Origin: a bacterium | GTDB taxonomy: Bacteria > Sysuimicrobiota > Sysuimicrobiia > Sysuimicrobiales > Humicultoraceae | Length of the DNA: 48,747 bases | Assembly: GCA_030018905.1 (NCBI GenBank) | Contig: JASEHJ010000002.1 | Coordinates: 1 to 48,747 of the forward strand | Reading direction: 5' to 3' | Notes under the pieces: generated by a model | Databases searched by the model: none | Told to the model about the DNA's origin: nothing | Seen by the model: the letters and a program-made list of their open reading frames with translations, nothing else | Program-made: the position numbers and the translations under genes | In this document: in pieces, positions 1 to 48,747 of the stretch | How positions within the stretch are numbered: the stretch's first letter is position 1 | How the letters are laid out: each line of letters opens with the position of its first letter

Positions 1-383
1 ACGCCGCAGACAGCCGGGGTGGGAGGGCCGCGGCGGCCATCCGCGCGGCCCTGGAAGACCTCAAGGGGAGCCTGGCCGCGGCCCTGGACGCCGTCGCCCG
101 ATCTGAGAACGCCGGCATAGACATGACCGACGCCAAGCTTCCGCTCAACGACGCCTCGACGCAGCTCATCCTGACGCGCAACCTGGTGCACAGCCTCTCG
201 TTGCGAGAGGTGCAGTCGGCAGCGACCGAAGGGATCGGGTTCAGCCGCAGGGCCGCCGACCTGGGAGGCGCCGGGCTGGCCGAGATCGCATACCGACGGC
301 GGGGGCTGGTCCTGGCCCTGGCGGTGATCGCGGTGCTGCTGGCGGGGCTCTACCTCAAGACCAGAACCACACCAGGACCGTGA
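1..383 (+). CDS. C-terminal part of a membrane-anchored protein, probably a multiheme cytochrome c3-family protein (5' truncated)
   Basis: Frame open from position 3 (AADSRGGRAAAAIRAALEDL...). Helical region followed by RRRGLVLALAVIAVLLAGLYLK transmembrane tail, resembling the tails of membrane-anchored multiheme cytochromes. No CxxCH inside the window. Confidence 0.55.
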   Translation, partial: AADSRGGRAAAAIRAALEDLKGSLAAALDAVARSENAGIDMTDAKLPLNDASTQLILTRNLVHSLSLREVQSAATEGIGFSRRAADLGGAGLAEIAYRRRGLVLALAVIAVLLAGLYLKTRTTPGP

Positions 384-458
384 CAGGGCGCGTAGGCTCG
401 CTGGTCAGACGATTGATTCCACCGTGCACGGCTACCGTGCACAGACTGGAGGCTAACG

Positions 459-1844
459 ATGCAGCGGTTTCGCCGACAGACTGGTGTCTTCGTGGTGTTC
501 GTGGTGGTGATGACGCTTACCCTTGCCGGCTCGCCTCCGGGAGGGGCGCTCAGACCGGCTGATGCCCAGGCACCGCCCATGATCAAGGCCGCCGGGCTCT
601 TCGCATTTCCGGGCGACTGGTCGAAGAGCCCGGAGGCCGTCGTCACCGTGTTCTCTCCCGGCCAGATCTCGTGGCAGTTCCTCACCGGCGCTTCGCATCA
701 GGGCAGTAAGGAAGTCAACAGTGGGGTCGCCTGCCAGACGTGCCACCAGGGTCAGGAGAAGGCCCTCGGCGAGAAACTCGTCAAGGCCGGGCGTATGGAA
801 CCCAACCCGGTTACAGGCAAGCGCGGAGCCGTTGACGTGTCGGTCCGCGCCGCCTTCGACGACCAGTACCTCTACATGCGGTTCGAGTGGCGGGCGCCGA
901 GGCCTGGGGCCAGCCACCTGCTGTGGCGCTTCGACGGGACACGGTGGGTGGAGTGGGGAGGCGAGAAACCCGAAGCTACCAAGGCGAACATCCCACCCAG
1001 CTACGAGGATCGGCTCGCTCTGATGATCACCGAGCGCAATGTGCCAGCGGCTGATGGCGCGCAGACCGGGTTCAACCAGGCCGGGTGTTTCATCGCCTGT
1101 CACAACAGCATGGAGAACATGCCTGCCAATGTCGCCGGAGATCGGGTGCGGACCCACCCGTACTTCGGCGGTGTGCTTAGAGCCTCGGACATGCGCCACT
1201 ACCTTCTGATCAGCCGGACCGTTGCCGACGAGACCGGAGGGTGGGATAAGGTCAAGACGCCAATCGAACTCGACCGGCTGAGGGCCGAGGGCTCATTCCT
1301 CGACCTATGGCAGTGGCGGGCCTACAGGTCGAGCCCGGTTGGGTACGCCGGGGATGACTACATACTGGAGTACCGTCTTGCCGACGGAGGCCGCAGCCCG
1401 TTCACTACCCCGGCGCGTCCCTCGTTCATGTACGACCAAGCCCGGACAGGGTTCAGGGCAATCCCGGAAGCCCGACTTGGCGAGCTGCTGCCACAACTCC
1501 CGCTTGTAACGGACCGGAACGCTGTGCCGCTTGGCCCCGGGGTGCCGTTCACAGCCGGGGATATCCTCCCACGGAACATCCTGCGCGTGCCAGATGGCAG
1601 CAGCGCAGACATCATGGCCAACGGATCCTGGGAACGGGGCAGGTGGGTGGTCGAGCTTCGCCGCAAGCTCACCACCGGCAACCCCGAGGACAAACCGCTC
1701 GGGGCCGGCAGGGTTGTCCGGTTCGGCCTTGCGCTGTTTGACGACCACGTGGGAAACCGATACCACCAAGTCTCGTTCGTGCAGACACTCGGACTGGGAG
1801 AGAAGACCACCGCGACCGTCCGCGCGGTTCGGATCGGGCGGTAG
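459..1844 (+). CDS. Exported ethylbenzene dehydrogenase gamma-like (EB_dh/DOMON-type) heme protein with c-type heme motifs
   Basis: GGAGG RBS and signal peptide. Motifs CQTCH and GCFIACH, VRAAFDDQYLYMRFEW, YEDRLALM, LDLWQWRA, GRWVVELRRKLTTG and C-terminal FGLALFDD...YHQVS, typical of the EB_dh family. Confidence 0.75.
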   Translation: MQRFRRQTGVFVVFVVVMTLTLAGSPPGGALRPADAQAPPMIKAAGLFAFPGDWSKSPEAVVTVFSPGQISWQFLTGASHQGSKEVNSGVACQTCHQGQEKALGEKLVKAGRMEPNPVTGKRGAVDVSVRAAFDDQYLYMRFEWRAPRPGASHLLWRFDGTRWVEWGGEKPEATKANIPPSYEDRLALMITERNVPAADGAQTGFNQAGCFIACHNSMENMPANVAGDRVRTHPYFGGVLRASDMRHYLLISRTVADETGGWDKVKTPIELDRLRAEGSFLDLWQWRAYRSSPVGYAGDDYILEYRLADGGRSPFTTPARPSFMYDQARTGFRAIPEARLGELLPQLPLVTDRNAVPLGPGVPFTAGDILPRNILRVPDGSSADIMANGSWERGRWVVELRRKLTTGNPEDKPLGAGRVVRFGLALFDDHVGNRYHQVSFVQTLGLGEKTTATVRAVRIGR

Positions 1845-1878
1845 TACACTCCCGTCGTCCTTCGCGTGCGCCATGACG

Positions 1879-1908
1879 GAGAGGCCGGGGGCTAACCCCC
1901 GGCCTCTC
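1879..1908. terminator. Hairpin between convergent genes, likely bidirectional terminator
   Basis: Perfect 13-bp stem GAGAGGCCGGGGG-CTAA-CCCCCGGCCTCTC; no clear U-tract. Confidence 0.65.
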
Positions 1909-1945
1909 GCCTATCTCCCGGCAGTCTCGCCGCCAGGGAGTGAGC

Positions 1946-3079
1946 CTACCTCAACGCGTCCAGTGAGTTCAGCACCACCTGCCGCACGAATCGCGGGTTG
2001 TGGACGCCCCAACTGCCGTCGCCCTCGACCAGCCAGAAGTTCCAGCCGGCCCTGACGATCGGGTCGCTGGTGGCGAACGTCGGCCGGCCCGCGGCATCCC
2101 GCAGCTCCCCAATCTGCGTTTGGATCTTGCGCCCACCGGTGATTGTGAACTCGACGCCCTGCTGACCGGCGACCTCGACCAGGACCAGCGACGTGATGGC
2201 AGCCGGATCCAAGGTTACGGTCTCGATGAAGGCGTAGACCTTCGCATCCCATGCTCGGAAGCTCCGGATGCGATCCTTGCTGGCCATGATCTTGGCCTCA
2301 AGCGCTTCCTCGAGCTCGTGGATGAGCGTCTTCGTCGGGTTCTGTACCCTGGCAGCATTCATCTCGGGACCGTGGCAGCGCGAGCAGACAGTCACCTCGG
2401 CCTTGAACGTGTGCGGCGCCTTGCTCATCTGGAAGTGGCAGGCGACGCACGAATCGCCGATGAACGAGGCGTGCGGCGAGACGAAGCTGTTGCCGTAGTC
2501 CACGAAGAAGACGTTCTTGCCCATTATGACGTCGGCTTGGGATGCGGTGTGCGGGGCGGTGTACCGCCGTGGGTCCTCCTGGTTCCAGACGATGGCGCCG
2601 TTGCGCGAGTTGTGGCAGAGCATGCACTGCGCGCCCTTGCCCACGCCGATCGCCCGGAACCCGGCCGGAAGCAGCGGCGTGGCGCCCGCCTGGCGCAACG
2701 TGAAGTCAGACTGGTGGCACGTCGTGCAGGTCTGCGGCCTGACGGAGAACCGGCTCAGGCCGAGGCCGACCAGGAACTGGATGTCTGCGGGCGATCCGTC
2801 GGGCTTGGTGATCAGCCCCGGGTTGCCCTTCTGCATCTGGGGAAGCCAAGCCAGAAACCCTTGCTCGGAGTGGCAACGGCCGCAGTGGGCCGCGGTCAGC
2901 CCCCGCCGGCCGTCGGCCGTGGCCTCGAGCGTTGGGCGCAGGCGGTTGGAATGCTTCGACTTCGCCCACTGCGCCCGCTGGTCTGCCTGGGCGCGTACCG
3001 TCGCCACGCCGGTCCCGAACAGGACCACTATGGCCAGCGCGACGGCCCAAAACGAACTTAGCTTCACTCTGTGCGACAT
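1946..3079 (-). CDS. Exported pentaheme c-type cytochrome (c552/c554-like multiheme family)
   Basis: Signal peptide ending VRA-Q. Five CxxCH (CGRCH, CTTCH, CMLCH, CVACH, CSRCH), WAKSKH, C-terminal GDGSWGVHNP. Start placed at ATG 3079 behind a GGGGGTG RBS. Confidence 0.85.
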   Translation of the reverse strand: MSHRVKLSSFWAVALAIVVLFGTGVATVRAQADQRAQWAKSKHSNRLRPTLEATADGRRGLTAAHCGRCHSEQGFLAWLPQMQKGNPGLITKPDGSPADIQFLVGLGLSRFSVRPQTCTTCHQSDFTLRQAGATPLLPAGFRAIGVGKGAQCMLCHNSRNGAIVWNQEDPRRYTAPHTASQADVIMGKNVFFVDYGNSFVSPHASFIGDSCVACHFQMSKAPHTFKAEVTVCSRCHGPEMNAARVQNPTKTLIHELEEALEAKIMASKDRIRSFRAWDAKVYAFIETVTLDPAAITSLVLVEVAGQQGVEFTITGGRKIQTQIGELRDAAGRPTFATSDPIVRAGWNFWLVEGDGSWGVHNPRFVRQVVLNSLDALR

Positions 3080-3140
3080 GAGACAATTCACCCCCGTCTT
3101 GGCCCAGCTTTCCGCAGCAGGTGCTAGGTGGGTTCCGGTT

Positions 3141-3503
3141 TTACCTCCTTGGCTTCGATTTCGGATCCCCGGGAAGAGCCCCGGCCTTCAGCTCGTCGAG
3201 GTTGCTGAACCCGTCCTTGTCGGAGTCGAGCTTCTCGATGGCGCGGAAGGCCTTCTCGTCAACCGGCTTGCCGGCCGCAGTCTTCTGCAAATCCTTACCA
3301 TACGGGTTCAGGTCGGTCTTGGTCGGCGGCATCTTGCTGTGGCAAGCCAGGCAGTTGGCCTTGGCCAGGTCGGTGCCCTCCTTGGGGGCATAGAACTGCT
3401 TGAGCAACGCAAGGTCCGCCGGCTTGGCCGCCGCCCAGGTTGCTACGGCGGCGATGCAGAGTACCGTCAGGCCGATCAGGATCGTCCATCGCGGGGCTCG
3501 CAT
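3141..3503 (-). CDS. Small exported monoheme cytochrome c with DSDxDG Ca-binding-like motif (paralogue 1)
   Basis: AAGGAGG RBS before ATG 3503; signal peptide; CLACH; LNPYG; LDSDKDGFSNLDELKAGALPGDP. Confidence 0.8.
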   Translation of the reverse strand: MRAPRWTILIGLTVLCIAAVATWAAAKPADLALLKQFYAPKEGTDLAKANCLACHSKMPPTKTDLNPYGKDLQKTAAGKPVDEKAFRAIEKLDSDKDGFSNLDELKAGALPGDPKSKPRR

Positions 3504-3532
3504 TTGCACTCTTCCTCCTTCATGGTCACGGG

Positions 3533-3904
3533 CTACTTCGGCGACAGGCCGATCACGGTGACGAGCCCGGTCTTCCGGTCCACGGAGTGGCACGAGGTGC
3601 AGGTACCCTTGTACGTTGTGGTGAACGCGGCCGCGGCCAGGTGCCGCCGGTGCAGAACAGGCCCCAGGGGGTCGGAGCGCCCTTGGGGCTTGTGGCAGGC
3701 AAGGCACATCGCTACCGCGGGCGCGGGCAGCTGCGGATGGTTCTTTACCGTCTTGAGCGAGGCGTCCAGCGTACGGGCCTTGCCGGGCGCGTGGCACGCG
3801 CCGCAGCCGGTTGCTCCGGCTGGGGCCCCTGCGGATTCCAGGGGCGGGGGAACCAGCGCAAAGGCCAGGGCCATAGCGAACAGCGCCGGTAGACGGATAG
3901 GCAT
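3533..3904 (-). CDS. Small exported triheme c-type cytochrome
   Basis: AGGAGG RBS 6 nt before ATG 3904; signal peptide; CGACH, CLACH, CTSCH plus extra His residues as candidate axial ligands. Confidence 0.8.
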   Translation of the reverse strand: MPIRLPALFAMALAFALVPPPLESAGAPAGATGCGACHAPGKARTLDASLKTVKNHPQLPAPAVAMCLACHKPQGRSDPLGPVLHRRHLAAAAFTTTYKGTCTSCHSVDRKTGLVTVIGLSPK

Positions 3905-3947
3905 GACCATCCTCCTGCGCGTGGCATCGTTGGCGGCTGGTATTCTC

Positions 3948-3981
3948 CAAACACAGGGGCCCGTCCTGCTGGACAGGCCCC
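3948..3981 (-). terminator. Intrinsic terminator after the octaheme gene
   Basis: Minus strand reads GGGGCCTGTCC-AGCA-GGACGGGCCCC (11-bp stem with one G-U pair) followed by TGTGTTTG. Confidence 0.55.
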
Positions 3982-4002
3982 CGGGAATCTCGCGGTGGCT
4001 GT

Positions 4003-5121
4003 CTACTTGCCCAGACGGTGGATGCCCCTGGCGACGCCTGCCGCCCAGGCTTGGTTGCGGTCGGCGTGGCAGCGTAGGCAGGCGAAGTCCAGCGTGTTCG
4101 AGCCCGCCCGGACGAAGCGGCCGTCGTCGGTGAACATCCGGGCCGCTGGGTCCAGGTTGATCTTGAAGAGGTGGGAGGGGTCGTCGGCCTCGTACTTGCT
4201 GCGGACGACGGCGTTCCGGCCGGTATTCGGCATGTGGCAGCTTGTGCACGTTAGCGCTGCGCGCTGGTGACGGCTCCCCCGGAACGCGGCGGTTGCGGCG
4301 GTGTGGCATGTCTCACAGGTACCCGTGGTCTTCACCTCGCGGGCCCGTCGGTGCGGATCGTGGCAGGTAACGCAACCCAGCGCCTTGTGGGAGCCGGCCA
4401 GGAACTCCTGGTACTGTTCGCGATGCTCCACGAAGCCCGCAGCGGCCGGGATCACGCCCATGTCGGTGCCGCGGCGGTGGCAGGTTCCGCACAGGGCCGC
4501 GCTGCGGTCGGTCTGGATGTTGGCCTTGCTCGGGGCCTTCGCATGGACCTGGCCTCGCCCATGGCAGGCCTCGCACTGGATCCCATCCAGCGCCCAGGTG
4601 CCGACGAAGCCGGGCTTGCGGAACTGGTTCCCGATCGGGCTGTATCCCGTGGTGTGGCACTCGCCGCAGTCGTAGCGCATCTTCTGGCCGGCGTTGTAGT
4701 TCACCCAGGCCTGGGTCTCGAGGTTGAACTGGTTGCGGCCGCTGATCTTGCCGTCCGGGCTGCCCGTGATGATGTAGCCTTCCTGGTCCACGTAGCGGAC
4801 CTTCCAGCGGAAGCCGCCGATCACGTAGCGGATCTGGTCCCACGAGGAATAGTCGGGCTTGGGGATGCCCGCGGCCCGCGCCTCGGCTGCCGGCCGCAGC
4901 TTGACTGGGTGGCCGGTGGTGCGGGACGTGTCGTAGATCTTCTGGTGACACCCGGCGCAGGTCTCGGAGCCGACGTACCCCGCGCCGAAGTAGCCCGGGA
5001 CGCGCTGGGCCTCCGCAGGGGCCGGCGGTTTCCCCACGAGCAGCAGGCCCAGGAACAGCACCCCGGCGACCAGGGCCACCAAGATCGATGTGCGACCACA
5101 TGCGGAGTACACATGTTTCAT
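4003..5121 (-). CDS. Exported octaheme c-type cytochrome (c554-like N-terminus)
   Basis: Signal peptide ending AEA-Q; YVGSETCAGCH; eight CxxCH (CAGCH, CGECH, CEACH, CGTCH, CVTCH, CETCH, CTSCH, CLRCH). Start ATG 5121; the longer ORF overlaps the upstream gene. Confidence 0.87.
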   Translation of the reverse strand: MKHVYSACGRTSILVALVAGVLFLGLLLVGKPPAPAEAQRVPGYFGAGYVGSETCAGCHQKIYDTSRTTGHPVKLRPAAEARAAGIPKPDYSSWDQIRYVIGGFRWKVRYVDQEGYIITGSPDGKISGRNQFNLETQAWVNYNAGQKMRYDCGECHTTGYSPIGNQFRKPGFVGTWALDGIQCEACHGRGQVHAKAPSKANIQTDRSAALCGTCHRRGTDMGVIPAAAGFVEHREQYQEFLAGSHKALGCVTCHDPHRRAREVKTTGTCETCHTAATAAFRGSRHQRAALTCTSCHMPNTGRNAVVRSKYEADDPSHLFKINLDPAARMFTDDGRFVRAGSNTLDFACLRCHADRNQAWAAGVARGIHRLGK

Positions 5122-5141
5122 GACCGACCCCCTGCGAGCCG

Positions 5142-5504
5142 CTATTTGGGCTTGGACTTCGGGTCCCCCGGGTGCGTGCCTGCCTTGATCTCGACGATAT
5201 TGCTGGCCCCATCCTTGTCCGAGTCCAGCTTCTCTATAGCGAGCAGGATCTTGGCGTCCACGGCCTTCCCTGCCGCGGCCTTGGCCAGGTCCGCCCCGTA
5301 TGGGTTGAGGTCGGTCTTGGTCGCCGGCATCTTGGAGTGGCAGACCAGGCACGGCAGGGCCTTGGCCAGGTCGGTGCCCTCCTTGGGGGCGTAGGTCTGC
5401 TTGAACAGAACCATGTCGGGTGCCTTGGCACTTGCCCAGACGGAGACACCCACGACCAGCATTGCCGCTACGCCGATCCAGATCACTCCTCTTCTCGCCC
5501 GCAC
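5142..5504 (-). CDS. Small exported monoheme cytochrome c with DSDxDG motif (paralogue 2)
   Basis: GTG 5504 gives MRARRG..., matching MRAPRW... of the paralogue; CLVCH; LDSDKDGASNIVEIKAGTHPGDP. Confidence 0.8.
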   Translation of the reverse strand: MRARRGVIWIGVAAMLVVGVSVWASAKAPDMVLFKQTYAPKEGTDLAKALPCLVCHSKMPATKTDLNPYGADLAKAAAGKAVDAKILLAIEKLDSDKDGASNIVEIKAGTHPGDPKSKPK

Positions 5505-5728
5505 TAGAACCCCCCCCAATCAGGTATCCGATATGCCAATGGCAACCGGACTTGCTCAGAAGGATATGAGGCGGGAAGCCTGGGTGCAATACGGTCTTCC
5601 CCCGATATGCGGAACCGGGAGGCGTGCCGCTTAAGGCTTGCCCGGGGCTTGGCGCCCGGCTGCCGCCGCAAGAATCCACTCCACACCCGATGCCTCATCG
5701 GTGGAGGGTAGGGATAATTCAGGAGAAG
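5505..5728. promoter_or_regulatory. Divergent promoter region between the cytochrome cluster and the acs cluster
   Basis: Only divergent intergenic gap in the window. CCGATATGC at 5528 and 5602; inverted repeat CCGATG-CCT-CATCGG at 5687-5701; GATAAT at 5713. Confidence 0.5.
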
Positions 5729-6517
5729 ATGGCGCCTACTGCACCCATGAAGCTTGCTATCTCGGGGAAGGGGGGGGTCGGCAAGACGACCCTGACAGCC
5801 CTCCTTGCCACATCCATGGTGGAACGTGGGTACCGCGTGACCGCCATTGACGCCGACCCTAATCCCACCCTGGCGGCAGCCCTGGGGTTTCCCTCCCAGC
5901 CGATCACGCCCCTGCTGGAGTTGCGGGAGGAGATCGAGCAGCGGGTCGGTGGCACCGGTGGTCTTGTACGGTTGAACCCGCGGGTGGACGATCTTGTGGA
6001 TAGAGTCGCTGTGGTTCACCGCGGCATCCGGCTTGTAGTGGCAGGGGCCATCACCCGCGGCGGCGCCGGGTGCGCCTGCCCCCAGAGCGTGTTGCTGCGC
6101 CGCGTGATCGAGTTCCTGGCCCTGGAGCGCGACCAGGCACTCCTTGTTGATCTGGAAGCCGGCCTGGAGCACCTGGGCCGGCGTAGCGCGCACGCGGCCG
6201 ATGCCCTGCTGGTCGTGGTGGACCCCAGCCGAGCGAGTCTGGAGACCGCGGTTCGCATCAAGCGCCTGGCAGCGGAGATCGGGATGGCACAAGTGCTGGG
6301 CGTGGCCAACCGGGTCCGGGGTTCCGCCGATGAGGCCTACCTAGCCGCCCACCTGGACGGCCTCGAACTGATCGGGGCGATTCCTTACAGCGAAGCTCTT
6401 GTTGAAGCTGAACGTGCGGGTGGGCAGGCGGCAGAAGTTGATGCCGCCGCGTCCGGAGCAGTGGCCCGGCTGATAGATGCACTGGAAGCCAGATTTCAGG
6501 GGAGGATCAGCGAATGA
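5729..6517 (+). CDS. cooC: CO dehydrogenase nickel-insertion ATPase CooC
   Basis: MKLAISGKGGVGKTT, IDADPN, GCAC, DLEAGLEHLGR. Start at ATG 5729 or 5747. Confidence 0.92.
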   Translation: MAPTAPMKLAISGKGGVGKTTLTALLATSMVERGYRVTAIDADPNPTLAAALGFPSQPITPLLELREEIEQRVGGTGGLVRLNPRVDDLVDRVAVVHRGIRLVVAGAITRGGAGCACPQSVLLRRVIEFLALERDQALLVDLEAGLEHLGRRSAHAADALLVVVDPSRASLETAVRIKRLAAEIGMAQVLGVANRVRGSADEAYLAAHLDGLELIGAIPYSEALVEAERAGGQAAEVDAAASGAVARLIDALEARFQGRISE

Positions 6518-8448
6518 GTGATACTGTCCAGCAGCGGGACCGGACGGATCCTGCCAGCGTGGAGATGCGGGATCGCGCCAAGGCCGAGGGCATCGGTACG
6601 ATCTGGGATCGCTACGCGGCTCTGGGCTCCCAGTGTCGCGTGGGCGAGTTGGGTATCTGCTGTACCATTTGCCATCTAGGCCCGTGCAACCTGGGACTGC
6701 CTGGGAGCCGGCGGCCTCAAGTTGGGATCTGCGGAGCCAACATTGACACCATAGCGGCTCGGCGGCTGGCCCGCGACATGGCTGCCGGATCGGCCGCCCA
6801 CTCCGACCACGGACGGTCGGTGGCCCATCTATTGCTGATGACGGCCCGCGGGCAGGCGCCTGGGTACAGCATCAAGGGCGAGGGCAAACTGCGCGCGCTG
6901 GCCGTCGAACTCGGCGTCGCCCTGGATGGCCGCAGCGCGGCCGAGATCGCAGAGGACGTGGCCCAGGTCTGCCTCTCGCAGTTCGGTCAGCAGGACGGTG
7001 AGTTGGCTTTCCTCCGGCGAGCGCCGGCAAAGCAGCAGGAGATCTGGCGCAAGCTCGGGGTGGCACCACGGGGCGTGGACCGTGAGATCGTGGACGTCAT
7101 GCACCGCACCAACATGGGAGTGGATACCGACTACCAGAGTCTCATCTTCGGCGGGATCCGCAGCGCTCTGGCGGACGGGTGGGGAGGCTCGATGGTTGCC
7201 ACCGACCTCCAAGACGTCCTCTTCGGGACCCCCAATCCGGTGCGGGCCCAGGTGAACCTGGGCGTGCTGCGGGCCGACCAGGTGAATGTTCTGGTGCACG
7301 GCCACGAGCCGATGCTGGCAGAGGCCATCGTGGATGCCGCCGCTGACCCGGCACTGCTCGCCCGGGCCAAGGAGTTGGGCGCCTCAGGCATCAACGTAGC
7401 CGGGATATGCTGCACGGCCAACGAGGTGCTGATGCGCCGCGGCGTCCCGATTGCCGGCAACTTCCTGCAGCAGGAGCTGGCGATGATCACCGGGGCGGTG
7501 GACGCGTTCCTGGTGGACGTCCAGTGCATCATGCCCGGGCTGACCGAGGCGGCATCCTGCTTCCACACCGAGATCATCGCCACCTCGGAGAAGGCCCGCA
7601 TTCCGGGCACCAGGCATATGCCGTTCCACGAGGACCGGGCCGCCGCGTCCGCGCGCGAGATAGTCGGCCGCGCGGTGGAGAACTTCGCGCGCAGGGATCG
7701 GTCCCGAGTGGTCATCCCCGACCACAAGACGGACGTGGTCGCCGGGTTCACCACGGAGTCCATCACCCACATGCTGGGAGGCACCTTCCGGGGCGGCTGG
7801 CGCCCATTGAACGACGCGATCATGTCCGGCCGGATCCGGGGCGTCGTCGGGGTGGTCGGCTGCGACAGCCCGAAGCAGGTCCAGGACCAGGGCCATCTTG
7901 ATCTGGTCTACGAACTGCTGCGGCACGACGTCCTGGTGGTGCAGACCGGGTGTTCTGCCATTGCCTGCGGCAAGGCCGGGCTCCTGCAGCCGGAGGCTGC
8001 CTTCAAGTACGCCGGCAAGGGCCTGCAGGAAATCTGCGAAACCGTGGGCATCCCGCCTGTTCTGCACGCGGGGTCGTGCGTGGACAACAGTCGGATCCTC
8101 ACCGCCTGCATCGAGATGGTCAAGGAGGGCGGGATCGGCCGCGATTTCTCCGAGTTGCCCGTGGCCGCCGCCGCGCCCGGCTGGTGGTCGGAGAAGGCGA
8201 TAACGATTGGGTTCTATGCCGTTGCCTCCGGCATCCTCACCGTGCTTGGCTCGTCGCTGAACATACTGGGAAGCGATGCGGTCACCCGCTTCGTAACCCA
8301 GGAGATCGAGGGAGTAACCGGCGGCCGGTTCGCGTTTGAGTCCGATCCGGTCAAGGGGGCGCAGCTCATTATTGCCCACCTGAACAAGAAGCGCGAGGCC
8401 CTGAAGCTGCGTCCGATGATGTACGAGGTCGTTGCGGTCGGGGCGTAG
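6514..8448 (+). CDS. cooS: Anaerobic Ni-CO dehydrogenase catalytic subunit (CooS/AcsA)
   Basis: D/B-cluster QCRVGELGICCTICHLGPC...CGA; HSDH; C-cluster ligands in HGHEP, GICCTANE, DVQC, VGCD, TGCS, GSCVDNSR; WSEKA. Confidence 0.96.
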   Translation: MSDTVQQRDRTDPASVEMRDRAKAEGIGTIWDRYAALGSQCRVGELGICCTICHLGPCNLGLPGSRRPQVGICGANIDTIAARRLARDMAAGSAAHSDHGRSVAHLLLMTARGQAPGYSIKGEGKLRALAVELGVALDGRSAAEIAEDVAQVCLSQFGQQDGELAFLRRAPAKQQEIWRKLGVAPRGVDREIVDVMHRTNMGVDTDYQSLIFGGIRSALADGWGGSMVATDLQDVLFGTPNPVRAQVNLGVLRADQVNVLVHGHEPMLAEAIVDAAADPALLARAKELGASGINVAGICCTANEVLMRRGVPIAGNFLQQELAMITGAVDAFLVDVQCIMPGLTEAASCFHTEIIATSEKARIPGTRHMPFHEDRAAASAREIVGRAVENFARRDRSRVVIPDHKTDVVAGFTTESITHMLGGTFRGGWRPLNDAIMSGRIRGVVGVVGCDSPKQVQDQGHLDLVYELLRHDVLVVQTGCSAIACGKAGLLQPEAAFKYAGKGLQEICETVGIPPVLHAGSCVDNSRILTACIEMVKEGGIGRDFSELPVAAAAPGWWSEKAITIGFYAVASGILTVLGSSLNILGSDAVTRFVTQEIEGVTGGRFAFESDPVKGAQLIIAHLNKKREALKLRPMMYEVVAVGA

Positions 8449-8504
8449 CCCCGTTCCGGTGAGACTGGACCGCTGGTCCAAACATAGGTAGGAGGGAAGA
8501 GGCT

Positions 8505-10691
8505 ATGTCGCGCATCATCGCCACCGCCGCGATCAAGGGGGCGCACCGGTACGTCGCCGAGGCCGAGGCCAAGCTCGTGGAGGCCATCGAGTCCAAGGGC
8601 GCCGGCCATCGCCTGGAGTTTCCCAACACCGCCTTCAACCTTCCCTTGATCCTGGCCCTGACCGGGATCAAGGTGAAGACGTTCGAGGACGCATGGGAAC
8701 CGCTGCGCATCGCTCGGAACATGCTTCCTCCGGTTCCCACCGACAACATGTGGCTTCCCTACCTGGGAGGCGCGCTTGACGCGGGGATTGCGACGCTGAT
8801 GTCCCAGGAGATAATTGAGGCCCTTCGCTACGCGAACGGGACGCAGCCCAACGGGGTCTTCCTGGGGTTCACCGACGACGCGATCCTGCGCACGCAGGGC
8901 ATCAAGCTTGTGGACGGCCGCATGCCCGGGTTCGCCGCCTGCGTGGGCGCCATGCCGACCACCGAGGCCGCGGTCAAGCTGGCCCGCGAGTTGCAGGAGC
9001 GCAACATCCTTGTCTTCCTGGCCAGCAACACCAACGGGCACAGCATGGCAGAGCAGTTGGCCGAGGCCGGGGTGGAGATGTCCTGGGACACCTACCTGGT
9101 GCCCTACGGCAGGGAAACCAGCGCCGCTATCTACGCGCTGAACTTCGCGGCCCGGGCGGCGATGACGTTCGGGGGCCTGGCTCCCGGTGACTTCAACCGG
9201 GGCCGTCAGATCCTGCTCTACAACAAGGAGCGGGTGTTTGCCTTTGTGCTAGCCCTGGGCGAGGTTGACGATGAGAAGTACGCTACCGCAGCGGGCGCCA
9301 TCAACTTCGGCTTCCCCGTCATAGCCGACACCGACATCCCCCAGATACTTCCCACCGGCATCTGCACCTATGAGCACGTGGTGAGCAACATCCCGCACGA
9401 CCGCATGGTGGCCAAGGCGGTGGAGGTGCGGGGGCTGAAGCTGAAGATCACTAAGATTCCGATCCCGGTCTCCTACAGCGCGGCGTTCGAGGGCGAACGC
9501 GTGCGCAAGGAGCAGCTCCACGTGGAGTTCGGCCGCCAGCTCTCGCCGGCGTTCGAGTTCCTGCGCGGGCGGGAGCTGCACGAGGTCGAGGACGGGCGAA
9601 TCGAGGTGATCGGACCCGACCTGGACACGGTCGAGCTCGGCGGGAGCATGCCGCTTGGCATCCTGATTGACGTCGCCGGCCGCAAGCTCCAGAAGGACTT
9701 CGAGCCGATTCTGGAGCGGCAGATTCACCGGCTCATCAACGGCGCGATGGGCGTGATGCACATCGGCCAGCGCGACATGCCCTGGATCCGTGTCAGCAAG
9801 GATGCGGTGGCCGCCGGGTTCCGGCTCCGGCACTTCGGTGAGATCCTCCACGCCAAGTACCTGGAGGAGTTCCCAGCGCTGGTGGACAAGGTCGCGGTCA
9901 CCATCTACTCGGAGGCCGAGCAGGTCACCCAGATCATCGAGGGGGCCCGCAAGGTCTGGGACGAGCGCGATGCGCGCGTTGCCGGCATGACCGACGAGAC
10001 GGTGGACGTCTTCTACTCCTGCACCCTGTGCCAGTCCTACGCGCCCAATCACGTCTGCGTCATCTCGCCCGAGCGGCTGGGGCTGTGCGGGGCCTACAAC
10101 TGGCTCGACGGGAAGGCCAGCTACGAGATCAACTCCGCCGGCCCCAACCAGCCGATAGAGAAGGGCGCCTGCCTGGACGCCAGCCGTGGGATATTCGAGG
10201 GCATCAACGCCTTTGTCTACAACAAGACCAACAAGACCGTTGACCAGGTAAGCCTCTATTCGATGATCCACTCGCCGATGACGTCGTGCGGGTGTTTTGA
10301 GTGCATCATGGGCATGGTGCCTGAGGCGAACGGGGTAATGATCGTCAACCGGGAGTTCAGCGGGATGACACCTCTGGGCATGACCTTCAGCACGCTGGCT
10401 GGGATGGTCGGCGGAGGCGTCCAGACCCCCGGTTTCCTGGGGGTGGGGCGCCTGTATCTCGCCAGCCGCAAGTTCATCCCTGCCGACGGCGGGTTGCAGC
10501 GCCTGGTGTGGATGCCCAAGGAGATGAAGGACGCCCTTCGCGAGAAGCTCGAGGTTCGGGCCAAGGAGATCGGCGAGGAGGGTTTCGTGGACAAGATCGC
10601 CGATGAGACCATGGCGACAACTGCCGAGGAGCTCGTGGCACATCTGGAGCGAGTGGGCCACCCGGCACTCCGGATGCCGGCGTTGCTCTAG
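8505..10691 (+). CDS. acsB: Acetyl-CoA synthase (AcsB)
   Basis: EFPNTAFNLP N-terminal domain; FYSCTLCQSYAPNHVC, RLGLCGAYNWLD, PMTSCGCFE A-cluster motifs; GHPAL end. Confidence 0.97.
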   Translation: MSRIIATAAIKGAHRYVAEAEAKLVEAIESKGAGHRLEFPNTAFNLPLILALTGIKVKTFEDAWEPLRIARNMLPPVPTDNMWLPYLGGALDAGIATLMSQEIIEALRYANGTQPNGVFLGFTDDAILRTQGIKLVDGRMPGFAACVGAMPTTEAAVKLARELQERNILVFLASNTNGHSMAEQLAEAGVEMSWDTYLVPYGRETSAAIYALNFAARAAMTFGGLAPGDFNRGRQILLYNKERVFAFVLALGEVDDEKYATAAGAINFGFPVIADTDIPQILPTGICTYEHVVSNIPHDRMVAKAVEVRGLKLKITKIPIPVSYSAAFEGERVRKEQLHVEFGRQLSPAFEFLRGRELHEVEDGRIEVIGPDLDTVELGGSMPLGILIDVAGRKLQKDFEPILERQIHRLINGAMGVMHIGQRDMPWIRVSKDAVAAGFRLRHFGEILHAKYLEEFPALVDKVAVTIYSEAEQVTQIIEGARKVWDERDARVAGMTDETVDVFYSCTLCQSYAPNHVCVISPERLGLCGAYNWLDGKASYEINSAGPNQPIEKGACLDASRGIFEGINAFVYNKTNKTVDQVSLYSMIHSPMTSCGCFECIMGMVPEANGVMIVNREFSGMTPLGMTFSTLAGMVGGGVQTPGFLGVGRLYLASRKFIPADGGLQRLVWMPKEMKDALREKLEVRAKEIGEEGFVDKIADETMATTAEELVAHLERVGHPALRMPALL

Positions 10692-10705
10692 GGGGATGAG
10701 AGATC

Positions 10706-12064
10706 ATGCCGCTCACAGCGCTTGACATCTACAAGATCTTGCCCAAGACGAACTGCGGGGAGTGCGCATTTCCCACCTGCCTGGCGTTCGCCATGCAGCT
10801 TGCCACCAAGAAGGTGGCCATTGACGCCTGCCCGTACGCCAGCGATGACGCCAAGGCCACACTGGCAGGCGCGGCGGCGCCGCCCATCCGGCTGGTCAGT
10901 GTTGGGCCCACGGAGCAGTGCATCGTCATGGGGAAGGAGACGGTGCTGTTCCGGCACGAGGAGACGTTCTACCATCCGACGGCCATTGCCGTGCGGGTCC
11001 GGACCGGCGGTTCTCCTGAGGAGTTGCGTGCGGCCTTCGAGCGGGTCAAGGCGCTCCAGTTCGACCGTGTCGGTCAGGAGGTGCGCGTCGAGCTGGTGGC
11101 GCTCGAGGACGCCACCGGGGAGCCTGATCGGTTCGCGTCCGCGGCGGTGTTGGCGGCAGAGATGGGCCTCGCGCTGGTCCTTGTGAGTTCCTCGCCCGAC
11201 GCCTTGAGCGCGGCGGCATCGGCCGTCAAGCAGCACCGCCCGCTGCTCTACGCCGCGACCGCTGATAACTGGGAGGCGATGGCGCAGCTCGCCAAGAGCT
11301 GCGGCTGCCCGCTCGCGGTGCGGGGGAAGAACCTCGACGAATTGGCCGACCTGACGGTGCGCATAGCCGCCTCAGGCGTCACCGACCTGGTCGTTGACAG
11401 CGGTGCGAGGACGCCCGCCGCAACGCTGCAGGACCTGACGCAGATCCGGCGCCTGGCGCTGCGCAAGACCTTTCGGCCGCTGGGGTATCCGGCGATGGCG
11501 TTCGCCACGGCCGGCGATCCGCTGGATCAAGCGGTGCAGGCGGCCGCGTACATCTGCAAGTACGCGGCCCTCGTGGTGACCGACGAGCTGGAGCCCTGGC
11601 AGGCGCTGGCGCTGGTTACCGCCCGCCAGAACGTCTACACCGACCCGCAGAAGCCGATCCAGGTGGAGTCCGGGATCCATACCATTGGGGCGCCCGACGA
11701 ATCCTCGCCGGTGCTGGTGACCACCAACTTCTCGCTGACCTACTTCACCGTGGAAGCCGATACCGAGGCCAGCCGGACCCCGGCCTGGGTGGTCGTGGTC
11801 AACACCGAAGGCATGTCCGTGATGACCGCCTGGGCCGCGGACAAGTTCAACGCGGAGACCATCGCCAAGGCGATCGGGGAGTCGCAGATCGCCGAGCGCA
11901 TCGGCCACCGCCGCATGGTGATTCCCGGCGGGATCGCCGCCCTCAGTGGCAAACTGGAGGATCTCTGCGGCTGGCAGGTCATGGTGGGGCCGCGTGAGTC
12001 CGCGGGCATTCCGGCCTTCATGCGCACGCAGTGGAAGCAGGCGAGCGCCGCAGCCAGCAGTTGA
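10706..12064 (+). CDS. acsC: Corrinoid iron-sulfur protein large (gamma) subunit
   Basis: LPKTNCGECAFPTCLAFA...CPY; LFRHEETF; VYTDPQKP; VTTNFSLTYF; SVMTAWAA; VGPRES. Confidence 0.96.
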   Translation: MPLTALDIYKILPKTNCGECAFPTCLAFAMQLATKKVAIDACPYASDDAKATLAGAAAPPIRLVSVGPTEQCIVMGKETVLFRHEETFYHPTAIAVRVRTGGSPEELRAAFERVKALQFDRVGQEVRVELVALEDATGEPDRFASAAVLAAEMGLALVLVSSSPDALSAAASAVKQHRPLLYAATADNWEAMAQLAKSCGCPLAVRGKNLDELADLTVRIAASGVTDLVVDSGARTPAATLQDLTQIRRLALRKTFRPLGYPAMAFATAGDPLDQAVQAAAYICKYAALVVTDELEPWQALALVTARQNVYTDPQKPIQVESGIHTIGAPDESSPVLVTTNFSLTYFTVEADTEASRTPAWVVVVNTEGMSVMTAWAADKFNAETIAKAIGESQIAERIGHRRMVIPGGIAALSGKLEDLCGWQVMVGPRESAGIPAFMRTQWKQASAAASS

Positions 12065-12089
12065 GGAACTGTGAGGAAGTGGTGGAGTA

Positions 12090-13979
12090 GTGCCCGGACC
12101 GACCGTCAAGTTCCAACCGGATGCGCGGACCGTCGCGGCCGAGGCGGGGCAGACCCTCCTGGACGCGGCCTTCGCGGCTGGGATCCCGCTGAACAGCGTC
12201 TGCGGCGGGCGCGGCATCTGCGGGAGGTGCCTGGTTCGGATCGTTGCCGGCGAGGCAGAGGTGGACGAGGGTGGCAGGGTCCCGGGCGGGCAGGAGATCC
12301 TGGCCTGTCTGAGCCGCGTGACCGGCGATGTCACCGTGGACGTCTCGGAGCTCTCCCGGATCGAAGGCGAGCAGATCCTGACCGGAGCGGAGCGAAACGG
12401 TCCGTTCATGCCCATTCCCGCAGTCCCGGTCCCTTCGGATCCTCTCGTGTTTGCCCTTCCCCTGCAGTTGCCGCAGCCGACCATTCATGACTGCCTGAGT
12501 GATCTCAACCGCCTGACCCGTGAGCTGCGCCGGGTGGGCGGCATCCAGGATCTCGTGGTTCCCCTGGACGTTCTCCGCACTGCGCCCCAGGTGCTGCGCG
12601 ACGCCAACTGGGAGATCACCGCGGTGCTCGCGCGCACAAACGGCGCGCATGAGCTCGTCGCGCTCCGGCCCGGTGCGGCTGCGTCCGGGTTGTACGGCGT
12701 AGCGGTGGACGTGGGCACGACAACGATCGTGGTGCATCTGGTGGATCTGGCGAGCGGGGCCACGCTGGGTGCGGCGGCCGGGCTCAACCGGCAGGCGGCC
12801 TACGGAGACGACGTGATCTCACGCATCATCCACGCCGGCGAGCCCGGGGGACTTGAAGGGCTGCGGAACGCGGCGCTGGGCGTCACCAACGTCCTGATCG
12901 GCGGGCTCGCACAGGCGCACGGCGTGGCCCGGGACGATATCGTCGGCGCGGTACTGGCGGGCAACACCACCATGCTTCACCTTTTCCTGGGGCTGCCTCC
13001 GGCGGAGATACGCCGGGAGCCCTACATTCCGGTGATCTCCATGCCTCCGGCCTACCGCGCCGGAGAGGTGGGGCTGCGCGTGAACCACCACGCAACGGTG
13101 GCCTGGATGCCCGGGGTCAGCAGTTATGTCGGCGGGGACATCACCGCGGACGTGCTGGCCGCGGGGATGGACGGCACCGAAGAGCTCTCCATGCTCATTG
13201 ACGTGGGTACCAACGGCGAGACGGTGATCGGGAACCGCGACTTCCTGGTGTGCTGCGCGTGCTCGGCCGGACCGGCGTTCGAGGGAGGCGGCATCACCTC
13301 GGGGATGCGCGCGGCCCTGGGAGCGGTGCAGCGTGTCAAGCTCGCTCCTGACGGGGGGCTTTCCTGGTCCACGATTGGAGGCGGCAGGCCGCGGGGCATC
13401 TGCGGTTCGGGCATGGTTGACCTGCTGGCAGAACTGCTGCTGGCCGGATACCTGGACCGCGCGGGCCGGCTGCGGCCCGACGCGCCAGTTGTCCGCGAGG
13501 GTCCGGATGGCCTCGAGGCGGTGGTCGTGCCGGCCGGAGAAAGCGCCACGGGACGCGACATCGTCCTAACCTCGGCGGACATCGAGAACCTCTTGAGGAC
13601 GAAGGCGGCGGTCTACGCAGGCGGCGCCCTTCTTACCCGGCGGCTGGGCATTGACATCCGCGACATCCAGCGCATCTACGTTGCCGGCGGATTCGGGACC
13701 TACCTGGACATCCAGAAGGCCATCCTGATAGGTCTTCTCCCTGACGTGCCGGTGGAGCGGGTAACCTTCATCGGGAACGGATCCGTGACGGGCGCCAAGA
13801 TGGCCCTGCTCTCCCATGAGACATGGCGCCGGGCCGCCGAGGTGGCGCAGAAGATGACCTATCGGGAGCTCAGCACCGACATGGGCTTCATGGAGGAGTA
13901 CGTTTCCGCTACGTTCCTCCCACACACCGACTGCGCCCGGTTCCCCCGCGCGTGCGCGCAACTGGGCAGGCAGGACTGA
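12090..13979 (+). CDS. acsV: ASKHA-type reductive activator of corrinoid proteins (RACo/AcsV)
   Basis: N-terminal [2Fe-2S] CGGRGICGRC...LAC; DVGTTT; YGDDVISRI; YVGGDI; DVGTNGE; ACSAGPAFEG; GICGSG. Confidence 0.92.
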   Translation: MPGPTVKFQPDARTVAAEAGQTLLDAAFAAGIPLNSVCGGRGICGRCLVRIVAGEAEVDEGGRVPGGQEILACLSRVTGDVTVDVSELSRIEGEQILTGAERNGPFMPIPAVPVPSDPLVFALPLQLPQPTIHDCLSDLNRLTRELRRVGGIQDLVVPLDVLRTAPQVLRDANWEITAVLARTNGAHELVALRPGAAASGLYGVAVDVGTTTIVVHLVDLASGATLGAAAGLNRQAAYGDDVISRIIHAGEPGGLEGLRNAALGVTNVLIGGLAQAHGVARDDIVGAVLAGNTTMLHLFLGLPPAEIRREPYIPVISMPPAYRAGEVGLRVNHHATVAWMPGVSSYVGGDITADVLAAGMDGTEELSMLIDVGTNGETVIGNRDFLVCCACSAGPAFEGGGITSGMRAALGAVQRVKLAPDGGLSWSTIGGGRPRGICGSGMVDLLAELLLAGYLDRAGRLRPDAPVVREGPDGLEAVVVPAGESATGRDIVLTSADIENLLRTKAAVYAGGALLTRRLGIDIRDIQRIYVAGGFGTYLDIQKAILIGLLPDVPVERVTFIGNGSVTGAKMALLSHETWRRAAEVAQKMTYRELSTDMGFMEEYVSATFLPHTDCARFPRACAQLGRQD

Positions 13980-13992
13980 GGAGGGCCTGAAG

Positions 13993-14760
13993 ATGCCGTT
14001 TGTGGTGGCGGTGGCAGGCAAGGGTGGAACGGGCAAGACCACAACGGCCGGGCTTGTCGTTCGATCCCTGCGCCGCATGGGGAAAACCCCGATTCTGGCG
14101 GTGGATGCGGATCCGAACACGAACCTGGACGCAGCGTTGGGGCTGCGGCCGGATCGGGCGATCTCCGACGTCCTGCACGCGACGCGGGGAATGCGCGACG
14201 TGCCCGTCAACCTCCCGCGGACGACATACCTGGAATACCACCTCGAGGACTGCCTGGCCGAGGGTCAGGGTGTTGACCTGATCGTAATGGGAAGGCCGGA
14301 GGGAGCGGGCTGCTACTGCGCGGCCAACCACCTGCTGCGGGATCATCTGGACCGCTTGATGGGCAGTTACCCCTTCGTGGTGATGGACAACGAAGCAGGG
14401 ATGGAGCACCTCAGCCGGCGGACCACGCGCGACGTCGGGTTGCTGCTGATCGTGAGCGACCCCAGCATGGCTGGCATCAAGGCGGCGCGGCGCATTCAGG
14501 ACCTCGTGCGAGAACTCGGCCTTTCGGTCAGGGAGATCGCGCTGGTGGTCAATCGGGTGTCCGCGGTGCCCGCGGCCGTGGAGCGCGTCTTCGGCGAGGG
14601 CGGGATCCGCGTGGCCGGGGTGGTGCCCGAGGATCCGCTGGTGGCCGCCTACGAACTAGAAGGACGGCCCCTGCTGGACTTGCCCGACGACTCCCCGGCG
14701 GCGTGCGCGGTGATGGAGATCCTGACGGCGGTGGGTCCGCTGGCGGCGGTGCGAGGATGA
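13993..14760 (+). CDS. acsF: Second CooC-family Ni-insertion ATPase (CooC2/AcsF)
   Basis: VAGKGGTGKTT, VDADPN, MGRPEGAGCYC, DNEAGMEHLSRRTT. Confidence 0.88.
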   Translation: MPFVVAVAGKGGTGKTTTAGLVVRSLRRMGKTPILAVDADPNTNLDAALGLRPDRAISDVLHATRGMRDVPVNLPRTTYLEYHLEDCLAEGQGVDLIVMGRPEGAGCYCAANHLLRDHLDRLMGSYPFVVMDNEAGMEHLSRRTTRDVGLLLIVSDPSMAGIKAARRIQDLVRELGLSVREIALVVNRVSAVPAAVERVFGEGGIRVAGVVPEDPLVAAYELEGRPLLDLPDDSPAACAVMEILTAVGPLAAVRG

Positions 14761-15374
14761 GCGTCTATCAGGGGACCTACGACGGGCTGCGCGTCAAGAT
14801 CGGCGCGCACGCCCTCAACCTGCTCGTCGCCCGCAGCGGGGCAACGCTGCTCGGCTCGGACCGGATCGGGCTGCGCTGCGTCGGGCGCGACTACACGGTC
14901 GCGCACCCAGAGGGGGTTGTACTGGACGCCGATGGCCAGCCCGCCGACGTAAACGTGGCCATCCTCCTGCTGCTCTACCTGCTGGAGTCTACCGGCAGCC
15001 CCCGCGAGGGCCGGTGGATCTCGTTCGAGCAGCTTCCCGGCGGTCCGGGATACCTGGCCTCGTTTCGCGGCCGGGTCGTGGCGCCGATCCTGAAGGCCTT
15101 TGGTCCGGAGCCGGCGCTACTGCTGGAGGCAAGCAGGGACCTGGACGGCGAGCCGCTCGACCAGGGCGACGTATCGGTGTGCATACCGGCGCTCCCGCGG
15201 GTTCCGGTGGCCTACCTGATGTGGAAAGGCGATGAGGAGTTTGCGCCCAGCGTTTCGGTGGTGTTCGACGCCTCGGTCCAGGGATACCTGGATGCCGAGG
15301 TGGTCACCGCGCTGGCAGAGCTGACGACCCGGCGGCTGGTGGCTGCAGCCAAGAGCATACGCAAGGAGGGGTGA
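14757..15374 (+). CDS. DUF3786-like protein of acs clusters
   Basis: ATGA overlap with the upstream stop; ILLLLYL, WISFEQLPGG, ALPRVP...WKGDEEF...VVFD resemble DUF3786. Confidence 0.75.
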   Translation: MSVYQGTYDGLRVKIGAHALNLLVARSGATLLGSDRIGLRCVGRDYTVAHPEGVVLDADGQPADVNVAILLLLYLLESTGSPREGRWISFEQLPGGPGYLASFRGRVVAPILKAFGPEPALLLEASRDLDGEPLDQGDVSVCIPALPRVPVAYLMWKGDEEFAPSVSVVFDASVQGYLDAEVVTALAELTTRRLVAAAKSIRKEG

Positions 15375-15378
15375 TCAA

Positions 15379-16356
15379 GTGACCGTTGAGCTGGTGCGAG
15401 AGACCTGGCCGGGCAAGATATTCGCCGTCACAATCGGCGCCACGGCTTCGGAGGGCGGAACGCGCGCCCGTACCGTGACCGTGGGCGGGCACGCCGCGCT
15501 GCCGTTCCTTCCGGGGGATGCTCTCAGCCCCAACCGCCCCGTGGTGGCGATGGAGGTCATGGACGCGTTGCCCCAGGACTGGCCCGAGGCCCTCAAGGCG
15601 CAACTGGGTGACGTCTGTAGCTCGCCCGCGGATTGGGCGCGCAAGTGCGTCGAGGCCTACGGGGCGGAACTGATCTGCCTGCGCCTCAACAGCCCCCATC
15701 CCGACTGGATGGACGCCTCGCCGGACGCGGCGGTCGCCACCGTGCGGTCGGTACTGGAAGCTGTACCCGTGCCGCTGATCATCCTGGGCTGCGGCCACGC
15801 CGACAAGGACAACGAGGTCTGGCCGCGCGTCACGGAGGCAACCAAGGGCGAGCGTTGCCTGATCGGTGTGGCCACTCCTGAGAACTACAAGACGCTGGTG
15901 GTCTCCTGCCTGGCAGACGGGCACTCGGTCTTGGCCGAATCGCCCATTGACGTCAACATCCAGAAGCAGCTTAACATCCTCATCACCGAGATGGGGATCT
16001 CCCCAGGCCGTATCGTGCTTCATCCGGGGAACGCGTCGCTGGGCTACGGTCTTGAGTACGAGTACTCGATCATGGAGCGGATCCGCATAGCCGGTCTGCA
16101 GGGCGACAAGATGCTGGCGCAACCGATGCTCACCCTCTCGGCCGAGGAATCCTGGAAGGCCAAGGAGGCCAAGCTGCCGGAGGCCGCGCAGCCGGCATGG
16201 GGTTCGGAGTCACGGCGCGGCCCGGCCTGGGAGGCGATCACCGCAACCTCTTTCCTGCATGCCGGGGCCGACATCCTTGTTCTGATGCATCCTGAGGCGG
16301 CGGCTGCCGCCAGGCGGGCGATCGCCGACCTGAGCGCGGCCGCGGCGACCGCATAG
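15379..16356 (+). CDS. acsD: Corrinoid iron-sulfur protein small (delta) subunit
   Basis: VTIGAT..GGTR..TVTVGG; ESPIDVNIQKQLN; LGYGLEYEYSIMERIR; WEAITA; AAGGAGG RBS. Confidence 0.94.
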   Translation: MTVELVRETWPGKIFAVTIGATASEGGTRARTVTVGGHAALPFLPGDALSPNRPVVAMEVMDALPQDWPEALKAQLGDVCSSPADWARKCVEAYGAELICLRLNSPHPDWMDASPDAAVATVRSVLEAVPVPLIILGCGHADKDNEVWPRVTEATKGERCLIGVATPENYKTLVVSCLADGHSVLAESPIDVNIQKQLNILITEMGISPGRIVLHPGNASLGYGLEYEYSIMERIRIAGLQGDKMLAQPMLTLSAEESWKAKEAKLPEAAQPAWGSESRRGPAWEAITATSFLHAGADILVLMHPEAAAAARRAIADLSAAAATA

Positions 16357-16366
16357 GAGGAAGCAG

Positions 16367-17152
16367 ATGTTCATCATAGGTGAGCGGATCAACGGCATGT
16401 TCCGGTCGGTAGCCCGCGCGATACGGGACCGTGATGCGGCCGCGATAGTGGATCTGGCCAGGAGACAGGTAAGCGCCGGGGCCAGCGCCCTGGACCTCAA
16501 CACCGGTCCTACCGGGGATGACCCGGCCGAGGTGATGACCTGGCTGGTGCAGACCGTCCAGGATGCGGTGGACGTGCCGCTTTCCCTGGATAGCCCCAAG
16601 CCGGCCGTGATCGCAGCGGGGCTGCGGGCCTGCCGGGGTTACGCCGTGATCAACTCCACGACGGGCGCCGCGGAGAAGCTCGACGCACTGCTTCCGCTGG
16701 CGGTGGAGTTCAACGCCGGGCTGATTGGGCTGACCATAGACGAGCGCGGCATTCCGCGCAACGCCGAGGCACGGGCCGAGATCGCACTGACGATCGTGGC
16801 CCGTGCCATGGAGGCCGGCCTGCCGACCGACCGGCTGTACCTTGATCCCATCGTGCTGCCGGTCAGCGCCGCGCAGGCGCAGGGCCCCGAGGCCCTGGGG
16901 GCAATCCCGACGTTCCGAGCCCTGTGCGAGCCCTCGCCGCACATCATGGTGGGGTTGAGCAACGTTTCCCAGGGTGCACCCAACCGCGGGCTGATCAACC
17001 GCACCTTCCTGGCGATGGCCATGGCCATGGGTCTGGACGGGGCCATCCTGGACCCGCTGGACCAGGAGCTGATGGACGCCTTGCGGACGGCCAGTGTGCT
17101 TCTCAACAGGGAGATCTACTGCGACAATTATCTTCAAGTGAGGACGGCCTAG
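16367..17152 (+). CDS. acsE: Methyl-THF:corrinoid iron-sulfur protein methyltransferase
   Basis: MFIIGERINGMF; LDLNTG; LSLDS; INST; GLSNVSQ; LINRTFL; GLDGAILD. Confidence 0.94.
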   Translation: MFIIGERINGMFRSVARAIRDRDAAAIVDLARRQVSAGASALDLNTGPTGDDPAEVMTWLVQTVQDAVDVPLSLDSPKPAVIAAGLRACRGYAVINSTTGAAEKLDALLPLAVEFNAGLIGLTIDERGIPRNAEARAEIALTIVARAMEAGLPTDRLYLDPIVLPVSAAQAQGPEALGAIPTFRALCEPSPHIMVGLSNVSQGAPNRGLINRTFLAMAMAMGLDGAILDPLDQELMDALRTASVLLNREIYCDNYLQVRTA

Positions 17153-17161
17153 CGGTCGGGT

Positions 17162-18502
17162 GTGGAGATGAACATCGAGGAGTCGCTCGCCTACCTCAAC
17201 GGGCTGATCGCCGGCCGGCCTTCTCAACCGGCGCGGTATTTGCCCATCAAGATGGACCGCATGCGGCATCTCTGCAGTCTGCTCGGCAACCGCGAGGGGA
17301 GATTCCCGGCGGTGCTGGTTGCGGGGACGAAGGGCAAGGGCTCCACCGCGGCTATGATCGCCTCGATGGCACAGACCGCCGGCTACCGGGTGGGCCTCTA
17401 CACCAAGCCGCACCTTGTGGACTTCCGAGAGCGGATGAGAATCAACGAGGAGTTGATCTCGCCGGATGAATTGGCCCTCCTTGTGAGCGAGGCGCGCGAT
17501 GCGATCGCCCGGGGAGAGGGCGGGCCGGGTTGGCCCCCTACCTACTTCGAGGTTTCGGCCGCGCTCGCGTTCATGTACTTCGCGCGCCGTGGGGTGGATC
17601 TCGCCGTCGTAGAGGTCGGCATCGGCGGGCGCCTGGATGCCACCAACGTGGTGAACCCGATCGTTTCGGTCATTGCGACCGTTGGGTACGACCACACCGA
17701 CCTGCTGGGCAACAGCCTTCGCCGCATCGCAGAGGAAGACACCGGCATCATCCGGCCGGGCGGACGGGCAGTCACCGTACCGCAGCCGGCAGCGGCATCC
17801 GAGGTGATCGAGGCGGCAGCGGCATCCAGGGGCGCCACGCTGACCAGGGTAGGCCGTGAGATCCGCTACCGGACGCTGCGGTCCACCCTGGGAGGGATCC
17901 GCGTCACCGTGTGCGGGCAGCGGCGTTCCTACCGGGACCTGACGGTGCCCCTGCTGGGACGGCATCAGGCCCTCAACGCCGCCACAGCCATCGGGGCGGT
18001 TGAGGCTCTGGAAGCCGCGGGGTTTGCAGTGCCTGAGGCGGCGGTGCGGGCAGGTCTTGCCGGCCTGCGCTGGCCTGCCCGGATCGAGGTGGTTCGTGAC
18101 TGCTGTCCCACCTTGATCGTGGACGTGGCCCACAACGCCGTCTCGTTCCAGGCGCTGCGCAACGTGTTGGACGAGGTCTTCCCCGGGCGCCGCGTCGCGC
18201 TCGTGATCGGTGTGCTGGGCAACAAGGACCTGGCTGGCATCGCACGCATCATCGCCCCCCGGGCCTCGGTTGTGATCGCGACCAGGGCCGACGACGACCG
18301 GGCGCTGCCGCCGGCCGACGTGGCGATCGCGTTCTGTCCGGGGGTTGCCGACATCCGCATCGTTGAGGACCCGGTGGAAGCTCTCGAGTGCGCGCTTGAT
18401 GCCGTCTCCCCCGAGGACCTAGTCTGCGTGACAGGCTCGTTCCATGTGGCCGGCCCGGTGCTCGCCCACCTGGCTGCCGCCCCTGCGCTCCAGGCGAGAT
18501 AG
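17162..18502 (+). CDS. folC: Folylpolyglutamate synthase/dihydrofolate synthase
   Basis: VAGTKGKGST, YTKPHL, TYFE, VEVGIGGRLDATN, WPARIE, DVAHN, TGSF. Confidence 0.92.
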   Translation: MEMNIEESLAYLNGLIAGRPSQPARYLPIKMDRMRHLCSLLGNREGRFPAVLVAGTKGKGSTAAMIASMAQTAGYRVGLYTKPHLVDFRERMRINEELISPDELALLVSEARDAIARGEGGPGWPPTYFEVSAALAFMYFARRGVDLAVVEVGIGGRLDATNVVNPIVSVIATVGYDHTDLLGNSLRRIAEEDTGIIRPGGRAVTVPQPAAASEVIEAAAASRGATLTRVGREIRYRTLRSTLGGIRVTVCGQRRSYRDLTVPLLGRHQALNAATAIGAVEALEAAGFAVPEAAVRAGLAGLRWPARIEVVRDCCPTLIVDVAHNAVSFQALRNVLDEVFPGRRVALVIGVLGNKDLAGIARIIAPRASVVIATRADDDRALPPADVAIAFCPGVADIRIVEDPVEALECALDAVSPEDLVCVTGSFHVAGPVLAHLAAAPALQAR

Positions 18503-18511
18503 GAGGGCGCC

Positions 18512-19201
18512 ATGATCGTAGCCGAGCAGAAGCCCCTGGAGGCCGTCCTCAAGATGATGGCGCCGTACCAGAGGGTGCTGGTGGTCGGTTGTGCGAGCTG
18601 CGTGTCGGTCTGCCTCGCAGGTGGGGAGCGGGAAGTGAGCGTCCTCAGCTCGCTGGCCAGGCTGGCCCGCGGCACGCAGGGCGCGTCCATCGAGATAGCC
18701 GAGGCCACCGTGCATCGCCAGTGCGACCAGGAGTTTCTCCTGCCGCTGGCTTCCCAGGTGGAGGCGGCCGAGGCGGTCTTCTCGCTGGGGTGCGGGTGTG
18801 GGGTGCAGTTGATGGCGGAGACGTTCCCCCATCGCCGCGTGTTCCCGCTGCTGGACACCAAGTTCATGGGGATCACCCTCCAGCCCGGGGTGTGGGTCGA
18901 GCGGTGCCGCGGGTGCGGCGAGTGCATCCTCGACCGCACCGGCGGTATCTGCCCGATCGCGCGCTGCTCGAAGGGGTTGCTCAACGGGCCCTGCGGCGGA
19001 TACCGCGACGGGAAGTGCGAGGTGGACACCGCCGTGGACTGCGCGTGGCTGCTCATCTTCAACCGGCTTCAGACATTGGGGGAGTTGGAGTCCCTCCGCG
19101 CCATCATGGAACCAAAGGATTGGTCAGAAGCCGCGGTCGGCCGGCCGCGGCAGGTAGTGCGAGAAGACGTCAAAGTACCCATCGAGGAGGTAATCGCATG
19201 A
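18512..19201 (+). CDS. metV: Methylene-THF reductase Fe-S/Zn subunit MetV (copy 1)
   Basis: GCASCVSVC.AGGE; RQCD; CRGCGEC...TGGICPIARCSKGLLNGPCGG; CAW. Confidence 0.88.
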   Translation: MIVAEQKPLEAVLKMMAPYQRVLVVGCASCVSVCLAGGEREVSVLSSLARLARGTQGASIEIAEATVHRQCDQEFLLPLASQVEAAEAVFSLGCGCGVQLMAETFPHRRVFPLLDTKFMGITLQPGVWVERCRGCGECILDRTGGICPIARCSKGLLNGPCGGYRDGKCEVDTAVDCAWLLIFNRLQTLGELESLRAIMEPKDWSEAAVGRPRQVVREDVKVPIEEVIA

Positions 19202-20907
19202 GCAGCAAGATCAAGAGCGACCTCGACATTGCCCAGGAGGCCAAGCTCCTTCCGGTGTTGGAGATCGCCAGGCGCCTTGGACTGACCGAGGACGACCTCG
19301 ACATGTACGGGAAGTACAAGGCCAAGATCCACCTCGACGTGATGGAACGCCTGGCCGACCGGCCCAGCGGCAAGTACATCATGGTTACCGCCATCACCCC
19401 GACGCCGCTGGGCGAGGGGAAGACCACCACCGCCATCGGGTTGGGCATGGCCCTCAACCGGCTGGGGCACCGAACGGTGAACACCCTGCGCCAGCCGTCT
19501 ATGGGTCCGACCTTCGGCATCAAGGGCGGCGCCGCCGGCGGCGGCCACTCGCAGGCGATCCCCATGGAGGACTTCAACCTGCACTTCACAGGGGACATTC
19601 ACGCGGTCGGCGTCGCCCACAACCTGCTGGCGGCGATGATTGACAACCACATCATGCAGGGCAACGAACTGCGCATTGACCCGTACTCAATCACCTGGCC
19701 GCGGGTGATGGACATCAGCGACCGGGCGCTGCGCAACATCGTCATCGGCCTGGGCACCAAGGACGACGGCCGGCCCCGCACGACCGGGTTCGACATCACG
19801 GTGGCCTCGGAGGTAATGGCGATCCTGGCGCTGGCCAGCGACCTGCGCGACCTGCGGGCGCGCCTGGGACGGATCGTCATTGGAACCAACGAGGACGGCA
19901 ACCCGGTGACAGCCGAGGACCTCAAGGCAGCGGGCGCCATGGCGGTGCTGCTCAAGGACGCGCTGATGCCCAACCTAATCCAGACCCTGGAGAACACCCC
20001 GGTTATCGTCCACGCCGGGCCGTTCGCCAACATCGCCCACGGCAACAACTCCATTGTGGCGGACAAGATCGCCGTCAAGCTGGCCGACTACGTGGTCACC
20101 GAGAGCGGGTTCGGGGCGGATATCGGCGCCGAGAAGATGCTCAACGTCAAGTGCCGGTACTCGGGTCTCAAGCTGGACGCGGCCGTGGTGGTGGCGACCA
20201 TCCGGGCCCTGAAGATGCACGGAGGGGTGGGCCGCGTTGTCCCCGGCCGGCCGCTGCCACCCGAGCTGGTCAGCGAGAACGTCGAGGCGGTCACACGCGG
20301 GTGTGAGAACCTCCAGAAGCACATAGAGAACATGCGGCTGCACGGCCTGCCGGTGGTCGTGGCCATCAACCTGTTCCCCACCGACACCGAGCGCGAGATC
20401 GCCGCGGTCCGCGAGGCCTCTCTGGCCGCCGGCGCAGTGGACGCCGTTACCAGCGATCACCACGCCCGAGGCGGCGAAGGCGCGCTGGAGCTGGCCAAGG
20501 CAGTGGTGAAGGCCACCGGGCAGCCCAGCCGCATGCAGTTCCTCTACCCGCTGGAGATGCCGATCCGCGAGAAGATCGAGACCATCGCCACCAAGATCTA
20601 CGGCGCCGACGGGGTGGACTTCGAGCCGGCCGCGGAGGCCAAGATCAAGCTCTACACCAAGTTGGGCTACGACAAGCTGCCCATCTGCATGGCCAAGTCG
20701 CACCTGTCGCTCTCAGACAACCCGGCGCTCAAGAACCGGCCCCGGGGCTTCCGCGTGACGGTGCGAGACATCCGCGCCTCAGTAGGCGCCGGATTCCTCT
20801 ATCCGTTGTGCGGACAGATGCGCACCATGCCCGGTCTGCCCAAGGCCCCGGCGGCCAGCAAGGTGGACATAGACCTGGAGACAGGTAAGGTGGTGGGACT
20901 GTTCTGA
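19198..20907 (+). CDS. fhs: Formate-tetrahydrofolate ligase
   Basis: TAITPTPLGEGKTTT, FGIKGGAAGGG, NLHFTGDIHA, HAGPFANIAHG, TMPGL. True start ATG 19198 (GAGGAGG RBS, ATGA overlap). Confidence 0.97.
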   Translation: MSSKIKSDLDIAQEAKLLPVLEIARRLGLTEDDLDMYGKYKAKIHLDVMERLADRPSGKYIMVTAITPTPLGEGKTTTAIGLGMALNRLGHRTVNTLRQPSMGPTFGIKGGAAGGGHSQAIPMEDFNLHFTGDIHAVGVAHNLLAAMIDNHIMQGNELRIDPYSITWPRVMDISDRALRNIVIGLGTKDDGRPRTTGFDITVASEVMAILALASDLRDLRARLGRIVIGTNEDGNPVTAEDLKAAGAMAVLLKDALMPNLIQTLENTPVIVHAGPFANIAHGNNSIVADKIAVKLADYVVTESGFGADIGAEKMLNVKCRYSGLKLDAAVVVATIRALKMHGGVGRVVPGRPLPPELVSENVEAVTRGCENLQKHIENMRLHGLPVVVAINLFPTDTEREIAAVREASLAAGAVDAVTSDHHARGGEGALELAKAVVKATGQPSRMQFLYPLEMPIREKIETIATKIYGADGVDFEPAAEAKIKLYTKLGYDKLPICMAKSHLSLSDNPALKNRPRGFRVTVRDIRASVGAGFLYPLCGQMRTMPGLPKAPAASKVDIDLETGKVVGLF

Positions 20908-22106
20908 CCCATGCCCGCACAGCGTTGGTGGTGGGGGCCGGACCGGCCGGCCTGACGGCGGCGCAGGCGCTGGCCGCCAGGGGGATTCCTGTGCTGCTGG
21001 CCGAGCAGGGGCCGGTGGTCGGCGGATGGGCGGCCTGCTATGCGTGCAAGGCCGCAACCGACTGTAACCTGTGCGGGGTGTGCCTGAGTGCCCGGGTAAG
21101 CCGGACGATGCAACCCGGCGCCGGCGTAACGCTGAAGGTGGACGCGCATGTTCTGGGGATTGAAGGTGGGCCAGGCAGCTTCGCCGTTCGCCTGGCCCAC
21201 CGGCCCCGGGGCGTGGACGTATCGCGCTGTACTGGGTGCGGCCGGTGTGCCGAGCTGTGTCCGGTTGCCGCGATAGCCCAACCCCATCCCCAGGCGCTGC
21301 CCATGGCCTACCTCTTGGACCAGGAAGCGTGCCTGCGCGCCAGGGGCGAGGAGTGCGTGATCTGCCGGGAGGCGTGTCCCTTCGGCGCAGTCCTTTTGGA
21401 TGACACACCAAGTGAGGAGTTGGTGCAGGCGGACGTGGTGGTGCTCGCCACCGGATTTGAGCCATATCCGGCGGCCCGCAAAGGCCAGCTCGGCTACGGC
21501 CGCCTTCCGGGTGTAATCACCACCATGGATCTGGAGAGGGGTCTGTGGCAGCATGGACCGGAATACCTGTCGCGCCTGTTGCCCGGCAGCCGACGGGTGG
21601 CGTTCGTGCACTGCGTCGGATCCCGGGATCTGGCCGCAGGCAGGGGTTGGTGCTCGCAGGTCTGCTGCCCTACCGCGTTACGCCTGGCCGGCCGCATGGT
21701 ACGCGAACTCCCGGGTCTGGAGGCCACCCTCTTCTTCATCGACCTGCAGCGGTGCGCCCCGGGGATCGCGCGCCTCTTCGATGACCTGCCGCCGGAGATC
21801 CATCTGGTGCGCGGCATTCCGGGGGATGTGCTTTCGGAGCCCGGGGGGCTGCTTCTGACGTTCGAGGACGTCGCCACGGCCACCAGACGCCAGGAGCTCT
21901 TCGACCTGGTGGTGCTGGCGGTAGGCATGGATTCGCCAGGCGCGGCCGCCGGCATGCCGGCGGCCGCAGAAGGCTTCCTGTGCGACCTCCCGGCAGGGGT
22001 GGTTGCGGCGGGCGCCTGCGGAGGCCCGGTCAGCATCCCGGAGGCCGTGGGCGAGGGCCTGAGGGCCGCGGGAGCCGCCCTGCGGGTGCTGGAGAGCCTG
22101 TCGTGA
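20904..22106 (+). CDS. hdrA: Short HdrA-like FAD/Fe-S protein (QmoA-like size)
   Basis: VVGAGPAG FAD motif; CKAATDCNLCGVC; two ferredoxin motifs; HCVGSRD...WCSQVCC; DLVVLAVG. Start uncertain: CTG 20904 or TTG 20925. Confidence 0.78.
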   Translation: MTHARTALVVGAGPAGLTAAQALAARGIPVLLAEQGPVVGGWAACYACKAATDCNLCGVCLSARVSRTMQPGAGVTLKVDAHVLGIEGGPGSFAVRLAHRPRGVDVSRCTGCGRCAELCPVAAIAQPHPQALPMAYLLDQEACLRARGEECVICREACPFGAVLLDDTPSEELVQADVVVLATGFEPYPAARKGQLGYGRLPGVITTMDLERGLWQHGPEYLSRLLPGSRRVAFVHCVGSRDLAAGRGWCSQVCCPTALRLAGRMVRELPGLEATLFFIDLQRCAPGIARLFDDLPPEIHLVRGIPGDVLSEPGGLLLTFEDVATATRRQELFDLVVLAVGMDSPGAAAGMPAAAEGFLCDLPAGVVAAGACGGPVSIPEAVGEGLRAAGAALRVLESLS

Positions 22107-23947
22107 ACGGTTATGGGACGGCCCTGGCGGTTTGCACCTGCGGCGGCACGCTGTGCGGTCGCCTCGATGTGGAGCGCATCGTCGCGGCGCCTGGTTTCGC
22201 GTCGGCGCTGGTCATCCATGATCTCTGCCTGCCCGCGGGCAGCGCGCGCGTAGCGTCCTGGCTTCGCGAGACCGCGGCCGATAGCCTGGTAGTAGCGGCG
22301 TGCGGGGTCCCTGCGGCAGTACAGGCGGTCGTCGAGGTGTCCAGGGCCGCCGGAGTCGCAGAGCACCGCACAAGCCTGGTGGATCTGCGGGAAGGGTGCG
22401 CCTGGGTCCATACCCAAGCAGATCAGGCCACTGCCAAGGCTCTTAGGATGGTGGCTTCGGCTGCGGCCGGGGTTAGAGAGAGCACGCCTCCGGTACCTGA
22501 TGTTGAGGTGAGGCCCTCCGGGCGGGTGCTCGTCGTGGGAACCGGCCCAGGCTCCCTGGCTGCGGCTGCCCGTCTCAAGGACCTGGGCTGCGAGGCGGTC
22601 TTGATCAGTGGAACGCTGGAGCGGTTTGAGGGGCAGGCCGGCGAGTTCAAGGCCAGGATACGAACTGATCAGGGCGTCGAGTGCCATGCGGTCGGCGCCG
22701 TGATCGCAGCAGGCGATGCTCCTGCGCGTATGCCCGCGGTCCAGGCCGGCCAGAGGGTGGCCTTCCTGCTGGAGGGCGATCCCTGGCCTTCGGTTACCGA
22801 GTCAACGCTTTCGGCTGCCCTGCACCTGGCACGAGACTGCGGGTGCCGCGTGCTGGTGCTCTTTCGCGACATGGGAGTCGCCGGGCGTGGGCTGGAGGAA
22901 CTCTACAGGGAGGCGCGCGGCTCAGGGGTCACGTTCGTCCGGATGGAAGAGGGGTCTCTCCGGATAGTTGAGGCAGGGGGTGAGTGGGTCGTTACGCTGG
23001 AGGTGCCCGGCCTGGGATCCGTCACCGAGACCGTTGACGTGCTGGTAAGCGGCGCCACCGATGCGCTGCAGGGGACGCGGGGCCTGGCAGAGGTACTAGG
23101 CGTGGCTCCCCGCAAGGGAGGCTGGGCGCCCAGGGAGCGCGCTCTTCTGGAGCCCGTTGCGACCGAACGCAACGGTGTTTTCCTCATCGGATCGGCCCGC
23201 GGCCCGTACACCACCGACCAGGCAGTTCGCCAGGGAGAGGCCGCGGCGATGGCCGCGCTCTCCGTGGCCGCGCCAGGTGTGATCGCGGTTTCCGCTCGGG
23301 CATCGGTAGATGTGGAGCGGTGCGCCTTCTGCCTGACGTGTCTGCGCGTCTGCCCCCACCAGGCGGTGACCACCGCCTTGGGTCAGACGATGCGGGTGCT
23401 GCCCGCTGCCTGCCAGGGGTGCGGCGTGTGCGCGGCGGCCTGTCCTGCTGGCGCGATCCAGATCACGGAGAGTCCCAACCGCCGCCTCTTGGCGGAGATG
23501 GACGCGCTGATGAACGGGCCTCCCCTGGGCGGCCGTCCCACCGTCGTCTTCGCCTGCGCGAACTCGGCCGTGCCCGCCCTGCAGGCGCTGGGCAGGCTGC
23601 GCCTGTCATACCCGGCTCAGGTTCTGGTGGTGCCCGTGCCCTGCCTGGGCCGCCTGGAGGCGGTTCACTGCGTGCGGCCGCTGGCGGCGGGGGCCCGCCG
23701 GGTCCTCCTCTGCGGCTGCTACGACCGGAGCTGCGAGCACCTGGTCGGGCCTGCTACGGCCCGCAGGGTGGTGGAGCGTGCCTCCGCGTTGGCAGGCACG
23801 CTGGGTCTGGATCCCGGTGCCATCCATGTGGCGTCGCTTGCTCCGGTTGACTGGCACAAGCTTGGCCAGATACTGGGTGTCTCATGCGACGACGGGGACA
23901 GGAATGGTGGAGAAGCATCGAAGGTGACGGCGCATGCTACCGCGTGA
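22103..23947 (+). CDS. Divergent HdrA-ferredoxin-MvhD fusion protein (QmoB-like architecture)
   Basis: GTGA overlap. HdrA N-terminal CTCG..LC..VVAAC..LREGCAWVH; degenerate GTGPGS; CAFCLTCLRVCP and CQGCGVCAAACP; C-terminal MvhD-like FAC..PCLGR..CGC...CEH. Confidence 0.8.
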   Translation: MNGYGTALAVCTCGGTLCGRLDVERIVAAPGFASALVIHDLCLPAGSARVASWLRETAADSLVVAACGVPAAVQAVVEVSRAAGVAEHRTSLVDLREGCAWVHTQADQATAKALRMVASAAAGVRESTPPVPDVEVRPSGRVLVVGTGPGSLAAAARLKDLGCEAVLISGTLERFEGQAGEFKARIRTDQGVECHAVGAVIAAGDAPARMPAVQAGQRVAFLLEGDPWPSVTESTLSAALHLARDCGCRVLVLFRDMGVAGRGLEELYREARGSGVTFVRMEEGSLRIVEAGGEWVVTLEVPGLGSVTETVDVLVSGATDALQGTRGLAEVLGVAPRKGGWAPRERALLEPVATERNGVFLIGSARGPYTTDQAVRQGEAAAMAALSVAAPGVIAVSARASVDVERCAFCLTCLRVCPHQAVTTALGQTMRVLPAACQGCGVCAAACPAGAIQITESPNRRLLAEMDALMNGPPLGGRPTVVFACANSAVPALQALGRLRLSYPAQVLVVPVPCLGRLEAVHCVRPLAAGARRVLLCGCYDRSCEHLVGPATARRVVERASALAGTLGLDPGAIHVASLAPVDWHKLGQILGVSCDDGDRNGGEASKVTAHATA

Positions 23948-24506
23948 GGCGCGGGCGCTGCCCGGCAGGACGGATCCTGCCTGGGCGCCGGTCATTGAGA
24001 CAGCCAGTGGGGAGCGCGTGGGGCTCTGCTTTGGTTGTGGCATATGCACCGGGAGCTGCCCCCTGGCTCCGGCAATGGATATGCTGCCGAGCCGTCTGAT
24101 GAAGGCGGTTCAGCTCGGGCTCAAGGAGCGGGTGCTGAAGGCCACCGCGCCATACCTCTGCGTCGGCTGCGAAACCTGTGCCGTCCGGTGCCCGAACGGG
24201 ATAGATGTCGCGCGTGTAATGGACGCGGTGCGCCAGGCGGGTCTTGCCAGGGGTGGGCCGGTACCCAGGGTGGACATCCAACGGTTTCACCAGTGGTTCC
24301 TGCGCACCGTGAGGTTGTTCGGCCGCGCCCACGAAGGGCTGCTCTCGGCTGGGTTCAGCCTGCAGCAGGGACGGCTGCGAGAGGATCTGCCCACCGGATG
24401 GGCCCTCATGCGGCATGGCAGGCTGGCACTGTGGCCCCATTTCATCCGGCGGCGCCGTGAGGTGCGCCGCCTGTTCCGGGCCATCGGGCAGAGGGGTGGG
24501 CGGTGA
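23934..24506 (+). CDS. hdrC: Heterodisulfide reductase subunit C-like (2x[4Fe-4S])
   Basis: CFGCGICTGSCP and CVGCETCAVRCPNGID..VMD. Confidence 0.88.
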   Translation: MLPREARALPGRTDPAWAPVIETASGERVGLCFGCGICTGSCPLAPAMDMLPSRLMKAVQLGLKERVLKATAPYLCVGCETCAVRCPNGIDVARVMDAVRQAGLARGGPVPRVDIQRFHQWFLRTVRLFGRAHEGLLSAGFSLQQGRLREDLPTGWALMRHGRLALWPHFIRRRREVRRLFRAIGQRGGR

Positions 24507-25375
24507 CACAGATGGGAGGGGAGAAGCCGCTCGCGCTGTACCCAGGGTGCTCGTTGCAGAGCACCGGAGCCGCCTACCTGGCTTCCGTGCACGAAACGCT
24601 GCGCGCCCTGGGGCTCCGGGTGAACGAACTGCCCGACTGGAACTGCTGCGGCGCGAGCTCGGCCCACTTCGTTGACCCGGAGCTGGCAGTCCTGCTGCCT
24701 GCCCGCAACCTTGCGATAGCCGAGGACCTGGGGGCCGACGTGCTGACCGCGTGCGCCGCCTGTCACCACCGGCTGGTGCAGGCAGAGCACGAGCTCAGCA
24801 CCTCGGAAGCCATGGCGCGTGCCGCCGCGAAACAGGACGTGGCCTACCACGGTGGGGTCAGGGTGCGTCACCTGCTCTCGGTTCTGGATGAGACCGACCT
24901 CTCCGGTCGGATCTGCCGACCCTTGAAGGGGCTCAGGGTGGCATGCTACTACGGCTGCCTGCTGGTGCGGATACCCAGATCCGGCGGCATAGACGACTCG
25001 GAGAACCCGGACATCATGGAGCGCGTGCTCAGGGCCTGCGGCGCCGAAGTGGCCGACTGGCAGGGCAAGACCTGGTGCTGCGGTGCCAGCCTGGCCGCCA
25101 CCGCGCCCGAACTGGCAGGGGACCTCGTTCAACGGATCCTGGTGCAGGCGCATCGCGCGGGCGCCGACTGCATCGCCACCGCGTGTCCGCTGTGCCAGCT
25201 CAACCTGGATTTGCTCCAAAGCGCCGCGGCTGAGCGGTCGGGATTCGACCGGCTGCTACCCGTTGTGTTCTTCACTCAACTGACCGCGCTGGCGCTGGGA
25301 GCCAGCCCGCGCCGCCTGGGGTTCGGGAAACACCTGGTGGCAGTCCGACCTATGATGGAGGCGCTGGCCGTATGA
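24503..25375 (+). CDS. hdrB: Heterodisulfide reductase subunit B-like (two CCG domains)
   Basis: YPGCS..WNCCGA..CAAC; YYGCLL..CCGA..ACPLCQLNLD; FFTQL. Confidence 0.92.
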   Translation: MTQMGGEKPLALYPGCSLQSTGAAYLASVHETLRALGLRVNELPDWNCCGASSAHFVDPELAVLLPARNLAIAEDLGADVLTACAACHHRLVQAEHELSTSEAMARAAAKQDVAYHGGVRVRHLLSVLDETDLSGRICRPLKGLRVACYYGCLLVRIPRSGGIDDSENPDIMERVLRACGAEVADWQGKTWCCGASLAATAPELAGDLVQRILVQAHRAGADCIATACPLCQLNLDLLQSAAAERSGFDRLLPVVFFTQLTALALGASPRRLGFGKHLVAVRPMMEALAV

Positions 25376-25391
25376 GGAAGGTGGTCTTGCC

Positions 25392-26069
25392 GTGATCGTT
25401 GCACAGCAGAAGCCCCTGGAGGATATCCGCCAGATGGCGCGCGGGTTCCGCCGCCTGTTGGTGCTCGGCTGCGGGACGTGCACCACCATCTGCTTCGCGG
25501 GCGGAGAGAAGGAAGTTGGGCTCCTCGCCACCTCGCTGCGGTCGGTACTGGGCCAGGAGATCGAAATCGAGGAAGCCGTGGTTCAACGGCAGTGCGAGTG
25601 GGAGTTCCTGGACCAGGTCGGCGAGGCGGTAGGCCGGGCCGAAGCGGTGCTGTCGCTGGGGTGCGGCGTGGGCGTGCAGGGAATTGGGGAACGCTACCCG
25701 GGAGTGGTGGTGCTGCCAGGGCTCAACACCGCCTTCATGGGGCTCACCGAGGCTCCGGGGATCTGGGGTGAGCGCTGCATGGCCTGCGGCGACTGCCTCC
25801 TGCACCGGACGGGCGGGATCTGTCCAGTGGCCCGGTGCGCCAAGAGCCTCCTCAACGGCCCCTGCGGGGGTGTCCAGGACGGGCACTGCGAGATTTCACC
25901 TGAGAACCCCTGTGCATGGGTGTTGATCTACGACCGCCTGATGCAGCAGGGCCGCCTGGAGCAACTGGAGGAGATCATTCCGGTTCGGGACTGGAAGGCG
26001 AGCCACTCCGGCGGACCGCGCCGCATCGTGCGGCCCGACTTGCGCGAGATGGTTGAGGAGGAGGTGTAG
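25392..26069 (+). CDS. metV: Methylene-THF reductase subunit MetV (copy 2)
   Basis: GCGTCTTIC.AGGE; RQCE; CMACGDC..TGGICPVARCAKSLLNGPCGG; directly upstream of metF. Confidence 0.9.
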   Translation: MIVAQQKPLEDIRQMARGFRRLLVLGCGTCTTICFAGGEKEVGLLATSLRSVLGQEIEIEEAVVQRQCEWEFLDQVGEAVGRAEAVLSLGCGVGVQGIGERYPGVVVLPGLNTAFMGLTEAPGIWGERCMACGDCLLHRTGGICPVARCAKSLLNGPCGGVQDGHCEISPENPCAWVLIYDRLMQQGRLEQLEEIIPVRDWKASHSGGPRRIVRPDLREMVEEEV

Positions 26070-26074
26070 GGGCC

Positions 26075-26992
26075 ATGCCCGCCGGCAGCAATCTAGAAGC
26101 GGTGCTGTCTGCCGGGCGGTTCGCCGTGACCGCCGAGTTGGGTCCGCCCAAAGGCACCAACCTGAGCGTGGTGGAGCGCAAGGCAGAGATCCTCAGGCAC
26201 TGCTGCGACGCCGTGAACCTGACCGACAATCAGACCGCCATCGTGCGCATGTCCAGCCTGGCGTGCGCGATCCACCTGCGCCGACTGGGTTTGGACCCGG
26301 TGATGCAGATGACGTGCCGCGACCGGAACCGTCTGGCCCTGCAGTCGGACGTCCTGGGCGCTGCGGGTGCGGGCGTGCGGAACTTCCTTTGCCTGAGCGG
26401 AGACCACCAGCAGTTCGGCAACCACCCAGGCGCCAAGAACGTTTTCGATCTCGACTCCATCCAGCTTATCCAGGTGCTGGCCGGCATGCGGGACACGCGC
26501 AGGTTCCAGGGCGGCGACGAGTTCACCGGAGACATCCCGATGTTCATCGGGGCCGCGGCCAACCCATTCGCCGACCCGCTGCCGTATCGGGTCGTCCGCC
26601 TGGCGAAGAAGGTGCGCGCAGGCGCCAATTTCGTCCAGACGCAGGCCGTCTTCGACCTGGAGATCTTCGGGCGCTGGATGGCCCAGGTGAGGGCACGGGG
26701 GCTCCACGAGCAGGTTGCCATCATGGCCGGAATCGTACCCCTGAAGTCGGTCGGCACGGCCCGCTACATGCGGGACTACGTCTCGGGTATAGTTGTGCCC
26801 GATGCCATCATCGCCCGGATGGAGGACGCCGCGGATCCCAAGGCCGAAGGCATGGCCATCGCCGTGGAACTCATTGACGCCGCGCGCGAGATACCAGGCG
26901 TCCGGGGTGTGCACATCATGGCGGTGGGGTGGGAGGAGGTCGTCCCGATCCTGGCGGAGCGGGCCGGGCTCCTGCCGCGGCCGCTGATATGA
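26075..26992 (+). CDS. metF: Methylene-THF reductase MetF (copy 1)
   Basis: VTAELGPPKG, NLTDNQ, QMTCRDRNRLALQSD, LSGDH, FDLDS, QTQ, GVHIMA. Confidence 0.94.
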   Translation: MPAGSNLEAVLSAGRFAVTAELGPPKGTNLSVVERKAEILRHCCDAVNLTDNQTAIVRMSSLACAIHLRRLGLDPVMQMTCRDRNRLALQSDVLGAAGAGVRNFLCLSGDHQQFGNHPGAKNVFDLDSIQLIQVLAGMRDTRRFQGGDEFTGDIPMFIGAAANPFADPLPYRVVRLAKKVRAGANFVQTQAVFDLEIFGRWMAQVRARGLHEQVAIMAGIVPLKSVGTARYMRDYVSGIVVPDAIIARMEDAADPKAEGMAIAVELIDAAREIPGVRGVHIMAVGWEEVVPILAERAGLLPRPLI

Positions 26993-27054
26993 CGACCGTA
27001 GTGCAATGTCGCCGCTCGATATCCCCGGAGGCGTGGGAAGGAGGGCTGGGCTGA

Positions 27055-27471
27055 ATGCAACCTCGGATCTTGGTGGTGGATGACGACCCGGACATCGCTG
27101 TGGCCGTTCGGATGGTACTGGAGGCCGCAGGCTATCAGGTGGAGACCGCCCCCGACGGCGAGGAGGGGCTCGAGAGGGTCCGCCGGGAAGTGCCCGACCT
27201 GATCATATTGGACATGCTTATGCCCAGGTTGGATGGGTACGGCGTGGTGCGGGCGCTGAAGGAGAAGCCCCGCTGGGCGGCCATTCCGATCGTGATCTTC
27301 ACTGCAGTCGGTGAAGAGGCCAGCCGGCGGAGGTACGAGCTGGAAACCGGGCTGGCCATGGACGTGGACGACTACGTCGAGAAGCCGGTAAGGCCGGTAG
27401 AGCTGCTGCACCGTGTCGGCAAGGTGCTGGAGCGGCGCGGCAAGCGGGCAAGCAACCCGGGAGAGGTGTAG
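27055..27471 (+). CDS. Single-domain response regulator (receiver only)
   Basis: ILVVDDD, ILDMLMP..DG, IFTA, YVEKP; no output domain. Confidence 0.9.
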   Translation: MQPRILVVDDDPDIAVAVRMVLEAAGYQVETAPDGEEGLERVRREVPDLIILDMLMPRLDGYGVVRALKEKPRWAAIPIVIFTAVGEEASRRRYELETGLAMDVDDYVEKPVRPVELLHRVGKVLERRGKRASNPGEV

Positions 27472-27475
27472 GACC

Positions 27476-27901
27476 TTGGCTGGAGACCCAAAGAGCATCC
27501 TGTTGATTGACGACGATGCCGACTTCGTCAAGGCTACCCGGATGGTGCTGGAGAGCCGCGCCTACCGGGTGACCGTGGCCCTCGACGGGGTGGAAGGGCT
27601 ACGCCTGGCACGCCAGGCCCCGCCCGACCTGATCATCCTGGATGTGATCATGCCGTTCAAGGACGGTTTTACGGTCTGCGAGGAGATGAAGCGGGATCCG
27701 GCGCTGGCCGCGGTTCCGGTTCTGATGCTTACGTCGTTTGCCGAGCGGCGCGGCGATACCAACCTTCCGGTCAGCGCCGGGTTCGGCCTGGAGGCAGAGG
27801 ACTACCTTGACAAGCCGGCTCCTCCAGGCGTGCTTCTCGCCCGGGTGGAGCGGCTGCTCTCGCGTCACGGCCGGGCGGAAGGAGGGACAGGGACGCCATG
27901 A
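27476..27901 (+). CDS. Single-domain response regulator (receiver only), second copy
   Basis: TTG start behind GAGAGG; ILLIDDD, ILDVIMP..DG, MLTS, YLDKP; no output domain. Confidence 0.88.
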   Translation: MAGDPKSILLIDDDADFVKATRMVLESRAYRVTVALDGVEGLRLARQAPPDLIILDVIMPFKDGFTVCEEMKRDPALAAVPVLMLTSFAERRGDTNLPVSAGFGLEAEDYLDKPAPPGVLLARVERLLSRHGRAEGGTGTP

Positions 27902-28782
27902 CCCTGCGAGCGGCCCTGGCTCAAGGCCAGTTCGTGGTGACGGCCGAGGCCTCCCCGCCCAAGGGTACCAATGTGGCAGGAGCCATCGCAGAGGCCGAGC
28001 ACCTGCGGGGGCGTGTGCAGGCGTTCAACGTCACCGACCAGCAGAGCTCGGTGATGCGCCTTGGGTCCCTGGCGCTCTGCTACCTGCTCAAAGAGCGGGG
28101 CCTCGAGCCCATCTTCCAGGTCACCTGCCGCGACCGGAACCGGATCGCCCTGCAGTCAGATCTTCTGAGCGCGGCGGCGCTGGGTATTGAGAACGTTCTC
28201 TGCCTGACCGGTGACCACGTGAAGCTGGGCGATCACCCGCAGGCCAAGCCTGTCTTTGACCTGGACTCGGTCTCTCTGCTGCGGGCTGCGGCCGGGCTGG
28301 TGGCGGGTCAGGACATGGCGGGCAAGAAGCTGGACGGCACGCCCGACTTCTTCCTGGGCGCGGTCGTCAGCCCCGGCGCGGATCCGGTGGAACCCCAGCT
28401 ACTCAAGATGGAGAAGAAGGCGCAGGCCGGCGCCGAGTTCTTCCAGACTCAGGCCATCTTCGACCCGGACGCGTTCGCCCGCTTCATGGAAGCGGCCCGA
28501 CCCATGGGCAAGCCGGTCTTTGCCGGGATCATCATGCTTAAGTCCGCCGGCATGGCCCGGTTCATGAACCGGAACGTTCCGGGCGTGCACGTTCCCGACC
28601 GCCTGATCGAGGTCATGGAAACCGCCAAGGATCGCCAGGAAGCCAGCGTGGGCGTTGCCGTGGAGCTGATCCGGCAGCTCCGGCCGCTGTGCCAGGGCAT
28701 CCACCTGATGGCCATGGGGTGGGATCACCTGCTGCCGCGGGTATTGGAGGCCACCGGCCTGGCAGCCCAGGGAGTGGTGTAG
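27898..28782 (+). CDS. metF: Methylene-THF reductase MetF (copy 2)
   Basis: VTAEASPPKG, NVTDQQ, QVTCRDRNRIALQSD, LTGDH, FDLDS, FQTQ, GIHLMA. Confidence 0.93.
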   Translation: MTLRAALAQGQFVVTAEASPPKGTNVAGAIAEAEHLRGRVQAFNVTDQQSSVMRLGSLALCYLLKERGLEPIFQVTCRDRNRIALQSDLLSAAALGIENVLCLTGDHVKLGDHPQAKPVFDLDSVSLLRAAAGLVAGQDMAGKKLDGTPDFFLGAVVSPGADPVEPQLLKMEKKAQAGAEFFQTQAIFDPDAFARFMEAARPMGKPVFAGIIMLKSAGMARFMNRNVPGVHVPDRLIEVMETAKDRQEASVGVAVELIRQLRPLCQGIHLMAMGWDHLLPRVLEATGLAAQGVV

Positions 28783-28783
28783 C

Positions 28784-29965
28784 GTGGTCAACCAGGAGGC
28801 CTTGGAGCGCTCGTCCCTGTTCATGGATCTGCCCGCGGCGCTGCTGCGCCGTCTGGCTGCGCTGGGCGAGGAGCGGTCCTACTCGCCGGGACAGCGGATC
28901 TTCCAGGAAGGGGAGGGGGCCACGCACCTGTGCATCATCAAGGAGGGGCGCGTCGCCCTTGAGATGGACCTTCGGATCGGCAGGGCCGAGGCCGGCGAGA
29001 GGCGCACCTTTGCAGCGGTGCTGGGTCCCCCTGACTGCTTTGGCTGGTCCGCGCTTGTGCCTCCCCATACCCGCACCATGTCGGCCGTGGCGATTCAAGC
29101 CACGACCGTCGTGGCATTGGAGCGTGAGGCGCTGGAGCGCCTGATCGCCGATGACCCTCGGGCCGGGGTCCTGCTGATGCGCGGGTTGGCCCAGCTCGTG
29201 GGGAATCGCCTGATGGAGGCCAGGGCCAAGCTGGGCTTCGTGATTGCGCTGGTGTCACACGAACTGAAGGCACCTCTGGCGGCCGTCGAGAGCTATCTTC
29301 AAGTGATGCTGGGCGGATACGCGGGCGAGGTCCCGGACCGGCAGAGGGAGATGCTTGCCCGGTGCAGCATCCGTGTGCAGGAGTTGGTTGAACTCATCAA
29401 CAGCCTGCTTCGGGTCTCCCGGATCGAGACCGGCGACCTCTCCGCAGAGCTCGGTGTCGAATCCCTGCAGGACATCATTGAGAAGGCCGTGGAGAATGTG
29501 GCCGCCGCTGCCCGGGAGAAGGGTGTGCTTCTTCGAGTGCATGTGCCCGCGGATCTGCCGCCGCTCCTGATGTCGCCGCTCAGAATCCAGGAGGCGTTCA
29601 CGAACCTCCTGGACAACTCGGTGAAGTTCACGCCATCCGGCGGAGAGGTCGTCGTGACCGTTGAGGACCGAGGAGACAACATCTGTGTGCAGGTGCGCGA
29701 TACCGGGATTGGGATAGCCTCCTCCGAGCTGCCCCGGATCTTCGACGAGTTCTACCGGGGGCAGATGGCCCAGTCGAAGGGGCTGGGATTGGGCCTGTCC
29801 CTCGTGAAGAGGATCGTCGAGGCCCACCGGGGCCAGATCTGGGCGGAGAGTCCCCCACCGGGAGAGGCGCGCGGCACAGTCTTCACGTTTGCGCTGCCCA
29901 AGGCCCTGACCGTCCAGGTTTCACCTGCTGGTGGACCGCCGGTAGGGCAGGGGGAGGCAGCCTGA
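28784..29965 (+). CDS. Soluble sensor histidine kinase: cNMP-binding domain + HisKA + HATPase
   Basis: IFQEGE..LCIIKEGRV..FGWSALV..RTMSA (cNMP fold); SHELKAP H-box; NLLDNSVKF; DTGIGI; IFDEF; GLGLGL; no transmembrane segment. Confidence 0.92.
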   Translation: MVNQEALERSSLFMDLPAALLRRLAALGEERSYSPGQRIFQEGEGATHLCIIKEGRVALEMDLRIGRAEAGERRTFAAVLGPPDCFGWSALVPPHTRTMSAVAIQATTVVALEREALERLIADDPRAGVLLMRGLAQLVGNRLMEARAKLGFVIALVSHELKAPLAAVESYLQVMLGGYAGEVPDRQREMLARCSIRVQELVELINSLLRVSRIETGDLSAELGVESLQDIIEKAVENVAAAAREKGVLLRVHVPADLPPLLMSPLRIQEAFTNLLDNSVKFTPSGGEVVVTVEDRGDNICVQVRDTGIGIASSELPRIFDEFYRGQMAQSKGLGLGLSLVKRIVEAHRGQIWAESPPPGEARGTVFTFALPKALTVQVSPAGGPPVGQGEAA

Positions 29966-29966
29966 G

Positions 29967-32900
29967 ATGATTCAGCGCGACGCCCTGGATCGGTGCGCCC
30001 TGTTCGGAGGGCTTGGGCCATCGGCCCGCGACCTGGTGGCCTCGCTGGGGACCGTGGTCTCCTTTCAGTCCGGGGAGCGCATCTTCTCCGAGGGTGAGGA
30101 GGCGCGCGACTTCTACGTGATCCATGAGGGCCGGGTGGCCCTGGAGATGCGGGCTCCTGAGCAGGGAGAGGAACTGCCCAGGTCGGTGGTCGTGTCCGTG
30201 CTGGGAGCAGGCGAGAGCCTTGGCTGGTCCGCCCTGGTGCCGCCGTTCGTGCTGACGATGTCCGCGGTGTGCTTGGAGCCCGCGGTTCTGGTCGCCATCA
30301 GCGGTCCTGTTCTGCGCAGGTTGATGTCGCTGGACTGGGAGATCGGTTATCACATCATGGCAGGGCTGGTGGATCTCGTTGAGTACCGCATGGCGAACAT
30401 ACGGACTCGCCTCACGCAGATGCAGGCGGTGGCCACCCACGATCTGCGCTCTCCCGCTGCCAGGGTGACCAGCTACCTGGAGGCCATGCTGGCAGGATCG
30501 GCCGGCGACCTGACCGAGGATCAACGGCACATCCTTGAGCGGTGCCGCCAGCGGCTGGCGGACCAGATCGAGTTGCTGGACCGCCTGGTGCGCGTCTCCC
30601 CGCCCGTGCCTGAGGAGCGCGGCGGTGGCCTGCCGTCCGCGCCAGCGGCCCGGCCCGCCGGTCCGTCCGAGGAATCCGAAGCGGCCGGTGTGGCCGAGGA
30701 GGCTCCCGGCGCTGCCGTGGGCGCGGCGATGGTGGTCGGCGGCGGGATCGCCGGGATCCAGGCCGCGCTGGATCTGGCCGACGCCGGCATCAAGGTGCAC
30801 CTGGTGGAGCGCGGTTCGGCCATCGGCGGCCGCATGGCCACGCTCGACAAGACCTTCCCCACGAACGACTGCGCGATGTGCATCCTGTCGCCCAAGCTCT
30901 CCGGCATCAGGCTTCATCCCAACATCGAGCTCCACACATTGGCCGAGATGGAGCGTCTGGAGGGAAGCGCCGGCGATCTCCGTGCGACCATCCGGCATCG
31001 CCCGCGCTTCGTGGACTTGCTTCGCTGCACCGCGTGCGGCGACTGCGCCACGGCGTGTCCGATAGGCGTGCCCAGGGAGTTCAACGCCGCCCTTGCGCCA
31101 CGTACTGCGATCTACCGCTCCTACGCCCAGGCCGTCCCGGGCGCCTACGCCATTGACAAGCGGGGCTCCGCACCCTGCCGCGACGCCTGCCCCATTCATC
31201 AGCGGGCGCAGGGGTATGCGGCGCTGGTGGCTCAGGGGCGATACGAAGAGGCATTCCGGGTGATCCAGATGGAGAACCCCTTCCCCGGGATCTGCGGCCG
31301 CGTCTGCAACCACCGGTGCGAGGACGCCTGCTCCCGTGGCCTGGTAGACGGAGCGGTGAACCTCGCGGCGCTGAAGCGGTTCGTCGCCGATTGGGCGTAT
31401 GCCCGGCCGCGCGAGCCCGAGGCCCAGGTCGAACCGGTGCACCCCGAACGCGTGGCCGTTGTGGGCTCAGGTCCCGCGGGTCTCACCGCTGCCCGCGATC
31501 TTGCCGTCAAAGGGTACCGGGTGACCGTGTTCGAGGCCCTGCCCGCAGCCGGCGGGATGATGCGGGTCGGAATCCCGGAGCACCGCCTGCCCACGCCGAT
31601 CATCGAGCGGGAGATCGCCGACATAACCGGGCTGGGCGTTGAGATCCGGTGCAACAGCCGTGTGTCGCACGTGCGCGACCTGTTTGCCGAGGGATTCAAC
31701 GCCATCTTCTTGGCCACCGGCGCCCATCGGGCACGGAAGCTTCCCATTCCGGGTGCGGACCTGCCGGGCGTGCTGGTCAGCACCGATGTGCTGCAGAACG
31801 CCCGCCTGGGCCAGCCTGTTTCACTGGGCCGGCGGGTGCTTGTTCTGGGAGGAGGCAACGTCGGTTTCGACGTGGCCAGGACGTGCGTGCGGCTGGGGGC
31901 CGAGGTGCACGTGGCGTGTCCCGAGGCGCGCGAGGCGATGCCGGCCCACGCCTGGGAGATCGCCGCGGCCGAGGAAGAGGGCATTCGCGTCCACCCCTCC
32001 ACGTCTTTCGTCCGGGTGCTGGAGCGGGACGGCCGCGCCGCGGGCATGGAGTGCCGCAAGGTGCGTTCCATGCGTTTTGACGAGGCGCGGCGCCTGCACC
32101 TCGACCTGGTCGAGGGCAGCGAGCACGTGCTGGAGGCGGACACGGTCATCTTCGCGATCGGCCTGGCGCCACAGACCGAGATCACCTCCGGTCTGCCTGG
32201 TATCGCCACCACGCCGTGGGGATCGATGCAGGTGGAAGCGGACTCCCAGTCCGCGGGCTACCCCGGCCTGTTCGCGGGCGGGGATCTGGTCACCGGCACC
32301 GCGTTCGTGGTGGACGCCATCGCGGCCGGAGCGCGGGCCGCGCGCGGCATCCACGCCTACTTGCGCGGGACGACCCTGGAGGCCGATCCCCAGGCTCCGG
32401 TGGCCAAGCTCACCCCGGACGAGGTCGAAGGTCGGTTGCTGCGCGGGCAGATACGGTTGCAGCCTCGCTCCGGCGTTCACGAGCTCCCTCCGGCGGTGCG
32501 GCGCGCCTCGTTCGTCGAGGTGGACGAGGGGTTGACCGAGGAGGAGGCGCGCCAGGAGGCTGCGCGCTGCCTGGCCTGCGGCGTGTGCGCCGAGTGCTTG
32601 GCGTGCGTGCAGGCGTGCCGCCGCGAGGCGATCAACCATGCCGAGACCGAACGCGTGGAAACGCTCCGCGTCGGTGCCGTGGTCCTGGCGCCGGGCATCG
32701 AGCCTTTCGACGCAGCGCACGCGGATGCCTACGGCGTGGGCCGCTTCCCGAACGTCCTGACCGGGCCGCAGTTCGAGCGACTCCTCTCCGCGTCGGGGCC
32801 GACGCAGGGTCACATCACCCGACCCTCCGACAGCGCGGAACCCCGCAGGATCGCCTTCCTGCAGTGCGTGGGCTCGCGCGACCAGCAAAACCGCTACTGC

Positions 32901-35138
32901 TCCTCGGTGTGCTGCATGTACGCCACCAAAGAGGCGATCCTGGCGCGAGAGCACCTTCCCGAGGCCGAGTGTACGGTCTACTACGGGGATCTGCGCGCCT
33001 TCGGCAAGGGCTTCGATGCCTACCTCGAGCGGGCCAAGCGCAACCAGGTCCGGTATGTGCGCACGCGCGTGGCGTCTATCCGTGAAGACCCGCACACCCG
33101 GTCGCTCGTCTTCAGGGTGGAGGAGAACGGGGTTGTACGCGAAGAACAGGCCGACTTGGTCGTGCTGGCGGTGGGTTTAACCCCGCCCAGGGACGCCGAC
33201 GCGCTGGCCCGTGCCGCGGGAATAGCGCTCAACGAGCACGGATTCGCCGCCACGGTACCCTCCGCGCCGATGGAGACCAGCCGACCCGGCGTGTTTGTGG
33301 CCGGAGGATTCCGCGGGCCCAAGGACATCCCCGACTCCGTTGTGGACGGCAGCGGCGCGGCCGCGGCTGCGATGGCCGTTATCGGGTCGGCCCGGGGGAC
33401 CCAGATCGTTCCCAAGATCTATCCTCCCGAGATGTTGCTGGATCCGGAACCGCGGGTCGGCGTGTTCGTATGCCACTGCGGGTCGAACATCGCCGGCGTG
33501 GTGGACGTGGTCGGCCTGGCCGACCACGCCAGGACGCTGCCGGGCGTGGTCCTGGCCGAGACGTCGCTCTATACCTGCTCGGCCGATACCCTGATACGCA
33601 TCAAGGAGGCAATAATCGAGGAGCACCTCAACCGGGTGGTGGTGGCGAGCTGCACCCCGCGTACGCACGAACCTATTTTCCGAGAGACGCTGCGCGAGGC
33701 CGGGCTCAACCCCTACCTGTTCGAGATGGCCAACATTCGCGACCAGTGCAGCTGGGTGCACCGCGACGATCCCTCCGGCGCCACGGATAAGGCGCGCGCG
33801 CTGATCGCGGGGGCGGTCGCCCGAGCCGCCCGCCTGGCCCCGCTGCACAAGGTGCTGGTGCCGATGCGAAACGAGGCACTGGTGATCGGTGGAGGCGTGG
33901 CAGGCCTGACCGCCAGCCTCAACCTGGCCGAGCAGGGATTTTCGGTGGTGCTGGTGGAGCGGTCGCAGGAGCTGGGTGGCCGCCTGCGCTCACCGCTCCT
34001 GACCTGGGGCGGCGCTCCGGCCGCGGATTCGCTGCGGGAGTTGGTCGGACGGGTAACCGGCCATCCGCGTGTGCGGGTGCTGACCGGATGCAGGGTCGTT
34101 TCATCCCACGGCACGGTAGGCAACTTCGAAACCACGGTCGCAGGCCCGGATGGAGAGCACAGCTTCGGGCACGGGGTGACCGTCATCGCCACCGGCCTTC
34201 AGGAGTGGAAGCCCGCGGCCTACGGGGCCGGCCAGGACGCACGCGTGGTGACGCTCTCGGAGTTTGAGTCGCGCCTCATGACCGGTGGCGGGTCGCCTCA
34301 GGAGACTCCGTCATCGGTGGTAATGCTGTTGTGCGCCGGCCCCTGGGACCGCATGCCCTTCTACTGCAGCCGCACCTGCTGCGCCCAGTCCCTGGCCGCC
34401 GCGTTGGCGTTCAAGCGGGTGAACCCCGAGGTTCCCGTCACGGTCATCGCCCGCGAGATCCGGACCTACGGGTTTACCGAGGAACTGTTCACCCAGGCGC
34501 GGCAGGCGGGGATCGTGGTGTTCCGCCACTCGGCCGAGGAGCCCCCGCAGATCACGCGCACTCCTGAGGCCGCGACCGTAACCGTGCGGGACCAGGCGCT
34601 CGGCGAGGAGATCACCCTGGATGCCGGCCTGTTGGTCGTGGCGCCGGCTCAGGTGCCCTCGGACGGCGCGTCCGACCTTACCACGATCTTCAAGGTGCCG
34701 GCGTCCGCGGACGGCTTCTTCCTGGAGGCCCATGTGAAGCTGAGGCCGGCGGAGTTCGCCAGCGAGGGGCTGTTCCTCTGCGGAGGCGCTCACTACCCCA
34801 AGCCGCTGGACGAGGCGATCGCCCAATCCCTGGCATCTGCGGCTCGGGCCAGCACCCTGTTGTGGCGCGACAGCCTGGAGGTCGGCGGCGTTGTGACCGC
34901 GGTTGACCGCGACCGCTGCACAACCTGCCTGACCTGCCTCCGGGTGTGCGCCTACGACGCCATATCGTTTGACGCCGACGGCATTGCCGTCATTGAGCCC
35001 ACCCGCTGCCAGGGCTGCGGCCTGTGCGTGGCGGTGTGTCCGGGCAGCGCGCTCAGCCTGGGACACTACTCGCGAGACCAGATGCTCGCCAAGATTACCG
35101 CGCTGCTGGGCGAGATGGAGGTCGTTCGTGTCAACTGA
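29967..35138 (+). CDS. hdrA: Large HdrL-type flavoprotein (HdrA-GltD/NfnB-like insert-HdrA) with N-terminal cNMP + HisKA/DHp module
   Basis: Residues 1-210 cNMP domain + THDLRSP. VVGGGIAG..LDKTFPTNDCAMC from residue ~255. GltD-like APCRDACP..CGRVC..GSGPAG..GGGNVG. QCVGSRD..YCSSVCC. Second module GVFVCHCG..NIRDQCSWVH..GGGVAG..FFLEAHVKLRP. C-terminal 2x[4Fe-4S]. Confidence 0.9.
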   Translation: MIQRDALDRCALFGGLGPSARDLVASLGTVVSFQSGERIFSEGEEARDFYVIHEGRVALEMRAPEQGEELPRSVVVSVLGAGESLGWSALVPPFVLTMSAVCLEPAVLVAISGPVLRRLMSLDWEIGYHIMAGLVDLVEYRMANIRTRLTQMQAVATHDLRSPAARVTSYLEAMLAGSAGDLTEDQRHILERCRQRLADQIELLDRLVRVSPPVPEERGGGLPSAPAARPAGPSEESEAAGVAEEAPGAAVGAAMVVGGGIAGIQAALDLADAGIKVHLVERGSAIGGRMATLDKTFPTNDCAMCILSPKLSGIRLHPNIELHTLAEMERLEGSAGDLRATIRHRPRFVDLLRCTACGDCATACPIGVPREFNAALAPRTAIYRSYAQAVPGAYAIDKRGSAPCRDACPIHQRAQGYAALVAQGRYEEAFRVIQMENPFPGICGRVCNHRCEDACSRGLVDGAVNLAALKRFVADWAYARPREPEAQVEPVHPERVAVVGSGPAGLTAARDLAVKGYRVTVFEALPAAGGMMRVGIPEHRLPTPIIEREIADITGLGVEIRCNSRVSHVRDLFAEGFNAIFLATGAHRARKLPIPGADLPGVLVSTDVLQNARLGQPVSLGRRVLVLGGGNVGFDVARTCVRLGAEVHVACPEAREAMPAHAWEIAAAEEEGIRVHPSTSFVRVLERDGRAAGMECRKVRSMRFDEARRLHLDLVEGSEHVLEADTVIFAIGLAPQTEITSGLPGIATTPWGSMQVEADSQSAGYPGLFAGGDLVTGTAFVVDAIAAGARAARGIHAYLRGTTLEADPQAPVAKLTPDEVEGRLLRGQIRLQPRSGVHELPPAVRRASFVEVDEGLTEEEARQEAARCLACGVCAECLACVQACRREAINHAETERVETLRVGAVVLAPGIEPFDAAHADAYGVGRFPNVLTGPQFERLLSASGPTQGHITRPSDSAEPRRIAFLQCVGSRDQQNRYCSSVCCMYATKEAILAREHLPEAECTVYYGDLRAFGKGFDAYLERAKRNQVRYVRTRVASIREDPHTRSLVFRVEENGVVREEQADLVVLAVGLTPPRDADALARAAGIALNEHGFAATVPSAPMETSRPGVFVAGGFRGPKDIPDSVVDGSGAAAAAMAVIGSARGTQIVPKIYPPEMLLDPEPRVGVFVCHCGSNIAGVVDVVGLADHARTLPGVVLAETSLYTCSADTLIRIKEAIIEEHLNRVVVASCTPRTHEPIFRETLREAGLNPYLFEMANIRDQCSWVHRDDPSGATDKARALIAGAVARAARLAPLHKVLVPMRNEALVIGGGVAGLTASLNLAEQGFSVVLVERSQELGGRLRSPLLTWGGAPAADSLRELVGRVTGHPRVRVLTGCRVVSSHGTVGNFETTVAGPDGEHSFGHGVTVIATGLQEWKPAAYGAGQDARVVTLSEFESRLMTGGGSPQETPSSVVMLLCAGPWDRMPFYCSRTCCAQSLAAALAFKRVNPEVPVTVIAREIRTYGFTEELFTQARQAGIVVFRHSAEEPPQITRTPEAATVTVRDQALGEEITLDAGLLVVAPAQVPSDGASDLTTIFKVPASADGFFLEAHVKLRPAEFASEGLFLCGGAHYPKPLDEAIAQSLASAARASTLLWRDSLEVGGVVTAVDRDRCTTCLTCLRVCAYDAISFDADGIAVIEPTRCQGCGLCVAVCPGSALSLGHYSRDQMLAKITALLGEMEVVRVN

Positions 35139-35598
35139 CGTTGCCCCGGTCCCAACGGAGACCGAGGCCAAGCCGGCCGCGGTGGAGATCGTGGCCTTCT
35201 GCTGCTTCTACTGCGCCTACGCCGCCGCCGACCTAGCGGGCGTGATGCGTCTGGCCTATCCGCCCAACGTGAAGGTGGTCCTGCTGCCGTGCACCGGCGG
35301 AATTGACCCCATCTACATCCTGCGCGCCTTCGAGGCCGGGGCCGACGGGGTGTTCGTGGCAGGATGCCTAGAAGGGCAGTGCCACTACCAGGTGGGCAAC
35401 TACCACGCCAAGGCGCGTGTCCGATACCTCAAGGAGCGTCTCGAGGAGGTAGGCATCGGTGGGCAGCGCCTGGAGATGTTCAATCTCTCCTCGGCCGAGG
35501 GCCCGCGGTTTGCCGAGATAGCCCGAGAGATGGCCGAACGCATCACGGCACTGGGCCCGACGCCGCTCAAGCGGCCGCGGACCGGAGCAGATCTGTGA
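35128..35598 (+). CDS. mvhD: MvhD/FlpD [2Fe-2S] subunit
   Basis: GGAGG RBS and GTG start; AFCCFYCAYAAADLAG; PCTG; GADGVFVAGCLEGQCHY..GN. Confidence 0.92.
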   Translation: MSTDVAPVPTETEAKPAAVEIVAFCCFYCAYAAADLAGVMRLAYPPNVKVVLLPCTGGIDPIYILRAFEAGADGVFVAGCLEGQCHYQVGNYHAKARVRYLKERLEEVGIGGQRLEMFNLSSAEGPRFAEIAREMAERITALGPTPLKRPRTGADL

Positions 35599-36962
35599 CG
35601 AGGTCAACCATGACCCGTTCTACGCTTGCCCACGAGGTCCGGCAGGAGAGCGGCCAGGATCTCCCGCTCTGCTTCCAGTGTAAGGTGTGCACGAGCGGAT
35701 GCCCGCTGGCCGCGGAGATGGACCTGGCGCCGCACGCCGCGATGCGCGCGCTGCAGCTGGGGGTTGACGAACGGCTGCTGCGGAGCAACACCTTCTGGCT
35801 GTGCGCTTCCTGCCAGGCGTGCACCGCGCGCTGCCCCCAGGGGATTGACGTGGCCCGCGTTATGGATGCGCTGCGGATCGTCGCCGCGCGGCGGCGGATT
35901 CCTGCGCGCGTGCCCGAGGCGCTGATCTTCACGCAGGCCGCGGTTCGCAGCATCCGCCTGTTCGGGCGGCTGTTCGAGGCGGGCGTGGGAGCAGAGGTCA
36001 ATCTCCGGATGCGCCAGCCGCTCCGCCAGGGGAAGTTCGCGCTCCGGATGCTCAAGGCGGGTAAGCTTCGGCTGGTGCCCGACCTACCCGGCCGCCCCTC
36101 GGACAAGCAGGCGGAAGCGGGCGAGATTGCATACTACCCAGGGTGCGCGCTGCACGCCAGTGCGAGGGAGTACGATACCTCCACTCGCGCTGTAGCCGCT
36201 ACGCTCGGGGTAAAGCTGCGCGAGATCGGCGGGTGGCGGTGCTGCGGGGCCACCGCAGGGCACCAGACTTCTGCCGATCTAGCCCTGGAGCTGCCGCTGG
36301 CCAATCTGAGCCTTGCGGCCCGGGCAGGGCACGCCGCCGTGACCGCGCCCTGCGCCGCCTGCTTCTCACGCCTGCGCCATGCCCAGGTGGAGGGCGCCGA
36401 CCGGGCGCCGCAGGCGTTGCGCGTGCAACATCTGCTGCACACCTTCCTGGAAGGCGGGCTGGAGTCGGTTCGTGCTAGGGTCAAGCGGCCGCTACATGGT
36501 ATGCGGGTGGCCTGCTATTACGGCTGCCTGCTCACGCGGCCGCCCGCGGTCACCGGCGCCGAGCGCCCTGAGTATCCGATGGAGATGGACCGGCTGATCA
36601 GAGCGTTAGGCGGGGTGCCGGTCCCATGGTCGTACAAGACCGAGTGCTGCGGGGCGGGGCATGCGATCGTGCGTCCGGGCCTGGTTATTGAACTGACGGG
36701 CCGCATCCTGCGGGACGCTCAGGCCGCCGGCGCGGAGGCGGTGGCGGTGGCCTGCCCTCTTTGTCACAACAACCTTGACGCCAGGCAGGAAGAGGCGGCA
36801 CGCGCCGCCGGGCTGCCTCCCATGCCGGCCTTCTTCTTCACTCAACTGATGGCAATCGCGTTTGGTCTCCACGGGCAGGCCGTTGGCCTAGAAGGTCTGA
36901 TGACCGATCCACGCCCGCTGCTCCAGATGCGGGGGCTGACCGATAGCGGCGCCGAGATCTGA
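35595..36962 (+). CDS. Fused HdrC-HdrB protein
   Basis: CFQCKVCTSGCP and CASCQACTARCP followed in frame by YYPGC..CCGA..PCAAC and YYGC..CCGA..ACPLC. Start at GTG 35595 or ATG 35610. Confidence 0.88.
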   Translation: MTRSTMTRSTLAHEVRQESGQDLPLCFQCKVCTSGCPLAAEMDLAPHAAMRALQLGVDERLLRSNTFWLCASCQACTARCPQGIDVARVMDALRIVAARRRIPARVPEALIFTQAAVRSIRLFGRLFEAGVGAEVNLRMRQPLRQGKFALRMLKAGKLRLVPDLPGRPSDKQAEAGEIAYYPGCALHASAREYDTSTRAVAATLGVKLREIGGWRCCGATAGHQTSADLALELPLANLSLAARAGHAAVTAPCAACFSRLRHAQVEGADRAPQALRVQHLLHTFLEGGLESVRARVKRPLHGMRVACYYGCLLTRPPAVTGAERPEYPMEMDRLIRALGGVPVPWSYKTECCGAGHAIVRPGLVIELTGRILRDAQAAGAEAVAVACPLCHNNLDARQEEAARAAGLPPMPAFFFTQLMAIAFGLHGQAVGLEGLMTDPRPLLQMRGLTDSGAEI

Positions 36963-36978
36963 TCACAGGGAGGTAGAC

Positions 36979-37605
36979 ATGTACCCGGAGAAACCAATCA
37001 ACGAGTTCCTCGCCAAGCTGGCCTCGGCCGCCCCGGAGCCGGGAGGTGGGGCCGCGGCCGCGCTGACCGGGGCTACCGGCGCCGCGCTGGTTAGCATGGT
37101 GGCCAACCTGACCGTAGGCAGGGAGAAGTACGCGGCGGTCCAGGCGGAGATGGAGCAGGCCAGGGATCGGGCCGACGAGCTGCGAGGGGAGTTCTTGGCG
37201 GCCATTGACCAGGACGCCGAGTCGTTCCGACGGGTGATGGAGGCCTACAAGCTGCCACGCGAGACCGATGAGCAGAAGGCCGCTCGCAAGACGGCTATCC
37301 AGCAGGCTCTTCGCGAGGCCTCCGAGGTCCCGACTCAGGTGATCCGCCTGTGCGAAGAGGTGGCCCGCTGGAGCAAGGTCGTGACCGAGAAGGGCAACGT
37401 GCAGTTGATCACCGACGCTGCCATCGCGGCGCTGCTGGCCGACTCAGGGGCGCAGAGCGCCGCCCTCAACGTCAAGATCAACCTGGGCCCGATCGGTGAC
37501 CCCGCGTTCACCGGCCCGCTGTGGGCAGGGATCCAGGCCACGCTTGAGGGCATACGGGCGGTGCGCGACGAGGTCGTGAAGATCACCTACGAGAGGCTCG
37601 GGTGA
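36979..37605 (+). CDS. fchA: Methenyl-THF cyclohydrolase (cyclodeaminase/cyclohydrolase family)
   Basis: FLAKLAS..PEPGGG..AAL; MVANLT.G; ID.DAESF; GNVQLITD; AALNVKINL. Confidence 0.88.
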   Translation: MYPEKPINEFLAKLASAAPEPGGGAAAALTGATGAALVSMVANLTVGREKYAAVQAEMEQARDRADELRGEFLAAIDQDAESFRRVMEAYKLPRETDEQKAARKTAIQQALREASEVPTQVIRLCEEVARWSKVVTEKGNVQLITDAAIAALLADSGAQSAALNVKINLGPIGDPAFTGPLWAGIQATLEGIRAVRDEVVKITYERLG

Positions 37606-37611
37606 GCGCCG

Positions 37612-38535
37612 ATGGCGGAGATCATTGACGGCAACGCCATCGCCGAGGAGATCAAGTCCGAACTCAAGGCCGAGATCGCGGAGATGCAGGCGAAGGGGCG
37701 CAATCCGGGTGTGGCCACGCTCCTGGTCGGAGATGACTACGGCGCGAAGATGTACCGGCGCCAGGTCGAGCGCACCGCGGCAGAGATAGGGCTGGCCTAC
37801 AGGGATGTCTCACTCCCGGCAGATGCCGTCCTGGAGGACGTCGTCAGCGCGATGCACGCGCTCAACCAGGACCCGACAGTACACGGTATCCTGCCGCTGC
37901 GGCCCTTGCCCAAGGGGATGCCTGAGGCGCCCGTGCTTGAGGCGATGGATCCAGCCAAGGACATTGATTGCCTGCACGCGATCAACGCCGGCCGGCTGTC
38001 CCTGGGGCAGCCCGTGGTCTACCCGGCCACCCCATGGGCCTGTTATGTGCTGCTGGAGCGGTTCTACGCCCGCAAGGGGCTGGATCCTAAGACGGCGTTC
38101 GAGGGCAAGGATTTGGTGATAGTGGGACGCAGCAACATCGTGGGCAAGCCCGCCTACTTCCTGGCGCTGGAGCGAAACGCGACGGCCACCACCGTGCACT
38201 CTTTCACCTCTCGGGCCGGCACCTTGCCCGCGCACACGCGCAGGGCCGACATCCTGATCGTCGCCATGGGTAAGGCCGAGTTCATCACCGCTGAGATGGT
38301 CAAACCGGGCGCCATCGTCGTGGACGTGGGTATCAACATGAAACCGGTTCTGGACAGCGCGGGTCAGCCGGTGCTGGACGACCGCGGCCGTCCCAAGCGG
38401 AAGACGGTGGGTGACGTTGCCTTCGACGAGGTCCGGGAGGTCGCGGGCGCCATCACCCCGGTGCCGGGCGGAGTCGGGTCGGTCACCAACATGCTGCTCA
38501 TGCGCAACGCAGTTCGAGCCGCTGGGAGGGTCTGA
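37612..38535 (+). CDS. folD: Methylene-THF dehydrogenase FolD (probably monofunctional)
   Basis: IIDG, KDID, PATP, VGRSNIVGKP, DVGIN, GDV, ITPVPGGVG. Confidence 0.93.
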   Translation: MAEIIDGNAIAEEIKSELKAEIAEMQAKGRNPGVATLLVGDDYGAKMYRRQVERTAAEIGLAYRDVSLPADAVLEDVVSAMHALNQDPTVHGILPLRPLPKGMPEAPVLEAMDPAKDIDCLHAINAGRLSLGQPVVYPATPWACYVLLERFYARKGLDPKTAFEGKDLVIVGRSNIVGKPAYFLALERNATATTVHSFTSRAGTLPAHTRRADILIVAMGKAEFITAEMVKPGAIVVDVGINMKPVLDSAGQPVLDDRGRPKRKTVGDVAFDEVREVAGAITPVPGGVGSVTNMLLMRNAVRAAGRV

Positions 38536-38537
38536 TA

Positions 38538-39083
38538 ATGCCCTCTGCCGCTTCGGGCACCACGGCCCGGCCGCGCAAGACAGTCTACCTTGGCGATCCC
38601 CTGGCCGAACCGCCGCCGCCCGAGCTGCTGGCCATCCTGGAGCGCCACCGGGGCCGCGGTGATGTGCTGGTGACCGTGCTGCAGCAGATCCAGGCGCAGT
38701 ACGGCTACCTTCCCGAACGCTCCGTGCGATACGCCTCCCGGGAGCTGGGCATTCCCCTGGCGCGCTTGTACGGGGTGGCCACGTTCTACAATCAGTTCCG
38801 CTTCACCCCTCCGGGCCGCATCCAGTTGCAGGTGTGCTGCGGCACGGCCTGCCACGTCGGGGGCGCTCCGGCAATCGTGGAGAGGCTGAAGGCGCACCTG
38901 CAGATCGCGGAGAACCAGACGACCCCGGACGGGATCTTCACGCTGCAGACCGTCTTCTGTGTCGGTTGCTGCAGTTTGGCCCCGGTCGTCATCGCCAGCG
39001 GCGCGGCACACGGCCGCATGACACCGGGAGGAGCCGAGAGCCTGGTGCGCGATCTGGGTGCGGCAGAGGAGGGCCGTCCGTGA
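38538..39083 (+). CDS. NuoE-like [2Fe-2S] subunit of the formate dehydrogenase complex
   Basis: LQQIQ..YGYLP; GVATFY; VCCGTACH..G; CVGCCSLAP. Confidence 0.9.
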   Translation: MPSAASGTTARPRKTVYLGDPLAEPPPPELLAILERHRGRGDVLVTVLQQIQAQYGYLPERSVRYASRELGIPLARLYGVATFYNQFRFTPPGRIQLQVCCGTACHVGGAPAIVERLKAHLQIAENQTTPDGIFTLQTVFCVGCCSLAPVVIASGAAHGRMTPGGAESLVRDLGAAEEGRP

Positions 39084-40681
39084 GGTCCACGGTCAAGGTC
39101 GGGACTTCCACCTGCGGCCTGGCCACAGGAGCCGAGGCCACTTTCCGTGCCCTGCAAGAGGCGGTGTCAGAGACGGGGCTGGCGGTCTCGACCCAGCGTA
39201 CGGGCTGCCTTGGCGCGTGCCACCGCGAGCCGTTGGTAGAGATCGTTGTGGACGGCGCGCATGTGCTCTACGGCCCTGTTACCGCCGACCGAGCGCGCCC
39301 CTTGCTGGAAGGGCACTTCACGCTGCATGGAGCGCCTCCGCCGCCGGAGGACTGGGTTGTCAGTCGCACCCCCGATCGTCGTGACTACGCCTTCTTTGCC
39401 CCGCAGGTGAAGGTGACCACAGCCAACTGCGGCGTCATCGATCCGCTCTCACTGGAAGACTACCTCGCGGCCGGAGGCTACGAGGGACTGCGCCGGGCGC
39501 TGGCGATGTCACCCGAGGCCGTCGTCGCAGCGGTCACTGACGGCCGCCTGCGGGGACGGGGAGGAGCGGGCTACCCCACAGGTCTCAAGTGGAAGATCTG
39601 CCGCAGCCAGCCAGATCCGCTGAAGTACCTGGTCTGCAATGCCGACGAGGGAGACCCCGGCGCGTTCATGGACCGGACCCTTATCGAGGGCGATCCGCAC
39701 CGTGTTCTGGAGGGCATGATCATCGCGGCGCACGGGATCGGGGCGCGGTGGGGATATGCGTATGTTCGGGCCGAGTATCCCCTTGCGGTCAAGCACCTGG
39801 AAGCGGCGATCGCACAGGCCCGCGACGCGGGCTACCTTGGGACCGATATCCTGGGCTCCGGGCTGGATTTCGATGTGATCGTCAAGGAAGGGGCCGGCGC
39901 GTTCGTGTGTGGTGAGGAGACGGCGCTGATGCACTCAATCGAAGGGCGGCGGGGAACGCCCCGCATGCGTCCGCCGTATCCCGCCGCGTCAGGACTGTGG
40001 GGGCATCCGACGAACATCAACAACGTCGAGTCCTATGCCAGTGTACCGAGCATCATGACGGGCGGCGCCGAATGGTTCTCGAGTCTCGGAACGTCCGAGA
40101 GCGGAGGAACCAAGACCTTCGCCCTCGCCGGTGCGATCCAGCGCACCGGCCTGGTCGAGGTACCCATCGGGGTGAGCCTGAGGCAGGTGATCTTCGACGT
40201 CGGGGGCGGCATCCGCGACGGGCATAGCTTCAAGGCGGTGCAGATCGGCGGGCCCTCAGGCGGGTGTCTCCCGGAGTGCCTGCTGGATACCCCGGTGGAC
40301 TACGGTCCCCTGCGGGCCACCGGGGCTATCATGGGCTCCGGTGGAATGGTCGTTGTGGACGATACCACCTGCATGGTGGATCTTGCCCGTTACTTCCTGA
40401 GCTTCACCCAGGACGAATCTTGTGGCAAGTGCATTCCCTGCCGGATCGGGACCCGCAAGATGCTGGGGATCCTCACCAAGATCACCAGGGGCGAGGGCGA
40501 TACCGCCGATCTTGACCGCCTGCAGCAGGTCGCGCATACTATCCACACCACCTCGCTCTGTGGGTTGGGCCAGACAGCGCCCAACCCGGTGCTGACCACC
40601 CTGCGGTACTTCCGGGACGAGTACGCGGCGCACATCCACGACCGGCACTGCCCGGCGGGGACGTGCACTGCATTGAGGTGA
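39080..40681 (+). CDS. NuoF-like FMN/NAD(H)-binding subunit of the formate dehydrogenase complex
   Basis: GTGA overlap; LRGRGGAGYPTGLKW; CNADEGDPGAFMDR; GAFVCGEETAL; ESCGKCIPCR; SLCGLG; ends CPAGTCTALR. Confidence 0.92.
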   Translation: MRSTVKVGTSTCGLATGAEATFRALQEAVSETGLAVSTQRTGCLGACHREPLVEIVVDGAHVLYGPVTADRARPLLEGHFTLHGAPPPPEDWVVSRTPDRRDYAFFAPQVKVTTANCGVIDPLSLEDYLAAGGYEGLRRALAMSPEAVVAAVTDGRLRGRGGAGYPTGLKWKICRSQPDPLKYLVCNADEGDPGAFMDRTLIEGDPHRVLEGMIIAAHGIGARWGYAYVRAEYPLAVKHLEAAIAQARDAGYLGTDILGSGLDFDVIVKEGAGAFVCGEETALMHSIEGRRGTPRMRPPYPAASGLWGHPTNINNVESYASVPSIMTGGAEWFSSLGTSESGGTKTFALAGAIQRTGLVEVPIGVSLRQVIFDVGGGIRDGHSFKAVQIGGPSGGCLPECLLDTPVDYGPLRATGAIMGSGGMVVVDDTTCMVDLARYFLSFTQDESCGKCIPCRIGTRKMLGILTKITRGEGDTADLDRLQQVAHTIHTTSLCGLGQTAPNPVLTTLRYFRDEYAAHIHDRHCPAGTCTALR

Positions 40682-40685
40682 TGAC

Positions 40686-43586
40686 ATGGTGGCGTTGACC
40701 ATTGACGGGAGGAAGGTCGAGGCGGGAGCGGGCTCCACGGTGCTCGACGCCGCGCTGGCCGCCGGCATCGAGATCCCCCGCCTGTGCCATCACCCTGAGC
40801 TGACGGCCTGGGGCGGGTGCCGGCTCTGCCTGGTGGAGGTGGAGGGGCAGCAGGCACCGGTTCCGAGTTGCGGTCTCGCCGCCGCCGCCGGCATGGTGGT
40901 CATCACGCACAGCGAACAACTCGAGGCGCACAGGCGCGAGGTGCTCGATCTACTGCTGTCCGATCACCCCCTGAACTGCGTCATCTGCGAGAAGGCGGGC
41001 GCCTGTGACCTGCAGCGCTATGCCTACGAGTTTGGCCTCTCCGAGAGCAGCCACGAGAAGGAAATCGCGCGCAAGCTCTACCAGGACGAGAACGCGTTTC
41101 TCGTGCGGGACCACCAGTACTGCATCCTCTGCACGCGTTGCGTGCGCGTCTGCGAGGAGATCGTGGGCGCCAGTGCGATCGAGGTGGCACAGCGCGGGTT
41201 TGAAGCGTTCGTGGCCACGCCGTTCGACGCCCCGCTCGTGGAGACGCCGTGCACCTTCTGCGGCAACTGTGTCCAGGTCTGCCCGACCGCCGCGTTGGTG
41301 CCGGTGGATCGCATCGGCAAGGGCCGTGAGTGGGACCTGACCCGTACCCGCACGGTCTGTCCATACTGCGGTACCGGCTGCGGAATCGAGGTGGCCACCC
41401 GGGGTGGCGAGATCGTGTCGGTCTCCGGCTACGGTGCGCCCGCCAACGGCGAGTTCCTCTGCACCAAGGGCCGCTTCGGCCTGGGGTTCGTGGGCCACCC
41501 CGACCGGCTCCGGCGGCCACTGATCCGGCGCGACCTGGCCTACTCGCTGGGGTTGATTGACACCCCTCCGCCGGCGGCGCTGGGCCGCTCCCCGCTGGGT
41601 CGTTCGCCTGCGGCTGGGGAGACGCATGTCGAGGTGGATTGGGAGATTGCCCTCGACCTGGTCGCCGACCGCCTGGCCGCGGTGGTGAAGGAATCGGGTC
41701 CCGACGCCTTCGCCGGGATCGGCTCCGCGCTGTGCACCAACGAGGATAACTACATCTTCCAGAAGCTGGTGCGGGGGGTGATAGGCACCAACAACGTGGA
41801 CCTCTGCGCCAGGGTCTGACACGCTCCTTCGGTGGCCGGTCTGGCCGCCGCCTTCGGAAGTGGAGCAATGACCAACAGCATCCGAGAGATCAGGGACACC
41901 GACTGCATCCTGGTCATCGGATCCAACACCGGCGAGGCACACCCGGTCATCTCCTACGAGGTGGTCAGGGCGACGAGGCGCGGGGCGACGCTGATCGTGA
42001 TTGATCCCAGGAAGATCAGCCTGACCCGGCACGCTGCGCTGCACCTGCGGCCGGCGCCGGGTACCGACCACGCGCTCTACCTGGGGATGCTGAACGCCAT
42101 TGTGACCCGCGGGTGGCTCGACCGGGAGTTTGTTGGCGGGCGCACCGAGGGGTTCGAGGCGCTGGCCGCTCACCTTGAGGCCTGGGCCCCGGAGGTCGCG
42201 GCAGCGGCGTGCGGGGTGCCCGCCGAGCAGATCGTCGAGGCGGCCCGGCTCTACGCGCTGGGGTTGCGCCGGACCGCGGCGGAGGGTGGCGAGAGCGCGC
42301 CGCCGCGCGGGGCGTCCACCATCCTCTACGGGATGGGGATAACGGAGCGCTCCAACGGCACCGAACTGGTCAAGACGCTGGCCAATCTGGCCATGGTGAC
42401 CGGGCAGATCGGCCGTCCCTCCACCGGGGTCAACCCGCTGCGGGGGCAGGTGAACGTGCAGGGAGGGTGCGACATGGGCTGCCTGCCCAATGTCTACCCC
42501 GGCTACCAGCAGGTCGCCGACCCCGCGGTGCGCGCGAAGTTCGCGCGGGCCTGGGCGCAGCGCCAGTCCCAGGCCGGCCGAGAGCTGACCATGCCCGAGG
42601 CACCCGGACTGACCTTCATCGAGATGATCCGGGCCGCCGCCGATGGGCGGATCCGGGCGATGTACATCATGGGCCAGAACCTCATGATGACCAACCCGGA
42701 CGCCACCCTAATGGAGCGGGCGATGCGCTCGCTCGAGTTCCTGGTCGTCCAGGAGATCTTCCTGACCGAGACCGCCCAGCTGGCCCACGTGGTCCTGCCC
42801 GCGGCCTCGTTTGCGGAGAAGAGCGGTACCTTCACCAACACCGAGCGGCGGATGCAGCTCATTCGCCCCTTCGCCCGGCCGCCGGGTGAGGCACGGCCCG
42901 ACTGGGCGATCCTCTGCGAGGTTGGCCGCCGTCTGGGCCGGCGGCTCCGCCGCCCCCTACGCTGGGCATACGGTTCGGCGGCCGAGGTCATGCGCGAGGT
43001 CGCCGCGCTATGCTCGATCTTCGGCGGCATCACCCACGAGCGGCTGGAAACCGTGGGGCTGCAGTGGCCGTGCCCGTCCCCCGAGCACCCCGGGACGCTG
43101 TTCCTGCACGCGGAGCAGTTCTCGCGGGGCAGGGGGCGGTTTCATGCGACCTCCCCGGCACCCCCGTTTGAGCCCACCGATGACGCCTACCCGCTGGTGC
43201 TTTCCACCGGTCGAATCCTGTACCATTACAACGGCGGGCCCATGACGCGGAGGGCCGCGCCCCTGGACTGGCGCGAGCCGAGGGCCTATGCTGAGATTCA
43301 CCCTGACGATGCCGCGCGCGCCGGCGTGCGCGACGGCCAGGCGTGCCTGGTGAGCAGCAGGCGCGGCAGCATTCGCGTCCAGGCCCGCGTGGGAGGTGTT
43401 GTGCCTCCGGGGATGATCTACGTGCCGTTCCATTTCCGTGAGGCAGCGGCCAACCTGCTCACCCATGCCGACGGGCTGGACGCCGGCGCCAAGACACCGG
43501 AGTTCAAGTTCGCGGCGGTGCGCCTCGAACGGCTGCGGGCCGAGCGTTCGGGCGCTGCCGGGGGGTCGCATCCGCCGCCTGAGTAG
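40686..43586 (+). CDS. fdhF: Selenocysteine-containing Mo/W formate dehydrogenase alpha subunit with NuoG-like N-terminus (966 aa, Sec378)
   Basis: ORFs 40686-41819 and 41832-43586 are in one frame separated by TGA 41817-41819, in context DLCARV-U-HAPSVAGL. N-terminal Fe-S motifs, CPYCGTGC..CTKG, LRGQVNVQG, GTFTNTERR, PEFK. Confidence 0.93.
41817..41866 (+). promoter_or_regulatory. Bacterial SECIS element
   Basis: TGA, 11-nt spacer, then GGTGGCC-GGTCT-GGCCGCC hairpin (41831-41849); same spacing and apical sequence as the E. coli fdhF SECIS. Lower stem GCTCC/GGAGC. Confidence 0.85.
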
Positions 43587-43595
43587 GCCAAACGC

Positions 43596-45476
43596 ATGCG
43601 GCTGCACCTGAAGATCTCCCTGTGGACGGTCGCCATTCTCGTGGTGGTGGGCGGGATCTCGGTCTACGCCCTCTACGCCTTCCAGCGCCGCGCCTCAATC
43701 CAGCAGTTCGAGGTGATGGCGCACACGCTCAAGACGACCATCCTCAACAGCCTAGAGATCACGATGGTGCGCAACAATCAGGAAGAGATGCGCGAGATCA
43801 TCCGCCTCATCAAGCGCGAGGAGATGATCCGCGATGTTACCATCTACTCACGTGAAGGCCGCGTGTGGGCCTCGTCGGGAGTGAGGACCGAGGTGCCTGC
43901 GCGGGAGGCCAACGTGTTCCAGAGGGCGGCCGGCGGCCAGACACGCCTGACCGTGGAGGACCAGGGCGCGGGCGAGCTCGTGGTGCTCACGCCGGTGTTC
44001 AACAAGCAGGCGTGCCACGCATGCCATGCCGCCGATCCACCGGTCCTGGGTGTGATCAGCGTCTCCCTCTGGACGGTGCCCATCGCCAGCCAACTGCGAC
44101 GCAGCGCCCAACTGCTGGCCGCTCTGGTGGCCTTTACTTTCCTGCTGGCACTGGGCACCCTGAGCCTGCTTCTGGGCAGGCTCGTGCTGGACCCCCTGTC
44201 GGCGATGGTCACCGCGGTGCGGCAGGTGGCGGGTGGACAGTACAACGCCCGCGTTGAGGTTCGGGGGCGGGATGAGCTCGGTGTGCTTGCCGGGTCGGTG
44301 AACGAGATGGCAGAGCGCATAGATCACTACACCGCGGCCCTGAACACCCAGATCGGCGATCTTACCGGGCGGCTGGCAAGCCTGGGGATCTTCGGACGCG
44401 CCTTGACCGGAGCCTCGGATCTCTCCGCGGCCATGGACGAGATGACCCAGGGTCTTCGGGGCGTGCTACGGGCCGACCTGGCCGCGGTGTACCTGCACGA
44501 AGACGGCCTCCTCCGACTGACCTGCCGGTCCGGCGAGGGCTTCCTGCCAAGCCAGGTACTATTCGGCGAGGGAGCGGTGGGAGGCGCCGCGGCGATGCGC
44601 CGGTCGGTGCAGCTGTCTAGCACTGAGCACGGAGCCGTACTCGCCGCCCCGCTGCTGATAAAGGACAGCCTGCTCGGCGTCCTTGTGGCCGCACGGCAGT
44701 CGGCGTGGCCGTTCGTTGAGGCCGATGCCAGCCTGATGGTTACACTGTCCAACCAACTCGCGATCACCGTAGAGAACGTGCGACTCTTCGAAGAAGTACG
44801 AGCAAAGGAAGTGCACAGGGGAGAGCTGCTGAGCAAGTTGATCACAGCTCACGAGGACGAGCGACGCCGGATAGCCCGCGAACTCCACGACGAGGTGAGC
44901 CAGTCGTTGACCGGTCTGTTGATGGGCATCACCGCGGCCGAGAGCCTCCAGGACCCTGCCGCGGTACGGCAGCGCCTGGACGCGATCTACACCTCCACCG
45001 AGGCCGCCCTCGAGGAGGTTCGGAAGCTCATATACGACCTACGCCCGACCGCCCTGGACGACCTAGGCCTGGTCTCGGCGGTCCGGGCCCACGCCCGTGA
45101 TCTACTGGAGACCGCGGGCACAGCACTGACGTTCGATACGTCCGGGTTTGGCCACCGCCGCCTGAGCGCCGCGGTGGAGACTACCGTGTTCCGCGTCGCG
45201 CAGGAGGCCATCACCAACGTCGCGCGCCACGCGCGGGCGCGCTCGGTTGCGGTGCGGTTGACTTTGAAGGGCGGGATACTCACCCTGATCGTGGAAGATG
45301 ACGGCGTAGGGTTTGATCTGGCCGGCGCCGCCGGCCGCCCACAGGACCGCAGGGTGGGCATCTTGGGAATGCAGGAGCGGGCCGCACTGATTGGAGGCGA
45401 ACTGCGCATTGACTCCAGGCCTCAGCACGGGACCCGCGTGGAGCTGACCGCACGGATACGGGAGGGCGAGGCATGA
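43596..45476 (+). CDS. Membrane sensor histidine kinase (extracytoplasmic heme-c domain, HAMP, GAF, HisKA_3, HATPase)
   Basis: Two TM helices flanking a domain with CHACH; HAMP RDELG.LA..VNEM; GAF; ERRRIARELHD; QEAITNVARH; DDGVGF. Confidence 0.92.
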   Translation: MRLHLKISLWTVAILVVVGGISVYALYAFQRRASIQQFEVMAHTLKTTILNSLEITMVRNNQEEMREIIRLIKREEMIRDVTIYSREGRVWASSGVRTEVPAREANVFQRAAGGQTRLTVEDQGAGELVVLTPVFNKQACHACHAADPPVLGVISVSLWTVPIASQLRRSAQLLAALVAFTFLLALGTLSLLLGRLVLDPLSAMVTAVRQVAGGQYNARVEVRGRDELGVLAGSVNEMAERIDHYTAALNTQIGDLTGRLASLGIFGRALTGASDLSAAMDEMTQGLRGVLRADLAAVYLHEDGLLRLTCRSGEGFLPSQVLFGEGAVGGAAAMRRSVQLSSTEHGAVLAAPLLIKDSLLGVLVAARQSAWPFVEADASLMVTLSNQLAITVENVRLFEEVRAKEVHRGELLSKLITAHEDERRRIARELHDEVSQSLTGLLMGITAAESLQDPAAVRQRLDAIYTSTEAALEEVRKLIYDLRPTALDDLGLVSAVRAHARDLLETAGTALTFDTSGFGHRRLSAAVETTVFRVAQEAITNVARHARARSVAVRLTLKGGILTLIVEDDGVGFDLAGAAGRPQDRRVGILGMQERAALIGGELRIDSRPQHGTRVELTARIREGEA

Positions 45477-46138
45477 TGGCTGAGCGGGTGCGGGTGCTGA
45501 TCGTGGACGACCACGCGCTGGTGCGCGAGGGCATCAAGTCGTTGCTGCAGGACGTCCCAGAGATCGAGGTGATAGGTGAGGCCGAGGACGGGTTCGCGGC
45601 GATCGAGGAAGCACGCCGGCTTCGGCCGGACGTCGTGCTGATGGACATCGCCATGCCGCGGATGACCGGGGTGGAGGCCACCAGGCACATCCGGGAAGAG
45701 ATGCCTGAGGTGCAGGTGGTGGCGCTGACGATTCACGACAACGAAGAATACCTCTTTCAGATGCTGCGGGCGGGCGCGGCCGGCTATGTGCTCAAGAAGG
45801 CGCATCCCTCGGAGATGCTCACGGCGATCGAGGCGGCGATGCGTCAGGAAACCTATCTGACGCCGGCGATGGCAAAGGGCCTGGTGTCGGACTACCTGCG
45901 GCGCGTCCGCACCGGCGAGGAGCAGACGACCTACCGCGACCTCACCGACCGCGAGCGCGAGGTGCTCAAGCTCATCGCGGAGGGATACACCAACCCCGAG
46001 ATCGCCAAGCTGCTGCACATCAGCGTCAAGACGGTGCAGGCGCATCGCGGGCACATCATGGAGAAACTCGACCTGCACCGCCCCGCGGCGCTCATCATGT
46101 ACGCGATCCGCAAGGGGTTGGTCGAGACGGACGGCTAG
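45473..46138 (+). CDS. NarL/LuxR-family response regulator
   Basis: IVDDH, LMDIAMP, GYVLK; HTH LTDREREVL..G.TN.EIA..L.ISVKTV..HR. Confidence 0.94.
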   Translation: MMAERVRVLIVDDHALVREGIKSLLQDVPEIEVIGEAEDGFAAIEEARRLRPDVVLMDIAMPRMTGVEATRHIREEMPEVQVVALTIHDNEEYLFQMLRAGAAGYVLKKAHPSEMLTAIEAAMRQETYLTPAMAKGLVSDYLRRVRTGEEQTTYRDLTDREREVLKLIAEGYTNPEIAKLLHISVKTVQAHRGHIMEKLDLHRPAALIMYAIRKGLVETDG

Positions 46139-46167
46139 GTAGCCACGTGGTGAAGACGGAGGAGGAC

Positions 46168-47010
46168 ATGCGGACAATCGCTTACCAAGACGTCGCAGAG
46201 GCAGCAAGGCGACTTTGCATTGATGCTAACGTCTACCTGGGAGAAGACGTGCTCGGGCTACTTCGCTCCGCCCGGGAGCGGGAGCCCTCGGCGCTCGGCC
46301 AACGCGTGCTCGAAGAGATCCTGGAGAATAACCGGATAGCCGTGGCCGAGACTGTGCCCATATGCCAGGACACCGGGACGGCCTTCGTGTTCGTGGAGCT
46401 GGGCGAAGAAGTCCGCGTGGATGGCGGCCTGCTGCGCGATGCCGTGGACGAGGGCGTGCGCCGGGGGTACACGGAGGGGTATCTGCGGAAGTCGATGGTG
46501 TCCGATCCGCTCCGGCGCCGGAACACCGGCGACAACTCGCCTGCCGTTGTGCACATCGAGCTAGTCCCGGGCGATCGCGTGCGCATGACCCTTCTGCCCA
46601 AGGGCGGCGGCGCCGAGAATATGAGCCGGATGACCATGCTGACCCCTGCCGACGGCGAGGGGGGCGTGCGGGCCTTCGTGATTGAGACCGTGGAAAGGGC
46701 AGGCCCCAACGCCTGCCCGCCCGTCGTTGTTGGGGTAGGGATCGGCGGGACTTTCGATACCGTCGGTTTTCTGGCCAAGCGGGCGCTGATCCGGAAGGCA
46801 GGCGAGCGCCACCCCGATCCCTTCTACGCCCGCATGGAAGAGGATCTCCTGGCGGCCATCAACGCGCTGGGCGTGGGTCCCATGGGATACGGGGGCGAGA
46901 CCACCGCACTCGACGTGCGCATTGAGGTCTGCCCATGCCACATAGTGAGCCTACCGGTGGCGGTCAACCTGCAGTGTCACGCGGCGCGTGTGGCCCGCGC
47001 CGAACTCTGA
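46168..47010 (+). CDS. Class I Fe-S fumarate hydratase/tartrate dehydratase alpha subunit
   Basis: GGAGGAGG RBS; PICQDTG; GYLRKS; KGGGAEN; NACPP; G.GPMGYGG; CHA. Confidence 0.9.
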   Translation: MRTIAYQDVAEAARRLCIDANVYLGEDVLGLLRSAREREPSALGQRVLEEILENNRIAVAETVPICQDTGTAFVFVELGEEVRVDGGLLRDAVDEGVRRGYTEGYLRKSMVSDPLRRRNTGDNSPAVVHIELVPGDRVRMTLLPKGGGAENMSRMTMLTPADGEGGVRAFVIETVERAGPNACPPVVVGVGIGGTFDTVGFLAKRALIRKAGERHPDPFYARMEEDLLAAINALGVGPMGYGGETTALDVRIEVCPCHIVSLPVAVNLQCHAARVARAEL

Positions 47011-47029
47011 GATACCGGAGATGGAGCCC

Positions 47030-47593
47030 ATGAACCCGAAACGCCTGACGACGCCCTGGTCCGATGCGACCGTGGAAGGACTGCGCGCGGGGGATCTCGT
47101 CCTAATAAGTGGCGTGATCTACGGGGCAAGGGACGCTGCGCACAAGCGCCTGGTGGAGGCACTCGAGCGTGGCGAAACGCTGCCCGCCGATTTGCGCGGC
47201 CATCTGGTCTACTACGTTGGTCCGACACCGGCGAAGCCCGGCCAGGTGATCGGCTCGGCCGGACCGACCACCAGCACCCGCATGGACACCTACACTCCCA
47301 CGCTCCTGGCCCAGGGACTGAAGGGGATGATCGGCAAGGGCTACCGCTCCCAGCCTGTGCTGGAAGCCATGCGGCGGCATCGAGCCGTCTACATGGCGAC
47401 GACCGGCGGCGCGGGAGCGCTTCTGGCGAGGTGCTTCACCCGCGCTGAGGTTGTGGCTTACGAGGACCTGGGTCCGGAAGCCCTATTTCGGTTCGAGGTA
47501 GCCGACTTCCCCGCCATCGTCGTCAACGACGCCTTCGGGGGAGACCTGTACGCGCAGGGGAAGAAGGCCTTTAGCAAAGCCACTCCTGGATGA
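47030..47593 (+). CDS. Class I Fe-S fumarate hydratase/tartrate dehydratase beta subunit
   Basis: ARDAAHKRL; YYVGP; GPTTSTRMD; IGKG; DLGPEA. Confidence 0.9.
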   Translation: MNPKRLTTPWSDATVEGLRAGDLVLISGVIYGARDAAHKRLVEALERGETLPADLRGHLVYYVGPTPAKPGQVIGSAGPTTSTRMDTYTPTLLAQGLKGMIGKGYRSQPVLEAMRRHRAVYMATTGGAGALLARCFTRAEVVAYEDLGPEALFRFEVADFPAIVVNDAFGGDLYAQGKKAFSKATPG

Positions 47594-48023
47594 CGTTCCT
47601 GGCCCGCTCCACGAGGGCGGGCAAGGCAGAGCGCACCGGTTCGGAGAGGTCCGCGCCAAGATAGACTTCGGGTGTGCGCTCCACCGCCACCACGCGGATC
47701 TCTTCCGGCATCTCCAGCCCCACGGCGACGCCTATGGCAAGGGCCTCGCCGTATCCCACGTAGTGCGCTGACGGGCTGCGGACCACCGAGGGCTCCAGCG
47801 AGAACTCGGATATCGTCCCCGGCTGGCCCCCGGTGGCCTGGCTGTCCACCACCAACACGCGCCGGGCGCCGACGACCTCGTCCAGCAGGGCCAGGCCCGA
47901 GCGCACGCCCGTCCGGACCGGCAGGCCGTCTTCCCGTAGGGCTTCTGCAACCAGCAGGCCTACCGCGTCGTCACCCAACAGATCGTTCCCGATGCCAAGG
48001 ATGAGAATGTCCTTGCCGCTCAT
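47571..48023 (-). CDS. Hydrogenase maturation protease (HyaD/HycI family)
   Basis: LILGIGNDLLGDDAVG; VVD; SAH. ATG 48023 overlaps the hydrogenase stop. Confidence 0.9.
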   Translation of the reverse strand: MSGKDILILGIGNDLLGDDAVGLLVAEALREDGLPVRTGVRSGLALLDEVVGARRVLVVDSQATGGQPGTISEFSLEPSVVRSPSAHYVGYGEALAIGVAVGLEMPEEIRVVAVERTPEVYLGADLSEPVRSALPALVERARNVIQEWLC

Positions 48024-48747
48024 CGCTTGATCTGACGCACGAGCTCTCCCGCGCTGTCGTAGACCGAGGCGACCAGCGGCATCTCCCCTGGCAGCGAGTG
48101 CGTGGCGCACCCGTGGCAGGGATCGTAGGCCCGGAAGGCCATCTCGACCATGTTGAGGAGGCCGTCGTCCACTTGGCCCTTGTGGATGACGCCCTTGGCG
48201 GCACTATCAACGGACATGGCGATACGCGCCGCGTTGTTCTGGGTGGCGACGATGAGGTTGGCCCGGGTGATGAGTCCTTGCTCATCGGTCTCGTAGTGGT
48301 GGATCAGCGTGCCCCGGGGGGCTTCCACGACGCCCACGCCGACCGAGGGCTGCTTGGTGGGCAGCACGCGCAGCGCGGTGCTCGTGATCTCAGGGTCATC
48401 GGTCAGTTCCACCAGGCGCTCGGCGGCGTAGAGCAGCTCTATCACCCGGGCCCAGTGGTTGGCCAGGGTGTGGTGCACCGGCTTGCCGCCCAGCGTGGCG
48501 TAGAACTCCTCGTAGGCCTGCTGCGCCAGGGGCGTTGCCATGCCGTCCGCCGCGTTCAGGCGCGCCAGGGGCGCCACAGCGTAGACGCCGCTTTCCGGGC
48601 CTTCGACGAAGCCCTTCCACCCGACCGGCTTCAGGTAGCAGAACTTTACATAGCTCCACGGCTCCACGTGCTCCGCGATGTAGTTTAGGTAGTCCCCGGG
48701 CTTGAACTTGGCGTACTCCACCCCGGACGGATCCACCACACGGATCA
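48020..48747 (-). CDS. mvhA: [NiFe]-hydrogenase large subunit, group 3 (MvhA-like), C-terminal part (5' truncated)
   Basis: VAPLARLN; HWARVIE; VEAPRGTLIHHY; ANLIVAT; RAYDPCHGCATH followed by a cleavable C-terminal extension. Confidence 0.85.
   Translation of the reverse strand, partial: IRVVDPSGVEYAKFKPGDYLNYIAEHVEPWSYVKFCYLKPVGWKGFVEGPESGVYAVAPLARLNAADGMATPLAQQAYEEFYATLGGKPVHHTLANHWARVIELLYAAERLVELTDDPEITSTALRVLPTKQPSVGVGVVEAPRGTLIHHYETDEQGLITRANLIVATQNNAARIAMSVDSAAKGVIHKGQVDDGLLNMVEMAFRAYDPCHGCATHSLPGEMPLVASVYDSAGELVRQIKR

What the first reader, a model, noticed from the sequence alone, without database searches (positions are those of the whole stretch)
29967..30730. His-phosphoacceptor (cNMP-HisKA/DHp) module fused to an HdrL flavoenzyme
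Seen: the first ~210 residues of the 1723-aa HdrL are colinear with the N-half of the adjacent kinase. Compare IFSEGE/IFQEGE, GRVALEM in both, GWSALVPP in both, THDLRSP/SHELKAP (His158 vs His159) and SYLEAMLAG/SYLQVMLGG. The HATPase domain is absent; a Pro/Ala/Glu linker leads in frame into HdrA. Established: DHp helices dimerise and carry the phospho-His, and HdrA-family proteins are flavin-based electron-bifurcation modules. Inference: the enzyme could heterodimerise with, or be phosphorylated by, the neighbouring kinase. Either the Hdr complex is regulated by phosphorylation or it reports its redox state into a phosphorelay. I do not know of a described HdrA with this architecture.
Basis: partly seen in the sequence, partly recalled or inferred. 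Interest (0 to 1): 0.9.

Follow-up and report, generated by a model that had tools for sequence, protein, structure and literature searches.

The report
Kinase sensor half fused to HdrL
A large redox enzyme of the CO2-fixing acetyl-CoA pathway carries at its front a copy of the neighbouring sensor kinase's sensing and dimerising half, a real and rare fusion, but the histidine that would take a phosphate is lost in many relatives, so it is probably a regulatory or docking handle, not a phosphorelay step.

Summary
ORF 29967-35138 (1723 aa) begins with a CRP-like cNMP-binding domain and a DHp-like helical hairpin. These are 42% identical over 216 residues (E 8e-41) to the N-half of the kinase that ends 1 nt upstream. 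A Pro/Ala/Glu linker of about 40 residues then runs in frame into an HdrA/NfnB-type HdrL. The fusion is real. It stands uninterrupted in 9 genomes and in 12 protein clusters. The module's dN/dS is 0.06-0.25, like the enzyme's. An SD-like motif precedes its start in 9 of 9 genomes.

The phosphoacceptor reading is only partly supported. His158 is H in 7 of 17 distinct module sequences, F in 6, S in 2 and Y in 2. The kinase paralogues keep His in 8 of 8. Of 14 loci with known context, 5 lack the kinase and none of those 5 has His; 7 of the 9 with the kinase have it. HdrL also occurs without the module.

Best reading: a kinase-derived sensor and dimerising or docking module tethered to the enzyme, whose conserved role does not need phospho-His. 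Phosphotransfer in the window's own genus stays open. It is a new variant of known kinds, confined to a narrow uncultured lineage (CSP1-3/Sysuimicrobiota relatives).

The parts
29967..30371 (+). CRP-like cyclic-nucleotide-binding-fold sensor domain of HdrL (residues 1-135)
   Evidence: Pfam cNMP_binding at residues 31-121, 51.8 bits. The AlphaFold2 model has mean pLDDT 89 and a beta-barrel at 28-112. The Foldseek best matches are GlxR, CRP and PKA-R chains, E down to 7e-13. In the alignment to PKA RI-alpha, W87 and L96 stand where the cNMP-contacting Glu and Arg stand; the role of those two residues is recalled knowledge.
30372..30599 (+). DHp-like helical hairpin (residues 136-211), paralogous to the kinase's HisKA domain
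   Evidence: The hairpin lies within the 42%-identical alignment to the kinase (residues 1-211). Pfam HisKA gives 24.4 bits, below the cut-off. The model shows one long helix 124-175, a loop and a helix 184-208. In the 17 distinct sequences, 28 of 76 sites are invariant.
30438..30440 (+). Codon of His158 (CAC), the putative phosphoacceptor
   Evidence: The codon is CAC or CAT (H) in 6 genomes, TAC (Y) in G002, TTC (F) in G020 and TCC (S) in G011. Among 17 distinct sequences the residue is H in 7, F in 6, S in 2 and Y in 2.
30600..30716 (+). Pro/Ala/Glu-rich linker (residues 212-250), fast-evolving and of variable length, always in frame
   Evidence: Identity to G000 is 13-72%, against 64-97% for the module. 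dN/dS is 0.36-1.9. G006 has an 18-codon deletion. One metagenome contig has a 9-nt deletion, and a 975-letter contig spans 30441-31200 without gaps.
30717..35138 (+). HdrL enzyme part: an HdrA-like flavin/FeS protein with an inserted NfnB/GltD-like NAD(P)H module (about residues 401-800), a second HdrA-like half and a C-terminal 2x[4Fe-4S] domain
   Evidence: Pfam hits are. PDB sequence matches include HdrA 5odc (E 2e-169, 4 stretches), NfnI 5jca_L (E 2e-73, residues 402-800) and GltD. The name HdrL is defined in PMC2702500 (passages read).
29950..29969 (+). SD-like GGGGGAGG, the kinase stop TGA (29963-29965) and the HdrL start ATG (29967-29969)
   Evidence: The sequence is shown. A GGAGG-like motif lies 6-10 nt before the aligned start in 9 of 9 orthologues.
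28784..29965 (+). Histidine kinase with CNB sensor, HisKA and HATPase_c domains; the donor paralogue of the module
   Evidence: Pfam hits are. The H-box SHELKAP is invariant in 8 of 8 full kinase orthologues. The kinase clade is sister to the module clade (97/86) against 13 other kinases of the family.
27055..27471 (+). Single-domain response regulator RR1
   Evidence: Pfam Response_reg 89 bits, with no output domain.
27413..27901 (+). Single-domain response regulator RR2 (the ORF as listed; the REC domain is at residues 29-145, so the true start is probably later)
   Evidence: Pfam Response_reg 73 bits.
27898..28782 (+). MetF2, a second methylene-THF reductase catalytic subunit
   Evidence: Pfam MTHFR, E 6e-41. 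It directly precedes HdrL in relatives that lack the kinase.
34969..35598 (+). MvhD (FlpD) gene; the domain is at residues 74-196 of this ORF, so the real start probably lies just after the HdrL stop
   Evidence: Pfam FlpD, E 1e-47.
35364..36962 (+). HdrD-like protein (an HdrC + HdrB fusion); the start is probably later than listed because it overlaps MvhD
   Evidence: Pfam Fer4_17 and 2x CCG.
18512..19201 (+). MetV2, the second MetV-like subunit, which belongs with MetF2 and HdrL
   Evidence: Pfam DUF5981, E 1e-35. The order MetV-like, FTHFS, MetF2, HdrL is kept in G011 and G009.

Best explanation
The N-terminal 211 residues of HdrL are a translated, selected copy of the sensor (CRP-like fold) and dimerisation hairpin (DHp) of the neighbouring histidine kinase. 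The copy arose once by duplication of the kinase's 5' half. A floppy linker of about 40 residues ties it to an NAD(P)H-linked HdrA-type enzyme. By gene context that enzyme works with MetV2, MetF2, MvhD and an HdrCB-like protein as a methylene-tetrahydrofolate reductase complex of the Wood-Ljungdahl pathway.

The module's conserved job does not depend on a phospho-histidine. It most likely acts as a ligand-binding, dimer-forming or partner-docking appendage (a 'pseudo-transmitter'). In that role it would couple the enzyme's assembly or activity to the same unknown small-molecule signal that the kinase senses.

Shown: homology, single origin, fusion, purifying selection, loss of His in many lineages, and existence of the module without the kinase and of the enzyme without the module. 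Inferred: dimerisation, ligand binding and the effect on the enzyme. The ligand is probably not a cyclic nucleotide.
For: Homology: 42% identity over 216 residues, E 8e-41.

Fusion: uninterrupted frames of 1409-1799 aa carrying the module occur in 9 of 41 related genomes. The 5.8-billion-protein collection holds 12 clusters of 1356-1738 aa.

Single origin: the module clade has 100/100 support. It is sister to the adjacent-kinase clade (97/86) against 13 other kinases of the family. Its stem is twice as long (0.87 against 0.44).

Selection: dN/dS is 0.06-0.25 for the module, 0.10-0.16 for the enzyme and 0.36-1.9 for the linker. Linker indels are in frame.

Start: an SD-like motif stands before the module start in 9 of 9 genomes, and none is conserved before residue 251.

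His158: H in 7, F in 6, S in 2 and Y in 2 of 17 distinct sequences. R161, P163, A164, R166, V167, Y170 and L171 are invariant in the same set, and the kinases keep His in 8 of 8.

Independence from the kinase: G011 (96% complete) has the module but no kinase or RR1 orthologue. Five of 14 loci lack the kinase.

Fold: the model has pLDDT 89 and shows a CNB barrel plus a helical hairpin. CRP, GlxR and PKA-R are the best fold matches.

Ligand: W87 and L96 replace the cNMP-contacting Glu and Arg in the alignment to PKA RI-alpha.

Divergence from the kinase: eight DHp sites are fixed differently in module and kinase, for example A to R at H+8, S to R at H+36 and L to Q at H+42. This points to a surface of its own.
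Against: No experiment or expression data exist; no RNA run was listed.

A long, variable and nearly neutral linker is a poor conduit for allostery, so how the module would act on the enzyme is unclear.

HdrL orthologues that are 75-77% identical do without the module: G009 and G019 and G029. It is therefore not needed for catalysis.

In the window's own genus the H-box is intact (H-D-L-R-S-P) and the kinase and two response regulators are adjacent. His is found in 7 of 9 loci that have the kinase and in 0 of 5 that lack it. That pattern is what a phosphorelay would predict, although these loci amount to only about five independent lineages, and two of the lineages with the kinase (G002, G020) lack His.

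Dimerisation of the module itself was not tested. Only the heterodimer with the kinase was, and it got weak support.
Confidence: 0.55

Rival explanations
1. Phosphorelay, the first reader's view, restricted to lineages that keep His (including this window). His158 would be phosphorylated in trans by the catalytic domain of the adjacent kinase within a heterodimer, or would exchange phosphoryl groups with the two single-domain response regulators. The Hdr complex would then be controlled by, or report into, the two-component system.
For: The window has an intact H-box, H158-D-L-R-S-P. The kinase ends 1 nt before the HdrL start. Two REC-only regulators with the usual acidic pocket, Asp, Thr and Lys are encoded upstream (the motif is recalled). 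His is kept in 7 of 9 loci with the kinase and in 0 of 5 without it. His is kept between G000 and G001 at dS of about 1, where the linker is only 13% identical. Kinase/module heterodimer prediction: weak support, score 0.53, best control 0.00. The tool's calibration says that 58 of 80 solved complexes and 2 of 110 mismatched pairs reach the mark, but only 7 of those 80 do so at 0.60 or under. The runs agree in at least 85% of contacts and the partner's pLDDT is at least 79. The weak sequence matches of the hairpin in the PDB are the phosphotransferase ChpT (E 0.05) and the EnvZ DHp (E 0.11).
Against: His is absent in 10 of 17 distinct module sequences while its neighbours are invariant. Two lineages with the kinase present lack it: G020 has F and G002 has Y. 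In the F-bearing clade the residue is as stable as H is in the other clade (F in P0007, P0009, P0012, P0014 and G020). That pattern suggests a structural or contact role for an aromatic side chain. The module survives under purifying selection without the kinase. G029 has the two-component cassette but an HdrL without the module. The His/kinase association rests on about five independent lineages. The heterodimer score may reflect likeness to solved kinase dimers and does not separate hetero- from homodimers.
Confidence: 0.2
2. DivL-like reverse signalling. The hairpin would be a docking site that reads the phosphorylation state of the single-domain response regulators RR1 and RR2, without transferring phosphate, and so would recruit them to or regulate the enzyme.
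For: DivL of Caulobacter has Tyr in place of the phosphorylatable His. It lacks kinase and phosphatase activity, still dimerises and binds DivK~P through the usual docking face. Y550F still discriminates DivK~P, and R553 (+3) and Y562 (+12) are needed for binding (PMC4211667, abstract and passages read). Here the replacements are Y, F and S, and R161 (+3) and Y170 (+12) are invariant in 17 of 17 sequences. The cassette encodes two REC-only proteins with no output domain. The module was born from the kinase that presumably docks them.
Against: G011 has the module but no RR1 orthologue: its best match is 50% identical, against 80% for true orthologues. Five of 14 loci lack the cassette. Several docking-face positions are fixed differently from the kinase, at H+3, H+6 and H+8. 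G029 has the regulators but no module. No binding test was run.
Confidence: 0.12
3. Kinase titration or scaffold. The module would pair with the kinase's own hairpin and either silence the kinase or tether it to the enzyme, so that kinase output depends on how much HdrL is made.
For: The two hairpins are paralogous. The two genes are translationally coupled. The heterodimer prediction gave weak support, 0.53 against 0.00.
Against: From recalled knowledge of kinase paralogues, duplicated DHp domains usually evolve so as not to cross-pair. Eight hairpin sites are fixed differently. The module persists without the kinase. The prediction cannot tell a heterodimer from a homodimer.
Confidence: 0.08
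4. No function of its own. The module would be a leftover of a duplication, an assembly artefact, or a separately translated piece, with the enzyme starting internally near residue 250.
For: Orthologues in G009 and G019 start at about residue 248-261. In the window a GAGGAGG lies 13 nt before the GTG of V251. The enzyme works without the module in relatives.
Against: Module dN/dS is 0.06-0.25 in 8 of 8 pairs. The frame is uninterrupted in 9 genomes and 12 clusters from independent assemblies. Linker indels are in frame. The SD-like motif before V251 is not conserved, whereas the one before M1 is present in 9 of 9.
Confidence: 0.05

Closest known systems
HdrL of Desulfobacterium autotrophicum and Syntrophobacter fumaroxidans (large HdrA/glutamate-synthase-like fusion followed by MvhD)
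   Same: The protein has an HdrA-like part with an inserted NAD(P)H-binding NfnB/GltD-like module, and MvhD is encoded directly downstream (PMC2702500 and PMC5947623, passages read).
   Different: The passages I read describe no sensor or DHp module on those proteins. Here the partner genes are MetF, MetV and an HdrCB-like protein inside an acs/Wood-Ljungdahl cluster, not dsr genes.
HdrABC-MvhD-MetVF methylene-THF reductase complexes of acetogens (Moorella/Sporomusa type)
   Same: The window also holds that set: split HdrA with MvhD, HdrC, HdrB, MetV and MetF at 20925-26992. The MetV2, MetF2, HdrL, MvhD and HdrD set looks like a second version of it.
   Different: HdrL carries its own NAD(P)H module and the kinase-derived module. 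I saw only the search listing and abstracts of the acetogen papers, and the complex here is inferred from gene order alone.
CNB-HisKA-HATPase_c sensor kinases of about 375-400 aa with the GWSAL motif
   Same: The module is 38-41% identical to several of them over residues 5-211. It is sister to the adjacent member.
   Different: The module lacks the catalytic ATPase domain and the His is not conserved. The kinases keep His in all 15 family rows aligned (the 16th row is the window's module).
DivL pseudo-histidine kinase (Caulobacter)
   Same: The phosphorylatable His is replaced by an aromatic residue, while the hairpin and the +3 Arg and +12 Tyr of the docking face are kept (PMC4211667).
   Different: DivL keeps a degenerate catalytic domain and PAS sensors and regulates another kinase. 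Here the hairpin is fused to a metabolic enzyme, some lineages still have His, and no regulator binding has been shown.
Enzymes with an N-terminal cyclic-nucleotide-binding regulatory domain, such as the mycobacterial cAMP-dependent protein acetyltransferase (recalled, not searched here)
   Same: A CNB-fold sensor is tethered by a linker to a catalytic domain.
   Different: Those enzymes bind cAMP through the canonical Glu and Arg. Here both are replaced, and a DHp hairpin lies between sensor and enzyme.

Membership tests
HisKA / DHp domain (Pfam PF00512) | Score at or above Pfam's gathering cut-off | tested here: not met
   The score is 24.4 bits against a cut-off of 26.9, E 3e-5. Homology is nevertheless secure through the 42%-identical paralogue, which scores 42.5 bits.
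HisKA / DHp domain (Pfam PF00512) | Two-helix hairpin continuous with the sensor's last helix | tested here: met
   The model has helix 124-175, a loop and helix 184-208, with block pLDDT 84-94.
HisKA / DHp domain (Pfam PF00512) | Conserved phosphoacceptor His in the H-box | tested here: not met
   His is present in the window (H158) but in only 7 of 17 distinct orthologous modules and 3 of 12 clusters. The kinases keep it in 8 of 8.
HisKA / DHp domain (Pfam PF00512) | Homodimeric four-helix bundle | not tested
   Only a heterodimer with the kinase N-half was predicted, with weak support (0.53 against 0.00).
Histidine kinase (transmitter module) | HATPase_c catalytic domain after the DHp | tested here: not met
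   There is no HATPase_c hit in residues 1-250, nor among the 25 of 32 families shown for the whole protein. Only 39 linker residues separate the hairpin from the FAD motif.
cNMP_binding (PF00027) / CRP-like effector domain | Pfam score above cut-off and a beta-barrel fold | tested here: met
   The score is 51.8 bits against 27.5. Foldseek matches to GlxR, CRP and PKA-R have probability 1.00.
cNMP_binding (PF00027) / CRP-like effector domain | Phosphate-binding-cassette Glu and Arg that contact the cyclic nucleotide (recalled definition) | tested here: not met
   In the alignment to PKA RI-alpha, W87 aligns with the Glu of G-E-I-A-L and L96 with the Arg of R-A-A-T. W87 is invariant. L96 is nearly invariant among the 12 clusters; G011 has F there.
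HdrL (HdrA/NfnB-like fusion) | HdrA-like flavin/FeS domains plus an NAD(P)H-binding GltD/NfnB-like module, with MvhD next door | tested here: met
   See (HdrA 5odc E 2e-169; NfnI 5jca_L E 2e-73 at residues 402-800; FlpD E 1e-47). The definition comes from PMC2702500.
Pseudo-histidine kinase of the DivL kind | Non-phosphorylatable residue at the His site with a conserved response-regulator docking face | tested here: inconclusive
   Y, F or S stands at the site in 10 of 17 sequences, and R161 and Y170 are invariant. However, 7 of 17, including the window, still have His.
Pseudo-histidine kinase of the DivL kind | Binds a phosphorylated single-domain response regulator | not testable with these tools
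   This needs a binding assay.
Histidine phosphotransferase (ChpT/Spo0B kind) | DHp-like His carrier without an active ATPase that shuttles phosphate between receivers | tested here: inconclusive
   The best PDB sequence match of the hairpin is ChpT at E 0.05, which is not significant. His is not conserved.

The most novel reading that the evidence does not exclude
In the window's genus, the adjacent CNB kinase would phosphorylate His158 of HdrL, or His158 would trade phosphate with the two REC-only proteins. A two-component phosphorelay would then end on, or start from, a flavin-based electron-bifurcation-type enzyme of the Wood-Ljungdahl pathway. That would be direct post-translational two-component control of a core redox enzyme of carbon fixation. 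Sister lineages would have frozen the same module into a phosphate-independent docking or dimerisation handle after losing the His.
Probability: 0.2. Interest if true: 0.85.

Novelty: new variant of a known kind. Interest (0 to 1): 0.55.

Why it matters
Regulation of Wood-Ljungdahl enzymes and of HdrA-type bifurcating complexes at the protein level is essentially uncharted. My three literature searches for such a fusion or link found no description of one.

Here a two-component cassette sits inside the acs/methyl-branch cluster, and half of its kinase has been welded onto one of two alternative methylene-THF reductase systems. That gives a concrete, testable handle on three questions:
- how an uncultured autotroph chooses between, or tunes, its MTHFR systems;
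- what small molecule a widespread non-canonical CNB sensor family binds;
- how a transmitter module is repurposed after duplication.

On the last point, natural variants with H, Y, F and S at the phospho-site, with and without the kinase, make a ready-made mutational series.

The fusion is limited to a narrow lineage: 12 clusters in 5.8 billion proteins, and 8 species genomes in the GTDB scan. It is therefore a case study and not a general principle.

Tried and rejected
Assembly artefact or frameshift in the linker. Rejected, because 9 independent genome assemblies and 12 protein clusters keep one frame. A 975-letter contig of another metagenome spans 30441-31200 with 57 mismatches and no gap, and the only linker indel seen was 9 nt. 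These are Logan contigs of relatives (at most 0.25 of the sampled words), not reads of this organism.

Internal start near residue 250. Not supported, because no SD-like motif is conserved there. It cannot be excluded without proteomics.

RNA evidence. No RNA holder was listed.

Truncated kinase in G004. My first reading (a kinase cut at residue 184) was wrong. The gene is interrupted by a run of N, and its C-terminus follows the gap.

Other HdrA fusions with this module.
- phmmer of residues 1-215 against 1.84 billion representatives gave 3716 hits at E <= 0.001. Among the 150 listed, only two exceed 800 aa (P0015 of 840 aa and P0126 of 3779 aa, both multi-CNB proteins), and none is of HdrL-like length or match pattern (their domains were not scanned).
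The query's own cluster did not appear, presumably because it is represented by a module-less HdrL. More distant independent fusions are therefore not excluded.
- The ESM Atlas gave only CNB/HisKA clusters at scores of 0.81 or less, which are leads only.

Fold search for the hairpin. The CNB domain dominated all matches. A sequence search of the hairpin alone gave only non-significant ChpT and EnvZ matches.

His/kinase association as statistics. The raw counts are 7 of 9 against 0 of 5. I do not treat them as a test, because the loci collapse to about five lineages on the trees.

Canonical cAMP/cGMP sensing. Considered unlikely, because the Glu and Arg positions are W87 and L96.

Tools and data I could not use.
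- Supplements are closed. Table S5 and the Supplementary Data of PMC11604079 may list these genes, and I could not see them.

Genomes G015 and G024 are flagged unpublished.


Full report
WHAT IS THERE

The window is GC-rich (0.65-0.70), and every gene I annotated lies on the + strand. ORF 29967-35138 encodes 1723 residues.

Pfam finds the following in it:
- a cNMP_binding domain at residues 31-121;
- a sub-threshold HisKA match at 149-207 (24.4 bits against a cut-off of 26.9);
- HdrA-type FAD/FeS domains;
- a Fer4_20 + Pyr_redox_2 block at about 401-800;
- a second FAD-binding start near residue 1303;
- a C-terminal 2x[4Fe-4S] domain.

Against solved structures the enzyme part matches HdrA (5odc, E 2e-169, four stretches). 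Residues 402-800 match NfnI large subunit and GltD (5jca_L, E 2e-73). This is the 'HdrL' architecture defined for Desulfobacterium autotrophicum as a heterodisulfide reductase/glutamate synthase fusion with an NADH site, followed by mvhD (PMC2702500, passages; also PMC5947623, passages). An MvhD gene (FlpD, E 1e-47) and an HdrC+HdrB fusion do follow here.

THE OBSERVATION

The gene just upstream (28784-29965) is a 393-aa kinase with cNMP_binding, HisKA and HATPase_c domains. BLASTP aligns HdrL residues 1-211 with kinase residues 1-212 at 42% identity, E 8e-41. Homology stops at the end of the second hairpin helix. Then come 39 Pro/Ala/Glu-rich residues and the GGGIAG FAD motif.

IS THE FUSION REAL?

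- The N-terminal 250 residues find uninterrupted frames of 1409-1799 aa in 9 of 41 related genomes. These are G000-G006 in the window's genus and G011 and G020 in a second genus.
- The 5.8-billion-protein collection holds 12 clusters (at 90% identity) of 1356-1738 aa with the module. The 1356-aa member is G002, whose gene has a frameshift near codon 1350, in a part of the enzyme far from the module.
- Module identity to the window is 64-97%, and the linker's is 13-72%.
- Pairwise dN/dS is 0.06-0.25 for the module, 0.10-0.16 for the enzyme and 0.36-1.9 for the linker, in 8 of 8 pairs.
- Linker indels are in frame: 18 codons in G006, and 9 nt in one contig of another metagenome. A 975-letter contig from another study spans 30441-31200 without gaps (these are contigs of relatives, not reads of this organism).
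- A GGAGG-like motif lies 6-10 nt before the module's start codon in 9 of 9 genomes. In the window the kinase's TGA ends 1 nt before the ATG. No such motif is conserved before residue 251.

The module is therefore translated, selected and fused. A minor internal start cannot be excluded without proteomics.

ORIGIN

In a tree of N-halves, the 17 module sequences form one clade (100/100) and the adjacent kinases another (100/100). With 13 further members of the same kinase family added, module plus adjacent kinases group together (97/86). The module's stem is twice as long (0.87 against 0.44). This fits one duplication of the local kinase's 5' half followed by faster change. That kinase family is wide: phmmer found 3716 hits at E <= 0.001, and the full-length ones listed are about 372-407 aa. 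It shares the GWSAL motif and an invariant His.

THE HISTIDINE

Within the module His158 is not conserved.
- Among the 12 clusters it is H in 3, F in 5, Y in 2 and S in 2.
- Among 17 distinct sequences it is H in 7, F in 6, S in 2 and Y in 2.
- The codons form a one-step series: CAC/CAT, TAC, TTC, TCC.
- R161, P163, A164, R166, V167, Y170 and L171 are invariant in 17 of 17, and D159 is kept in 16 of 17.
- The kinases keep S-H-E-L-K-A-P in 8 of 8.

Each clade keeps its own residue over comparable depth. H holds across G000-G001 at dS of about 1. F holds across five of eight members of the other clade. The site is therefore constrained, mostly to an aromatic ring, but not to a phosphorylatable one.

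CONTEXT AND CO-OCCURRENCE

The window carries a complete Wood-Ljungdahl cluster. In order it holds:
- CooC, CODH, AcsB, AcsC, RACo, CooC, DUF3786, AcsD, a pterin-binding AcsE-like protein and a FolC-like ligase;
- MetV2 and FTHFS;
- a split HdrA with MvhD, then HdrC, HdrB, MetV1 and MetF1;
- RR1, RR2, MetF2, the kinase, HdrL, MvhD and HdrD;
- FchA, FolD, NuoE/F-like subunits and FdhA.

Synteny by tblastn gives 14 distinct module-bearing loci with known context.
- Nine have the kinase adjacent: G000, G003 (also seen as L025 and L027), L026, G004, G005, G006 and G001 with H; G002 with Y; G020 with F.
- Five have FTHFS, MetF2 and HdrL with no kinase or regulators: G011 and L040 with S; L042 and L028/L029 with F; L030/L031 with Y.

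G011 (96% complete) has no kinase orthologue anywhere. Its best full-length match is its own module. It also has no RR1 orthologue: 50% identity against 80% for true orthologues.

Conversely, HdrL without the module exists. G009 and G019 are about 75-77% identical over the whole enzyme part (80-81% over residues 233-732), start at residue 248-261 and have no cassette. G029 has RR1, RR2, MetF2, the kinase and then an HdrL starting at residue 233, within 96 nt of the kinase's end.

All four combinations of cassette and module therefore occur. The raw association (His in 7 of 9 loci with the kinase and 0 of 5 without) is what a phosphorelay predicts. On the trees, however, it reduces to about five lineages, two of which (G002, G020) have the kinase but no His. 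I treat it as a hint only.

STRUCTURE

An AlphaFold2 model of residues 1-220, built on 26 aligned sequences, has mean pLDDT 89. It shows a beta-barrel (28-112), one continuous helix 124-175, a loop and helix 184-208. The linker is disordered. The best PDB fold matches are GlxR, CRP and PKA regulatory subunits.

In the sequence alignment to PKA RI-alpha, W87 and L96 stand at the positions of the Glu and Arg that I recall as the cyclic-nucleotide contacts. W87 is invariant, and L96 is nearly invariant across the 12 clusters (G011 has F there). The kinase family also has W at the first position. The sensor is thus a CNB fold that probably binds something other than cAMP or cGMP.

A complex prediction of the module with the kinase N-half gave 'weak support':
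- score 0.53, best of three controls 0.00;
- by the tool's calibration, 58 of 80 solved complexes and 2 of 110 mismatched pairs reach the mark, but only 7 of those 80 do so at 0.60 or under;
- the runs agree in at least 85% of contacts, and the partner's pLDDT is at least 79.

Kinase hairpin dimers are solved, so this may reflect likeness. It cannot separate a heterodimer from homodimers.

HOW IT MOST LIKELY WORKS

The conserved function cannot be phosphotransfer. The module is kept under purifying selection where His, kinase and regulators are all gone.

What is conserved is the sensor barrel, the hairpin core and an exposed face below the His site (R161, R166, Y170). Eight hairpin positions are fixed differently from the kinase, for example A to R at H+8, S to R at H+36 and L to Q at H+42.

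The linker is long, variable and nearly neutral. That argues for a tethered module acting through dimerisation, ligand-dependent contacts or partner docking, and not through a rigid helical relay.

I therefore favour (0.55) a kinase-derived 'pseudo-transmitter' that ties the MetV2-MetF2-HdrL-MvhD-HdrD system to the signal sensed by this CNB family. The closest mechanistic precedent for a hairpin that has given up its His is DivL. DivL has Tyr at the site, no kinase or phosphatase activity, retained dimerisation and binding of a phosphorylated single-domain regulator through residues at +3 and +12 (PMC4211667). The same offsets are invariant R and Y here.

That makes regulator docking a serious rival (0.12). 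Its weakness is that some module-bearing genomes lack the regulators. Phosphotransfer in the His-bearing genus, which includes this window, remains possible (0.2).

COMPARISON AND NOVELTY

Each part is a known kind: HdrL, a CNB sensor kinase, and a degenerate DHp.

The combination was not found in print with three searches:
- 'cyclic nucleotide-binding' + 'heterodisulfide reductase' + 'histidine kinase': 0 papers;
- 'HdrA' + 'cNMP': 0 papers;
- a five-term search on Hdr, two-component systems and phosphorylation: 6 papers, none on this by title or abstract.

JGI's automatic product names already note the CRP-like part.

The carriers are uncultured bacteria. NCBI titles read 'Armatimonadota bacterium' and 'Candidatus Fervidifonticultor' species. 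That genus is named in the CSP1-3/Sysuimicrobiota paper, which assigns CODH/ACS to the family Humicultoraceae (PMC11604079, abstract and passages). In those passages I found no occurrence of 'Hdr', 'MetF' or 'histidine kinase', apart from one reference title containing 'heterodisulfide'.

The finding is a new variant of known kinds and is confined to a narrow lineage.

VERDICT

Observation confirmed. Interpretation partly supported. Interest 0.55.

Noticed in passing
window 18512-19201 and 18589-20907: A second MetV-like gene (DUF5981, E 1e-35) lies at 18512-19201. The FTHFS ORF as listed from its first TTG (18589) overlaps it in another frame. Its first 214 residues have no Pfam family, so the true FTHFS start is probably near 19210. 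The apparent conservation of the 'extension' in relatives is likely the MetV gene read in the other frame.
   Followed up: partly
window 41817-41819: The FdhA-like gene is split into ORFs 40686-41819 and 41832-43586, which are in the same frame. The in-frame TGA sits in the context ...CARV-TGA-HAPSV..., which I recall as the selenocysteine site of formate dehydrogenases. No SECIS or sel genes were looked for.
   Followed up: no
window 20925-22106 and 21980-23947: The first HdrA is encoded as two ORFs in different frames, the second fused to MvhD. The same split is seen in G020, G002 and other relatives, so it is a conserved two-gene HdrA and not an error.
   Followed up: partly
relatives G009, G011 and G019 against G000 and G020 (L013-L023): The core order MetV2, FTHFS, MetF2, HdrL, MvhD, HdrD, FchA, FolD is interrupted in the window's genus and in G020. 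One block (split HdrA-MvhD, HdrC, HdrB, MetV1, MetF1, RR1, RR2) lies between FTHFS and MetF2, and the kinase lies between MetF2 and HdrL. The two-component cassette therefore travels with the second (HdrABC-MetVF) reductase system.
   Followed up: partly
L023 (G019) about 8560-8620 against window 29945-29975: The end of MetF2 plus the HdrL start in G019 (...GGAGGCGGCCTGATGATC, protein tail AEAA*) resembles the end of the kinase plus the module start in the window (...GGAGGCAGCCTGAGATGATT, tail GEAA*). This could be a trace of the insertion junction, or just a shared SD-like motif in GC-rich DNA.
   Followed up: no
L017 (G002), HdrL codon about 1350: A frameshift in a G-rich run splits the HdrL of G002 into 1356 aa plus the remainder. 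This is the same genome whose module has Tyr at the His site. It may be an assembly error or the start of decay.
   Followed up: partly
L019 (G004) 2217-2330 and L014 (G006): The G004 kinase gene is interrupted by a run of N. The G006 kinase has a stop 5 codons before the usual end.
   Followed up: yes
window 43596-46138: A second two-component system lies right after FdhA. It consists of a HAMP-GAF-HisKA_3 kinase and a LuxR-type response regulator, and is followed by class I fumarate hydratase genes.
   Followed up: no
window 14703-15374 and 459-1844: A DUF3786 protein sits between CooC and AcsD. An ethylbenzene-dehydrogenase-like (EB_dh) domain protein stands at the window's start.
   Followed up: no
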